64,000 nucleotides of DNA, taken from the NCBI GenBank assembly GCA_965113315.1, contig OZ220371.1; one strand, written 5' to 3'. The DNA is from Podarcis vaucheri (lineage: Eukaryota). The position numbers and the translations under genes were made by a program. Below the pieces are notes generated by a model. That model saw only the letters and a list, made by a program, of their open reading frames with translations. It had not been told where the DNA came from and ran no database searches. The first letter of the stretch is position 1, and the number at the start of each line of letters is the position of its first letter. Positions 1 to 64,000 of the stretch are shown piece after piece.

Positions 1-3000
1 ATAAAGATCTCTGCTACTCATGGATAGCTGTGTCATGGTTCCATACTGAAGATCTCTTAACATTCATAAGTTGCCCCTTAGTACATTAAATCTTTTTTGT
101 TGTTATTCACAATAGGAGTGATTAAACAATGGGCAGGCAGCAAATACTTTCTGCATGCTTGCTCACAATGTGAAAATAAGGAACTGAATGCAGAATCACA
201 GGTTGCTTGTTATTCCTGATTTATTCTGAGGAAATGTGTGACTTTGTTTATGCAGTATAAATTTATCCCTCTCTCTTTCTCATATATATGTACAGTATGT
301 GTGTACAGTATGTGTGTGTGCATATATAAACATGGCTACTGAGTCAATAACTCCTATTGTTTTTTCGCATGAGTTGGTGCAGTGTGTCAGACTATCAATA
401 GCAATGGAGCTCTGCTATGAACAGATGAACAAGTGCTTATTAAGATATCAGCATTCAGACAACAAGGATGGTTATTCTCTGTGAATCACAGAATCAGATT
501 GTATCTATGCTGACAGAAGTGTTCACTTTGCCGCTGCAGCAGTGACAGTTACATGGATCTACAGAGCATTGTCGCTAGCTAAGCATTGTCTTCAAAGGCA
601 AAATCCTTATGTAATCAATCACAGTTGGGTTTGTACTAACTCATCTTTTGTGGTGGATTGTGAATTGATTAAAAACTTTTTTTTGTCAAACAACTGTCTT
701 GCTTTTAAATAAACTGGCTAACTGACTGGTGGGCATGACAAAATATGACAAAATCTGGGCAAGTTACGCAGAGTCCAGTGTAGGTGGACTATTGATTGAT
801 GTTTAGAGGTTTCTATCAGGGAGATTTAGGCCCAAGGACACATCACTGCCAACCCAGTTTAAAATAAGCATTTACAAATAGATGCTTTATATGAAGTTGG
901 CCCCAAATACTTTGCTGCTTGAAGTGAAGAACAAGATGTTAACTCCCCCTATTTCATTCACAAAAGCTGACTAGGCTTTCACTTGAACCTTTAGTTGATT
1001 CTGAGAATGGGACTCAGTCCTCCGCTACTTCTGAAGACAGCAGGCTAGATAATAATATATATACTACTAATAATAATCACAATCATAATCTACCACCTTT
1101 CATTACAAGAGATACCAAGATAGTTCATATATCATAAAAAGCTTATGTCAAAATAGCAAGCAAAAGAAATGAATTTTAAAAATACAAGTACCTGTAATTA
1201 AAATACATAGTGGAACATCTATATTAAAGCATCCATAATTAACATATATGATAAACAAGCCCATTTCAAATAGCATTACAGTTAAAGTGAAAATCGAAGC
1301 AGGAGATTGAAGTCAAGAGATTAGGGGAATGCTTGCTTAAAGAGGTGTGACTTCAAAAGCCAATGGAAATCTCATATTTAGGGGGTCTTCCTATTTCTGG
1401 AAACAGAACATTCCACAACTCCGGTAGCACCAGTGTTAAAACTTTGCACGGTGTGAAACCCCTGAAATTAACAAAGTCAAAATTAGGTCCATGGGTCCCA
1501 AAAGGCTGGGGATTTTTGCCTTAAGCTAGGTAAGGCTTTACAAGTTGACACTAGCATGTTAATTTAAGCCTGGAATGGCAATGATGTGTGCTTGGGCTCT
1601 GATCATGTATATTTCTTCATTGGATGGAGGGGGATGTATGAGTGTGTTTAAGAAGCAGCCTCCTTTACAAAGAGAAAATTTTCATTCATGGCTTTGCCCC
1701 ACCTTTACTTCTGGCCCTACCCACCACTGGCATGGCTCTTGACCCTCAAGAGGGAAAAAGTCCCCTATGCCTGTTGGGAACCTGGGGTAAGCTAGGAAAG
1801 GCACACATAGTGCCAATTTTATCCCATACACTGACTGGTGTTGCCACTTACTGGGGCAAGGATGTTGTGGCGCAAGGTGGCTATGAGACTCAGAGAACTC
1901 TGAGTCAGTGGCACCAGTGAGTGGCAGCACTACCAACACCAGGAGGGAGACCCTTCTGCTTCACTTTCTCTCTTGAGTCACTGGTGACTCCACCCTGCTT
2001 TGATGTTACAGCCCAGAGAAATTGCTTGTGTTTGTCTGAAAGGGTTAAAAGCTTCAGCAGTGCTATACTTTTTAATAAAGGTGTATGAAGTTATTGTCAG
2101 AAAATTCAAATAGCTTAATATTTTATCATACCAGTGTGAGGTGAAGTGGCTCTCCCAGTGAAGTGAAAAATTGTTTCAATGCAGTCCTGCCAACTGAATA
2201 AATGTTCTTAATTTCTCATTAAATAATAATACAGAACAGAAACCATCTTCTTCTTTTATTCTACTCAAGCCAAGCAGGTTATAGAATATGTGACAAGAAC
2301 ACCCATTGTAAAACATAACCAGATGATACAAACAAACAAACCCCCTCTGCCAGTTTCTTTTATTTCATTCTGATTGCTTCTGATGTCTAAGTGCCATTAA
2401 GAATCAGGAGCTGCATTCTTTTGTTAAATTAAAATGGCAGTTAGATACAGCATGGCTCAGTGTACTGTTGCTGGTACCACATTTCAGGTAAGCCCTCAGA
2501 CAGAGGATGCATTGCCAAGGCCTAGAACAAGGTGTGTATGCTCCCATATAGCTGGAAATTCATATTTTTAATCTCATAAATTTCAACTGCACTTTGCCTG
2601 ATCTGATCTAGTGAAAAGGGGACTTGCAATGCTTTGTACTTAGGCTTCTAATGCCAGGAAATTTATCACACGAAACTGCAATTCATATAAAATGTGAACA
2701 TTTACAGTAAACATACCCCAAAATAAGGGCAATGTAGTAATTAGAACCAACCTTTGCTTGCGCTGACAGCAGCCAACTCATTTATTAAGTCAATGTAGCA
2801 GAGTAACACAGCCACATCACACTTGATTGAAATCTTGGCCAACTCTGACAGATGTTCCCAACTCATTGTCAATCTCAAGTATGTTTTAATGAGTTTCAAG
2901 TGGCTGGCGTTCCCCTCTGCAGATGCTCCTGTTACAAAAACTGTGAAAAAGGATCTTTAGGTCAATGACAACCTGGAAAATTCTTTGGAGTGAGTGCCAT

Positions 3001-3439
3001 GTGATTGAAATTGTAAATACTGAACTGGTGTTCTTGAGAATTCTTCCTGCTATTTTTGACTGATGAAATGTCAGTGTAAATATCTACAAGGCTCAACCCT
3101 CTTAGGGCTAAACTGTGGCAGAAAAGTTATTGAGAACAAGGTTTCAGAAGAGGGTTGGTGTTTCCTGCCTTTTGCCAGCCTTCAAACTGAAAATAAAAAC
3201 ATCTAAATCTTTTTTAAAAAAACTAATGCTTCATGCTGTGCTTGAAATTGAGAAGGGTAGAGAAGGGAGTACAGCCCATCCAAAGCAGGCAATTCACCTA
3301 TTATTTGGAGTGGGGAGCCACCCACCTGCAGTGTCTCATTCTTGCCAGGATTCTGAGTCAGTTCATTGGCCCTTATCCAACTCACCATGAGTCTAGGCAT
3401 TAGTCCAAAGCTTGCGCAGCATCTCCTGATTCAGTTTTT

Positions 3440-3986
3440 AGAATCATAGAATCATAGAATCATAGAGTTGGAAGAGACCACAAGGGCCATCGAGTCCAAC
3501 CCCCTGCCAAGCAGGAAACACCATCAGAGCACTCCTGACATATGGTTGTTAAGCCTCTGCTTAAAGACCTCCAAAGAAGGAGACTCTACCACACTCCTTG
3601 GCAGCAAATTCCACTGTCAAACAGCTCTTACTGCCAGGAAGTTCTTCCTAATGTTTAGGTGGAATCTTCTTTCTTGTAGTTTGGATCCATTGCTCCGTGT
3701 CCGCTTCTCTGGAGCAGCAGAAAACAACCTTTCTCCCTCCTCTATATGACATCCTTTTATATATTTGAACATGGCTATCATATCACCCCTTAACCTCCTC
3801 TTCACCAGGCTAAACATGCCCAGCTCCCGTAGCCGTTCCTCATAAGGCATCGTTTCCAGGCCTTTGACCATTTTGGTTGCCCTCCTCTGGACACGTTCCA
3901 GTTTGTCAGTGTCCTTCTTGAACTGTGGTGCCCAGAACTGGACACAGTACTCCAGGTGAGGTCTGACCAGAGCAGAATACAGTGGC
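3440..3986 (-). mobile_element. CR1 LINE 3' fragment
   Basis: ORF2 C-terminal peptide [28 protein letters not shown]...[10 protein letters not shown]; (ATTCTATG)n 3' tail on the minus strand. Confidence 0.93.
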
Positions 3987-4028
3987 AGAGAAGTAGAGCT
4001 GAATTTTTACAGAGAAGTAGAGCTGAAT

Positions 4029-4377
4029 GGGTGGCGCTGTGGGTAAAAGCCTCAGCGCCTAGGGCTTGCCGATCGAAAGGTCGGCAGTTCGAATTCCCGC
4101 GGCGGGGTGCGCTCCCGCTGCTCGGTCCCAGCGCCTGCCAACCTAGCAGTTCGAAAGCACCCCCGGGTGCAAGTAGATAAATAGGTACCGCTTACCAGCG
4201 GGAAGGTAAACGGCGTTCCGTGTGCTGCGCTGGCTCGCCCGATGCAGCTTTGTCACGCTGGCCACGTGACCCGGAAGTGTCTCCGGACAGCGCTGGCCCC
4301 CGGCCTCTTAAGTGAGATGGGCGCACAACCCTAGAGTCTGTCAAGACTGGCCCGCTCGGGCAGGGGTACCTTTACTT
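4029..4377 (+). mobile_element. Sauria SINE (Squam1-type)
   Basis: tRNA-derived head with A/B boxes (GTGGCGCTGTGG, GTTCGAATTCC); ACCTTT tail; 11-bp TSD TAGAGCTGAAT at 4018-4028 and 4378-4388. Confidence 0.92.
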
Positions 4378-4419
4378 TAGAGCTGAATATGATCATACTC
4401 ATCATACATCATACATCAT

Positions 4420-5000
4420 ACATCATACCTTGCCCCAAAGCTCCCCTTGGCTTCACATATATATTAAACACCATTTGGGGACATAATGGTACCCCGAGGC
4501 ACCCCACTGCTATTTCCTGAAACCAACCCTGGAGAAAGCTTTGGAATTACTGTAAAAGGGTGCCTTAAATACCCATCCCACTAAGAAGGCCCAGAAGAAT
4601 ACCATGGCTAATGGTATAAAATCCACAGAGAAGTCAAGTAAGAATAAGAGGGTCACACTCCCACTATCCTTCTCCCAATAAGGCTCATCCATCTGGGCAA
4701 CCAAAGCCAGTTTAGTCCCATAACCAGGCCTAAACCCAGATTGAAATGGGCCAGTAATCTGTTTAAGCCACAACCCCCTTAAATACATTCCTAAAAGTAG
4801 GGTATTTGTGACTGGGTGGTAGATGTTACATATCAATATGTCCAGGGTGAGCTTTTTCAGAAGTGGCCAGAAATGATGTCTTTGAGGACACCAGGGAGCA
4901 CTCCCTCCAGCAAAGATGCTTTAATTGCACCCTGGATTCATCTGGTCACCATACCCCTTTGGCAAGGAGACATGTTGCATGCCCTGTGCCACTAGACAGG
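4420..5000 (-). mobile_element. Old L2 LINE RT fragment
   Basis: Degenerate peptide QSGFRPGYGTKLALVA...LLFLLDFSVDF resembles L2 RT. Boundaries approximate. Confidence 0.7.
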
Positions 5001-6394
5001 TAAGATAATGTGGGACTCAGTGTGAGAGGCATTTTGGCTCCTCATGATCAGAAGCAGAAGCCATGAGGGTCCTTGGATCCTGGTTCTTCTGGAATACTTG
5101 GATACTGATCTTTGCAGCAGCTGGCTCAAAACCCTAAACTTGACGTGGTTCCTGAGCAGTTTTGCAACATCCAACTCTGGATTATTTCTGGATTCATGAG
5201 CATCATGGAAGTGGCATCCATGTACCTTTCTGAATAGGGCGATATGACCGTATTTGCAAATGAAGGCAAGATAATTTTTTCGTGGATGTAGATTTTCCCC
5301 AACCCTGCACCACAGTTGCCAAATATTTACAAAACTGTTAAAGGTACAAAGAGCCCTGCCCTCCTTTAGTATCTGGTCACCTTATACCTGTATAAATTGT
5401 TCTCCCTCTGGATAGTGATGGCATTATTTGAATTAAACGACGAACTCAAGGAGAATTATTGCTGCCCAGAGGAATAAATGGGCATGGCTACTGACAATCC
5501 AGGATACTGAATCAAAGGGCAAGTGAGTACAAGACAGGTGGTTTTCCTCCTGGAAAAAGAGATTGACGTATAAAGTGCAAGGCTGCGTATGTGAAGGGCT
5601 CTAATCAAAGGTTAATTGGTTCTTAAAGTAATAGGTACTTTATGAAGACACTTCCAATAAATAGCTCTTAATGTAATTGAGTGCTCTGATGATTTGGGAA
5701 TGACCTCTTCTGCCTTGCAGTCCTGCTTTTTGACACTTAAAATAGTTGTAGTCATCTTCATCTCAGAGAATGAAAGACAAGGCTGGTAAGGTGATGACTT
5801 TTATTCAAGCAACTGTTCTTGCTCAAAGCGTGAAGGGGAACGTGAAAAATTCAAAATCCTATGAAAGCCAAAAACTTATGGCCCTTAGAATGTGCATCTT
5901 CTCTTCTGGTTTGAATCTTGCTTTTAAAAAAGTATAAATCAAATCCATCTTTACTGCGGTCATGACCGTGGAATGGATAAGCTATGAAATGTACAAGGGT
6001 TGTCAGGGACCAAGCTACATATGAAGTGAGAAAATTGTGATGGGGTCTTCTGATGCTTTGGACTTTTACTTAAAAATAGCTGTGGAGGCTTGGGACTGGA
6101 GTGGCACTGGAGAATGGACTGATCTTTTTCATGCCACAATCATTTTCCCCAGTATAGGTAACACCCTGTTATCCATACAGCAATGGGGTGAGAAACAGTT
6201 GAAGGTTCTGCTCCTGCATTTTCTCCCCCAGCAGATCCAATAGCAATTTATACCTATATTCCCACCCACACCCCTGATAAATTAATACTAGCTCCAAGGC
6301 AGCAGAGCTTAGATGGGGGAAATTATGCAGGGCGAAAGGATTAACCCTGTTGTACCAGCACACTGATTCAGTTCAGATTCTCCATGTAAACTAT

Positions 6395-6590
6395 GGCCAT
6401 TTCTGCACTATGCATTTAAAGCAGTTTCACACCACTTCCAAAAGTCATAGCTTCCCCCAAAGAATGCTGGGAAGTTTAGTTTAGTACTGTGAGGTATTAG
6501 GAGATTCCCATTCCTCTAACAGAGCTACAATTGCCAGAGCAATCAATTTCTCTTCCCAAAAGCTCAGGGAACTGTAGGTCTCTGAGCAGA
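6395..6590. mobile_element. Degenerate non-autonomous DNA element (MITE-like), related to 21880-22060
   Basis: Shared internal GGGAACTGTAG / CTACAATTGCCAG-type inverted motifs and GGCC-type ends; family not securely identified. Confidence 0.35.
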
Positions 6591-8989
6591 GCATCCCTGC
6601 TTGTTCTTTTGTTTCTAAAAGTCCCACACTGTTACTGAAAGAAGAAAGGAAGAATGTTCTTAGTGTCCATTTTATAGGGCAGAGATTGAGCTCTGTTATC
6701 CATCAGATCTTCCATTTGAAGCAGCAACAGGATATATTTCATGGTTTATGTTACATCTCAAAAGCTCCTTTGGGAGGAAGAATGGGATATAAATTTAATA
6801 ACTAAAAGCTTATTTACATGCATGTATTTTCGCATTTCCCAGTTCCAAACATATACATTACAGGCATTTTGGACGCAGGTGGAGAATACTGCTTTAAGTT
6901 GAAGATAGGTCAATGGAAGGTGGGAGTTAGTCTCCTACCTTAATGACTTAAGTGGGGCAATGTATCCAAAATTGACAGATGTTGCAAATTAGATGCAATT
7001 ATACATTATTGGCATGATTGATGATAGTTATTCCATTGCTAGATGGAAAGTACTTAATATATCATTAGACTGGATTCTCAGAGTATTGAAAGAATGCCTT
7101 CTTGAGGATAAAGTTGTTTTTTCTCTGTGGGAGAATAGTGAAGAAAATTGTTTCAGGTTTTTTTTAAATGTATAAAAAAGGTTAATAGTTTTGTTTATTG
7201 CTGTTCCTTGTTTCCTGATGCCCTCTAGCACAGGGTCGAATGTGTTTCCCTGTCCTCTGTGAGATGACATTTTGGGTGGAAAGTTGAGATCCATATGTAA
7301 CCATATGTAACCTTGGAAGAAGGTTTTTATCTTGGGTTAAAATACAGGTCACTTCCCCAGTCACAACATACAACACATCATTAGGATATAATTTTTTTAA
7401 TTTTAGAAAACTGATGTGTTGGATGTAGTGCATTCTTTTGGTTATAACATAGTCTTCCATGTAGATCTCATTATGGGATAACCGAAAAATAATATGAGCG
7501 CTGGTTGCCTGAATTTTATCTACAGATTCTTTTAAAAATATATGAATGCCAATGTTTCTATACACATGTGTATTCAAAGTTAATAAGGATAATTCATCTT
7601 GGCAATGTATTGCAAATATAGCACTACTGCTTATTTAATCACCAGAATGCCTTGGGTTATGCCATGCAGGTGCAGTTTAAGGCATGTTCAAACATTCACC
7701 AAACACCTGAATGTTCAAAGCATGGACTAGTGCAGGAGTATGCACACAAGCCCTGCCTTAATATCTTCACATGTGCCATGTGCTTCTCCCCCAGACTTTT
7801 CTCATGTTGCATGGGACAGGGGGATTTGCTTGTGCTTGTTTGAACATGTGTTTCACAGCAAAACCTTTGTCTGAAGTTGGAAAGCTCACGAATACTGGAA
7901 TATACCAGCTGTCTTGTGTGTGCATCTTTTGAATTAATATTATGCAACTAACTTGTGGGGGGAGGGAGGGTGGGGAAGATCCCATAATGTTCAGAATTCT
8001 ACACATAGTGGCATTTTTTTTTTTAATGATACAGTCTCCATCCTGCTGGCTTTTTCTTGAAAGGTGGGGGAAAGACAGAAAATATATTTATTTTTTAGTC
8101 ACAAATTTATCTTTCAGTCAAATATAGTAATCCTGTAGGACTCATTAAGACAAGCAAAGTGATTATGCCTTATGTTGTGCAGTAATGTAAAAGCAGGATG
8201 TTTCATGGGATATGGAAAGATCCAATCGTGAAATGCTTCTGCCTGCCGTGTGGTTTGTGTCACTTATTTTTAAAATGTCAAAATTTTAAATTCTCATCTC
8301 TATACAAAACCCCAAACCAATTCACCAAAAAAAGCTGCTGTTGTGTAAAGCACTTCATTTCATCACACCCATAGACAGATACAGTAATAGCTTACAACAG
8401 GGGTTTTTTTTTGCCATAAAATAGCAGACAATAATACTTCCACTTATCTGGAGTGATGAAATTCAAAGTGAGTCCTTTAAGGTACTCCTCTCTCTTATGT
8501 AATCTTGCCTAATAATTTTGTTTCTTTGGCAGAAAGGGTGTCATGGTGTATTTTTGTTACGTATTAGAAGTTTTTATTTTTATATTTACAGTAATATTTT
8601 GAAGGCAGTTTGATAAACTGAAAGGATGGCAGATACCACACAGAGAGGTCTCAGACGACAATGAATTCTAGAGTAATAACATTTGGTTAACATTCCATGA
8701 TGTGACTAGCTTAATCCATTATTGTTTCTTCTGATGCACAATGAACTCAGAAGCCTTTTACTACACTGAAGTGTTCAGCACAATTATCAGCAAAGAATTC
8801 AGATTCTACCCCCTGCCACTGTGTTAACTGCAATCAGCTCATATGAGAAAACTGTAATTCTTAATCAAGCATCATTATTAGTGCTTTTGTAAATTACACA
8901 CATTTTTAAAGCTTATTAGAAGGAGGAAGGAGGAAAAGCAATGCATTCTGAGACACAGACCAGTAAGGATATATCTTGGCTGTGAAGCC

Positions 8990-8992
<3 letters not shown>

Positions 8993-9048
<56 letters not shown>

Positions 9049-9727
9049 TTATTATTTATACCCCGCCCATCTGGCTGGGCTTCCCCAGCCACTCTGGGTG
9101 GCTTCCAAAAGAATATTAAAATACTATAATACATCAAATATTAAAAGCTTCCCGAAACAGGGCTGCTTTCAGATGTCTTCTAAAAGCCTGGTAGTTGTTG
9201 TTCTCTTTGACATCTGGTGGGAGGGTGTTCCACAGGGAAGGTGCCACTACCGAGAAGGCCCTCTGCCTGGTTCCCTGTAACTTGGCTTCTCGCAGTGAGG
9301 GAACCGCCAGAAGGCCCTCGGTGCTGGACCTCAGTGTCTGGGTAGAACGATGGGGGTGGAGACGCTCCTTCAGATATACTGGACCAAGGCCGTTTAGGGC
9401 TTTAAAGGTCAGCACCAACACTTTGAATTGTGCTCGGAAACGTACTGGGAGCCAATGTAGGTCTTTCAAGACCGGTGTTATGTGGTCTCTGCGGCCGCTC
9501 CCAGTCACCAGTCTAGTTGCCGCGTTCTGGATTAGTTGTAGTTTCCGGGTCACCTTCAAAGGTAGCCCAACGTAGAGCGCATTGCAGTAATCCAAGCGGG
9601 AGATAACCAGAGCATGCACCACTCTGGTGAGGCAGTCCGCAGGCAGATAGGGTCTCAGCCTGCGTACCAGATGGAGCTGGTAAACAGCTGCCCTGGACAC
9701 AGATTTGACCTGTGCCTCCATGGACCT
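8993..9727 (-). mobile_element. Young L2 LINE 3' fragment with (TTA)n tail
   Basis: Open peptide SRLDYCNALYVGLP...LHWLPVRFRAQFKVLVLTFKALNGLGP; 3' stem-loop UTR; (AAT)n at 8993-9048. Confidence 0.93.
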
Positions 9728-10216
9728 GCTTCCTGTTTTGTAGACCTTTTTCCACCTGGCTTGGGAAGGGAGGACCCAAACAAACACTTGGGATACAGTA
9801 TTCTTTGGAGGTTTTTTGGTGGGTTGCTGTTGCTGTTATTGATAGTAATCTTTTCTATCTTGTTAAAAAGATCTTATTATGATTTATGAGGAAACTGTTT
9901 CAATTTGATTGTGCACTTTATTGTGCACTTTTTGACATTTTATTTATTGTTTATGACTACTTTTGTAGTCATACCCAATTGAATTCAGTATGCCTAAATC
10001 ACTATGAGTTAGGCATGTGTAGGATTGTGCTGTAAAGTGTGTTAAATTGAAATCCATGTTAGATGATATTGAATTAGTACGTACCCTGAACATCTCAAAA
10101 GGTACATGTAAGACTATTCTTTCTCTAATCAACAGCTCTTAGCTGAATAGTTCAAATATCATTAAGTAGGGATCTTTCCAGTCTGCATCTGTACTGGAAT
10201 TGTTCTTCCAGCATTT

Positions 10217-10218
<2 letters not shown>

Positions 10219-10250
<32 letters not shown>
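10219..10250. repeat. (GT)n microsatellite
   Basis: Direct reading. Confidence 0.95.
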
Positions 10251-10252
<2 letters not shown>

Positions 10253-10793
10253 TTGCTGCCCCGGACTCCTAAAACATGTTTTAAGGCAAACAACACCCCC
10301 CCATAGGCCTATTCACAACACTATTGTTGATTTTGGGACAAATATAATTGAATGTGTTGGACCATCTGTGAAGTGTCCTTCCATTAGCAATTTTCTCTTT
10401 CTGCTGGAAGATACTTCACTCTCTAGGTAACATATGTAATGACAAATAATGCAGCAGTTTCAAAGAAATATGAACAAGCCAGCAGTATTGGAAGCACATA
10501 AAGTCTTGCAGCAAAGTGGATGGTTGTTATTAAGCTGCCTTAGATGCTTCCAGTCCCTCTCAGCAATGTATCATGGAACTGAACTTAGTCCCTCAACATT
10601 GCCCAAGGAATCGGGATTGATTTTATGTTATTCATTTTCTTAACTATGCTGTAGCTATATGATAACATGTGATCAAGGGGTTGGCAAACATGTCTATTTG
10701 TCAGTGTTTTCTGCATGTAAGTGTTCAGAGCTACAATTAGTGACTCATGTTTTTCAAGGAAAAATGTAGCTCATTTTGTAGATTGTGAAGCCT

Positions 10794-11154
10794 CATAAGA
10801 ACATAAGAGCCTGCTGGATCAGGCCAATGAAATATCTTGTCCAGCTATGACCCATCTAGTTCAGCATCCAGTTCTCACAGTAGCCACCCAAATGGCCTTT
10901 GAGAAACTAGCAAGCAACACCTAAGGACAAGAGCACTCTCCCCTCCTGTGGTTTCCAGCAATTACCGGTACTATCCAGAAGCATTAATGCCACTGCATGT
11001 GGAGGTAAAAATGGTCATTGTGGCTAGCAGCCATTGATAACATGATCCTTCATGAATTTGTCTAATTGTCTTTTAAAGCCATCCAAGTTGGTGGCCATCA
11101 GTGCCTCTTGTGCGAGTGAGTTTCACTGTGTATATTCTTTTCACAGCTGTCGTA
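10794..11154 (-). mobile_element. Old CR1 LINE 3' end (continues at 12450-12910)
   Basis: CATAAGAACATAAGA tail and CTGCTGGATCAGGCC...CCATCTAG 3' UTR motifs typical of squamate CR1. Confidence 0.7.
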
Positions 11155-11171
11155 ACTGGGTGGACACCTTC

Positions 11172-12432
11172 TTTTTTTTAATGATATTTATTAAAGTTTA
11201 ACAATTACCCAAAAAAAGCAGGCAGTGATAAAAAAGAAAAAAAGATTACAATACTTCAAATATAAAAGAAAAATACAATACTAAGAAAAAAAAGAAAAAA
11301 GAAAACGCAAAAACAGTACAACAAAGCAATAAGAGTGAAAAAACAAAAATATTTAAAAACACTAACATCCAGTATTTTCATATCTTTATCTTTCATTTAC
11401 TTGTTTCCTTGACTTCCTCACACCTCCCTTTTTGTCTTCTAGTTCAATAAGCAAGTCCTTTCCCTCTTTCTCAAACTTTGTTCCATAATTTATCTTGACA
11501 CAATTTAACCTTAAATTTTACACTTTGACCCATTAACAATCTATTTTTACTTAATTCTTTATAACCTTTCTGCTAAAACCATGTAAATTCATTCCAGCAC
11601 CTTTCTAACATTCATTAATTTTACAATGTTTTTGTAAATATACTTTAAATTTTTTCCAATCTTCTTCCACCGACTCTTCTCCCTGGTCTCAGATTCTGCC
11701 AGTCATTTCCGCCATTTCCATGTAGTCCATCAGTTTCATCTGCCATTCTTCCCTGGTGGGTAGATCTTGCATCTTCCAGTATTTTGCAATAAGTATTCTT
11801 GCTGCTGTTGTGGCATACATAAAAAAGTTCTCTCTTTCCTTGGCACCAATTGGCCAACCATGCCCAAAAGCAAGGCCTCTGGTTTCTTCAGAAAGGTATA
11901 TTTGAATACCTTTTTCATTTCATTATAGATCATCTCCCAGAATGCCTTAATCTTTGGGCATGTCCACCAAAGGTGAAAGAAAGTACCTTCAGTCTCCTTA
12001 CATTTCCAACATTTATTATCAGGCAAATGGTAAATTTTTGCAAGCTTGACTGGTGTTATGTACCACCTATAGATCATTTTCATTAAGTTCTCTTTTAAGG
12101 CATTACATGCCGTAAATTTCATACCAGTGGTCCATAATTGTTCCCAGTCAGCCATCATAATATTATGTCCAACATCTTGTGCCCATTTAATCATAGCAGA
12201 TTTCACCGTTTCATCTTGAGTATTCCATTTCAACAGCAAGTTATACATTCTTGACAGATTCTTAACTTTAGAGTCTAGCAGTTCTGTTTCCAATTTTGAT
12301 TTTTCCACTTGGAAGCCTATTTTTTTGTCCAAATTATATGCCTCCATTATTTGATAATAATGGAGCCAGTCTCGCACTCTATTTTTTAATTTTTCAAAAC
12401 TCTGCAATTTTAGTCTGTCTCCCTCTTGTTCC
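11172..12432 (-). mobile_element. L1-clade LINE 3' fragment inserted into CR1
   Basis: Peptide KMIYRWYITPVKLAKIY...CWKCKETEGTFFHLWWTCPKIKAFW (C-terminal zinc knuckle); AATAAA and A-tail at the left end; 17-bp TSD ACTGGGTGGACAYCTTC at 11155-11171 and 12433-12449. Confidence 0.9.
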
Positions 12433-12449
12433 ACTGGGTGGACATCTTC

Positions 12450-12910
12450 ATCAAGCTGTTCCTTGCCTGATACTGTCTGTTCAGACCCCATGTATGTATG
12501 TGTGGAATTTTTTTTTTTGCGCTGACATGGAACGATTTACAGTTTACATTTGATATTTTACTTCCCTTCCACTCAGTTTGAAGAGGTCCTATTTGAGGTC
12601 TTCACAATCTCTTTGTTTTCGCAGTCTTGAACAATTTAGTATCATCAGCAAGCTTGGCCACCTCACTGCTCACTGCTAACACTAGATCATTTAAGAACAA
12701 GTTAAAAAGCACAAGTGCCAATACCAGTCCTTGGGGAACTCCACTTTCTACAGCTCTCTGTTCACATAACTACCAATTTATTCCTACTCTCTGTTTTCTG
12801 CTACATAACCAATTCCTGTTCCACAAGAGGACCTCTCCTCTTATTCCATGACTGATAAGTCTTTGGTGAGGTACGTTGTTGAAAGCTTTTTGAAAGTCCA
12901 AGTACATAAA
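12450..12910 (-). mobile_element. Old CR1 RT fragment
   Basis: Minus-strand translation GVPQGLVLALVLFNLFLNDL...LADDTKL. Confidence 0.8.
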
Positions 12911-15900
12911 AGTCAATAACCTGTGTGTCAGCTCTTACATTCTTTCCCACTGTTCTTTCTCTAAAAGTCTTGTAGCTTGAAGGTCATCTCACAAATATGT
13001 TATTTTATGGCTATTATCAATAAGAATCTCAAATGCTCTGAGTATATGTAGCACTATTTTAGCCTGTTCTGAAGAGTTTTCATTGTTTTCAAGGAGGTTT
13101 TCTGAATACTGCCTTCCCTCTTTAAGATAGCCCTTATATATTAAAGAGGAATTAAATACTGTGGGAAGAAATAAAATAATGTCAATGGCATAATTTTCTC
13201 TTCTCTTCTGGTTTAAGTTCAGAAAAAAGTTCATATGATAATGCTATTTTGATTAAAATAGAATGCTCATATTAATGAGATTGATCCCAGTACAAGTTTT
13301 TAATACTTGAATTTCCATTGTATTATTTAAGCCTAAATAATGCCTTTAGCATGTTTGGAGGATTATAATAGATAAGTAGAGGCTCTAATACAGTCGTCAT
13401 TGCCCTTATATCTCTCCCCCGGGCATGTTTACACCCACTCTGTGTGGCTACACAGAAAAGAATGAAAGGAAATTCTCCCACCCGGCATTTATACCATGGC
13501 CCGCAAGCTAATGTTTACCATAATGTGCATGCCAAGGCCTGCAGAAGCACCAGATTTTGCCATTAACATAAAAATGCCACTGATGTTTGATCAACCCTTT
13601 CTTAAATTCTCTCGGCTGTTCTGACTAAATGCCAATAATCCAAATTCAAGGGAAGTCTCCCCATCCACCCATGTGTATTCCCTACAGTATGAAATAGGTG
13701 AAAAAAGAGCCCCAAGGCCAACCAGGGGCTCCCACAGAAAAAGCAGGGCAACTAACAAAGCACACACTCTAAAGGGAGGCTGAGTGCCTCAAGGAGAAGA
13801 GGGAAGATGATGGGGCAGAACCAGCTTACATAGCTTGGTCTTCACCTCTTTCCTATTGTGCTTGAGAGCCCAAATGCCTACTCACATTCATCACCTGGGA
13901 GAAGCCACCCGAGGCTTCTTTAGAGGGGAGTAGAGCTATGGCCTTCCCTAAGGGTGGGTGTGAGTGGCATTAGCAAACTATGGATTTGCTTTTAGGAGGC
14001 ATGGAAATCTAGCTGAGGAGGCCTCATTGTTCTTGCCTTTTAAAAGATGGATATTGTGGAACAGTTTTCCTCATACTGCATCACTGACTTAAGCTAGTCT
14101 GCCAAGAATGAACCATGGAGAAGCCCAGGGCTGCAGCATTTAGACAGAAATATATGTATATAAATGTTGCAAAGCCAACCATTTGCTGAGTAAATAGATG
14201 CTGCCTCTTGCATAGAAAGCTTCATAACGAAGAAAAATGCAAAATATTTCTTTAATTTTCAAGTATCTTGCTTTCAATTTGTTATAAACAATGTGAACAC
14301 TCTTAGAAAAATGTTCTCCAAGAGAGCATCCAAACTCTCTACTTGTTTAACCTCAGATGAATGAAGCCAATCAATAATGTGAACTGATGAAGTTCCCTTA
14401 TGCAAGCCCAGTATTATCTATTCTGATGTTTCTCTAGCCTTAAGACTGGGTTTTAGATACATGCTCCACTTCTAAACTGCCCCTACTTTCCAGGCCTATT
14501 TAAACTTTACAACCAGGTAAACATGCACAGGATAGGAGCCAGAGAGTCAAAGTTTTGACACTCTCCACTTCCACAGATGTATTTCAGTCCTATTGACAGA
14601 GTAGGTATCTGTGGCTTCAACTTAGTCCAGTGTAGTCCATTCTTCTTGGCATTCCCTAAGTGGTCATAGCGGAGAAGCTGATCACCGATGTAAATTTTCT
14701 TTTTGGCCCATGATTAGGCCATGGGTTTAATTTTGTTTAAATGCCTATGCCACACAGGCTTCTGCCTTTGATCCTACATTCACTGGCTACATATAGTAAT
14801 CATGGGAAGCTATTCAGCTAATTGTTTTAGAGTGAGGCTGAACATGGTGTAAGACAACAAAAGAATTAAGAACAATTGAAAGATCCAGCCTATGACCCTT
14901 GTCAAAGTAGCTGTCACTTTTGCTGGGCTGTCATAAAAGAGTAATCTAGTTTGGGGTAGCCTGAATGTTTATGCAACTCAATCAACAATTCTCATTAACA
15001 TCACTTCATAGGCTGGGTGTAGATGGGAAAGGTATTACTGCCCTGGGAGTACATCAAAGACTATTTGTTGCCCCATGCTAGCTCAAGACAGCTGTATGGG
15101 ATTGGGGGGGGGAGGGTTCAGTTCACTGATAAAATCAGTTGGTTATATAACACTGTTCTAAATAAAATTGTGGCCTTAGCTGAATCTATACCTTTTGTAT
15201 CTTTCGTCTAGGTTTGCAGCAAATGGTGCTGTGACATTTATCTTCACGCCAGAAACCAGGCCACAGACCTTTATTATTTTATGCCTGTCCTAGTCCCCCC
15301 CCCCCGCCACTTGTCAAACAGCAAAGCGCTGGCTCCGATTCATCTGTCCCCTACAGTGATCTGTTAATAACTGAATCAAAACACACGCTTGCCATTGGCT
15401 TACTACATTTGTGTGAAAGTAGCTGGTGACAGCATGCATGACGTCTGCCTAAAAAGACAGTTTGTTGGCAGCCTGACAGCTGTTGACTGCTTGGCTGTTT
15501 AAGGCCCTTTATACCCTGCAGTAATCCTATAGGAAGTTTGGAAACCAGCCAAGCCTCAAGTATAAAGAATGTGGCTGTCATGCCTGCTTGTGACTTCTTT
15601 TGTCAGCTCTTTCCCCCTCTCTCTTCAATTTGGGGAGGTTAATATCTCTTTTGAAAACAGGCTTCTTGAAAGTGAAAACCAAAGAAAGGATAAAGACACT
15701 TTTTTTTTGTTACTGCGCATCAACGCCAAACATGGTGGTTTGTTCTTATGATACAAATGCACAGAGGCACAGATTTTTCAGTTTATGTTTTTTCACATGT
15801 GGGCCCCTGGCTGCTGCCTAGCTGCATATCTGCCAAGTGATTAGTGAACAGGTGTCCTATGGAACAGTTTCTGGGGCAGCCTATGTGGCACCCCAACTTA

Positions 15901-15956
15901 AGATGGGTAACATGACCGCTATTACAGGTGTGTTGTTAGATAAATCTCTCCCTGTA

Positions 15957-17092
15957 CAGTGGTACCCCGCAAGACGAACGCCTCGCAAGACGGAAAACCC
16001 GCTAGACGAAAGGGTTTTCCGTTTTGGAGGCGCTTCGCAAAACGAATTTCCCTATGGGCTTGCTTCGCAAGACGAGCTTCGGGAAGTCCAGCGGGGGGCC
16101 AAGGGATTCCCTCCCAGCCGCCCGCATTTAAAAGCACTCTGGGCAAAGCAGCGAAGTGCGCTGCTTTCCCCGGGGTGCTTTTAAATGCGGGCGGCTGGGA
16201 GGGAATCCCTTGGCCCCCCGCTGGACTTCAAAAGAGCTTCGGGAAGTCCAGCGGGGGGCCAAGGGATTCCCTCCCAGCCGCCCGCCTTTAGAAGCGCTCG
16301 GGGGAACACCTGCCCCCGCCGCCCCACTTCGGAAAGCTGTTCCGAAGTGGGGAGGGGGGGCGGGAACACCTGGCCCCGCCGCCCCACTTCGGAAAGCTCT
16401 TTCGAAGTGGGGCGGGGGGCGGGGACACCTGGCCCCGCCGCCCCACTTCGGAAAGCTCTTCCGAAGTGGGGAGGGGGGGGCGGGGACACCTGGCCCCGCC
16501 GCCCCACTTCGGAAAGCTCTTCCGAAGTGGGGAGGGGGGGCGGGGACACCTGGCCCCGCCGTCCCACTTCGGAAAGCTGTTCCGAAGTGGGGCGGGGGGG
16601 CGGGGACACCCGGCCCCGCCGCCCCACTTCGGAAAGCTGTTCCGAAGTGGGGAGGGGGGGCGGGAACACCTGGCCCCGCGGGAACACCTTCTGAAGGCGG
16701 GCAGGGGGCGAAAGTCTTTGTCCCCCCTGCCTGCCTTCCCAGGGGCTTTTAAATCGCCCCGGACAGCGGAGAAGTCCTCCGCTGTCCGGAGCGATTTTAA
16801 AATGCCGCCTGCCAGCATTTTAAGATAGCCCCGCACAGCGGAGAAGTCCTCCGCTGTCCCAGGGTTTTTTAAAATGCTGGGGGTGGGAAGAAAAGCCCTT
16901 GTCCCCCCCCCAGCCTTCAGAAGAGGTCCGGGGACAGACTGTCCCCGGACCTGGCCTGAAGGTGGTTTCCCTAGGAACGCATTAATTGATTTTCAATGCA
17001 TTCCTATGGGAAACTGTGCATCGCAAGACGAAAAAACCGCAAGACGAAGAGAATTGCGGAACGAATTAATTTCGTCTTGCGAGGCACCACTG
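15957..17092. mobile_element. Tc1/mariner (Tigger/pogo-like) non-autonomous element carrying an internal minisatellite
   Basis: TIRs CAGTGGTACCCCGCAAGACGAA / TTCGTCTTGCGAGGCACCACTG; TA duplication at 15955-15956 and 17093-17094. Confidence 0.9.
16302..16690. repeat. GC-rich ~60-bp palindromic minisatellite, about 6 units
   Basis: Unit core CCCCACTTCGGAA-AGCTS-TTCCGAAGTGGGG followed by G-runs, repeated at ~60-bp period. Confidence 0.93.
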
Positions 17093-17489
17093 TATTCCCA
17101 CAGCAGAGGTCTTCAATTAACTGTTTGTGGTGGCTTTTATATTTAACAGCAGCAAGGTAATTGGATGAAGAGGAACTTGTGACCACTTAACCTTTGCCCA
17201 GAGGATCTAAGTAAGAATCAGGCAGTTGTAGAACAAAACTAGAACTTTAGTTTATTACACTCAATGAGGTTATAGCTTGCTGGTTTCTGTTTAAGGGCAC
17301 AATACTTTGTTTCAAACAAATACTCTTTACAGAGATATATACAATCTTTCTTAACTTCATGCACAGCTCCCATTTTTTACACTAAAACTGCTGCTGTTTT
17401 TTGTTTGTTTTAATCCTAGAATCCTAGGTGTGCAATTTAGTAATCTGTAGCACCTGGGAGGGGCTTATTCAGCCTGTAATCTCCATATT

Positions 17490-17947
17490 TGTATAGTTAA
17501 AGCCATGGTTTTTCCAGTAGTGATGTATGGAAGTGAGAGCTGGACCATCAAGAAGGCTGATCACCGAAGAATTGATGCTTTTGAATTATGGTGCTGGAGG
17601 AGACTCTTGAGAGTCCCATGGACCGCAAGAAGATCAAACGCATCCATTCTTAAGGAAATTAGCCCTGAGTGCTCACTGGAAGGACAGATCCTGAAGCTGA
17701 GGCTCCAATACTTTGGCCACCTCATGAGAAGAGAAGACTCCCTGGAAAAGACCCTGATGTTGGGAAAGATGGAGGGCACAAGGAGAAGGGGACGACAGAG
17801 GACGAGATGGTTGGAGAGTGTTCTTGAAGCTACAAACATGAGTCTGACCAAACTGCGGGAGGCAGTGGAAGACAGGAGTGCCTGGCGTGTTCTGGTCCAT
17901 GGGGTCACGAAGAGTCGGACACGACTAAATGACTAAACAACAATAAC
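17490..17947 (+). mobile_element. RTE-BovB LINE 3' fragment
   Basis: Peptide MVFPVVMYGSESWTIKKADHRRIDAFELWCWRRLLRVPWTARRSN...GVTKSRTRLND; (CAA)n tail; 12-bp TSD AATCTCCATATT. Confidence 0.95.
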
Positions 17948-17989
17948 AATCTCCATATTGGAACTCAGTCTACAAGCTAACCCTAGGGG

Positions 17990-18246
17990 CTACAGGAACC
18001 CAGGCAGAGGGCCTTCTCTGTAGTGGTGCCCGGCCTGTGGAATGCCCTCCCATCAGATGTCAAGGAGATAAACAACTATCTGATGTTTAGAAGACATCTG
18101 AAGGCAGCCCTGTTTAGGGAATTTTTAATGACTGATGTTTTAATGTACTTTTAAACTTCTGTTGGAAGCTGCACAGAGTGGCTGGGGAAACCCAGCCAGA
18201 TGGGCGGGGTATAAATAGAATATTATTATTATCTATTATTATTATA
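17990..18246 (+). mobile_element. L2 LINE 3' end (same family as 8993-9727)
   Basis: Matches the reverse complement of 9050-9270; ends in (ATT)n. Confidence 0.88.
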
Positions 18247-19178
18247 TCTGTATGTGAGAATTAGGTAACCTAATTCTGACACTTGGGTCTCACACCATCA
18301 TCACATCTAGCTTGGTCTCAGCCTAAAGCTTATTAGCAATTCCAATGTTCATTATAAGTCATAATAATGACACTTGCCTTTTTTATTTTCTCTTTTTACA
18401 ATATTTATTATCAAAAATATTTTCTAACACATGCAGTATTCCTTTTCATTGTCTTATTCGGTGTGTTAGAAACTGATTATTTAATAGATGTTTTACTCTA
18501 TTATGTAAAACAAATCTGTGGGCATCCCAATAACAGCCTTTCCTTCATTGCAGCCTATTGAAGGAAACGATTTGAAATCGCCCTGTAGAAATGAAAGCTT
18601 ATAACACTTGAAGTAATATGAATCTAAGCTTTTCTTTATTGTTGTAATTAATGTGGTATCAGTGGGCAACACCTTTTCTTTTGTAACAGACAGGGCTGCT
18701 CATTATATCTGGGGATTAAAAACTGTATTTAGCTTAATCTAGCTCTTCTTTCATGTGATAGCTTTGGGCCAAGTGGAGTGAGTAGGATCATTAATTTTAC
18801 TATAGAATCCTAGCTTCATTTCAATATGCTTAATTGAACAAGAACTATAATATCCCTTTCACAATCTAATTCTATTCTATTCTGTTCTATTCTATTCTAT
18901 TCACCCAGCAGAGAATATCCACAGAGGACAGGGCACTTAAACCATATTTACACCTGAACAAAATTATTTTTACACTATATTGTATTTTGAGATGCCTTGA
19001 ACCAGGAAGATGTTCTGTACTTTGAAACTGGCTTTTCAGTGCTGTTCTGTTTTCTTGATCCAGAGCCGTGAGTTCAATTGGGTGCTGTGTTTCCCCAAGA
19101 CTGGATTCAGCAACTGACTCTGCATGCACACTTACCTTTTCGGATTGGAACTGTGTGTGCTGTGTCAAATGCCTAGTA

Positions 19179-19409
19179 CAGTGGTACCTCTGGTTAAGAA
19201 CTTAATTCATTCTGGAGTTCCATTCTTAGCCTGAAACTGTTCTTAACTTGAGGTACCACTTTAGCTAATGGGACCTCCCGCTGCCGCCTTGCGATTTCTG
19301 TTCTCATCCTGAAGCAAAGTTCTTAACCCAAGGTACTATTTCTGGGTTAGCAGAGTCTGTAATTTGAAGCATCTGTAACCTGAAGTGTCTGTAACCTCAG
19401 GTACAACTG
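19179..19409. mobile_element. Tc1/mariner MITE
   Basis: TA|CAGTGGTACCTC...CAGGTACAACTG|TA. Confidence 0.8.
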
Positions 19410-19884
19410 TATTAGAATCTTTGATGGCGCTGATCAAAGATGGAGTTGTTATGAATAATTGCATCTCTGACTCACCTATCCAGGACATGAGCAACACCAG
19501 CAGTCTGGTCTTTGGGTAGGCGCAGGCAGATTTAGGGGTGCTCCCCACTGCTAAGGACCCTTGTTTCCTTTTCTCCCTCCCATCTTTTTAGTAAGGAAAA
19601 TTACTACCCTTTCTGCATGGGTATTTGCAGTTGTATGACTCAGAAAGAGTGATGTTGTCTAAAATACCCTTTGAAGTATTCTAAGACATAAGAACATATG
19701 AAGACAATACATCAAGCACATACCTGAGATCTGAGGAGAGAAGTGAGGAGCAAAATAGACAAAGGCTCAGTAGTGCTCCTGGAGCCAACGATCAATATAA
19801 ACCTTAATATGTTGTCTTGTAAGTCTCAGACATCAATTGCTGGGAATTCTACATATACAGGGAACTCCCCTATATATCTTAAAA

Positions 19885-20375
19885 AGCATCTTAAAAAGCA
19901 GAGACCTCACCTTGCCAACAAAGGTCTGTATAGTTAAAGCTATGGTTTTCCCAGTTGTGATGTATGGAAGTGAGAGCTGGAAAAGAAGGCTGATTGCCAA
20001 AGAATTGATGCTTTTGAATTATGGTGCTGGAGGAGACTCTTGAGAGTCCCATGGACTGCAAGAAGATCAAACCTCTCCATTCTTAAGGAAATCAGCCCTG
20101 AGTGCTCACTGGAAGGACAGATCGTGAAGCTGAGGCTCCAATACTTTGGCCACCTCATGAGAAGAGAAAACTCCCTCGAAAAGACCCTGATGTTGGGAAA
20201 GATGGAGGGCACAAGGATAAGGGGACGACAGAGGATGAGATGGTTGGACAGTGTTCTCAAAGCTACCAGCATGAGTTTGACCAAACTGCGGGAGGCAGTG
20301 GAAGACAGGAGTGCCTGGCGTGCTTTGGTCCATGGGGTCATGAAGAGTCGGTCACGGCTAAATGACTAAACAACA
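19885..20375 (+). mobile_element. RTE-BovB LINE 3' fragment (frameshifted)
   Basis: Same BovB C-terminal peptide as 17490-17947; TSD ACAGGGAACT at 19857-19866 and 20376-20385. Confidence 0.93.
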
Positions 20376-22276
20376 ACAGGGAACTGCCCATTTTGGCAGG
20401 GGTTGTGTTCTGAGTCAAAGCATGCACTGGTGGAGTGTGCATAAGCCCCCCCAACTTAATTCCTTCATCTTCCAGGCCCAAAATGACCCGTGCGTTGGCA
20501 ATCACACATCAATTGGACATGCCAAAAATGGTTGCCACCTGTATTAAAATACCCTTGGTCATCTAACTTTGACAACACCAACCACGTAATCTGGGCAGGA
20601 ACAAAATGTTTGTTTAAACTCTGAATATGATTGGAGCCTGAAGATACTACTAGAAATTTAACATTCTTAAATATTGCACATTTAGTTTGACTATGTGAAA
20701 CCATCACATCTTGTCCTTCCTGCGTGGGACCAGGGATCTTGATTGTGCCCACAATTTAAATTGTACATGCAACTTGGCACAATTTGTATTTACTTTCTCC
20801 CACATGACTTCTATGAGAGGAAAGCAAAAAGACTTAGAGTTCAGACCTATGTCACCCTTCATTTTTGATGGATCTTGCAATTTGTGAAGCCATCCTTGGT
20901 CTTAGCTTTGAGGTAACGTATGACACCTGAACAGAACTAAATGGCTTTCATACTGGCTTCTCACACAAGGTACCTGCTACTACCTTATCCCATTTTTATA
21001 TCCAGATAGATTACTTGGTTAAAATAAATAGAAATCTAACATGGAAGTTACATGTGCCCTTTTCTTGTTTAGCACAGAGGTCATTCCAATTTACCTGCCA
21101 ACACTCTGCTAACAGCCACATAGCACAGCTGGTTGAGGATTATGGGGAGTCTAGGCATTTACCCAGGAGAAAATGCAGGGATATTCCTAAACAGAAAAAA
21201 AATCTGAAAAACCGGACATCAATTTGGGCCAATGAGAAAATAAAAGAAAAACAAAATGCATTGTCTAACAAAATTGCCCTGGTTTGGGTCCTGAAGGCAT
21301 TAAAAGAAATAGCAAGACACTCAGGTAAAATGGATGCTTTAAAACTCTAATGTAAGGCTTATAGACATTGTGGCTTTTCCTCTGCGATCACTAAGGCAGG
21401 ATGGTGGTGATGATGATAATTCCTTCACTGTCATAAAAATGGAAATGAAGTGAATGTATAACTAAGCATGATTAAGCTAACATGGTAAGCAGAACTATCC
21501 TGACATGAAAAAGGGATCTTTTCTCTTACAGTCTTTTGGCTCTATAGGCACAAATAATACAGAGCATTTATTTCATGTTGTGTTTTTGTACGATATTGTG
21601 CTGCAATAGTGTAAATTATTTCATTTGATCTCATTCAAATGAAAACACTACTGCTTGGTTGCTTCTAGAGGCAAGGCATTTGGCGCATGTGATACCAATT
21701 CTATATTACTGACGGGTTACCAGGGCATTCCAGACCCAATTCAAAGTGCTGATTTGACCCATTAAGATGCCAGACTGTTTGTGATATGAATCTCCCCAGG
21801 CACTGAGATCTGCCGCAGACACCATGCTTATGTGGCTGCCTGTGAAGTCAGTTTGGTTAGTGGAAACTAGGAGTTGTTAGGAAACCGCATATACCTTTCA
21901 CAGAGGTACAGTTCCCAGAGTTCTTTTGGAAGAGGGACTGATTGTTAAACCACTTTGGTAATTGTAAGGAGATAGGTTTTTCCAACACCCTTAACAAAGT
22001 ACAGTTCCCAGGCTATACAGTGATATAACAGCGCATTCAATGTATGGTTCAGATGTGGCCATTGTAAATAAGCAGAATGAAGCATTGTGCGGACTGACCA
22101 TGGTGCTAGGGTTGGGACTATTCTTGCAAACCAGTGGGAAGAACAGGAAGTGTATAAGAACAGTAACACTGATGATGGTTGATGAGGTCAGTGGGGCTAG
22201 GCATGTTGTAGAGGCTCCTGGGTATGCCTGAAGCCACTCCATCTCCCTTTTCTTTTTTGTAGCACACATAATCTAG

Positions 22277-22396
22277 GGCAGGGATCACCAACATTGTGCT
22301 CTCCAAATGTTTTGGCCCCAGTTCGCCAGGCAGTGGTCCGGGATGATGGTAATTGTAATCCAAAACATATGGAGGGCACCAAGCTGGCTACTCCTG
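22277..22396. mobile_element. hAT-type MITE relic
   Basis: CAGGGATCACCAAC...GCTGGCTACTCCTG imperfect TIRs; internal inverted CTCCAAATGTTTTGG / CCAAAACATATGGAG; similar relic near 39495-39590. Confidence 0.5.
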
Positions 22397-23093
22397 ATGC
22401 AGAATCAAATTGATTGATAATGATGCTACATTTCTTTTTTCTGACAAAATTTTCCATACCATTAATGGACTCACTTGTACAGGCAGATCTTCTAATAATC
22501 CCATGGAACAATTTGTTCCAGTATGGTTGGAGACAGGCATGGAGGTATGCGATTCATTTCGGTTTCATTATGGCTAAGGAGATATGTAACCGTTGTTCCA
22601 CGTTCACTGTACTTACAATTTACCCCATGGTGCCTTGAACACCACAGATAGGACAGGAGGAGATTTGGCACTGTAACAGAAGGAATGAGAACTAAGTGAA
22701 AGAGAGAATTATGTCTGAAGAAGGATGGGAGTTTGTGCTGTAGATAAAAAGTGCTTCTTGATCCTTTACATGCTTGGATTCAATCATTATCAGAACTCTT
22801 TCCTCTTGTTCACAGAACTGAAAATGTTAACCTGCTTTAGGAGCAGCTGAGAGGTTTTTAGCAGGTGACCCATGGAATGCGTATCGAATGCTAGTGCAAT
22901 AGAAGAAGCTGTTGGAAGAACTCCAGGCAATTCTTCATGATTTGAGAGCAATTCAATAATCATATATGAGAAAGGAGAGATTTTTGTTTTTATCTTGAAA
23001 ATGAAAGGGGGAGAATTTATTGCTTTAGCTATGGTGGGTTTTGACAGAGGAAACCCACATTTAACCATGAAAAACTATTAGGTGTCTTTGGAC

Positions 23094-24292
23094 AAAGCGT
23101 GTTCTCCTTCATGGAGAGCACATGTTGCGGTGCGGTCTAACAAGACACCTCATTGTTGCTGGGCGGGGAAAAGTAGTTGGCCACCTTTGCGATTGGGTTC
23201 CTCTTGTCGTTGGGGAAAATTTGATGTTGCCATTTTCTGATTGACAGCCAAGAAGGCTTTATTCCCTGCATGCAGCATCGAGCTTCCTCTTTTCGCTGTG
23301 CGCATCGGATCACCCTCCCACCCTCCCTATATTTAGGGTTGTTTGCATTGACCTTGCTGTGCCTGTCATGGGGTCATCTACTTTTGGAGCAGAGGCCCGG
23401 TAGGAATTTTGTCCATTTGGCTGATTGGCTGGTGCCATTTGGTTTTGGCCTAAAGGTAAAGGTAAAGGTACCCCTGCCCGAACGGGCCAGTCTTGACAGA
23501 CTGTGGGGTTTGTGCGCCCATCTCACATTTATTGGCCGGGGGCCAGCGCTGTCCGGGGACACTTCCGGGTCACGTGGCCAGCGTGACATCGCTGCTCTGG
23601 CGAGCCAGAGCCGCACACGGAACGCCGTTTACCTTCCCGCTGGTAAGCGGTACCTATTTATCTACTTGCACCCGGGGGTGCTTTCGAACTGCTAGATGGG
23701 CAGGCGCTGGGACCGAACAGCGGGAGCGCACCCCGCCGCGGGGATTCGAACCGCCGACCTTTCGATCGGCAAGCCCTAGGCGCTGAGGCTTTAGCCCACA
23801 GCGCCACCCGCGTCCCTTGGTTTTGGCCTATTGCGTAGCAAATCATCACAACTTGTAAGGTTGCAGTTAGGCATTGGTTTTATGAATTGGTTGGTGGAGG
23901 GGGGGGCATGAATTGGCTGTGCCTGCCCCTCCAATGCTGCTGCTGCAAGAGCATTCCGTTAAAGAAATCCAGGTGCTCACCATGCTTTTGTCTGAACCCC
24001 TATCAAGGGGCTAGGGCCACGCAAGAGCCCCTGGGAGCATTTGGGGAGAGGTGAGGGCATGGTACCCAGCTCCATCTTTCCCCCCAAAATGTTTTCCCTT
24101 TCTGACTTTGCATGCATGCGAATGTCACTCTGTCCCTGTGCATGGTCAGATAGTTGCAACCAATGCCTAAGCAACCACTCACATTTTTTGAATTTTAATA
24201 AAGTTGTGGCCAAAATTATGCCAAAAACCTTAAACAAAAATTCTGTGTAAATTGTGTTTTATTGGGGTGACTTGGGGACCTCGACACGCAAA
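23094..24292 (+). mobile_element. Solo A-spacer-B unit of a diverged Ngaro subfamily, interrupted by a Sauria SINE
   Basis: Starts AAAGCGTGTTCTCC like repeat A; central part aligns to the 28941-29115 spacer; ends AATAAAGTTGTGGCC...GACACGCAAA like repeat B; no ORFs. Confidence 0.88.
23453..23816 (-). mobile_element. Sauria SINE, full length, inserted into the Ngaro solo unit
   Basis: Minus strand begins GGGACGCGGGTGGCGCTGTGG and ends (ACCTTT)n; 14-bp TSD TTGGTTTTGGCCTA at 23439-23452 and 23817-23830. Confidence 0.95.
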
Positions 24293-24364
24293 TCACCATA
24301 TTCAGGGAACATATTAAGAGGGGGTGTTGGAGATCCTCCCCAATGTTTGAGTGCTATTTGATGT

Positions 24365-24440
24365 GGATTTGGACCACCGACCTTCCGATCGGCAAGCCCA
24401 AGAGGCTCAGTGGTTTAGACCACAGTGCCACCCGTGTCCC
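24365..24440 (-). mobile_element. Sauria SINE 5' fragment
   Basis: Similar to 23745-23816 (CCGACCTTCCGATCGGCAAGCCC...GCCACCCGTGTCCC). Confidence 0.75.
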
Positions 24441-27400
24441 TACATTTGGCTCCATCCTACCCCAGCAATTTAGCATTAATGTGAAAGGGGCCCCTTGCAT
24501 TTACAAATGTATATGCATAGGCTCCTACTGCAAAGGGATCCCTCATAGGCCAGGGAGGTCTTCACATGTGGGGGTGGCCAGCAGCTGGTTTCTGGTACGT
24601 AGTGAGGCTTGATTTTAGTTGCAGTTCACACATTCTTTGAACATACTCTTTACCCTGGTTTTTGGCACTTGAAGTGTATGTTTTTAAAACCCACCTTATT
24701 TTAATGGTTGTTTTAAAATAAGTTGTTTCAAATTGATTTTAATATTGTGTTTTTAATGCTATAACCTGTCCTGGGAACTTAGTGTGAAAGACAGGATGGC
24801 AAATAAATAGATAGATAGATGGATGGATGGATGGAGGTTCATTTAAACAGGCATTATGTGTCAGTCCAATGTTGATTTTGAGTTTGTGAAATTAAAAGAC
24901 CAGTCAGCATTTCTTGATTAAAATTTGGCTGAAGTATTACACACATAAATAAGCAAATAAATGCTGTCAGATACAATTAAGGAAATAGCCAGCTGAAATA
25001 GATTAAATAATACTACTATTTGCGTTAGAGTTGATGTATGTGCATATAGGCAGCAACCATTTTGCACACATTCAATTGAAGTGTGACCGCCAATATGCAG
25101 GTTGCTTTGGACATAGAAGAGGGCAGAATGGGGATGGGGCGTGGCAGAATGGACGTATGCATGTTCCGCCAATGCATGCAAGGGCCAGGAATGCAAACCT
25201 GGCCTCCTCACTGCTCTCCACTAATTCTACATCTTATCAGCAGCCCTTGAGTTGAGTTCTGGTTATTTTTTATACATCTGGTCTTTCTGAAAGGTTGGGT
25301 GTGTGAAAATGTGGGTCTGCTCTTCAGTACTGTGAATGTCAGTGGCTCCCGGCTGGTTGCCCAGGAAAGTATAAAGACAAGGAAAAGTTTCTTACCATCT
25401 TTTTAATTTTCAATCTTTAAAGAGAGAGGCTATAGAACCCAGCCTCTTGGATAATGGCGTTGTCCTGAGTGAATCTCCACTCCCTGTCTCTCCAACTTCC
25501 TCATTCATCATCACTTCTATGGGTACTACTATGTGCCCTCTGTCTTTGAGCTCTTTGCTCTCCTACTTTTAAGGCTCATTGGGTTCTTGGAAATGATGGG
25601 TCTGGAATGCTTTCTAGTGACGTGTCAGCCAGCTGCTGCTCTGGCTCTGCCTGCTCCTCCTGTCCCATTATTTCCCAACTTTTCCCCTCATCTGCATCTG
25701 ATCTGTAACCTCCCGCAAACCCCTGTTGTAAATCTATACTGTCTTCCTCCTCCTCCCCACTGGAAGGGTCAGGATGGGGAAGCGTTCTCCCACCATTCCT
25801 CCTCTGCCCAGTCCCTGACAGTGAATGATTAACAATTCAAAGAATTACATAGGTGGAAGATATATTATGAAATCTGAATGTTCAAATTTAATGAACTGAG
25901 AAAAGAATTTTCCTGGGGGAACCTAGTGTATTTGAATATGATAGATGTTGGCACTCTTCAGATGAAAAATAATATAAGGGCTTTGTTAATTTAGTTTGCT
26001 TTTTAGTTGATCAAATGTGTATATATGAATTAATTTCTCCTCCTCCAGTAATTAAGTCATGTTCCCTGTTATATACCGTACATGGGGACAGTCGGAGTGC
26101 ACCTAACAAATGTTCTTATATTCAGATTGGCATGTGGATTGTAGTTAAAATATTGATCCTACACCTACACCTGTTTTTAGAAATGGCTTTCTTTGTTTTT
26201 TTCCATAGTGGCCTTATTTTTGTTTAAATTTCATGTTTTTAATTTAACAAATTGCATGTGTAGGATGACCTTTGTATCTCAGTATAAAGGCCAAAGAGAA
26301 GGAATGCTCAATGAATAGTTCACAATTATAGAAATCTTTTACATTGTTAAAATGTATAATGATTCATTATATTTTTTAAAATAAAAAACAACCTTTTAAT
26401 TGTTTCACAATAATGGGTGACATTCAACCTTGTGATGATTAAATAGCTGAAACTATTAAATAATACTTCAGCATTATAAAATAATATTTGACTCTGTAGT
26501 CTGGTATGCGCTCCTGGTGCGCCTGTTAAACAGCCTTAGGTGCAAAGATCTTCCTGTCTTCAGCAGTCAGTTCTAAGCTCTGAACCTAACCTGACTTCCC
26601 ATCAGGTACACTGCAGCCTCCAACTCTGTGCCTGGATCACTGCTAGATTGGGGTTCATGACGGCAGTCCAGTACTGTTATGCTGGTGTGTTAGGTCCTTT
26701 AAACGGGAAATGTGGTATGGGGAGGTGCTGTGCACTTGATTGTAGTAGCAGTGCAATTAATTAAGGGCTGGAGTGGGTGAGCCATGGAAAGAATTAAAGG
26801 TTTCAGCGATAAGTGGAAAGATGTTGTCTGAATGCCAGGTCTACTCACCAATGGGCAGGTCTTACAACTGAGGAAACAATGGAAGGGTGCACCTGCAGTT
26901 TGAGGTGATCAGACGCCAGTTCTACCTAGGCCTCATTACCACTTAGTCACTAGATGTTCTCTGATGCCATCGCTATGTTTATGGAGTATTTACTTCTTCT
27001 GCAGAAATCCATGCCTCCCCTGCAAAATTACTGTACCACCACCACTGCCCATCAGGGATGGGGTAGGGTAGCTGGTAGGAGTGGCAGCAAGCAGTGGTGA
27101 GGGATTCTGAGGGTAGAGTGAGGCCATTTCTGAGCCTGAGGGTCATTAGCCTGACCATCATCCATAATCTAGTCCCGAGACACTGCAGAATCCTGAAGCT
27201 CAGAACCTGATTGCTCTTTTCCTTCTGGGGAAGTTGATATCCTTTATCTAGCTAACCCATCAGAGGAATCAAGAGCCTTCCTCTTGATACAGTAAAATCC
27301 TTGTCTTGGTTCACTTTAGAGGCAGTAGTAGCAGGAAGGAAATTTGGATGTGTTCTCTTCAGCATGGAGCTGTGGCACATTGTTCTTAATTCATTTTGGT

Positions 27401-28488
27401 TATAGTAATAATCATCACTGAATGGTCTCTGGATGTACTGTACAAATGCACATAATTGTATATATAGTTACAGGGAGTATATTGTGCAACAGATGTTAGC
27501 AACCTCTTCAGAATACTTCAGTTATGATACAGTTGCCTGAATATATTGCTGCTAGAATTCCCTGTGCTTTTTTTTAAAAAAGGAAGGCAATTTCAAATTT
27601 CAATGGGGAACCATTTCATTTATACAACTTTTACTGCTAGTTAAGAGCCTTTGTGTTCTTCAAGTATATGTGTCAGCTTTTAATGAAAATTCAGATTTGG
27701 CATGTGGAGATCTATAAAAAATAAAGCGAAAATAGTGCTTTTTATAACATCTGTCTGCAGCTTGTGATTGATAGCTGCAGTGATTTCATAGGTGCCCAAA
27801 TATGTGGCAAAGGTTATTCCTATGAAATTACACTGCTGAATCTTGAAGCAATCTTGTGTGCTTTGCAGAAGTAAAGCTCTCTGGAACGAATGGACATTTA
27901 CTACATCTAACCTGTACAACTTGTGTTGTATCAAGTTCATTACAGTCTATTAACTGTTTGTTGTTGCTTGCTAGATACTAGAAAACTATCCTTTTACCAC
28001 AGTCCCAAGCAAGGGAGTGTTATCATAGCACCAGACTTGACAAGACACATGATATACTCCATCTGTCCCTATTTTCTAAAACTGATCTCTGGTAAATCAT
28101 TGCTCCATTTTTTTTTGCCTTTTGAATATCCCTTGTAAAATCTTTGGCTGCATCTGGACTTAGTCTTTCCTTCAGAAGGCCCATTAAACCATTGGTCCTT
28201 AAATTAGCTAGTCTCATAGATTTCACTAGGTCTGCTCTAAACATGACTAAGTTTGGATCCAGCATGTGAGCTTCTAACATTATCATGCTTCAGGGTTCAC
28301 TGCCTTCCACTGAGTTTCTAGAAATAAATTTTTTACAAAGGATGTAAAGGATCTATGTGCATGTGTATAAACATGAATACACTATTTTCTATTGCTTTAC
28401 TGTCTGTATTCTGCTACAGTTTTTGATGGCTGTTATGGAGGGGTTATTTTTTGTATGAAAACATTAATGTTTTATATAATTTTTTCTT

Positions 28489-28940
28489 TTTGCGTGTTGA
28501 GTCCCACAGTTGCCACCCCCCAAATAATTCACACTTCACACATCAATTTTTGTTTGGGTTTTTGGCATAATTTTTTGGCCACAACTTTATTCAATACAAA
28601 ATATGTGAGTGGTTGCTTAGGCACTGGTTATGACTATCTGTCCACGCCCTCAGGGACAGTGCTGGCATTCCGGACACCAGCGGAAGCCAGAGGCATTCCG
28701 GACACCAGCGGAAGCCTTAGTGGGAAACAAGTATTGGGTGAGAAAATGAAGCTGGGCAACAGTCCCTCACTTCTCACCCTCATGTTCCTTTGGGGCTTGC
28801 ACGGCCCAAGTCCGATGCCAGGGACAAGGACGAAAAGAATGGCAAGCCCCTGGATTCCTTTAACGGAATTCCCTTCGCATCATTTGGAGGGGTAGGCACT
28901 TACCCCTCCAAGAACCACCTTAACCAGTGCCTAACCGCCA
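28489..28940 (-). repeat. Ngaro split direct repeat B2 (3' terminus)
   Basis: Copy of B1; ends ...AACACGCAAA on the minus strand; minus-strand AATAAA at 28586-28591. Confidence 0.95.
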
Positions 28941-29115
28941 ACCTTACAAGTTGTGACGATTTGCTACGCAGTAGGCAAAAACCAAATGGCACCAGCCAAT
29001 CAGCCAGATGGCAAAATTCCTACTGTGCCCCCGCACCAAGGCAGACGACACCATGACAGGCATAGCAAGGTCAAGCGCTCAGGAAAAACCCCCCGTTAAA
29101 GGGAGGGAGGGCGGG

Positions 29116-29336
29116 TGATCCGAAGCAAACGGCCAAGAGGAAGTCCAACCCCTGGCTCCCTATATTTATAGACTCTAACTCCTCCCCTGAATTTAGCAAC
29201 ATACAAAACTCCCCAGCAACCCAATATTAGCCTTTTAACAGGCTTGGGGTTTTTCCTCACAACTGCCTAAATCATGGCAAGGTGGCATGTTTCCCCAACC
29301 GCAACCCGTGCTCTCTGGTTAGGGAGAACACGCTTT
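29116..29336 (-). repeat. Ngaro split direct repeat A2
   Basis: Copy of 35906-36126 (offset 6790); abuts B1 through a shared TTT. Confidence 0.95.
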
Positions 29337-29785
29337 GCGTGTTGAGTCCCACAGTTGCCACCCCCCAAATAATTCACACTTCACACATCAATTTTTGTTT
29401 GGGTTTTTGGCATAATTTTTTGGCCACAACTTTATTCAATACAAAATATGTGAGTGGTTGCTTAGGCACTGGTTATGACTATCTGTCCACGCCCTCAGGG
29501 ACAGTGCTGGCATTCCGGACACCAGCGGAAGCCAGAGGCATTCCGGACACCAGCGGAAGCCTTAGTGGGAAACAAGTATTGGGTGAGAAAATGAAGCTGG
29601 GCAACAGTCCCTCACTTCTCACCCTCATGTTCCTTTGGGGCTTGCACGGCCCAAGTCCGATGCCAGGGACAAGGACGAAAAGAATGGCAAGCCCCTGGAT
29701 TCCTTTAACGGAATTCCCTTCGCATCATTTGGAGGGGTAGGCACTTACCCCTCCAAGAACCACCTTAACCAGTGCCTAACCGCCA
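29334..29785 (-). repeat. Ngaro split direct repeat B1 (452 bp)
   Basis: Identical by eye to 28489-28940 (offset 845); minus-strand AATAAA at 29431-29436. Confidence 0.95.
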
Positions 29786-29813
29786 TGGAGCCATAAGCTC
29801 ACCGCCAAACCAC

Positions 29814-30388
29814 TCACAGCCCCAGCCAAGCCTTTAGCTTGGCCACCACTGCACCTAGCCAAGCCTCGTTCCCAGAGGCAGAAAGGTGCACCCCATCAGC
29901 CCTAAAAAGGGGCGCAGCTTGAAACAGAATCAAAGGATGGGAAATCACATCACCATCCAACTCAAAAATCCTCTTAGCCACCGCAGAATTGATGCGTTTT
30001 CTGGCCCTTTCTGTGGCTGCGGGGCAACGGCTGCCCACCCAACTGCGGCGTTGCAGTAACTTAGACCAGAATATTTTAGCCGACGGCACCAATGTTCGCA
30101 GCATCTCCAAGTCACTCAAAATTGCAGCACGAAGTGAGAGACAGTCCACGGATACCAGGTCGTTCTCACCCAGCTGTACCACAATAGCCGTGGGCGGCCC
30201 TTCCAAGAGCAGCTGCCTCCGAATCCTTGGCAGAAACTCTGACCAGCGCATTCCCCGCCTGGACACCCACGACAGCTGAACATGTGGAGGGAAGCCGAGA
30301 CCTGGACCCAGCCTAGACTGCCTTGCTGCGACTCCAGCCCAATGGATGATGCTGTGCCCCACCAACCATATGCGAACAGCCGCCAGAC
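29814..30388 (-). CDS. ORF4, SGNH/GDSL-type hydrolase (esterase) domain
   Basis: Block I IWLVGHS (Ser nucleophile), block II RRGMR, block III QLGENDL, block V DGVHLS. Catalytic Ser/Asp/His intact. Domain starts immediately after a polypyrimidine-CAG acceptor at 30390-30389. Confidence 0.88.
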
Positions 30389-30429
30389 CTGAGATAAACA
30401 AAAACAAACAGTATAAGAATCCAACAGTG

Positions 30430-31400
30430 TTAACGAACATAGCCCCGAAAGGCATCCGACTTCCAGCGCCCCAAATCCTTTATCCTAGCGGCCGACAAGC
30501 CCCAATGAGCAGCCATTGTTGCGGCCCCAATCCTGAAGGAGTGAGGGGCGAAACCATCCGACGTGCCGTCACAAGCGATAATCGCTTTACGCATCACCTG
30601 TGCAAACTGGTGTCTCGTCAGGGGCGACCCATTTTCATGTCTAAGCAAAGGCCCATCACCCGTGACGCGTACTGCTAAGTACTTACTAACATCCTTTACA
30701 GGGCAAGGGCCTGCTTCTCCCGTAGCAGGGAGACGAATGACGGCGCCCCTACCTTTCTGATCAGTCTTAGAATTTCTGACTGTGATCCTCAATTCTGCGG
30801 GGGTTAGCTGCACGTCCTTGAGCAAAAGGCCCCTGGAACGGCCATCCCTGTTGTTCTCCAAAACCAGCTCACCCACTCTCAGAGCTCCAAAAAAGGCAAT
30901 AGAAAAGGCAGCCGAAAAAAGGCGAGCCTCATACCCTGACCAGCATACCTCCCGCAGCCTCTTGCGCATCCTGCTCAACAAATCAAAGGAAATGGGGCAC
31001 CGTGAGGCTGGCTGGGACGGACGAAGTCTGCCCCAGCCTTCCAGGGCCCTGCGCACTATATGCTTCGCACAAGGGTCCTTATCATAAAATGTCTTACAGA
31101 AAAATGTTATGGCAGCCGCCTGTATCTTAATAGTTCTCGCTGCCCGCCCCAACTGAAATAAATGCGCCAAATACTTCAGCACCTGCGAGGAGGCGGGGGG
31201 AACACCCTCTAAATTAGAGGTTGTCCTGCGCATAAACGTCAAAAAATCAGTCCAAGCCTTTGTGTAAGACCTAAGGGTAGAAGGAGAAACCGAAGCCGCT
31301 ACTCCCTGCAAAACTAATTGCTGCCAAGGTTCCAGAGATGATCCGGGAAATATTCCGGACGAATCCGTGCCTCTGGAACCAGGAGTCTGAACCGCTCCAT
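30430..31400 (-). CDS. ORF3, tyrosine recombinase; no N-terminal ATG (ORF track starts it at TTG 31311; frame open from about 31419)
   Basis: Catalytic set R (ALRVGEL), K (SKTDQ), HxxR (HSFRIGAAT), W (LGRWKS) and Y (FRGYVR); N-terminal STLRSYTKAWTDF helix. Start placed at an inferred splice acceptor. Confidence 0.93.
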
Positions 31401-32906
31401 CTGAAAACGGGACAGAGCATCAGCAATATCGTTAGACACCCCAGGAATAAAACGTGCAGAAAACACTATATTATGACGTAGACAATGCAACACGAAGGCC
31501 TGCAATAAGGCCGACACCCTGGGAGAGCGTGATGACAGTTTTGCCAGCACGTTCACCACCGCCTGATTATCAGTCCAGAAGCAGACACGACGGTTCCTGA
31601 ATTCCTCGACCCACAAATGCACCGCCACTGCAATGGGAAAAAACTCGAGAAATGTTAGATCCCGTGTGATTCCTCCACCCTGCCACTCAGGCGGCCAACG
31701 CTCTGCACACCACCGTCCCTTCCAGTAAAGACCAAAACCCAGGGAACCCGCAGCATCTGATTGCACCTGGAAATCATTTTGCAAGTTTAGCGTATCTTGC
31801 CATAATGACACCCCATTGAATTCCTCCAGGAATTCCAGCCATATGGAAAGATCAGCCTTCACCTCCTTAGATAGGCGCACCCTATGATGAGGGGCCCTCA
31901 ACCCCACAGTAAGGCGAGCCAGGCGCGAACAGAAAGGGCGTCCAGGTGCCACCACCCTGCACGCGAAATTCAGATGCCCCAACAACGACTGCAGTTGTAA
32001 AAGAGATACTTTCTTCAACGGGAGGAGATCCTCTATGACCTTCTTCAAGGCTACTAGTTTGTCCATCGGCAAACTAGAGGTCTGGGCCACCGTATCCAAC
32101 AGGATACCCAAATATATAAGTCGGGTAGAAGGACCCTCGGTCTTTTCCGAAGCAAGCGGAACTCCCAGCTCCTGCGTAAGGTCAGCAAAGGCCTGCAGCA
32201 GCACCGAGCACTCACCAGTATCGTGGGCAGAGGCCAATAAAAAATCATCCAAATAATGCGTGACCCCGCCCAATCCTGTTTTAAATTTAAGGGCCCATTC
32301 TAGAAAGGTGCTAAATGATTCAAAAGCCGCGCAGGCTACTGAGCAACCCATAGGCATAGCCTTATCAAAGTAATACTTGCCCTCGAACTGAAAACCCAGT
32401 AGCCAAAAATCATCCGGATGAATTGGGAGAAGGCGAAATGCCGACTCAATGTCGCATTTTGCCAATAGAGCAGCGGGGCCGAACCTCCTAATCATCTTGA
32501 TCGCCTGATCAAGAGATGCATACTTCACAGAGCAAAGCTCTGGGGGGATGACATCATTAACTGAAGAACCCCTGGGATGTGACAAATTATGAATCAAACG
32601 AAATTCACCTGGAGCCTTCTTTGGGACAATACCCAATGGGGATACATGCAAATTATGAAAGGGAGGGGCATCAAAAGGCCCGGCCATCCGACGCATGGCC
32701 AGCTCCTTTGCAATCTTTCTGCGAGCGACGTCAGGTTGCTCACGAATCGATTTTTGGTTTGACGGATTCCGTGCCACGGGAGGCATGGCTACCGGAATCC
32801 GGAAACCAACAGAAAAACCATCCCTCAAATAATCTGCAGCAGCTCTGTCAGGATAAGACTGCAACCAAAGTTGCAGGGCCGGCAACCGCACCGGGGTATG
32901 AGCCAT
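31314..32906 (-). CDS. ORF2, reverse transcriptase / RNase H (530 aa from ATG at 32906; frame open back to 33146)
   Basis: RT motifs SPLGIVPKK, FRLIHNLS, KCDIESAFRLLP, MPMGC, HYLDDF and YLGI. RNase H motifs SDAAG, LEFFPI, TDNQAV and NDIADALSR, typical of DIRS/Ngaro pol. Confidence 0.95.
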   Translation of the reverse strand: MAHTPVRLPALQLWLQSYPDRAAADYLRDGFSVGFRIPVAMPPVARNPSNQKSIREQPDVARRKIAKELAMRRMAGPFDAPPFHNLHVSPLGIVPKKAPGEFRLIHNLSHPRGSSVNDVIPPELCSVKYASLDQAIKMIRRFGPAALLAKCDIESAFRLLPIHPDDFWLLGFQFEGKYYFDKAMPMGCSVACAAFESFSTFLEWALKFKTGLGGVTHYLDDFLLASAHDTGECSVLLQAFADLTQELGVPLASEKTEGPSTRLIYLGILLDTVAQTSSLPMDKLVALKKVIEDLLPLKKVSLLQLQSLLGHLNFACRVVAPGRPFCSRLARLTVGLRAPHHRVRLSKEVKADLSIWLEFLEEFNGVSLWQDTLNLQNDFQVQSDAAGSLGFGLYWKGRWCAERWPPEWQGGGITRDLTFLEFFPIAVAVHLWVEEFRNRRVCFWTDNQAVVNVLAKLSSRSPRVSALLQAFVLHCLRHNIVFSARFIPGVSNDIADALSRFQMERFRLLVPEARIRPEYFPDHLWNLGSN

Positions 32907-32919
32907 GACAGTCAAGAGC

Positions 32920-34443
32920 TCATTTTCCTGTACCTGGGGCAGGAGCGAGAGGGGTGTTTTGTTTGGGGGTTTGCTGAGAACCCCCTTTTCCGCCACGAAA
33001 GGGCCGCCGATTGCCAAAACAAGAGGAAGAGGGATGCGAACCACTGCATTTCTCGCAAATGTGGGCGTACCTGCACCCCTGTCGCTGACAAGAACCCTTA
33101 TTATAATCCCAGCATGGGAAACGGCGGCCAGTCCTAAAGGCCCCAATCTTCAACTTCTGCTGCTCCGTAGCCTTCTTGTCGATGAGCGGAGCCACATGGG
33201 TGGTCCACACATCGAGATCCTTACGATCCCATCGCGCTGAGGGAATCCTAGCGGCACGGCGCCTGAAGTTCTCATCATACTTTATCGCAGCTTTTTCACC
33301 AGCTTTGGTGAAAGCCGAGCGAACAATAGACAAGTAAACTATCAAATGAAGAGATCTCCGTGGGTAAGCCGCCACCACTACTCCAGCAAAGACCTGGAAA
33401 CAATCAAGCCAATGCTCGAAGGTCCTGTCCGCCGAGGGAGCGCCCTGGCGCTTCTTCGACGACTTCCCTCCCTCCTGGTCCTCAGAAGGAGGAGCCAATT
33501 TGAACATGTCCACAAAACGGCCGTTCAGAATCCTGGACCGCAGTCTTGTCGACAAATGCAAACCGGGGATAATGTCCCTCGCGGAATTGGTAGAGACTTT
33601 AACGTCAGGCACCAACGCGCCATCCCTACACTCTTGGACCGCCCCATACTTTGCACGGTGCGAGTTGGCCCTCCGATCCCAAGCCCACCGTGGCAGACCC
33701 GAGGCCGATTCTCCAAAACCCCAGTAAAGTTCCCTGGACTCGCCAGACTCATCGTCGGAGCTGGAGGATGACGTACCAGTATAAGAAGAAGATGATTCAC
33801 CCCTCCTTCGCTTGGCCCGTTTCCGAGAAGACCTTCTGCGGTGACGTTTTCCACCCGAAGACTTCCTGGCAGGAACTGGCAAGCTGTCTTCAATGGAGGA
33901 CTCGGAATCAGGGCTCAGCTGTGCTGCACCTAAAGCTGCTTGAGGAGACACAACAAGTGAAAGGCCGGAACCCGACGCCACCTCATCTGGAGATTGGACG
34001 TGCACACCTCGGCGGGCGGTAGCTGCCGAAATGTTTTGGTTCCCCGCAGCCCTCCTGGAGGAACGACGTGGCCTCCGTGAATGGCCACGAGGAGCAGGTA
34101 AGTCGCGGGGCTGGGTTAATTGAGAATCAGTCCTCAAACCCCTAGATGATCCATCTCTCCCCTCTTCACTAGATGACGGCGACACTGGGGACGACGCCAC
34201 CACGTGACGAGGACGCCTGCCAGACGTGGAAGGCTGAGCAGAGCAATGTTGAAGGAGGCCATCCATCTGGGCTGCGAAGCGAGACAAGGCCACTGGATCG
34301 CCGGCCATGCTTTCCACCAACGTTTGCACCCTTCCCGCCGGTTGACTCGGGGCGGGAGAGCGAAGCGCCTGTGATGGACCTCTAATAGGCCGTTTTGCAC
34401 CAGAAGCTGGGCTGGGATGAGCTGCAACCTTCTTAGGAGCCAT
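32920..34443 (-). CDS. ORF1, Gag-like nucleic-acid-binding protein (507 aa)
   Basis: ATG start; Ser/Arg-rich disordered N-half with a basic NLS-like tract (KRHRRRSSRKRAKRRR); C-terminal CWDYNKGSCQRQGCRYAH (CCCH) and CEKCSGSHPSSSC zinc knuckles; first ORF of the element. Confidence 0.88.
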   Translation of the reverse strand: MAPKKVAAHPSPASGAKRPIRGPSQALRSPAPSQPAGRVQTLVESMAGDPVALSRFAAQMDGLLQHCSAQPSTSGRRPRHVVASSPVSPSSSEEGRDGSSRGLRTDSQLTQPRDLPAPRGHSRRPRRSSRRAAGNQNISAATARRGVHVQSPDEVASGSGLSLVVSPQAALGAAQLSPDSESSIEDSLPVPARKSSGGKRHRRRSSRKRAKRRRGESSSSYTGTSSSSSDDESGESRELYWGFGESASGLPRWAWDRRANSHRAKYGAVQECRDGALVPDVKVSTNSARDIIPGLHLSTRLRSRILNGRFVDMFKLAPPSEDQEGGKSSKKRQGAPSADRTFEHWLDCFQVFAGVVVAAYPRRSLHLIVYLSIVRSAFTKAGEKAAIKYDENFRRRAARIPSARWDRKDLDVWTTHVAPLIDKKATEQQKLKIGAFRTGRRFPCWDYNKGSCQRQGCRYAHICEKCSGSHPSSSCFGNRRPFRGGKGGSQQTPKQNTPLAPAPGTGK

Positions 34444-34849
34444 GCCTGCTATGTAGAATCAAATGAGAATTAACAACTGCCGCAGGCCGGCGTCACTGCC
34501 GTACACCAACAATGAATTCCACAGGAATACAATAAGGCTGTGAAATGCTATAGCTAAACAAAATAATTACTATAGCAAAGAGTGTACTAAATCCAAAGGC
34601 GAACTATGTTATCTATCTATCTATCTATCTATCCAACCGAATTATATATTTATATAAGTATAAATGTACTATTTACTTATTCACGTATTCAATTATTATT
34701 ATTATTATTATTACTTTAAGAATTTAATATTTATTAATAATCAATTTTTTAATTATTTATCGAGTCAATGTACCTTACAATGAACGGTGTTTAAAACAGC
34801 AAAATTAATTGCACTCCCCACTTTTTCCAGCAGGGGGCAACCTGCCAGA

Positions 34850-35660
34850 CCGAGCTAGCACAACCAGTGCAGCGCTGCGTTGAGCCACAAGGGGGAGCTC
34901 CAGGCTGACAAGCTAGCTGCAACGCACAAATCGTCCAGGAGGGGGAGGCAGTCTAAAGGAACTGCTGCCAGCAAAAAATTCTCCTCCCGTGGCGGCGCGC
35001 CGCTAGCGGCAATAGACAGGCGGGCAGGGGCGCAGGCCGCGGTTCCCGACAACGGGGAAGCGGTCCCGACGTTTTCGCACAGGAGACAGGGGGAAGCCGC
35101 GAATAAAGAGGCCCGGCCCCCAGTACCGATCGCGCCGGCTCGGCGGCGGTAGCGCCGCCCGGGCCGAGCGCCCTCCCCACACGGCCTCCACTCACACCCC
35201 GCGCGGCCTGCAGGGACGGGCAAGATCCGCCTCCAAGCGGCGCCTCCCGAACCTCTGTAGGCCGAAAAGGCCCCTGATGCCGCCGGGGCTGGACGCAGGC
35301 CCCGCTCTCCGGCGCCTCCACGTGCCGCGCGGCCCACAAGGACACCCTCCCCACGGGCCTTACAAGCGGCTGAAACAGACTCCTTCCCTCCGCGGCGCTT
35401 GGAAGCCGCGAGAAGGTACAAAGTAGATGGGGGGGAAGGGGAGGTGGGGGGGTTCCGGAGCTCCGCGGGACCACTGCTAGGCCCGCGCGGCTCGTGAGAG
35501 ATGGGGGGGATGAAGTGGGATGGTGGGGAGGGAATATTGTTTTAAAAACCGGGCCCTGGCGGCAGCGGGCAGTCGGCTGCGGTCGCCCCGAAATTCGGTG
35601 GAAAACCGCTATGCCTAGCCCCAAGGCAGGGCCCGGCAGGCCGGGGGGGGGAACCCACCC
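34850..35660. promoter_or_regulatory. CpG-island-like GC-rich 5' leader of the Ngaro element
   Basis: Dense CpG and very high GC compared with CpG-depleted flanking DNA; lies between A1 and gag. Confidence 0.55.
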
Positions 35661-35905
35661 TCTAGCCTTGTCTATAAGCCCCTTCCTTTTCTTTTATTGT
35701 TTAAACTAAGAAGGGGCCCGAAGCGAGAAGAGAGGAATATAATTAAAAGGAAGATGGGGGGAGGGAAGAACGGGGGGGGGGTTGATGGGAGGGAATTAAG
35801 TAGATAAAGGGGAATTAAGGAGGAAAGGACGATTGCAACAGCAAACTAACTAGGCCCGGTAAAACCGAAAGTAGCAAAACAGTACAACCGTCTCAACGCA
35901 GCTCC

Positions 35906-36126
35906 TGATCCGAAGCAAACGGCCAAGAGGAAGTCCAACCCCTGGCTCCCTATATTTATAGACTCTAACTCCTCCCCTGAATTTAGCAACATACAAAACT
36001 CCCCAGCAACCCAATATTAGCCTTTTAACAGGCTTGGGGTTTTTCCTCACAACTGCCTAAATCATGGCAAGGTGGCATGTTTCCCCAACCGCAACCCGTG
36101 CTCTCTGGTTAGGGAGAACACGCTTT
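35906..36126 (-). repeat. Ngaro split direct repeat A1 (5' terminus, 221 bp)
   Basis: Identical by eye to 29116-29336; begins AAAGCGTGTTCTCCC on the minus strand. Confidence 0.95.
35925..35960 (-). promoter_or_regulatory. Putative TATA box and pyrimidine initiator in repeat A1 (duplicated in A2 at 29135-29170)
   Basis: Minus-strand TATAAATATA at 35960-35951, followed by CTTCCTCTT about 27-35 nt from the TATA start. The CTTCCTCTT motif is retained in the diverged solo unit near 23283. Confidence 0.5.
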
Positions 36127-36818
36127 ATCTGTCATATAAAATATGTTTACATTTTTAAATGTAAGCTGCTTGGATACTTTTTAGGGAACAAGTGGTCAAT
36201 AAGGCTAATAATGATGGCAAAAGATGTCTCCTTTTGCAGCTGCTGAGGTGTTAATAATCACTTGTAGGACAAAAACAAAGATGCCACACCAAAAATATTT
36301 GGATTTTTATTGCTGCAACAGACACAGCTACCACCTTGGCAACTTTAGGGACAGTAATGTTTTCCTGCTATGTATTTTGGTAGCCTCAGAGCAAAAGAAA
36401 ACAAGCTTGCTCCATTCACCATGTGACAGCCTTTAGATATTTGAAGATGACTATCATATCTCATCTCAGTCTCCTCCTTTCCAGGCTATACATACCCAGT
36501 TCCCTCAATCGTTCCTCATAAGGCTTGTGATGCAGTTCTCCAACCAAATTATGTGCAAAAAATTGCACAGATTAGGGGAACACATGAATAAAAAATACCC
36601 ATATTAGTGAAAATAACACACACAAATACATTACGTTAGGGAAAATAGCTTGCAAAAATGCACACATTAGGAGAAATTTGCACTAAAAAGCTGATAATTT
36701 TCATAAGGGCTTAAAATTGGAAAGATGAGAAACGTTGAGAGCTACAGCTCCGGACAGATGCCAATTTCTAACTTAGCACCTGATCTGTTTGCTGACTTGA
36801 CAGCAGTAGCATAGCATA

Positions 36819-36821
<3 letters not shown>

Positions 36822-36856
<35 letters not shown>
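36822..36856. repeat. (CT)n microsatellite
   Basis: Direct reading. Confidence 0.95.
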
Positions 36857-36858
<2 letters not shown>

Positions 36859-37623
36859 GCAAAGGATACTGTGACAAACAGAAATGTCCAAAAGTTAGAA
36901 GCATTTACAGACAAAGCAAATGAGGTTTTGAACCTCAGGAGTCAAACCTGCTCAGCTTTGTTGCTTGCTGCCCTCAGTCACCATGGTAGTGCTGTTATCT
37001 TCCATTATGAAGTGCCCTTAAACACGTAAAGTGTCACTGCTTTTCTTTTATTAATGTGACCTGCACAATCTGCAACAGTGTATAAAGTCCAGAAGCAGCT
37101 AAATGCTAGGAAAACCTCAGAAAAAAAATCGACAATTGGTAGGGCGTTTACTGTTACCAAAAAAGCTCATTGGCGTTTCTTTCCTCATTAGATTGTGCTG
37201 CTATTATGTGAACTAAGAGTTCTTTGCTGATCTTTGCTATGTGTGAAGAATAACTGAAGAACTTAATAAGGACTCGGACTTATGATCTCATTAATAAGAT
37301 TTAAATTGCTGATTTAAGTTGCCTTTGTCTGTGGCAAGGTATGCAGTCTTTTATTCTATCTTTCCAATTTCCCTTGGTTAACAGAACTCTGATAGCTGTC
37401 CAAGTTTTATTCAATATATTCACGTATCAGAGCTTTGAGTACCTTTGACAAGTATTAAATGTGATTATGATTATTTTATTATTTGTATAGCACCATCTGT
37501 GTACATGGATTTTTACAAAGAATGAGAGAAAAAGTTCCTAACCCCAGTGGGGGTTTAAAAGCTGGAAAACAGACACAGTGGAGATAACAGAGAATAGAGA
37601 GAGGAATGGATAATGTTTAGAAG

Positions 37624-37780
37624 ATGTTTAGAAGACATCTGAAGGCAGCCCTGTTTAGGGAAGTTTCTAATGACTGGTGTTTTAATGTATTTTTAATCTT
37701 TGTTGGAAGCCGCCCAGAGTGGCTGGGGGAACCCAGCCAGATGGGCAGGGTATTATCATTATTATTAATATTATTATTAT
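37624..37780 (+). mobile_element. L2 extreme 3' end
   Basis: FRRHLKAALFRE peptide, 3' stem-loop and (ATT)n tail, as at 18085-18246. Confidence 0.85.
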
Positions 37781-37861
37781 GTCAGGATAGACAAGAGAAT
37801 AATTTCAATCATTTCTCTTTTATGTACTTAGGGTTAATTATGGTAGAAAGGGAGGAAAACC

Positions 37862-38001
37862 TAGAGTTGCCATATTTCAAAAAGTAAAATTCTGGACACC
37901 CGGAAAGTTGTTGAGTTGTTTCCCCCGACATTTTGCCAATTTAGCAAAATCACCCCTTGACACCATTTTTACAGGAATTTTCCTGACGTATGGCAAGCCC
38001 A
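37862..38001. mobile_element. hAT-type MITE relic
   Basis: Imperfect TIRs TAGAGTTGCCATA...TATGGCAAGCCCA. Confidence 0.5.
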
Positions 38002-40374
38002 GGAACACCTCTTTTGAGGACCTTATTCATGGGTCACATATGGGTGGTGCCAGAGTAAAAGGTGTGCTGGGATGAAGCCAAAAATGGGTGAGCCCAGAAC
38101 CCAAGGTGAGGGGCACCCATTTCTTTCTTTCTGCCTCTTCTTTTGGTACCTCCTCCCCACACTTTCCTTGCCCCACACGTAAAAACAGGGCAAGGGTTGC
38201 ATGAACTTGAGCCACAGCTGTGGTAATGGTGAACATTAGGTTAAGGCTGGGTTAAGACATCTATGTCTGAGTGTGAGTTAAGCCATGAAAATGGTATGGG
38301 TTGCCACCACATTTGTTGAGTGTACATCCAGTAGAGGCTGGTGAGGTGTGTGTGGAGCTGGCAGCAAAACAAAAGAAGCTCTAAGCCACCATATTTTCCT
38401 CATCCCCACCTATACATCTTTTGACCAACTTCTATGAATTGATGGTGGAAGGGAGACCCTCACTGGTTTGGCTTAATTCCTTGCAATTTGGAGACCTTTG
38501 CATAAAAAAAACCCAAATGTGATTTGAACTCTGCTTTTGCTGAGGACTTTAATTCTGTGGAAATTTGCATAGTAACATTTGCTTGCCTCTCTGTTAGCAC
38601 AGGAGCATTATTAAAAAAAGGTGAGAGGCTTAGATATGATGGTTCATAATGTACTTATTCAATAAGAACATATTAAAATTATGATTAAAATAAAATATCT
38701 AATGAAAAAGGATTAAGCTGCTTTAGTGTTTCATTTCCCTTTTCACATGATAGTATGGTGAGCAAATGATTCAACAGTTGAAGGCTGAAAGAATGTCCTA
38801 AGCTACTGATATGCTGGAAAGCCCATTCAAGTGGAATTTTCAACAGCTGTTTGCAGGCTTCATTAACACAGAACTTGAATTTCTTGATGATCTGTGCCTA
38901 GCTGTAATGATAAAGTCTTTCTTAAGGGAGAACTAGAAAGAACAGAAGAATGCATAAATAAACTCTCTAATCAGCTAGCAGAGACCTTAAAATGGAAAAG
39001 GAAGCGTCCAATCTGACTAACGAAGGCTGGGATTATCGTGGATCAATATGAGGTTTCTGAATTGGAAAAATGATTCAAAGCAAAAGTGGAAAGAAGAGAT
39101 TTCATTCTTTGGTAGAATTTTGAAGGAAAAGGACAGGGTCCATGTTTGAAGCATTATCTGAATTATTAACAAGTATATTTGGAAAGCTTTTGATATGACA
39201 AATGTGTATACTTTTTAGGTATTCAAATGCAATAAAAAAAACACCACTAAATTTGGTAATGGGATACTTAATCCCTAGCAGAAATATAATCATACCAGTG
39301 TCTTGTTTTTATGATTCTGTTGTTTTTTATTTTTTTTAGTGTTGTATATATTTTATTCATTGATATACTTTGATCTTTATTTGCTGTTGCATAACACCCT
39401 CGGATGCTTTGGAGGCAGGGTGATTAAGAATTGCAATCAATAATAAGAATAGATGAAAGCTTTTAAAATTTAAATTCAACCACTTTCCCACAAGATCAAG
39501 AGCAGTCAATGTGATGGCCTCCAGATTTTGTTGGGCTACAACTCCTGTCATTTCTGGTCATTCCCAATGTTGACTGGAGCTGGACACCACTAGGCCTATG
39601 AATCAAACTAGAAGCAGTGGAAGTCATTAAGATGACTGCAAAGTAAACACATAAGGGGAGCCCACCTGTCCATCTTATTTCTTGCAACTGGTCCAGCAGG
39701 TGGCATTGGCTGTCAGGTTCCTCTTCGGTAGCCTCAGTGTTTCTGTTGTCAGCAGAGAGGAGGATGGGGGCAAAACTAGAATTGTCGGGGATCTACTATG
39801 GTCTTCTGCTCCACCACCCACCACTGTCTGCTCAATCCCCAGTAGCGATGCCAGTATTAAGAGAGTGGCTCTTTAGCCACCAAACTGGTTGTTACTGATT
39901 TATACATTTAATTGGGATTATTCTCCCCCCATCCCAACTCTAAGTGCTACTAAGTGGACTATGAGTAAGAAGAAGCATGATAGAAACTGAAATTGACAAA
40001 TGTGGCCCACTGGGGTCAGGAAAATTGTGCTCTCCTTCATATGATGGTATATGGAACAGTTCTGTTAAAATAAAAGTTCTATTGCTGAAACTTTACAAAT
40101 GCATGCACTGTGAGCTACATACATCTGCTGCTGCTGAGAGAGAGCTTTTAGGCTTGCCTTGGTGTGTTTGTTCATTCTGCTGCTTTACATATCCTTTGAT
40201 TCTTGATTAAAGCTAGCTTCAGATCACCTCTTGAAATTTCCTGTGCGAAGCCTATACACAATGCACATGATTGTACGGAACCTCCATGGCTACAGATGGG
40301 ATATTGGCTAGCAGGGGGAATTGCGTTAAATTTACAGTACTAGGAAAAAGGCTGATTTGTGAACAACAATTCCT

Positions 40375-40770
40375 CTTGGATTACCACAATGCATTATATG
40401 TGAGCCTGCCCTTGAAAATGACTATTGTTTCTATTGCTGTGGAATGGGCCTGCCAGAACTTTGACTGATATTGCCAGATTTATGCACATCATGGGCAGTT
40501 TTAAAAGCACCAGCTACCTGTCTGCTTCCAGGCCCACTTCAAAATGGTAGGATTTACCTTTGAAGTCACAAATGGCCTGGAACCCAAATAGCTGGAAGAG
40601 TGCCTCCTGGTGCTGAGGCCACTTTTCAAGTATAATTTGTGATAAAAAAATGAAAGAGTATTTTCAGCAGTACCACCCTGTTGATAAAATGCTCTCCTAT
40701 AGAAGCTCCCCTGGCACCCTCTTACAATATTTTCACTCACACCATTTTTTCAATGAGGCATTTGAATCTG
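40375..40770 (+). mobile_element. Old L2 3' relic
   Basis: LDYHNALYVSLPLK peptide and degenerate downstream L2 motifs. Confidence 0.65.
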
Positions 40771-42176
40771 TATATGTTTTCAGAATTAATGAGTTTTTCT
40801 CTCTCCTGTTTCATTTAATGATTGATCTAATTGATCGTGTGCCTTCTTGAAATTCTACACAGAACAAAGGACATACTGTAATGATGTTTTAAATAAATGA
40901 ATAAGAAAACAAGTTGGCTATTGCATCATGTGGATACAGAACGAGAAAATAATGGAGAATAAAAGGCAACTGTGGATCCTTCCATAGTATTCCACACAAT
41001 GATGTCTGGCAGTGACACTGCAGCCAACTTTCTCAGGCAGATTATTTCTCTCAGATCATCCCCTCCCCTGCCTGCAAAAGAAGTCACTAGTAATCCCATA
41101 AATCACACTGAAAACAAACAAGGCAACAACTTATCACTGTTGAGTGGGAAGGTTTTGATGATAAAGGGGACTGCTTGTAAGTAGAGGGAAATCAAAATTT
41201 TGAAGCCTTGAATGGCTTAGACAGTTTTTCTGCCTGCCAGGACAGAATACCAGATGTGAAATCTAATGTGTAAAGTACCCTTAGCTAAATAATATAAGAA
41301 TCATCCCCTGGTAGAATTAATGAACGCTACAAGGGAGATGAATTATCCAGTTGAAAGCTGTAAACAGCACAGGGTATGGAAGATATGTGACTTCAAGTAT
41401 CATAGGAGCAACAGGTAAAGATTACCCAGAGAACTCCATTTTTTTCCAGAGATTAGGTGGGATGGGGAGACTAGAGGAAGAGAGGGATAGAGCCTGTGAG
41501 GGAGTAAAAACAAGAGACAAAAAGAACATTTTGTTCTTCCTGGAAATGTGTTCAGACAGAAGCTGCTTCATTTATGAAGAATCTTCTCCAGGCAGTTAAT
41601 TAGCTTTGTCAGTCAGTTCTCACCAACCAGATTATTGAACTGTTTCATATTTGAAATTCTTTAAACTAACATCTTGACATTGCCGGTAGGTGTGTTAATA
41701 ATATGAAGACATGAGAAGAATTTATTAGCTTTGGTGTGCTGTCTGTGAATGTAGTAGCGAGTTGCTTCAGATTATCCAAACACAGCTTGAGCTTTCTACT
41801 GAAAAGTTATAATTGCATTTTGAAAATGCTATTAGCTTTCTTTGAGGTAGCAAATGGCAATATCATTGTGTAGGATGCGCTGTGTACATAATAATGAATC
41901 CTAATGCAGCAAGTGCCAGTTTTTACACGCATCAGGCCGCTAAAGAGAAAAGCAAGAGTGGATGTGGTTGTGCTTCTAGGTTTCTTTAAAAAAAAAGTCT
42001 TTTCACTTACCTGATTGAAGGATTTTTAAGAACTGAAACTCTTGGCTCATCATCATTGATCATGAAAGCAGAGCTAAACCTGTGTTCCAGGCATTTAGAC
42101 AATCTACATACATGTCTCCTGCCTGCTTTGTAATAATTATCAAAGTGTGAAGCAAATTGCTAGGCAAAGCACATAT

Positions 42177-42690
42177 TGTACCTGCCCTGCCCTACCCCAG
42201 CCAAGGAAGGCGCACGACTGATAGCTACGACTTTATTGACAAAAGAAACACTTACAGAAAGTCCTTTAGTGCTCCAGATGTGCGCATGAGCATGTGCACA
42301 CACTTTTCTAGGCACTAGGCAGCTGTCCCTCAGATCTGTGCCACTGTTGCAGCAGCAGTGAGACTCCACTCCTCCGTTGGCTTATATAGCCTCCCCTGAC
42401 GGGCTGCGCGTTCATGACCTGAAATCTCTCCTGCACAGAGGTTGTTGCTGCTCTTCTTGCTTCATGCCTCCTAATTCTAGGAGACAGTGGAGTAGAGAAA
42501 AGTGGGGAGTCTATTGACCCAACTGTCACCAGAATCGCCTCTTCTTATGCCACATCCTGTTTGCCTTCCTCCTCAGATAGCCCTGAGGTTTCCTGCTCTC
42601 CCTGCCCTGGCTCCTTCCTTGCAGGTGGCACCAAACCCCATAAATCACTTCTTGTGGGTCACTCCCCTGGTTTCCTGTCTCTACCACACA
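42177..42690 (-). mobile_element. Possible solo LTR
   Basis: TG...CA ends; minus-strand TATA (~42385) upstream of AATAAA (~42235); GC-richer than flanks; no clean TSD. Confidence 0.4.
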
Positions 42691-45507
42691 TTCTTTGGAT
42701 CTCTGCCAGTCCCTTCCTTTTTTCATCTGTGTTGGGCCCAGTGGCTGGAAGCCACTACTTAGGGGACTTTTTTTACCTGGCAATTATCAGTCAGCCACAG
42801 AAGTACAGCCCAAGAATGTGTTTTGCCAGGAGTTAACAGACTGCATACAAATATATTTTCGAATAAAATACCCTAAGAAGTTGACAAATTTTCACGAGGT
42901 TTTCTTATATCTTGTAGCTTGCTGGAGAAATGCGAAGAACTGAAGATATGAGTCCTGAGAAACTAAAAGAAGTGAACTTGACAGATTATTCAATCTCTAG
43001 AAATGTTATTCAAGCACTAGAAATGTTATTCAGTCATCCACTGGGTTTTGTTATTTCAATAGGCATTACCAATGTACTTTATTTATTTATTTATTTATGG
43101 ATAAATGTGTAAACTACACATTCGGCAACAAAGATTCCGGTGTTGGGGTAGAATAAGAACAGCACAATATTGTTATGGGGGATGTCTGCTTTCTCTTAAA
43201 AAACAAACAAAAAACCTTACACATAAATTGCAGTTTGCTGGAATGTCCCTCTTGTTTATAGGTAGTGTGGTTTTGACTGCATAAGCTTAGCCACTTGCAA
43301 GGCTTGAATCGGTTATTTCTATATAGATGGAAACTTCCTGCCTGCAATCATAACAGATGGTAAAACTGATACTAAATCCGAATTTCATAGTAACTTTACT
43401 TTTTGCTTTTCTAAAGAAGTTGAGACTCTTCCTTCAAAGAATATCAGATTGTGACATATATTTTTTTTTAAAAAAGTTTATCACCACAGGTGCAGTTTTG
43501 TTAAATGCTACCTCACCTTAATGAGTCCTTCCACAGATGTAGGCTGAGGGCAGACCGTGTTTCCCCCCCTATGCATTTAATACTAGATGTGGAGCAAAGG
43601 TTAAGTGGTTAAATGTAATGAATGCATGGAAATAATTCTGCTGTTTTCTAATGTGCAAAACAAGTACAATATAAGGTTGGTATAGGTTTAAACTAAGAAA
43701 TAGATACTGTTCTATTATTCTCCAGCTTTGTTTAAAATGTTCAATTATACATATAAGTAAACAATAGGACCAGCAAATTAGTGGACCTAATAAAGAAGCG
43801 TGCAAAAATAGTCACAGACAATGCAATTATTGCTTCAGCCTATGAAGAAATTCTTTGCCTCAGCAATGAAAGCTGAAGTCATTACTTTGGGTTAGCCTTT
43901 TTGCCTTAAATGTATTCCAGCTGATGAGGGCAAGTGAATATCTTTAATAGTTCATAATCAGTGGCTTTACAGTTGCTGCGGAATAATCTACTGCCAGAGG
44001 TAGTTCAGAATTTAAAGCGGCCAAATAAACAGATAGACACAGAGTCTGGGTTGAACTAGGGGCACTTTATTTAACATGAAACCCACAACAACCTCTTGCA
44101 ATCCCACACTATTGGTGTGGGAGCAAATTTCTGGCTGAAGCAACTGCAGCCTCTAGGGCAACCCAAACCCCTGCCTGCAGGAACTGGAGGCCAAGCTGGA
44201 GACGGCACCTTATTCATAGACCACACCATGAGGGTGAGTGGGAAGGCCTGCTCCCCATCCCCCAAAGCCCCATAGTTCTGGGCTGATCCCCACATAGTCT
44301 GCTTGGTGGCTGAGGAAGCTGCCAGAAGGAAAGACATTTAAAATCCTTTTCCATCACTAGGATAATATTTATAGAAGTAGACATTGGCTGTGCCATCTTT
44401 CAAGTAAAAGTGCATTATAGAATTTCCATTACAAATTACAATAAATTAAAAAAGTTTACAATTATAGACCCTATACCTTGTGGTACCACCTCCTTTTTTG
44501 AAACTGGTGGTAGAGTATGGAATCAGCAATGCAGCAAGAAACTCTAACTTTATACCCTTAATTAGACAGTTTAATTCCCTTTAATTTTGCTAAAATACAC
44601 ACATTAGGGAGATGTGCATTAGGCATGATAATATGTTTGCTGGCACATGTATATCTTTGTATTTTCATTTGTACACATTTTAGCTTAGAAAGAGGACCTA
44701 TCCTAATGATGGTTTGGAAATCTGTTTTCAGTTCATTTATATGCAGTCTCACTTAACTGAGAATTTTTTTTGTATGCTCTTCCTCAATTATACATTCTGC
44801 TTTCTTCCTTTCTTTTTTTAATTAATGGGTTTCATCACCATTAGTCAGACTACTAGAGATGGAGCAATTGGTCACAGTGTATTTGTTTCCCCCCTCTGCA
44901 TTTCTTTCTACAGTGCAATGCTTGCTGTGCTAAAGACTTGAACAGGGAAAGATGTAGGCCAGGCCTGTTAAGATAACAAACTCTGTGAAAGAGAGATATG
45001 GATCTTGAAGTTGATTGAAAAGTTTCTTGGAGACAGGAGGAATAGCTTCCAAGGCTAAGCAAATAAATAAAGCAAAAACCAGCCATTGATTTTGTTCTCC
45101 TTTTATGTATATAAAAAAAGTCATGCATTCAGATATGACGAATACTAATCTAAGCAGGATGCTTCATCTTTATGGTTTTATAATTGCTGTTTGTAATAAA
45201 TCAGGACTGAGAGAGGTTTGCTTCTTAAAAATCGTTCATTGTATTAAGTCCCTAGACTCCTTTAGAAGATGTTTTTGACTATTAAGCTTCTGGCTAATCT
45301 AATAGTATTGGTGCTGAACAAGTGCCAAAGGCTCTTTGGCATTCAGCAAGCTAAAGAAGCACCACTGCGACTCCAGCCTTAATCATTGAAATATGTAGCA
45401 AAATTAACTGCAGAGTGTTTGAGATAAGCCACAAGAAAGAAACCAACTACAGTGGATTAGGGCAAAGTAAAAACATTCCACAGGAACCTGGTATTCTTTT
45501 ACTTGTA

Positions 45508-45856
45508 CAGTGGTGCCTCGCAAGATGAAAAGAATCTGTTCTGTGATTCTCTTCGTCTAGCGGTTTTTTTTCCGTCTTGCGAAGCAAGCCCATTGAAGGA
45601 TTAGCGGATTAGCGCTATTAGAGGCTTTTAGCTGCTTTTAGCGGCTTATCTGCTGATCGGATCAGCTGATAAGCGGTTTAGCGGCTTAGAAAAAGGGGGG
45701 GGAGAAGAAAAAAAAACCAGCAGGAACTCGCAAGACATTGTCGTTTTGCGAAGCAAGCCCATAGGAGATTCGTTTTGCGAAGCACCTCCAAAACGGAAAA
45801 CTTTCGTCTAGCGAGTTTTCCGTCTTGCGAGGCATTCGTCTTGCGGGGCACCACTA
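45508..45856. mobile_element. Tc1/mariner MITE of the same end-family as 15957-17092 (opposite orientation)
   Basis: TA|CAGTGGTGCCTCGCAAGA...TCTTGCGGGGCACCACTA|TA; subterminal ~110 bp matches 15957-16070 in reverse. Confidence 0.88.
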
Positions 45857-46125
45857 TAGTGCAAAGATCCCAAATGCCTTACCTTGAGGATCAGGTATTT
45901 CTTCAGTAGTTGATTGCCGATAGTCAGTCTGCCACTTTTCTTCCATCTTAATTTGAAAGTATTGCAAACACAATCAGTTTTGTTCAGTCCTAGGCTTTAG
46001 TACTTTGAGGGGAGCCAGCAGTGCTTTTGCTCCAGAGGTATAGGAAGCATTCCTTTGTGCTGCCTTGATATATGAATTTCTATGGCTCTAGGAACACCTG
46101 AAAACAAAGAAGAGACCACCCCTGT

Positions 46126-46373
46126 TGTTGAATAGTGGAAAAGATGGACGAAGGACACAGCTCTGTTGGATTCACAGCTCTTTATTGCAGTAGTTAGAAC
46201 TGCTCCTGGAATCAGACTGACTGCAGCCTAGCTGGCTGCTTTATATAATACTAAGTAACTTGAAACAGTAACAACTTACAACTAGCTAACCAATCAGGAG
46301 CAACAGTTTTCAATCCTTCATTTACATATTGGTGGCCCTGAGTGAGAACTGCAACTAATCTTAATACATAACA
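46126..46373 (-). mobile_element. Solo LTR (248 bp) of an LTR retrotransposon
   Basis: TGTT...AACA ends; 5-bp TSD CCTGT at 46121-46125 and 46374-46378; minus-strand TATA (~46240) then AATAAA (~46180). Confidence 0.85.
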
Positions 46374-48369
46374 CCTGTTCTGTAAGAATTCATAGATGTT
46401 TCAGACATGAGGGAGTAGCTATAATGAATGGTAGATGACCAGTTGTAGCGTCTTAATAGTTAAGCTCCTTGGAGATACACGTAGAAAGAATAACTCCCGG
46501 AAGTAAACAAATAAAACGAAACCACCACACTGCTTTTGAAGGTATAGTGCACTTTTGGGGCTGGCTAACGGGTAACATTCTTTTAAGAGAAGGTGTCTAT
46601 GAACCATATGTGTACTGACAACTGTGTAAAATACTACCTTCGGAACATTATTGATTTTGGATTATCGTACTAGAAAATTAAAGGGTACTTTTAATTCTTC
46701 CAACATGCCAAGATGTCAAGAACCCTACTTGATGGCAGAGATTTTGAAGTTTTCAGATATTTGGAAGAATTATTATTCAGGAGTGTGTAGGTCCCAGGGC
46801 AATTGTTAACAGGGTTAGGTCAACTCTTCCTGCTCTTTGTTGTTGTTCTTCTAACAACACTTTACAGAAAAGGCATGGGTTTAATATTTTATGAGTGTGC
46901 TATGTAATAGTCCAGGGCCTAGGCCAAGATTTGCTGCTATACCAGTGTCTTTCTACAATAACATTTCTTAAGCAGGAGTACAAGCAGAAAACTCTTTTCA
47001 TCTAATTGAGATCTAGGCAGTTAGGCACTACATTTCATGGGAAGGTAAATTTTAATGACTTGCACAAGGCCTGAAGTGGTCACTTCACACAGCATGACTT
47101 GTACAATCCATTGATAAGGACGGTATTTTCAATGCTCTAAGGATTTCCACTGGACTAAATTTTTGTTCTCAAGCTGTTCTGCTTATGTGTTTCTCTGAGA
47201 TGTCATCATGAAGAGACATAAATGCACCATTGCCAGTAGGAATGATGGTGTTCAGGTTTATTTTTCTGTCTTAGGTGTCCCCAGGGAAGCAATTTCTGCT
47301 TTGATTAGGTGTCTGCTTGATGTCCAGTTTCAGGCACTTGAAAATGTCCTGTAGTTAAATTCTAAGGAAACAGAGATTATTTTAGTTGACCCCCGCTGCC
47401 TTCTGAATGACATCCTAGCCTTTGCAGCTCCTTTTGATGATTGAATTGTAGAGTTTCCTATTGGATTTGGGACTGTTGGATTGTTTACAGTGCTGAATTT
47501 GTTGTATGATTATTTTTTTTTGCAGCTGCATTTGTCCCAGACATTATAAGATTAATATCAAAGGTTCAAAAACTAATTCAAAACAAAACAACAACAACAT
47601 TACACTATATTCAACTAATATTGGATGCCAAGGTAAGCTTGAGTAAACATATATATTTCTAACAGTTTCTAACTACAGTAGGTACCTGTTGAATCTCAGA
47701 GCTTGTCATATCGTTCCCCGGGCTGCAGGTCACTGTGTACAAGGTCCTCCCCCAAGTTGCAGCCTGCACCATAACTAATAGGACTGTCTGCAAACATCTT
47801 AATTGGTGGACAAGTCTATAATAGGAGAAGGTGTTCTTTTAGACAATCTGGTCCTAAGTTGTTTATGGCTTTATAACAAAACCTTAAACTTTGCTTGGCA
47901 GCATAGGAGTGGCTAGTGCTTTTCCTTTAACAGATGCTATATGCAGGTGGTAGAATGATAACAAGTTTAATTAATTAATTAATTATTATTATTATTATTA
48001 TTATTATTAATAATAATAGGAGTAGGACTGTAGATGTAAAACTGCTGTTAAGGCTAGTTCAGAAGATGCATCTGGTGCAAAATCCCATGTCTATTATTTT
48101 TAATTAAACTTGTTAGTCACTTACTATCCAAAGGTCAAAAAGAATCTCAATTTCCAGTGTCATTTTTCTAGAAAAAGAAGTGTGTAATGTATTCACCAGT
48201 ATTCTTTTCAGAATATACCTAGAAAGCAACTTGCTATCTGTCTGGGCGAACATAGGAATGGACCGTGCCGCTTTTAAATGTGATTGCTCATAATGTTGTT
48301 CTGTTCAGTTTCTGCATTAATTGCATTTTTTAAATCCAATTGAAAATTGACACTTAAATATGTATATAA

Positions 48370-48775
48370 GCGGTATCAGGCCTTGGGCGGAATCCTTTTG
48401 TCCATCTTCCTCTTGCGGCGGCGATACCAGGGTTCCCCATTAAAGGGGTTTTCTGAAGGGAGGCTTTGGCCGTACACCGAAAGGTCGTCATTGCTCCCTC
48501 CTGCGGTGGCGGCGTTACGGGGGCGGCCATCTCTGCTTGAACATATGTTCTCCAGAGCCGGCCCATCCCCCCCCCACACACTGGATAACCCTGATGCTCC
48601 CTAGGTCCCCGGCTGGGGACCGGGGAGGGAGAACGCCCAATGCCTGAGCCAAGGTCTACCCACATTTGAAATTTAATAAAGTTGTGGCCAATTTAATCCC
48701 ATAGCACGTTGTCTTGAGTCGTTATTCACATGACGGGGGGACCGTGCAGGATCTGGGGACTCCACCTGTCCACGC
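48370..48775 (+). mobile_element. Isolated Ngaro B-type repeat flanked by a 78-bp direct duplication
   Basis: Begins GCGGTATCAGGCCTTGGGCGGAAT (cf. B start GCAGTTTAGGCCTTGGGCAGAAT of the 56.9-kb relic); contains AATAAAGTTGTGGCC; ends CCACGC|AA. Flanks 48292-48369 and 48776-48853 differ at 2 positions. Confidence 0.75.
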
Positions 48776-50660
48776 AATGTTGTTCTGTTCAGTTTCTGCA
48801 TTAATTGCATTTTTTTAATCCAAATGAAAATTGACACTTAAATATGTATATAAATACACATTTCTGCATTTATTTTCTGTCAATACATGCATTTTAGAAG
48901 CATCTTGATAAGTTCAAACTGCTGAGAAATGCATTGCAACATTTGGAGAAGTTCAAGCTATCTTTCAGTTTGCACTTTTAAGTTGAGCGATGCTGATCAG
49001 TCAAGCCAGGTTGTATCCAAATTTGGAAAGCTTGAACTCCTCAAGCCTCTGTAGGTAAACAATGACATCTGCATTGTTCACCAATGCCTGCTATGGGATG
49101 TTTTACTTAAGCCTTTCCTGTAATGTTGTTTAATAACATGTCCCTTGCCTATGACTTAAGACACACTGCTGTCCAGCTATTCTCGCCTGGCTCCCTCATT
49201 CCACATTTAATGAGATTGACTGCAGATGCAATCGAGAATTTATAATGAGCTCTGTGAATAATATAAATGAAGTAGCCAATGGCAGTTGTCCTGCTATTTC
49301 TAAATAGCTTTCCCAGGGATCCTCCTTGAAAAAAATTATATTCTTTAATAATTGAAAACAGGATAGCTAGAGCACTTATTACCTTTATTAATGCCTTTAT
49401 GAGATAAAAACAGATTTGTTTCAAGTCATTTCCACTTTCTGTAGCCCTCACATTAAGACCAACATGGTTATGGAATCCTGAGCATAAAAGTGTACAATCA
49501 ATTATGATGCTATAATTAATTAAAATGTAAGAGTTAAGCTGAACTTCTATGATCCTTAGTCGGATAGTATTTTAATAAGGATAAATATAGGCAGTATTAT
49601 CTTATTAATTTGTCAATGAAACCAGTTTTGCATGGATAACAGCTTTGCTAGGTGAATTTCATCAACAGTGTGTGTGTGTGTGTGTGTGCGCATGCGCATG
49701 TGTGTGTGTGTACATTCACAGTGAGGGGGAGAAACTTTAATGTGCAACATGCTGAATGTATCTATTAAGAGGCCATTGCCACAGCATGATCTTTCTGGTA
49801 TGGATTGATTCCTACAGAGACTTTTATGTAAATGGAGCAGAAAAAAGCACTCCAGGCCAACAATCTCATTTTTAAAAAGATTGTTTTACTTATAATTTTG
49901 AAAACCAATAAATAAACACACAAATAATAAGGAAAGCAACGCATGGAGGGCAACCATATGTAAATTTGTTTGGAAGTAGGTCCCTGTCTGGGATCAATGC
50001 GATTGTTTTCATGTTTCAGCCTAAATCAAAAGAAAAGAAACTTGCATCTGACGTCACATAAACATATCCTTATTATACCACTGACCATATGTCACTATGC
50101 AGTGCATCACATTGCCACATGGATTTTATTTGCTTAAGAGTGTTGGGTTGCAGGTCACAACTTGTCAAACTCTGACAATCGTTTACAGTGCAAGCAAACC
50201 TGTGCTGGAAAAACCCCCTCATAAAGTGTGAATGAGCCCTGTGGAGGTTATTAGAAGAAAAATAATAATATTTGTTTCTATATATTAAAGTTAGCTCTAA
50301 ACTGAAGTACAGCCACCCCCTGCCTCATGCTGGAGCCGCCATAGCAAAAGATTAATTTTTCAGGTTGAAACAATCCTTCCTGCGGCATGGCACAATGTGA
50401 TTATTCACAGTAAAATGCATTGTGAGAATGGCGACAAACCAGTGAACTGCTTGCCAACAAAGCCAACCTTTTGATCCCGATTCTATTCAAATCAGTTTTT
50501 TCCTGGCACACACAGGATACTGCAGCAATCTTGTGTTTTCTACCTGTCAAATGTTAAAACTGCTGTTGGGTGGTGCCAAGTTGCACAAATGCTTTTTCCT
50601 GTGCTTGGGTGAATTGGCCCTTGGCCGCTGGTCTCCAAGTATTAAATGGGAATAGTAGTA

Positions 50661-51023
50661 AAGGTAAAGGTAAAGGTACCCCTGCCCGTACGGGCCAGTC
50701 TTGCCAGACTCTAGGGTTGTGCGCCCATCTCACTCAAGAGGCCGGGGGCCAGCGCTGTCCGAAGACACTTCCGGGTCACGTGGCCAGCGTGACATCGCTG
50801 CTCTGGCGAACCAGAGCCGCACACGGAAACGCCGTTTACCTTCCCGCTTGTAAGTGGTCCCTATTTATCTACTTGCACCCGGGGGTGCTTTCGAACTGCT
50901 AGGTTGGCAGGCGCTGGGACCGAACGACGGGAGCGCACCCCGCCGCAGGGATTCGAACCGCCGACCTTTCGATCGGCAAGCCCTAGGCGCTGAGGCTTTT
51001 ACCCACAGCGCCACCTGCGTCCC
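50661..51023 (-). mobile_element. Sauria SINE, full length
   Basis: Closely similar to 23453-23816; 13-bp TSD GGGAATAGTAGTA at 50648-50660 and 51024-51036. Confidence 0.95.
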
Positions 51024-51264
51024 GGGAATAGTAGTAGCTTATCTCAAATGGTGCTTATATATGCCAGACACAATAAAGTTTGTTGAATGGAAGTTTATGC
51101 ACAATTATGGTCAACGTAGTTAAGATTAATATATATTTGTACTAAATAAAGTGCATAATATTACTACTGCAACACTGTTTAATACTAATATGTCATATTT
51201 TATATATTCATTTTACCATTGTGATCTCTAAAGGCTTTGAGGTGATACATCAGGGGAAAGTGGT

Positions 51265-51370
51265 GCTGTTCTCATGTTCTGTTTGCTTCCCAGATGCCTC
51301 TGGGATAACGGGATTTTGGACTAGATGGGCCTTTGGTCTGATCCAGCAGAGTTCTTCTTTAATTCTTATT
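51265..51370 (+). mobile_element. CR1 3' UTR relic
   Basis: GGACTAGATGGGCCTTTGGTCTGATCCAGCAG...TTCTTAT, reverse-similar to 10794-10870. Confidence 0.6.
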
Positions 51371-52814
51371 GCTTATGCTGTAGGCATTTGTAATAATCGT
51401 GCTTGAGAGTTTCACGGAAATGAGTGAAATAGATGTGTATCACTATTTGCTAGAATTAGATCTAGCGATTTACATCCATCAAAAGATTTGTTTTCCTTTT
51501 ATTATGCAGGATGTCAGTTTTGCAAGCATTGCTATGTCACTCCATTAAACTGCTGGCTTAGACATAACAAAAACCAAGCCGTTGTAATTGGTTCCACAAG
51601 CGTTCAATAGTATAATGAATATTTTTTCCCCCTAATGAGAGAAATTATCAGAAATGCAGATTTGAAAGTCTGCATTACTACATGTAAAAATGATGGCAGA
51701 GTGTAAAAAAGAGAGCAAAAGCTGTTGGGTGGCTAGAGAAGTACAGGAAAGCATTTTCATGTGATTGATTTCACAGTGTAAAGAGAGAGAGGGAAAGAAA
51801 CATACAGAGTGCAATTCATGAGTGTAACTCTTGCGCAGTATCTATTCACCTCTTGGATCTTGCCAAAGAGCAAAGAACAAAGGCTATAACTAAAATATAG
51901 GCTAAGTATTTGTGTAACAATACTGTTTCAGTACTGATATTTATTTAATTTGAGCATAGAATGGTTAATGGAAAATCTCCCATCCAAACACTGATCAGCT
52001 ACAAACCTACTTAGGTTGCATTTCCCTGACAGACAATTTCAGCATTATATTTGAGCTTTCACATGACATAAAAGCCACTTCTAGAAAACTAATGGAATAT
52101 AGTGCATGTTTAGTGTTCATTTCTTCAGTATCTGATTCCAGAAAAATCCATTTACAGCACCTTCAACCTGAAGAATCGTGGGAGTAAAATGACAAAATTC
52201 GGGGTGGTATACCAGCATGTAGTTCTTTCTTGCTGTTTTCATGAGGGAATCATGGGAGAACAAAACATGCAAAGGCAGAAAGTGTGTAGAGGGAGGAGTA
52301 CTGACATGATCCATTGAAGTTTGTTGTTGTGTCACACTACCCCTATTGGTGTGAATGAAATTCAGTGCCGGTACATTGGTCAAAAACTCACAATTCCATA
52401 ACACAACAGGTACTGTAGTGTGAAAGGAATGTTAGAAAATGGGACATAACCACTAGCCTCTAAAATTTCAGTGGCACCCTCTGCAACGCTAAAATTTGGT
52501 GCCCTATTATATTAGTGTTGGTGAACACTATCATCCCCATATAACTTTAGCCTTGCAGTGGGAAAGAATGTGCACAGCCCCAAAATTTGTCTGGCCCAAT
52601 TTAAGAAAATTTCCCAAACCAATCAGCCAACAACATATCCAGAATATTTTATCATTACAGGCTCAGTTAGTTATTACAAAGAAAAGTGACAAAAAGACTT
52701 GTTTTCTAGATACCTTTGTATTTAGTGCCTCTGGGATGAAGTATTTTTATATGAATTTTCTATACTCGTAATTGCTGAATTACGTTGAATTAAGCGAGTT
52801 TACCTATGAATAAC

Positions 52815-52949
52815 CAGCGCTTTTTCCAGGTGGAATTCACTGGAAGTCAGTTCCAGCACATCTCATGTGGGCAGCATTGTCATTGTAAGAGAACAAGGGA
52901 GGCCTTCATGGTGAGTTCTGGCTCCTCTTTTTCTAGAAAAATAGCACTG
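52815..52949. mobile_element. Small hAT-like MITE
   Basis: Imperfect TIRs CAGCGCTTTTTCC...GAAAAATAGCACTG. Confidence 0.5.
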
Positions 52950-55900
52950 TGAATAACTATTATGAGCCAGAATATCTGAAAGGAATTTGCTCTTGCCAGG
53001 GCCAGCTCTACCATTAGCTACAGTGAGATAGTCTGAAAAGCTGTTTGGGGCTCTCACGAAAGGATAGCAAATGGTTAGTTATCTAATTTGTTGTTGTTGT
53101 TTTTACGGCTAGTGCATGAGAGAAGTGCATGTTGGATTTTCTGCCTGAGGTGCTGAAATAACTTGACTAGTTTTGGGTATCATGTACTTTGACTTGGGCG
53201 AGGGGAGCGGGGATGCCGTTCGCTGCTCTTTCCCCAGCGGCAAAATGTCTTTCTTGTAGCAGTTGGCTGCTTGTTTTAAAAAAGGAAAAAGCAGGGCCAC
53301 GCATTTCTCCCTAGTCTAATATTTCCAGTCCCCCTCACCCCAGTGTAATGCAGTCTTGGCTGCATTAAAGGTGTTGAATAACTGCATTAACCTTGGTATG
53401 CTTTGGCAAAAGGACAGCAAATAAGAGGCAATAAATGTCTCCCACAGCACTGATAAACTCCAAGGGCAAAAAGCTAGTTGTTTATGAGGTTCAGAGGATA
53501 ATTTGGTCAAGAACATCTTTCACTTCAAATTATTGCCATTTTAATAATGGTGGAAGGTAATTTATGTAAATTATTTCAACAGCCCAGCTTTGGGTGGCTT
53601 TTTAGGGGTCTCAGCATTTTTGTATTGTTGGTTTGCGAACCAAATGGCTGAAATCCAAGATGCAAACGGTTACCTCCTGATTTCAAAGGATTTAATATAG
53701 AGGCATAGTTGTATAGCAATGGCCTACAGTCAAAAGCAGCACAACTGTGCTTTTGAGAACACTGGACTGTACTTGAATATCTAAGTCAGCTCAGTTGTGT
53801 ATTACAAAGCGAAGCTGTGAAATTTCATGGAACAAAGAGTGGATTTTGAACGGAACAGTTGGTTGGAGCAAGAACACGCTTAATCCATTGTCTTTCTGTC
53901 TGAAAGGCACACACACACACCTCTTTTCTAAATTTTAATTCTCAGCTTTCATTTTGAAAAAAGAAAGACAATCTTTTACTTGGTATGTTGTTTTGCTGCT
54001 GGTAAGAAGCCCCTCAGCTGGACTGAAGAGTGCAAAAATAAGTCAACCCTTTATTTAACTAAGATACGAGGGGAAATGGAGGGGCAAGATTATATCTAGT
54101 TGCTGTCTTGGCTTCTGATGTCTAGTTGTTGAATACAAAAGCCTTGGGATGAAGGGAAAGGACTTCTTTGATAATTATGTAGAGGGAGGAATTCCATTAC
54201 CATATGTTGGAATTTGGCAATAGTGGGTTTGACTCTGCATCAATGTGTGAGATGCCTGGCACTCTGACAGACATGTGTGTCTTTCTATGATGTCCCAATG
54301 AACACTGAGTGAGTGGGCTTGGGAAAACTTTTGAATGTTGACTTCTCAGACTCATCAGAGATCAGCTGCTATTGTCTGGTGCTGCCACTAGGCAAATCTG
54401 CCCTGGGAAGGCACTGAGGCAGGGAAGCCAACCAGAAGGCACTTGGCTGAGGGGCTCTTTTGAAGCTGGAGCTGGCCCCATCTTCACTGAAGGAAGACCC
54501 AAATTATGGGGGAAATCTGCAACCAAAACGACAACTTGCATTTACTGTACAAGTACATAAAGAGGTTAAGACACACAGACAGATGAATTCCTAGAGAAAA
54601 CAGCTCTGTCCTTTGAACGTCTGTGGCAGGAAACTTGGACAACGGTTTTTAAAATCCTTACTATTTCCTCCTTGCCTCAGATCTTTCTCTTTTTGGTTCA
54701 CCTGCTGATGCTGTGGTCCGAGGAAAATCCTTCTTCGCAAACTAGTCTTTGGTTTAGGGGGAACCCTGCCCATAAGAATGCCAATGGAATCTAAACAAAT
54801 GTCAGCTTCATAAAATGTATTTTCTGGAGTTCTACTCCCAATGCTTCATCTTACTCCATTAATCAGGAAACTTCCCTTTGTTGTGGCAAATAGCATTTTT
54901 TCAAAGCATATTAAATGCAAAGTCACATCTAAGGTAGCTTGTGAATGTGATTAGGTGCTGAAAATCCTTGAAAAGGTTCATAGAATTGTTTGGACTCTTG
55001 GTTTGTGACCCCTTGGGCAGAAAGGGGAAGAAGAGACAGATTGAGTGTGCAGACTCCACAGAATGTGAGTTGCTGACTGGAAGAATATACTGTGTTTATT
55101 ATCTGGTCAACTGTGCAGCCCTTTAAAGAGAAAAGAAAACTTAATCAAAGCTTGGGGTGCAGAATTTCAGCATTATTAGCCATCAATCTTAATAATATCT
55201 TAACTCCACTTTGTGCACAAATTTAATAATATGGATATTTTACAGTCTCTGGGAAGATTCACAAAACCAATTATAGAAATGTCAGAATTTCCATAGGAAG
55301 GTAACCTTCCTCTTAGCAGTGGCAAGGGAACAAAACAAACTGATAGTGATTAAAGTGTCACGATGTAATTGCATTTTCTTCCAAATAAACCATCACTTCC
55401 CAATAAATAATTAAAACAAGCGGTGTTCCTCAGGATGCAACAGTTCAGTAGCTGTGATTAAAAAGTGCTAGCAGGCATTATTAGATTTTTTTTATGATAA
55501 ATTTTCTCCCATTGTCAATTTGTCAGATTTTATTACCTGGGTGTTCTTTTGGGGTTTTATTCATTCAGGTTTAGCAGGAAAGAATAACTTTGTTCTTCTG
55601 CCAGACACTGTGATGAAATCTATATTCCGTGTTAATTTCACAAGTAAACTTTAGGTGTACTCGGTTCCAAGTGCTGCTGTACAAATCTAGACTTAGGAAT
55701 TATAATTAATTCTGCCAGTAGCCCAGCTTGTGTGAAATGTTAAGCCAAACCATGGCTAAATGTGAATGTGTGAGATACTCACAGCAGAAACTCGCCACTT
55801 TGTTCTTTTCCTGCTGCTACTACTTTACTACCTAGAGCTAAGTTGTAAAGTCATGGCTTTCCCTGGTCCATAAGCTTGAAACATGTTTTATGTCCTTGAA

Positions 55901-56450
55901 TCTACTGAATTTTTGTTTAATTTTCATGTGTAAAGCATGTGAAATATTCAAAGGATTCAGATGGTAATATGGATGCGGATGGGCTTTATTATTATTATTC
56001 TGTTGTGTCATCCAGCTTGTGGAATTCCCTAGAGAGATACAGTTGGCCTTCTCTAGAGCTAAGGCTGAGTTTTAAATATGGGTTAAGATTATTGTCTCCC
56101 TGTTTTCATGTAGAATTGCTTTGTTCTGCTCTTGACTATAATACACTGAAGTGGCATTGATTTTAATGCATCGAACTGCTTTTATCGGGTGTATGTATTT
56201 TGTAAGCTAATGTGAGTTTATTTATAGAGAGATGCGAGGAATACATTTTTAAAATGCCAAAATAGATATGGTAAGGTTCTGAACCACATATATACAGAGA
56301 TAGACTCAGCCTGTTTTCATTTTCTGATTTAGGGCCTGTGGGGTAGGATTTGCAGTCTGAACTTTCAAAGATGAAATAATGACAAGACAGTGCATGCAGA
56401 AATTACCCCATCTCCCTTTACCCTTAAAGGGCAAATTATATTTCAGTGCA

Positions 56451-57720
56451 TTATGTGCCTAGCCACAGAGTTGCCCTGCCTGATGTGCCTGACAGCTAAA
56501 TGAGTAAATGAATGGACACAACAACTGTCCAGGATTTAAAATGGCCACAACTTTATTGATTTCAGATGTAGGAAGCCTTGGCATAGACACTGGGGATCCC
56601 TCTCAGCCCCATGCTGGGGAACTGAGGCATGACAGGGTCTATTCGGGGGTGAATCCATCGCAAAATGCAGGTTTACACGGATGGGCCCCAAACACTGAAG
56701 GAAGCTCTATGGCCCGGTAGCCCTATGCAATGGGCTCTTTGGACAGAGACTTCCCTCCAGACCCCACTAGCGGGGTATCCTGTTGTTGCTGCTGCAGAGA
56801 ACAGGGAGTGGGTGAGTCATTGCTTCACCGCACCCCAACTAGATGAAAGACTATAGAATTCTGCCCAAGGCCTAAACTGCCACTCGAGACTGCCTACAGC
56901 TGGAACCACTCATTCAGGTCTATTACCCAATGCTCATTCCCCAAAGGGGAGAAATGGACACCATCAGGGTGAAATAGCTCAGGCATATCAGACTTGATGT
57001 CCTGGTATCAAATTACAGACTCCCGAAGACATTGCAAGGCCCTGTTGATCTTCACAAGGGAATAGTTAAGGTGTGTTGGTCTCAGTGCACCACACCTCTG
57101 ACAATGTGGGAAGAGCTCTGACCAGAAGATGCTCATAGATGGATACTCAGACCGCAGTTGTTCTGGGTCGGCAATTGCCGCCAGAGTCAAGTCCGCACTT
57201 TTACGCTTGACGAGGTCATTCTTGCCCAGTTGGAGGATCAGGGCATCAGGTGGGCTGTGACTGGTGATAGCTCTTTGGAGTGTAGGCAGAAGCGCATTCT
57301 ACCACATGTCGCGCTGACCTATCCAGAAGAAGTTGGCCTTGCTAGAAAGGCCCAGATGCGCTCCCCAGCATGTACAGGTAGCGTGCACACTTGCCCAATG
57401 GATGATACTGTGGTCAAGGACCCAAACCTGTCTGCGGGTAGTACCTGAAAGATATTTAAGAGGACTGTGTAAGGGACTGATATCCTAGGCGGACATATGT
57501 ATGCTCTGTCCACTGTGGAACGCCAGTGGCCCATGGCCTTAATGCAATCAGGATCCAGGCCCCTGGCTGCTGTAGAAATCACAGCCCCAATACAGAATGA
57601 GTGGCCAGAGAAGTAAATGGGCACCAACACATGCTGTGATGACCTTCCTCAAGATGGCCTGGGCAAGGGTAGCCTGTTAGAATGTACTGTATGAGAAGGG
57701 CGCCACAGTGGTCCAGCTGT
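56451..57720 (-). mobile_element. Degenerate 5'-truncated Ngaro relic (YR C-terminus, SGNH pseudogene 56894-57444, B repeat)
   Basis: Minus-strand peptides FSGHSFCIGA...MGHWRS...AY (YR) and VWVLDHSIIHWA, SIFWSEL, PDGVHFS (SGNH); AATAAAGTTGTGGCC near 56542-56556. Boundaries approximate. Confidence 0.85.
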
Positions 57721-58964
57721 GGAACTAGCTAGGAATCTGGAGGTCTAGCTCGGAATCTGGAGAAATGTGATTTTTTAAGGAATGGCTGTGTTTTGGTTCA
57801 CATACTGTTTTGAAAAGTGTGAATTGCTGAACTCAATTTCTTCCCCATCCCTACCTTTTACTATTATGATGTTTGCCTTCACTTTTACAAAGCCCTCTCC
57901 CTCTGCTGCAACAAGAGAGCACCTTGGGGCAGCTGTCTGCCAACCACCCTTACTTTCTTCCAGAAAACCTTCCTGGAACAATGCTATATAGTGTCATTCC
58001 TGAAAGGCATTCTGGGAGCAGGTGGCATGTATTTTAATATGCTGCCAGCTGTCCACCTCATCAAACTCTTTTATCTTGTTGCCATGGAGGGCTTGGTTTA
58101 TTCAGTAGCACTGGTTTTTAAATTATTGGCTGGTATATTTTGAAGTGCCCCTGTAGCCAGTGGCTTCATCTTTCATGGCTTGTACTGTGCAATTACACAT
58201 GCATAGAGATACACCACTTGTTATGTGCCTCTGTTAAGGGCAAGAAGTGAATTTGCTCTCCTCAGAAGGTCTTCTAAAATGTTGTTTTGATCCAAGCAAG
58301 CAAACTAAACAGATGCCGGTGATCAGTACTCACATTATAAGATATAAATGCTGATTCCTCCCCTTTTATGTCTTGTATTTAATGTAATAGAACAATAACA
58401 GCTGCTGTTCAGAGTATCACAGATCTGTTCTTTTGAGTGTAAAGGTTTGTAGTGCATTGATAGTGTACTAAGAATAGAACACGTATAGCTAATTGAGTGC
58501 ACAGCTCTTTCATCCCATGCATTATCGAGAAAGGTTATCATGGAGGCTGAGAGAGAGGCTGGCATTTCCTCCTCTGATAACTGACCTTACCAGCATGATC
58601 TAATTTTATTTATGGAACTATCATTCATGTCAAGTCAAAGATGGAAAAAAGCCCTTTTTAAGATGAAGCACGCTGGCTAACTACCAGCAGTTGTGGAATC
58701 ATAGGACTGCAAAGCTAGCTAGCAGACATCTGAAGGCTGTCTGATCCACCCAGATGCAATTAATAGTTTGGATAAGTTTAAAGACACTTGCGTGAAAGAA
58801 AATTGATGGTAAACCACTGGTTTTTCAACAGAGCCTTGCAAAGGAGCTGAGAGTTGTTTTAGAGATGGCTGTCAACTTCACATGTGTGGAGTTATCTGGA
58901 TGCTTCAGGGGAAGTCATGAATGTTAAACTGGTCAAGTGTACACATGAAGCTGGAAATGAGACA

Positions 58965-59128
58965 GATGGTTGGTTCCTCTAGTACTCTGACTAGCAGCAG
59001 TCCTTCAAAATCTCAAGGAATGATGTTTACCAGCCTTGCATTGTGAGCTGCTTTTCTTTTGAGATATCGGGACCTGATTCTTCTATGTGCAAAGCATGCG
59101 CTCTACGACTCAACTGTGCTCCCTTCCT
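58965..59128 (-). mobile_element. Degenerate tRNA-derived SINE (Squam3-like)
   Basis: Minus strand GGAAGGGAGCACAGTTGAGTCGTAGAGCGCATGCTTTGCACATAGAAG...GGTCCCGAT resembles a tRNA-type SINE head. Confidence 0.6.
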
Positions 59129-59202
59129 GGTTAATAGCTTTCCTGTTTATATGCTTCAAACTCACCAACATGGAAAAACAGAGGAAAACAACTATCCCTG
59201 TA

Positions 59203-59442
59203 CAGTGGTACCTTGGTTTAAGAACAGCTTAGTTTATGAACAACTTGGATTAAGGATGTTGCAAACTCGGAAGTGGTGTTTTGGTTTGTGAACATTGCCT
59301 TGGAAGAATAACATGTTCCACTTCCTACTGAGTGTAAATTGAGTCCCCCGCTGCGATGGGAAAGCACACCTTGATTTAAGAACGCTTTGGTTTAAGAACG
59401 GACTTCCAGAATGGATTAAGTTTGTAAACCAAGGTACCACTG
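59203..59442. mobile_element. Tc1/mariner MITE
   Basis: Perfect 18-bp TIR CAGTGGTACCTTGGTTTA; TA duplication at both ends. Confidence 0.9.
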
Positions 59443-62400
59443 TACTTCTATTCCATCAGTCTCCCTACTCTAGTACTGTTAATATAAGCAAAACTCTTAA
59501 GCTTGAAATAAATCGTTTAAGATCAACAGGACAAGTCTTTCTTTTATATGCCGATGACTCATAATCATCATTTTTCATGTGATAAGAATCCCATACCCCA
59601 ACTCCTTTGAAGATCTTCTCTGTATCTGATTATCTTTTGTGATGGCACTGCTGTAGTGTTGTGCTAACTTCTAAATGCATTGCTTTGACTGATTGCTAAT
59701 TTTGTCTTGTAATGAAACCTTGCAAGTGTTTATTCTGCTGTAAGGAAGCTCATCTCTTTTCAGTACTGAGGGTTTTGTCAACACAGTTTAATAGTCTGGG
59801 GAAAATGGGGAATATTCTGATTTGCAGGATGTCAAACTAATGATCTCTAAGCTTCCCTTGACTCTCAGATCTATAAATCTGCACCATGGTTTCAGATTTC
59901 TTCTCCAGCTATCTCTTGATAATCAAAACATCAAAGGTACTACTGCAGAAGAACCAGTAGTCCTGAAAGAGATTTTTTAAAATGTCCATATCTTTGCCTT
60001 ATTAGAGACCTGTAAATTTCATAGTTTTGTGCTATTATACTCAACAAGTAGGCTCTGAAAGACCACAGGAAATGATCTTTGCCATTTGAAAAATGAGAGT
60101 GAAATGCCTATGCTACTGCAGAGAAAAAGCAGCAAGATGTGGCGTGAAGCATTTTCAGTGTTTTTGAGTATTTCCGAAGAAAAAGATTGGTCCTTTCAAG
60201 AAATAAAAGAGCAGCTGGAGACAACTGAAGTGGGGAATTCATATTTCATGTGCCAAATTCAGGATGCATGAGTGGAAACAAAACAGTACAAAAATAACAA
60301 CAATAGTAACACCATGGTGCTTAAATGAGACTTGGATACGGTCTCATTTGGATACTAGCAGGTCCAAGGACACTTTATCCCATGCGCCTCAGTCACCAGG
60401 GCAAAAAATCTCATCATAAAAGTAATGGCTAGAGCAGCATCAAAGACTGTGTATCTTGCAATGGCAACAGCAGAGCGAAACACAAAATAACACATGCAGA
60501 AAGGGCACGGCTCAGTGCAACACACAGCTCAAGGTGAAAGATTGGGGCAAGGCGGGCAAAGAAACAGCAGTCTAGAAATGAGTCTCAGTGCTTCACAGAG
60601 TGCTTGGAAAAGAGCAGCTCTTCCCTTCTTGCTCTCAGAGGAGCAGGTGATCATTCATTTAGCCGAGAATGTTGATTGTACTTGCCAGTATGATGCTGGT
60701 GGGGAGTTATATGACAGTGTGCAGTTATAGTAGAAAAAATAGATATAGATAAACTAGCATAAAGTGTGATGACCAGGGAGTGGCGTCATGGCACCAAGGA
60801 TGGTATGCCCCAACTATCTGATACCCCAATGTTCATACGTTGAGCCTGAACAACTGAAGATGTCTGTGAACAGCTACTTGTGCATAGGGCCATCTCTTCA
60901 GATGCTGGTGCTTGATACACAGACATGTGGTGCAGTGCCACTTCTCCTGGTCATGTCGTGACCCCGCTTTATATGAGTAACATGTGATGAGGGTCATATT
61001 TTTAAGTAGAGAAGTATTCTAGGAGCTGGGCATCTAGTGAGTGATGTTGGCACCCTTGCTGATTGAGGGCAATCTACATATTCAGGAAAATCACATGCTA
61101 TGATCCTTTAGGCTTCTGTGAAGTGGAAAAACTGTTCAGCAAATGAAGGAGTTTATCTCTCAGAATTATCAAGTGCTGCCCTATATTTTACCCAAGAATA
61201 AAGTAAATTTGGATCCCGCACAGCCAGGACCAACATGATTAGTCTACAAACTCTCACACACCATAGTATATATAACTTAATCTTAAAATGTACAGTTCAT
61301 GGCTGCCATATATATTTAGAACAGGGTGGAGAACAAATTCATCAAAGAAAGCTCATACCATTTTGAAAACTACCTACCAACTATGCTATGCAAGAATCGT
61401 TATTTATTATTATCATTATGAATCTCTTTAGGTGCTAAATTTTAATCTCCTGTTGGAAAATCTGACATGTTCACCTGTTTTATCTACTAATGCTATCAGC
61501 ATGCCTACCTTGCACTTGGCATATTGACATTTAACGTAATATTTATAGGACTATCATTTGTACCCCTGAGGGAAGCATAACAGCTTGTAATTAGTTTAAG
61601 ATAACCAGGTTTCCCACCCACCCACCCGCCAGTCATTGCACCTATTGCACTTTCATCATTTATCAGCTGTCAGTGACAAAGTCTTGCATCAGCTGTCAAT
61701 AATATCAACAACAAATACATGTTGATAGGGAGACAAACTCACTTGATAATCTCAGCGATATAAAATCCATAAAAAGAGATGTTGGGTATACGGTGCAATG
61801 TTTTGTAAAAGGAAATTTCCGGCAGGCAAGTTTAAGAAAAATGTGATTGAGAAGAGAGCTAATGAGATTTGCATCTAGGCACAAGTCAAGTGAGAGTTGT
61901 ATTGTTAGATTGTGGTCCAAAGCATTGGAATGAACAAATTGCTAGGATATAAGACCCACTTTTCCTGCATGAAGGCAACTCAACCATGTTGTGCGACTTT
62001 TTGGTCCCATGGAGTTTTCCCAGTCTTGTATTCAGTGTCCATTATAAGTCTGAGCAGGGACGCCTGTGTGCTTACGCTCTGCATGATTTGGAACCCTACT
62101 TGAGAGCATAATATAGCATGTTACATATGAAGGGGGCTACTGCTTTTAAGTCATTGTGATGTGTTATCCTGAAGGTGTCCTCTAGAGGTATATGTTGCAA
62201 TGTGGGTGTGGGTAGCATGTGTTAATATCTATTTCAGCGAAACATTTTACTGTTCTGTAAACATTATATTTGGTGCTTTAATGCAAAACACTGTTCTACA
62301 TGCTGACTTCAACTAAGCAAAATTTTTCTATTCTTAACCCCCCAGGTGGGACTCGGTGGTTTCTACTCACTACTCCAAGTAATTAAAGTACAGTGAAATT

Positions 62401-64000
62401 TCTTCCATGACATGCAACAAGCTTTAGATCAGGGATGGGGCACCTCAGGCTTGGAGCGGGGGAGGGGAGGGGGGAATGTGTATGTGACTGGAATGTGGCC
62501 CATAGCAAACAGGAAATAGACACATCTGTTGCTTCATCAATTTTTTCTTCTGGCCCTGCCCATTTTCTGCCTTTGGCCCCACTCGCCATTGTCTTGAGGC
62601 CCTTAGATACTTGCCCACAAGTAAGTGTGGTTACTGGGCTGAAGAAAGGCTGAAAAAGGTTGCTCCAGAATAAAGACTCCAAATATGGTACTTACATGGT
62701 CACATGTGTGATTCATGAGTTCATGTAACATGTGATTAGGAGCATGGTTTGAAACCTGGGAGTTCCTAACTAGAGAGAACTTTGTAGTAATGGTCCAATA
62801 AGCAAGACAATGCTGTTACAAACTTTCTTTTTCTGTGAATACCCATTTCGCGCAGTTATGCCCACTCCCTAGACTGTGTTGATTCCACATTAAATCACTC
62901 TTGGAAACCATTGTGTCGCCAGAGATCACCAGTCTTGTTTTTCTCTGCAGCCTTGATTAATGGATAGATCTCTTCCATAGGCAAAATATCATTCCTTCTT
63001 CCCCAACTTCCTGTTTTGGTGGCTAGCAGATTTCTGAACTTTTCATGCTTTATTCTTATCAATGACACATGCGAGCTTTGTGTTCTGCCCAGTGAGATAA
63101 TCAAGTGCTTTTGGCTGGGTTAAGCAACATCAGGTTCCCACTATACTTTTGAGCATTAATTAAACACTTTTATCTGCCTGCATTATGGGCAGTGAATCAT
63201 TCAGCGGCAGAATGTATCACTTTGCATAGCCCTGTAGCTGAAGAAAGTAATGCATATTGATGTAAAAGTTTAAATCACACAGGTGCACTTGTAGGAGTTG
63301 CATCTGTGCACAGAGATATGTGAAAAATATAATGATGGATCTATAATGTATACATAAATCTTAGAAATAGACAAGTGTTTTGCAGTTTCAACATTATGTT
63401 TTCTCAGATATTTTTAAGGAAGTAAAACTCTTGAAAAGTGCACCTGTGTCTCTTACATGTAGTATGAGAAGGGAGCATTAAAACCGCTCCATTAAAGCCA
63501 AAGAATCTTTGAGTAAAACTGCTGTCAGATGATTGGAATTAGGCTCTTAATTCAAGGCTGTATAAATTGTTCTTGTGGACATAATTTCTTTCCCATTGAG
63601 ATGTGTGCTGAAGATCGTTTTTTTCTGTTGCCAGTTATTAGGTCTGCCATCCTGAGCTTGGGTCTTCCAAACTGTCACCTTCAATTAGCAGAGCTTCCTT
63701 TCTCTTGGATGAACAAAAAAGAAAGTGTCCAACTTTAGAAGGGTGTAAGAATGATTTCCAACTGAAAGTGACCACACATTTCCCAGTGGATCAGCCAGTT
63801 ACTGACATGTTTCTGTCAGCCTTGTACAACTTCTTAAGGCAATGGGCGAAACTGGGAGTCATTTTTATATAACATTCTGACTTTTTTACATTAAAGCTTA
63901 TTAGCTGCTGTTTAAAAAGCAGTGTTCCTTATAGGACACAGTCCATTGGGAAGTTCTGTGCAAGCCCCATATTGACATGGATATGTGCCATAGAGGAGAT

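Follow-up and report, generated by a model that had tools for sequence, protein, structure and literature searches.

Ngaro elements of Xenopus are tyrosine recombinase (YR) retrotransposons with four ORFs, one encoding an SGNH hydrolase; their repeats are 100% identical, ESTs are reported, some copies are potentially active, and a recent wave is dated to <3.2 Myr (PMC9210276). We identified an element with the same overlapping ORFs (ORF1, possibly gag-like, RT/RNase H, YR, and SGNH) and the same identical A1...B1-A2-B2 repeats in a window, the whole stretch of 64,000 nt that was analyzed. The hosts differ, Xenopus in one case and a lacertid lizard in the other, as do the repeat sizes (236/152 bp in Xenopus versus 221/452 bp here). 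Neither a splice scheme nor an Ngaro crossover site was found in the available text of the Xenopus paper.

Other systems share parts of this organization. Ngaro 1-4 of Cafeteria burkhardae likewise are arranged as A1-ORFs-B1A2B2 and yield solo AB units via repeat recombination, but they have three ORFs and prefer virophage targets, and the available text describes no SGNH domain (PMC8547959). Dictyostelium DIRS-1 resembles the lizard element in its RT/RNase H and YR, an internal copy of the end junction, and a trinucleotide at both ends; it has inverted repeats with an ICR and a methyltransferase, in contrast to the direct split repeats and esterase of the lizard element (PMC7192593). Split direct repeats also occur in VIPER/SIRE of Trypanosoma cruzi. 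SIRE, composed of A2, a short unique region, and B2, resembles the solo unit at 23094-24292 described below, but VIPER/SIRE belong to a separate kinetoplastid-restricted clade with another ORF order (PMC6681497). The esterase of the ZfL2-1 LINE ORF1p (PDB 4c1b) shares the SGNH fold and catalytic set and also lies behind an ORF1 N-part, but as a one-frame fusion without splicing in a non-LTR element (PMC3905857). Block I reads GHS in the lizard element and nearly all its relatives, unlike in the ZfL2-1 esterase. Among PDB sequences, 4c1b came first for the SGNH profile, at a nonsignificant E of 0.26, and Foldseek matched the SGNH model to 4c1b at E 3e-7, among many SGNH hydrolases.

Layout, proteins, and relatives of the element

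The element occupies 28489-36126 on the minus strand (7,638 bp, N-free) in the order A1-ORF1-RT/RNaseH-YR-SGNH-B1-A2-spacer-B2 (Table 1). A1 is 100% identical to A2 (221 nt) and B1 to B2 (452 nt). B1 and A2 share a 3-nt overlap, AAA; the earlier note on this DNA recorded neither this overlap nor the 175-nt spacer. A repeat search found no inverted terminal repeats. A TATA-like box in A1 (35955-35960) suggests a probable transcription start close to the 3' end of this repeat. The leader holds a CpG-island-like stretch (~34900-35550, GC 61-74%, CpG o/e 0.6-1.1) and AT-rich simple sequence (~34600-34760). Long frames in its GC-rich part (34855-35541 and 34953-35693) and antisense frames lack a Pfam match and were dismissed as by-products.

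Table 1. Features of the element and of related units in the window
Feature	Position	Strand	Remarks
Repeat A1 (5' element end)	35906..36126	-	first letters AAA
5' leader	34444..35905	-	1.46 kb
ORF1, stop to stop	32920-34458	-	512 aa
ORF1 from ATG	32920..34443	-	507 aa
Candidate splice donor in ORF1	33770..33779	-	gene-model joins
pol (reverse transcriptase + RNase H)	31314..33149	-	611 aa stop to stop
Candidate YR splice acceptor	first exon base 31400	-	inside the final RNase H codons
YR (tyrosine recombinase)	30430..31419	-	329 aa; core-binding + catalytic domain, Cre-like
Candidate SGNH splice acceptor	first exon base 30388	-	T-rich tract after the YR stop, ahead of the SGNH domain
SGNH hydrolase	29814..30479	-	221 aa stop to stop
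Repeat B1	29334..29785	-	AATAAA at 29431-29436
B1/A2 junction	29327..29343	.	perfect 7-bp inverted arms flanking AAA core; sole such site
Repeat A2	29116..29336	-	copy of A1
Spacer between A2 and B2	28941..29115	-	unique, 175 nt; kept in related family's solo unit
Repeat B2 (3' element end)	28489..28940	-	AATAAA at 28586-28591; last letters AAA
Solo A-spacer-B unit	23094..24292	+	related older family; 68% overall identity; AAA at both ends
Solo B-like unit	48370..48775	+	distant family; 78-nt direct repeat on either side
Decayed Ngaro-type remnant	56480..57741	-	YR C-terminus, SGNH, B-like tail; lower limit approximate

Four frames, uninterrupted from stop to stop, fill the coding region and overlap only briefly (230, 106, and 50 nt). 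The pol frame is +1 relative to ORF1, within the 230-nt overlap, and ends 34 residues past the last RNase H Asp, with no methyltransferase. In pol frame numbering the RT catalytic residues are D233 and YLDD (299-302) and those of RNase H are D465, E502, D527, and D577. The first pol ATG, at 32906, is not kept by relatives. The YR frame includes R181, K218, H293, R296, W319, and Y327, and its profile hits Cre with E 2e-12. Its first ATG falls within the core-binding domain, leaving none upstream of the DNA-binding domain. The model of the SGNH frame (S43, N106, D195, H198) has a pLDDT of 91 and finds SGNH hydrolases as structural matches (E 8e-9). Relatives do not keep the in-frame ATG that this frame has at 30455. 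None of the four frames matched a protease or DDE integrase at E 0.01.

The N-half of ORF1 (aa 1-222) is Ser/Arg/Lys-rich and of low complexity, with 1% aromatic residues and a basic run at its end. The C-half is folded and helical (model pLDDT 85) and carries CCCH and CCHC-type zinc fingers, which, along with the position of ORF1, would fit a gag-like protein. Searches with this model, in which the helical domain was part of the whole C-half, returned weak Gag rows alone from BFVD (best E 0.035, TM 0.17) and no PDB match at E 0.001, and the best hit of a wide structure search (Z 5.4, rmsd 4.4 over 81 residues) lies in the background for helical models. The searches do not demonstrate a capsid fold, and they do not demonstrate a novel one either.

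The split direct repeats, an ORF2 with RT and RNase H, the R-K-H-R-H/W-Y signature of the recombinase, and the lack of anything methyltransferase-like behind RNase H all agree with Ngaro, and the SGNH ORF downstream of YR agrees with the amphibian type. The identification as a lizard Ngaro element with four uninterrupted ORFs and mismatch-free repeats (0 of 670 sites differ), made in the earlier note, thus holds, as does its statement that YR retrotransposons are absent or fossil in mammals and birds (PMC4350176, PMC9004415).

The closest relatives are lacertid (pol 87-89%, SGNH up to 88%), from Podarcis muralis, P. lilfordi, P. raffonei, Zootoca vivipara, and Lacerta agilis, where the genes are labeled uncharacterized or 'xerD homolog'. 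The protein search returned no near-identical relative (best 89%), and none of the five exact proteins occurs in the protein collection, from which the host species is possibly missing. In a pol tree of 39 rows, built by a quick method without outgroup or named DIRS/PAT/Ngaro references, squamates form one clade (26 rows, SH-aLRT 94) and the window pol sits inside the lacertid rows on a short branch. Horizontal transfer was considered and is unsupported, as the tree broadly tracks host groups (judged without a formal test). We favor, at a probability of roughly 0.7, an account in which the lineage is long resident in squamates, this element is a recent full-length insertion of it, and the cycle proposed below, with its splicing and crossover steps, applies.

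The window holds one full copy and three older Ngaro-type remnants. The solo unit at 23094-24292 is split by a SINE (23453-23816). The remnant at 56480-57741 retains 33% identity in the YR C-terminus and 35% in SGNH, where it contains stops. A crude scan of the window gave no convincing host exon, none of its other 57 frames reached the Pfam cut-off, and it has no Rfam matches; the insertion site looks intergenic or deep intronic.

Candidate splicing of the recombinase and hydrolase frames

The element shows signs of making YR and SGNH by alternative splicing from ORF1. The candidate donor (last exon base 33777, phase 1) follows codon 222, right behind the basic run, and is in frame with both acceptors. 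The predicted products are an ORF1(1-222)-YR fusion of 545 aa and an ORF1(1-222)-SGNH fusion of 413 aa. Database gene models contain these joins, lacertid ones with the donor and acceptors as in the element, although such models are predictions that may be ab initio or mutually copied. Among 23 SGNH proteins examined, six join the homologous ORF1 donor to a conserved Gly, and two more reach the same acceptor from a donor in YR; other joins were found in 5 of 11 spliced SGNH models. Database protein P0281, with an ORF1-N plus SGNH make-up, is 413 aa, equal to the predicted length. Lacertid YR models with long N-extensions join after the basic run, at the same Asp, in 7 of 11 cases (with ORF1 homology detectable by BLAST in three of the seven), and the other four are joined from pol or read through. 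Gene models of several species use one donor with two different acceptors.

The SGNH acceptor may also have left traces in relatives that read through it. In 10 of 10, Ser, Pro, or Leu precedes the Gly, behind a Phe/Leu/Cys/Tyr-rich run, which fits the requirement for a pyrimidine tract and YAG. The remnant, 35% identical, has a pyrimidine tract and CAG/G in the same register at 57.4 kb (first exon base 57444), against a background of 42 such sites per 64,000 window positions. A crude weight-matrix scan, with approximate matrix values, ranked the donor 9th of 460 GT and the YR and SGNH acceptors 6th and 2nd of 450 AG. Since the YR acceptor lies inside conserved RNase H codons, it could be a coding by-product. 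In several distant YR relatives an ATG directly precedes the core-binding domain, so splicing need not be the sole route.

Splicing of ORF1-N to pol was rejected: a single model, P0005, is joined in this way, but the window lacks an AG there. A strong acceptor at 32933, 14 nt before the pol ATG, would link ORF1-N to the final four codons of ORF1. No splicing scheme for Ngaro was found in the literature searched; such a scheme, or lizard Ngaro elements, may already be reported by Goodwin and Poulter (2004) or by Poulter and Butler (2015).

Repeat junction and proposed cycle

The perfect 7-bp arm pair around AAA occurs once in the 7,638 bp, on the B1/A2 junction. AAA is found at both ends of both full-ended units, the intact element and the solo unit, compared to a frequency of 3.3% across the window. 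As judged from sequence, the junction is likely the circle-junction template and the recombinase crossover site; a trinucleotide model has been described for DIRS (PMC7192593). Hairpins in junction DNA (z -0.28) and at the B end were no more stable than shuffles, and that at the A start was borderline (z -1.9). Most DIRS-1 cDNA is linear and single-stranded (PMC7192593), which leaves a free double-stranded circle hypothetical.

Based on these features, RNA polymerase II would initiate close to the 3' end of A1 and stop past the AATAAA in B2, giving RNA that lacks the greater part of A1 as well as the end of B2. Unspliced RNA would provide ORF1, plus pol by an unspecified route, and splicing of donor 33777 to 31400 or 30388 would provide YR and SGNH. 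With one ORF1 donor for both, each would bear the basic low-complexity N-half, which probably serves nuclear import or RNP co-assembly. The RT and RNase H would copy the RNA and restore the missing ends from internal B1-A2, as in the published model for DIRS, here applied to split repeats; such rebuilding would reset A1 = A2 and B1 = B2 and form the B/A junction. YR would then carry out a crossover between the AAA core of the junction and an AAA in the genome, so that each end keeps AAA and nothing else is duplicated. Later A1 x A2 recombination would yield solo A-spacer-B units such as that at 23094-24292. By analogy with the LINE ORF1p esterase, the SGNH domain probably acts in membrane targeting of the RNP.

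Tentatively, and not far short of an even chance, we suggest a broader scheme: that Ngaro elements of vertebrates, or at least of squamates, use an undescribed splicing resembling that of complex retroviruses, with one conserved ORF1 donor producing YR and SGNH only as ORF1-N fusions, the ORF1 C-half being a helical zinc-finger protein that perhaps lacks a retroviral capsid fold, and YR acting on a minimal 17-bp arm-AAA-arm site.

Alternative readings, age, and meaning

It is very improbable that the element is PAT-like or DIRS-like. Split direct repeats do occur in PAT-like elements (PMC9210276), which are defined by these together with a methyltransferase (PMC7192593), and DIRS-like elements have inverted terminal repeats with an ICR as well as a methyltransferase; here both the inverted repeats and the post-RNase H methyltransferase are absent, YR has its own frame after pol with the SGNH ORF behind it, as in Xenopus Ngaro, and pol matches include Xenopus proteins (49-52%). 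Within Ngaro, YR and SGNH could be made without splicing, by frameshift from pol, leaky scanning, re-initiation, or non-AUG initiation, with the joins being gene-prediction artifacts. The brief overlap of all frames, the in-frame SGNH ATG, the ATG ahead of the domain in distant YR relatives, and the gene models joined elsewhere are compatible with this. We consider it unlikely given that the SGNH ATG is unconserved, that pre-domain SGNH residues cannot be aligned yet keep pyrimidine-rich codons and a YAG-compatible end in every read-through relative, that acceptor DNA persists in so diverged a remnant, and that one donor serves two acceptors in several species.

Signs of youth come from repeats and unique sequence alike. 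With no differing repeat site, the upper 95% bound on divergence is 0.22% per copy, or ~1.1 Myr at 1.98e-9 per site per year, and CpG o/e is 0.70 over the element (0.72 in the ORFs) versus 0.28 and 0.25 in the flanks; the very recent insertion and undecayed CpGs claimed earlier are thus supported. The A and B repeats themselves have CpG o/e of merely 0.41-0.43, as might be expected if assembly polishing or gene conversion had made an older insertion appear young. This is improbable, since unique sequence shows no TpG/CpA excess (1.09 and 1.05), a simple model gives a probability of ~0.005 for no ORF break at 1% divergence, and the older solo unit has decayed as expected, with a CpG o/e of 0.23 for the B part. 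More weight, if distinctly less than an even chance, goes to a copy that is young and dead, defective on or since arrival, in a family perhaps now immobile. The element had been called intact, which is true of its frames and catalytic residues, but it has non-consensus residues in four of the 355 near-invariant columns (pol 550, YR 120, YR 284, SGNH 175), three of which take a single G-to-A transition, with one at a CpG. The three closest full pol relatives have zero or one such departure, and no exact protein was retrieved. If the three single-step departures arose after insertion, they imply 0.4% divergence, above the repeat-based estimate. Against a dead copy, 4.6 kb are free of stops and frameshifts, the fourth departure takes two base changes and so points to lineage-level change, zero to two departures are common in YR and SGNH relatives, and the host may be missing from the collection searched. 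The four departures may or may not impair the element, and current activity is possible.

The published Xenopus architecture and the three remnants in the window place the element in an already-known type, and its bare discovery contributes little beyond the Xenopus case. Its value as a new model was overstated in the earlier note, as potentially active Xenopus Ngaro (PMC9210276) and a cell-based assay for DIRS-1 (PMC7192593) exist. What is added is a likely AAA crossover site and signs of splice joins from ORF1 to YR and SGNH. Experiments on how YR retrotransposons express their overlapping frames and on where the recombinase cuts were found, in the literature examined, for Dictyostelium DIRS-1 only. 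This locus offers exact and cheap tests in two splice junctions and one 17-bp candidate crossover site. More broadly, a long-lived Ngaro clade is present in squamates; its young full-length copies figure in databases as host genes, either uncharacterized or named 'xerD homolog'.

Structure, age, and relatives of the element

The earlier note had described a recent four-ORF Ngaro retrotransposon, and the element, which lies on the minus strand, is indeed real, recent, and correctly identified, with every catalytic residue named there present in its frames. The four frames (512, 611, 329, and 221 aa) are open from stop to stop and encode ORF1, pol, a tyrosine recombinase (YR), and an SGNH hydrolase. 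B1 and A2 share three A at their border, and between A2 and B2 lies a unique spacer of 175 nt. Both B repeats contain an internal tandem duplication of ~24 nt (28666-28720 and 29511-29565) that is absent from the B of the older solo A-spacer-B unit. Pfam recognized a CCCH finger (weak) and RVT_1 in the four frames and, below the cut-off, phage integrase with a SAM-like domain and GDSL lipase. A YR profile (52 sequences) retrieved Cre (E 2e-12) with R, H-x-x-R, W, and Y aligned, and the SGNH structure model (pLDDT 91) matches SGNH hydrolases. For a LINE esterase, membrane binding and low turnover are described in PMC3905857.

The N-terminal half of ORF1 is of low complexity (18% Ser, 17% Arg+Lys, 1% aromatic). 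The C-terminal half, in which Trp, Tyr, Cys, and His are conserved among relatives, gave a confident model (pLDDT 85) of a helical domain with zinc fingers; a search with the whole protein found 2,761 relatives among cluster representatives at E 0.001. Fold searches gave no PDB match at E 0.001 and weak Gag rows in BFVD, so ORF1 is a candidate "Gag-like" protein by its position and zinc fingers.

CpG observed/expected is 0.70 in the element versus 0.25-0.28 outside. The A and B repeats show no differences over 670 sites, which limits divergence to ≤0.22% per copy (95%); the rate of 1.98e-9 per site per year used for P. muralis (PMC8760935) converts this to 1.1 Myr, a bound that presupposes correct repeat assembly and reset of the repeats in every cycle. 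Independently of the repeats, the unbroken frames make 1% divergence unlikely (P ~0.005, simple model). Counting against full integrity, the copy differs from the consensus at four near-invariant columns: one in pol (of 194; 44 relatives), two in YR (of 78; 38 relatives), and one in SGNH (of 83; 22 relatives). Three departures are single G-to-A transitions, one of them at CpG, and the fourth needs two changes. Three changes over ~760 non-synonymous sites would amount to 0.4%; pooled with the repeats, the value is ~0.14%, or 0.7 Myr by our arithmetic. The departures may instead be subfamily changes, and the activity of the element is putative.

Among the best 120 of 1,735 pol matches, the closest are from Podarcis muralis (87-89%) and Zootoca vivipara, followed by Anolis, Eublepharis, Hemicordylus, Rhineura, a snake, and amphibians; YR and SGNH searches agree. 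A quick tree placed the window pol together with 38 named matches (unnamed and some named rows omitted); in it, squamate sequences form one clade (26 rows, SH-aLRT 94) and the window pol, with an end branch of 0.047, has three P. muralis rows as its sister group. Relatives and tree placement together identify the host, from sequence, as a lacertid. None of five translations occurs exactly in the protein collection. Annotations of many squamate and amphibian genomes list Ngaro proteins as genes of the host, under "integrase/recombinase xerD homolog" or as uncharacterized LOC. Host contamination probably explains two pol matches filed under a bivalve-derived bacterial MAG.

Candidate splicing of YR and SGNH

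The first ATG of YR is residue 63, within the SAM-like domain (residues 42-114). The nearest named relative spanning the domain start also lacks an ATG ahead of it; in several more distant relatives an ATG is present there. Gene models in the databases suggest splicing. We examined 23 SGNH proteins, 22 from the SGNH search and one from the ORF1 search. In six, the join leads from ORF1, just past a basic run with its serine tail, to the Gly at the start of the domain, and one joins from slightly further on in ORF1; in two, a YR donor is linked to this Gly, and two fuse YR otherwise. The others are single-frame predictions (9/23), begin at Met right after Gly (2/23), or are fragmentary (1/23). 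All ten read-through rows, which are related and not independent, have Ser, Pro, or Leu immediately ahead of Gly, preceded by a stretch with many Phe, Leu, Cys, Tyr, Val, and Ile. We read this pattern as the trace of a pyrimidine tract plus YAG rather than of a peptide. A decayed remnant near 57 kb (35% identical) keeps both the tract and a CAG|G, in register with the SGNH acceptor.

Long N-terminal extensions occur in 28 of 120 YR matches, 11 of them lacertid. Seven of these 11 join past the basic run at the same Asp (three with detectable ORF1 homology), three join from pol, and one reads through. Entry at this Asp also occurs in one Anolis and one gecko model, and the remaining 15, from amphibians and a mollusc, carry extensions of low complexity with no assigned origin. 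The homologous donor in the window (33777) is in frame with acceptors at 31400 (YR) and 30388 (SGNH), for predicted proteins of 545 and 413 aa; P0281, a database ORF1-N/SGNH protein, is likewise 413 aa. A crude matrix sets a limit here, with the donor ranked 9th of 460, and the YR and SGNH acceptors 6th and 2nd of 450. Gene models and sequence point to a candidate splice scheme. Searches of titles and abstract openings, with key works of Goodwin and Poulter and of Poulter and Butler outside their coverage, found no paper on Ngaro of squamates or on such a splice scheme.

A strong acceptor also lies 14 nt ahead of the ORF1 stop (32920-32933, minus). Behind it come a short upstream frame and then the pol ATG in good context, a possible route to pol translation.

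Candidate crossover site, older pieces, and surroundings

Tyrosine recombinase sites are built arm-core-arm. Only one place in the element, the B1/A2 junction, has perfect 7-bp inverted arms flanking a core of 3 nt (1 in 7,638 positions). AAA stands at both ends of the intact copy and of the solo unit, and once at the internal junction (window AAA frequency 3.3%). These ends and arms are compatible with an arm-core-arm site and with the trinucleotide crossover model for DIRS (PMC7192593). DIRS-1 cDNA is described in that source as mostly linear and single-stranded, so the substrate at the candidate site need not be double-stranded.

Features of the window
Feature	Position	Strand	Details
Ngaro retrotransposon	28489-36126	minus	repeat extension and open frames
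A1 = A2	35906-36126 = 29116-29336	minus	221 nt, 0 mismatches; exact extension
B1 = B2	29334-29785 = 28489-28940	minus	452 nt, 0 mismatches; exact extension
Solo A-spacer-B, related Ngaro family	23094-24292	plus	68% identity; AAA at both ends
Solo B-like unit, distant Ngaro family	48370-48775 (region 48292-48853)	plus	B start to crossover-like end
Decayed YR C-terminus-SGNH-B-like tail	about 56480-57741	minus	33-35% amino-acid identity
15-nt motif	15161, 24197, 28577, 29422, 48675, 56543		
SINE in spacer of solo unit	23453-23816		CpG o/e 0.95; 13-nt target duplication; young-looking
Full SINE copies	4029-4378, 50661-51023		93% identical to SINE of solo unit
SINE fragment	24365-24440		
Non-autonomous DNA transposon-like element	15955-17094		24-nt terminal inverted repeats bounded by TA; presumably Tc1/mariner-type
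Short element	59200-59445		ends similar to 15955-17094
Frame resembling C-terminal LINE RT	9134-9835	minus	presumably CR1/L2-like
Frame resembling C-terminal LINE RT	11736-12536	minus	presumably L1/Tx1-like
Frame resembling C-terminal LINE RT	17451-17936	plus	presumably BovB-like

Three older Ngaro-type pieces lie within the 64 kb. The solo unit lies 4.2 kb away from the intact copy and is oppositely oriented; solo AB units have been described in Cafeteria (PMC8547959) and an A-spacer-B unit in VIPER (PMC6681497). The solo B-like unit is flanked by a 78-nt direct repeat (97%) and is without poly(A); it could be a one-ended insertion of linear cDNA completed by repair. Four B repeats that diverge elsewhere share an unchanged 15-nt motif, AATAAA plus the next nine bases, which has five exact matches and one one-mismatch match in the window (0.01 expected); the one-mismatch site at 15161 has no further similarity around it. 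The motif, which spans the polyadenylation signal, may govern whether transcripts are cleaved at B1 or read through it. The B start is likewise common to the Ngaro-type pieces of the window. The older pieces, with this shared motif and B start, indicate that the family is old and common in the genome, and a young copy is therefore expected.

Exon, Rfam, and Pfam scans recognized no host exon in the window. A tRNA-type SINE with an ACCTTT tail, which we take to be the Sauria SINE, is present in three full copies. The DNA transposon-like element contains a GC-rich palindromic minisatellite (60 nt, 6 copies), and the LINE-like frames gave no Pfam match at E 0.01.

Many fungal "DIRS" entries in Repbase are Ngaro according to PMC3783388, so squamate families may be filed likewise. 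Both Xenopus species are reported to carry four-ORF Ngaro that include SGNH, with repeats of 100% identity, ESTs, and copies that are potentially active (PMC9210276). The proposal that this element could serve as a model was rated too high, since better model hosts already have copies of this kind. What lifts the element above routine is its candidate splice scheme and junction site, because both are directly testable.

What the first reader, a model, noticed from the sequence alone, without database searches (positions are those of the whole stretch)
29814..32934. SGNH esterase of the Ngaro element appears to be expressed by splicing as a Gag-esterase fusion
Seen: ORF4 has no ATG before its catalytic Ser inside the domain. 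The domain starts exactly after TGTTTGTTTTTGTTTATCTCAG|GT (AG at 30390-30389), a phase-1 acceptor. The diverged relic has its own phase-1 acceptor at the same place (ATATCTTTCAG|GT ACT ACC...VWVLDHSIIHWA, AG at 57446-57445). Gag has phase-1 GT sites at CCAG|GTACAG (32934/32933, three codons before its stop) and CTG|GTACGT (33777/33776). Using the first removes RT and YR as a 2545-nt intron and gives a 694-aa Gag-SGNH protein. Known: SGNH ORFs occur in some Ngaro elements, and ORF1p of some L2/CR1/RTEX LINEs carries a fused SGNH esterase. Inference: this element builds the same architecture by alternative splicing, perhaps for membrane or lipid targeting of the RNP. Donor choice is uncertain because GTACAG is a weak donor.
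Basis: partly seen in the sequence, partly recalled or inferred. Interest (0 to 1): 0.85.

Follow-up and report, generated by a model that had tools for sequence, protein, structure and literature searches.

The report
Spliced Gag-leader esterase in lizard Ngaro
A young lizard Ngaro retrotransposon probably makes its fourth protein, an SGNH esterase, by splicing the first 222 codons of gag onto the esterase domain (413 aa, not the 694 aa first proposed), but this rests on gene predictions in related lizards and not on RNA reads.

Summary
The sequence features are real. The acceptor is TGTTTGTTTTTGTTTATCTCAG|GT, with AG at 30390-30389. A distant relic copy has an acceptor at the same codon (AG 57446-57445). 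Both phase-1 GT sites in gag exist.

- ORF4 does have in-frame ATGs upstream, at 30455 and 30440, overlapping the end of YR.
- The favoured donor (32934, 694-aa product) has no support.

More than 25 public gene models in Podarcis muralis (two annotation releases), P. raffonei, P. lilfordi, Zootoca vivipara and Lacerta agilis join the gag N-terminus to SGNH at this acceptor. P0180 is gaplessly collinear with the window: gag 1-222 (87%), one Gly for the split codon, then SGNH (91%), total 413 aa.

Further support:
- Conservation among unspliced ORF4 homologues jumps from about 27% to about 75% at the junction.
- The part after the junction folds as a complete SGNH hydrolase (pLDDT 97.7).

I found no RNA evidence. 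No run on record as RNA holds the element, the contigs laid are unspliced, and no intron-blind Logan ORF spans the junction. The gene models remain predictions.

Verdict: splicing about 60% likely, with the donor corrected. It is a new variant of a known kind. No paper in the searched library describes splicing in Ngaro.

The parts
28489..36126 (-). Whole Ngaro element: A1 (36126-35906), 5' leader, gag, RT/RH, YR, SGNH ORF, B1 (29633-29334), A2 (29336-29116), spacer, B2 (28788-28489)
   Evidence: A1=A2 (221 nt) and B1=B2 (300 nt) are both 100% identical. ORFs. Pfam RVT_1 E 1.7e-10, weak Phage_integrase and SAM-like hits, Lipase_GDSL_2.
33777..34443 (-). Proposed coding exon 1: gag ATG (34443) through codon 222 plus the first base (G33777) of codon 223. 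Basic (pI 11.9), Ser/Pro/Arg-rich Gag N-terminus ending in GGKRHRRRSSRKRAKRRRGESSSSYT.
   Evidence: P0180 residues 1-222 align without gaps to this stretch (87%) and stop exactly at its end. Composition.
33771..33776 (-). Donor GTACGT (exon|intron = CTG|GTACGT), phase 1
   Evidence: Sequence. Best-scoring phase-1 GT in the gag ORF and rank 6 of 328 GT sites upstream of the acceptor on a rough matrix. Gag relatives keep G|T(S) or G|M(S) here, that is GTACGT or GTATGT.
30389..33776 (-). Proposed 3388-nt intron: gag codons 223-507, all of RT/RH and all of YR, plus the two ORF4 ATGs
   Evidence: Follows from the donor and acceptor coordinates. Not shown by reads.
30389..30417 (-). 3' splice signals: candidate branch point CTTAT (A at 30414, 25 nt upstream), T-rich tract 30410-30391, CAG with AG at 30390-30389
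   Evidence: The tract has 16 of 20 pyrimidines, 14 of them T. It ranks 5 of 451 AG sites in the element and is the most T-rich.
29814..30388 (-). Proposed coding exon 2: GT completing the Gly codon, then 190 codons of SGNH hydrolase (GHS Ser, GEND, DGVH) and TGA at 29816-29814
   Evidence: P0180 residues 224-413 align without gaps (91%). AlphaFold2 pLDDT 97.7, with beta-1 starting 3 residues after the junction. Foldseek hits TesA/TAP, sialate O-acetylesterases, PAF-AH and the ZfL2-1 ORF1p esterase.
30438..30455 (-). In-frame ATGs of ORF4 (30455-30453 and 30440-30438) inside the last YR codons: the rival start sites
   Evidence: Both Met positions recur in unspliced homologues P0003, P0006 and P0016.
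32928..32934 (-).
   Evidence: Rank 31 of 328. Preceded by 17 of 20 pyrimidines, so it looks like an acceptor. No gene model uses it.
56897..57714 (-). Relic of a distant Ngaro family (YR C-terminus + SGNH only) with an acceptor-like CTTTCAG|GT (AG 57446-57445) at the homologous codon
   Evidence: tblastn gives SGNH 34.5% and YR 33%. Sequence. Tract 14 of 20 pyrimidines. GHS is DHS and the frame is broken.

Best explanation
The full-length Ngaro transcript is alternatively spliced. The donor lies in gag codon 223 (CTG|GTACGT, 33777|33776). The acceptor lies 23 codons into ORF4 (CAG|GT, 30389|30388). The 3388 nt removed carry the rest of gag, RT/RH and YR.

Translation from the gag ATG (34443) then gives a 413-aa protein. 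It consists of the basic, low-complexity N-terminal 222 residues of Gag, one Gly from the split codon, and a complete, catalytically intact SGNH esterase. The Gag part includes the conserved SIEDSLPVPARKSSGGKRxRRRSSRKRAKRRR patch, which looks like a nuclear-localisation or arginine-rich RNA-binding motif.

Shown here: the signals, their phase compatibility, their position at conservation and domain boundaries, and collinear gene models in relatives. Inferred: that the splice happens in vivo; that the shared Gag leader brings the esterase to wherever Gag and the RNP go; and that the esterase acts on lipids or membranes, or on O-acetyl groups, as proposed for the ZfL2-1 LINE ORF1p esterase.
For: Gene models:
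- more than 25 predicted proteins have the gag N-terminus followed by SGNH. In most of them the SGNH match starts at ORF4 residue 21-22, which is the acceptor.
- They come from P. muralis, in both the old (LOC1146...) and new (LOC1443...) annotation releases. They also come from P. raffonei, Zootoca vivipara and Lacerta agilis, and from P. lilfordi (CAI5782151.1, not an XP_ model).
- Junction strings read ...SSSSY(T/A/S)G|LAAVRIW.
- P0180 (413 aa) matches window gag 1-222 (87%, no gaps), then one Gly, then window SGNH codons 24-213 (91%, no gaps).
- diverged families keep the same layout of leader, basic patch, then SGNH. P0028 and P0029 have 48-49% SGNH identity. The gecko models P0042 and P0067 have about 40%.
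- P0028 is listed with isoforms X2 and X3.

Sequence and structure:
- in 12 unspliced ORF4 homologues, identity to the window is 14-43% in the 14 residues before the junction and 63-85% after it. The step falls exactly at G23. The residue before G is S, L, P or V, all compatible with an NNA codon that keeps the AG.
- 33777 is the best phase-1 donor in gag.
- the acceptor is the most T-rich in the element, and a comparable one sits at the same codon in a relic only 34.5% identical.
- the post-junction part alone is a complete SGNH fold.

General knowledge: a fourth ORF about 5.7 kb from the element's 5' end is not reached by scanning ribosomes, so some subgenomic RNA is expected.
Against: - There is no RNA evidence. 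The look-up of sequencing runs found no holder on record as RNA.
- The four runs laid are contigs that look like DNA. They run unspliced across 30389, and the 15 joints shown include none at 33777/30388. Another 50 joints were not shown.
- All junction-spanning proteins are gene predictions. None of the Logan ORFs, which are called on contigs without intron modelling, spans the junction. Logan holds only unspliced 198-243-aa ORF4 forms and gag of about 506 aa.
- Later annotations may have copied earlier models by protein alignment, so the models are not 25 independent observations.
- Gnomon also joins YR-internal donors to the same acceptor (P0007, P0008, P0015). This shows that some models may be frame-rescuing constructs.
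- ORF4 has its own conserved in-frame ATGs.
Confidence: 0.6

Rival explanations
1. ORF4 is translated on its own from ATG 30455 or 30440, giving a 213- or 208-aa protein. Its first ~22 residues (MPFGAMFVNTVGFLYCLFLFIS) would form a hydrophobic signal or anchor. The T-rich 'acceptor' would simply be Phe/Leu/Ser codons. Access would come by reinitiation after the overlapping YR stop, by an internal promoter, or by another splice that lands upstream of the ATG. This may coexist with the spliced form.
For: - The ORF is open from 30455, with two in-frame ATGs.
- The same two Met positions recur in P0003, P0006 and P0016. NCBI and Logan list 201-216-aa stand-alone forms.
- The N-terminal 22 aa have GRAVY 1.71.
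- Xenopus Ngaro ORFs are described as four overlapping ORFs (PMC9210276).
- ATG 30440 lies 8 nt before the YR stop, a layout seen in termination-reinitiation.
Against: - The ATGs are formed by YR codons D-A and Y-V, so their conservation may be a by-product.
- The N-terminal peptide is poorly conserved and varies in length, with the step exactly at the AG.
- ATG 30455 has C at -3 and C at +4, a weak context.
- The relic's ATG is closed by a TAG, though the relic is decayed.
- A fourth cistron far from the cap is rarely translated in vertebrates.
Confidence: 0.22
2. The fusion is an annotation artefact. Gene finders stitched the nearest in-phase open frame carrying an ATG (gag or YR) to the SGNH domain. 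The models then spread between annotations by protein alignment. The true route of expression of the esterase would be unknown, or the esterase would be made as a YR-SGNH product from short-intron splicing (for example C|GTAAAG at 30591 to 30389).
For: - Several different donors are used with one acceptor: P0007 and P0015 (...SKTDQRG|), P0008 (...QFAGVMR|) and P0012 (a later gag donor).
- A Xenopus model (P0087) also joins a truncated YR to SGNH.
- No Logan ORF spans the gag-SGNH junction.
- P. lilfordi names show that proteins of other species were used in its annotation.
Against: - The gag-SGNH junction already appears in at least four loci carrying older gene ids (LOC1146...), numbered below those of the other lacertid genomes, so probably from the first P. 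muralis annotation.
- From general knowledge of the RefSeq pipeline, RefSeq normally does not keep unsupported ab initio models.
- Diverged families show the same layout.
- The YR-internal donor at 30591 scores very poorly (-4.4, rank 136 of 328).
- The conservation step and the relic's acceptor do not depend on any gene finder.
Confidence: 0.15
3. One reading: donor CAG|GTACAG at 32934|32933, a 2545-nt intron, and a 694-aa protein with nearly all of Gag fused to SGNH.
For: The site exists and is phase-compatible.
Against: - Weak donor, 0.61 bits on the rough matrix and rank 31 of 328.
- Acceptor-like surroundings.
- None of the gag-SGNH models examined (at least 27) carries gag residues beyond about 236. 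The searches had length windows of 117-372, 203-645 and 159-505 aa, so only the unrestricted representative search could have returned a 694-aa form. Among its best 150 hits it showed none with full Gag.
Confidence: 0.03

Closest known systems
Four-ORF Ngaro elements with an SGNH hydrolase ORF after YR (Goodwin & Poulter 2004 as cited in PMC9210276; Xenopus DIRS-53_XT and DIRS-54_XT)
   Same: Same order of gag, RT/RH, YR and SGNH. Same split direct repeats A1...B1-A2-B2. ORFs overlap. The hydrolase has 'no proven function'.
   Different: The literature treats the hydrolase as a separate fourth ORF. No paper in the searched library describes splicing or a Gag-leader fusion.
Esterase-containing ORF1p of CR1/L2, RTEX and Penelope elements (ZfL2-1 ORF1p, PDB 4c1b; PMC3905857)
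   Same: An SGNH esterase with an intact catalytic set, attached to the element's RNP-forming protein. It has a very basic surface (domain pI 11.3 here). Foldseek finds 4c1b at E 1e-6 and 20% identity.
   Different: In LINEs the esterase is part of one continuous ORF1, next to a coiled coil. Here it would be joined by splicing, and only to the disordered Gag leader. The closest solved folds are TesA/TAP and sialate O-acetylesterases, not 4c1b (rank 44). Common descent is not shown.
Spliced subgenomic mRNAs of retroviruses and some LTR retrotransposons (env mRNAs; copia gag mRNA). From general knowledge, not tested here.
   Same: One primary transcript serves as genome and as pre-mRNA. An internal intron removes pol-type genes so that a distal ORF is brought near the cap.
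   Different: The donor lies inside gag at codon 223, so 222 Gag residues are shared. That is far more than the few codons some retroviruses share. The element is a tyrosine-recombinase retrotransposon, a group in which I found no report of this.

Membership tests
Ngaro (DIRS-order YR retrotransposon) | Split direct repeats A1 ... B1 A2 B2 | tested here: met
   A1 36126-35906 equals A2 29336-29116, and B1 29633-29334 equals B2 28788-28489. Both pairs are 100% identical.
Ngaro (DIRS-order YR retrotransposon) | RT/RNase H plus a tyrosine recombinase instead of a DDE integrase; no methyltransferase domain | tested here: met
   RVT_1 scores 41.4 bits, above its cutoff. Phage_integrase and SAM-like hits are weak (E 7e-4 and 1.4e-3) and below cutoff. 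No methyltransferase hit. YR relatives in molluscs and amphibians match by BLAST.
SGNH/GDSL hydrolase | Flavodoxin-like alpha/beta/alpha fold with five parallel strands | tested here: met
   AlphaFold2 pLDDT 97.7. Foldseek probability 1.00 to TesA, EstA, sialate O-acetylesterase and PAF-AH.
SGNH/GDSL hydrolase | Catalytic Ser (block I), Gly (II), Asn (III), Asp-x-x-His (V) | tested here: met
   GHS, GEND and DGVH are present. S12, G45, N75, D164 and H167 are at least 90% conserved in 45 sequences.
SGNH/GDSL hydrolase | Pfam gathering score | tested here: not met
   Lipase_GDSL_2 scores 24.8 bits against a cutoff of 32.9. Sequence search of PDB found nothing. Membership rests on the fold and the motifs.
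Retroelement accessory gene expressed from a spliced subgenomic mRNA | Consensus-like donor, branch point, pyrimidine tract and AG in compatible phase | tested here: met
   The matrices are heuristic and written from memory, not MaxEntScan.
Retroelement accessory gene expressed from a spliced subgenomic mRNA | Junction-spanning RNA reads or cDNA | tested here: inconclusive
   No run on record as RNA holds the element. The contigs laid are unspliced and DNA-like. No Logan ORF spans the junction. Only gene models do.
Retroelement accessory gene expressed from a spliced subgenomic mRNA | Splice sites conserved across family members | tested here: inconclusive
   The protein-level junction is conserved in five lacertid species. 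An acceptor is present in the relic.
LINE ORF1p-type esterase fusion | Esterase in the same polypeptide as the element's RNA-binding or oligomerising module | tested here: inconclusive
   The fusion would carry only the basic, disordered Gag leader. The Gag core and zinc knuckle (residues 444-475) are excluded.

The most novel reading that the evidence does not exclude
Squamate Ngaro elements may use one phase-1 'leader' donor in gag (33777|33776) for several downstream acceptors. These would be the SGNH acceptor (30389|30388) and the phase-1 acceptor TTTTCAG|AT (31402|31401) in front of the ATG-less YR frame. The recombinase and the esterase would then both be made as fusions to the same 222-aa Gag leader. 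That would be retrovirus-like complex splicing in a tyrosine-recombinase retrotransposon. The spliced RNAs would keep both terminal repeats and so could be mobilised as non-autonomous copies.
Probability: 0.12. Interest if true: 0.8.

Novelty: new variant of a known kind. Interest (0 to 1): 0.6.

Why it matters
How YR retrotransposons express their distal ORFs is essentially unstudied, and the Ngaro hydrolase has 'no proven function' (PMC9210276).

If the splice is real, it shows three things:
- A DIRS-order element uses host splicing to make a subgenomic mRNA, as retroviruses do.
- The esterase is physically tied to a Gag targeting module. This arrives by a different route at the architecture of esterase-bearing LINE ORF1 proteins, and it strengthens the idea that SGNH esterases serve the RNP itself (membrane or lipid steps).
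- Dozens of 'uncharacterized protein LOC...' entries in lizard annotations are products of this one transposon transcript.

The hypothesis is directly testable with existing lacertid RNA-seq.

Tried and rejected
RNA test:
- The look-up of sequencing runs gave no run on record as RNA.
- Read laying on 30000-35999 with X1, X5, X7 and X9 gave only contigs. They are DNA-like and unspliced across 30389. The short joints shown are non-canonical, and no 33777/30388 joint appears among the 15 shown. This neither supports nor refutes splicing.

Other attempts:
No genomic DNA of other copies could be fetched, so there is no nucleotide-level test of donor and acceptor conservation and no dN/dS for the 66 nt upstream of the acceptor.
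- A junction-focused protein search (P0001 residues 50-140) was run to find intron-blind Logan ORFs spanning the junction. It found none.
- PDB sequence search gave nothing useful.
- The AlphaFold2 model of full Gag was poor (pLDDT 39). It only hints that residues 69-244 lack secondary structure, so I did not use it as evidence for a domain boundary.
- Literature searches for Ngaro plus splicing, intron or subgenomic found nothing relevant.
- I looked for Gag-leader-YR fusions among the P0011 hits and found none.

Left out on purpose:
- I did not build, translate or search a joined (spliced) sequence. The exons were searched and compared separately by reference.
Full report
**What is there**

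The finding lies inside a 7,638-bp Ngaro retrotransposon on the minus strand (36126 to 28489).
- Its split direct repeats are perfect. A1 36126-35906 equals A2 29336-29116, and B1 29633-29334 equals B2 28788-28489, both at 100%. The insertion is therefore very young.
- The ORFs are gag 34443-32920 (507 aa, CCCH/CCHC knuckle near the C-terminus), RT/RH 33146-31314, YR 31311-30430, and an SGNH ORF 30455-29814.

**Checking the observation**

These points hold in the sequence:
- The acceptor TGTTTGTTTTTGTTTATCTCAG|GT has its AG at 30390-30389. 'GT' at 30388-30387 completes a split codon, and CTG at 30386 follows. A CTTAT branch-point candidate lies 25 nt upstream.
- The relic copy at 57714-56897 is only 34.5% identical in SGNH protein. 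It has CTTTCAG|GT at 57446-57445 with the same spacing to the conserved Trp.
- Gag has phase-1 GT sites at 32934|32933 and 33777|33776.

One statement is wrong. ORF4 is open from an ATG at 30455 and has a second in-frame ATG at 30440. Both lie upstream of the acceptor and inside the last YR codons.

As a bare motif the acceptor is not rare. There are 19 comparable sites on both strands of the window, about five of them in the element. What stands out is where it lies.

**Relatives**

A search with ORF4 returned many lacertid gene models. Their match to ORF4 begins at residue 21-22, which is the acceptor, and they carry something else in front.
- Reading the sequences shows the gag N-terminus joined as ...KRAKRRR.(D/E)SSSSY(T/A/S)G|LAAVRIW(L/M)VGHS.
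- In the window gag this string is ...KRAKRRRGESSSSYTG|TSSSS.
- P0180 (P. muralis LOC114600493, 413 aa) aligns without a gap to window gag 1-222 (87%) and to the 190 codons after the acceptor (91%). One Gly is left for the split codon G|GT.
- The window element would give 222 + 1 + 190 = 413 aa, from a 3388-nt intron.
- Such models occur in P. muralis under both old (LOC1146...) and new (LOC1443...) gene ids, and in P. raffonei, Zootoca vivipara, Lacerta agilis and P. lilfordi.
- More distant families show the same layout of leader, basic patch, then SGNH. P0028 and P0029 have 48-49% SGNH identity, and the gecko Paroedura picta models P0042 and P0067 have about 40%.
- No model uses the donor at 32934.

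**Evidence that does not depend on gene finders**

- Twelve unspliced ORF4 translations from NCBI and Logan are 14-43% identical to the window in the 14 residues before the junction and 63-85% after it. The step is at G23. The residue before G is S, L, P or V, each compatible with an NNA codon that preserves the AG.
- On a rough donor matrix written from memory, 33777 is the best phase-1 GT in gag (rank 6 of 328). The donor at 32934 ranks 31st and sits behind 17 of 20 pyrimidines plus CAG|G, so it looks like an acceptor.
- The 190 residues after the junction fold alone into a complete SGNH hydrolase (pLDDT 97.7, with beta-1 three residues after the junction).
- Ser, Gly, Asn and Asp-x-x-His are conserved.
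- Structural neighbours are TesA/TAP, sialate O-acetylesterases, PAF-AH and, at rank 44, the ZfL2-1 LINE ORF1p esterase 4c1b.
- The Gag leader is basic and of low complexity (pI 11.9, 74% disorder-promoting residues). The full-Gag model was too poor to use.

**What is missing**

- No public run on record as RNA holds the element.
- The four runs laid are contigs that behave like DNA. They cross 30389 unspliced and show no 33777/30388 joint among the joints listed.
- No ORF called on Logan contigs, which are read without introns, spans the junction. This held even in a search aimed at it.
- The models are predictions, and some may have been propagated between annotations.
- Gnomon also joins YR-internal donors to the same acceptor (P0007, P0008, P0015). 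This fits either a real, promiscuously used acceptor or frame-rescuing by the gene finder.

**Mechanism and odds**

- Most likely (about 0.6): alternative splicing from 33777|33776 to 30389|30388 gives a Gag-leader-SGNH protein of 413 aa.
- A stand-alone ORF4 product from ATG 30455 or 30440, with a hydrophobic N-terminus, remains possible (about 0.2) and could coexist with the spliced form. Its ATGs are conserved, but they are built from the YR codons D-A and Y-V.
- Annotation artefact or another route: about 0.15.
- The 694-aa form: about 0.03.

**Comparison with what is known**

- Four-ORF Ngaro elements with an SGNH ORF are known, and the hydrolase has 'no proven function' (PMC9210276; PMC7192593).
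- Esterase-bearing LINE ORF1 proteins are known and are thought to act at membranes (PMC3905857).
- Spliced subgenomic RNAs are known for retroviruses and some LTR elements (general knowledge).
- I found no report of splicing in Ngaro or DIRS elements.
- I therefore class this as a new variant of a known kind, still awaiting RNA proof.

I built and searched no joined sequence. The exons were handled separately by reference.

Noticed in passing
window 31398-31422 (minus strand): The YR frame opens right after a TGA at 31422-31420 and has no ATG for about 60 codons. An acceptor-like CCCGTTTTCAG|AT (AG 31402-31401) lies 6 codons into it. It is in phase 1, so it is compatible with the same gag donor at 33777. 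However, I found no Gag-leader-YR gene model among the P0011 hits.
   Followed up: partly
window 30591|30590 and the YR codons for SKTDQKG (about 30750): Gnomon models in P. muralis join YR-internal donors to the same SGNH acceptor. These are P0008 (...QFAGVMR|LSAVRIW) and P0007 and P0015 (...SKTDQRG|...). A Xenopus tropicalis model (P0087) likewise joins a truncated YR to SGNH. These may be cryptic splicing or gene-finder constructs.
   Followed up: partly
Its phase would continue the gag/YR frame.
   Followed up: no
window 56897-57714: A 5'-truncated relic of a distant Ngaro family, with only the YR C-terminus and SGNH (33-34.5% identity). Its frame is broken and the catalytic GHS has changed to DHS.
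   Followed up: partly
window 34444-35905: An unusually long (about 1.46 kb), GC-rich (about 55%) leader lies between A1 and the gag ATG. Depth of related contigs in other runs drops sharply here, so this part seems the least shared between copies and species.
   Followed up: no
proteins P0074 (Mytilus trossulus), P0102 (Haliotis rufescens): Mollusc gene models carry YR and SGNH in one continuous protein. In P0102 the full YR C-terminus runs straight into SGNH. The esterase may therefore be attached to different partners in different Ngaro lineages.
   Followed up: no
protein P0023 (Sphaerodactylus townsendi LOC125439779, 3112 aa, isoforms X1-X5): A gecko gene model has six SGNH repeats related to the Ngaro esterase. 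It could be a host gene built from, or ancestral to, the transposon domain, or a chain of transposon copies.
   Followed up: no
window 30000-35999 in runs X5, X7, X9: Three further coded organisms hold hundreds of contigs 85-99% like the element, most densely over RT/RH and YR. The family is abundant and shared among related species.
   Followed up: no
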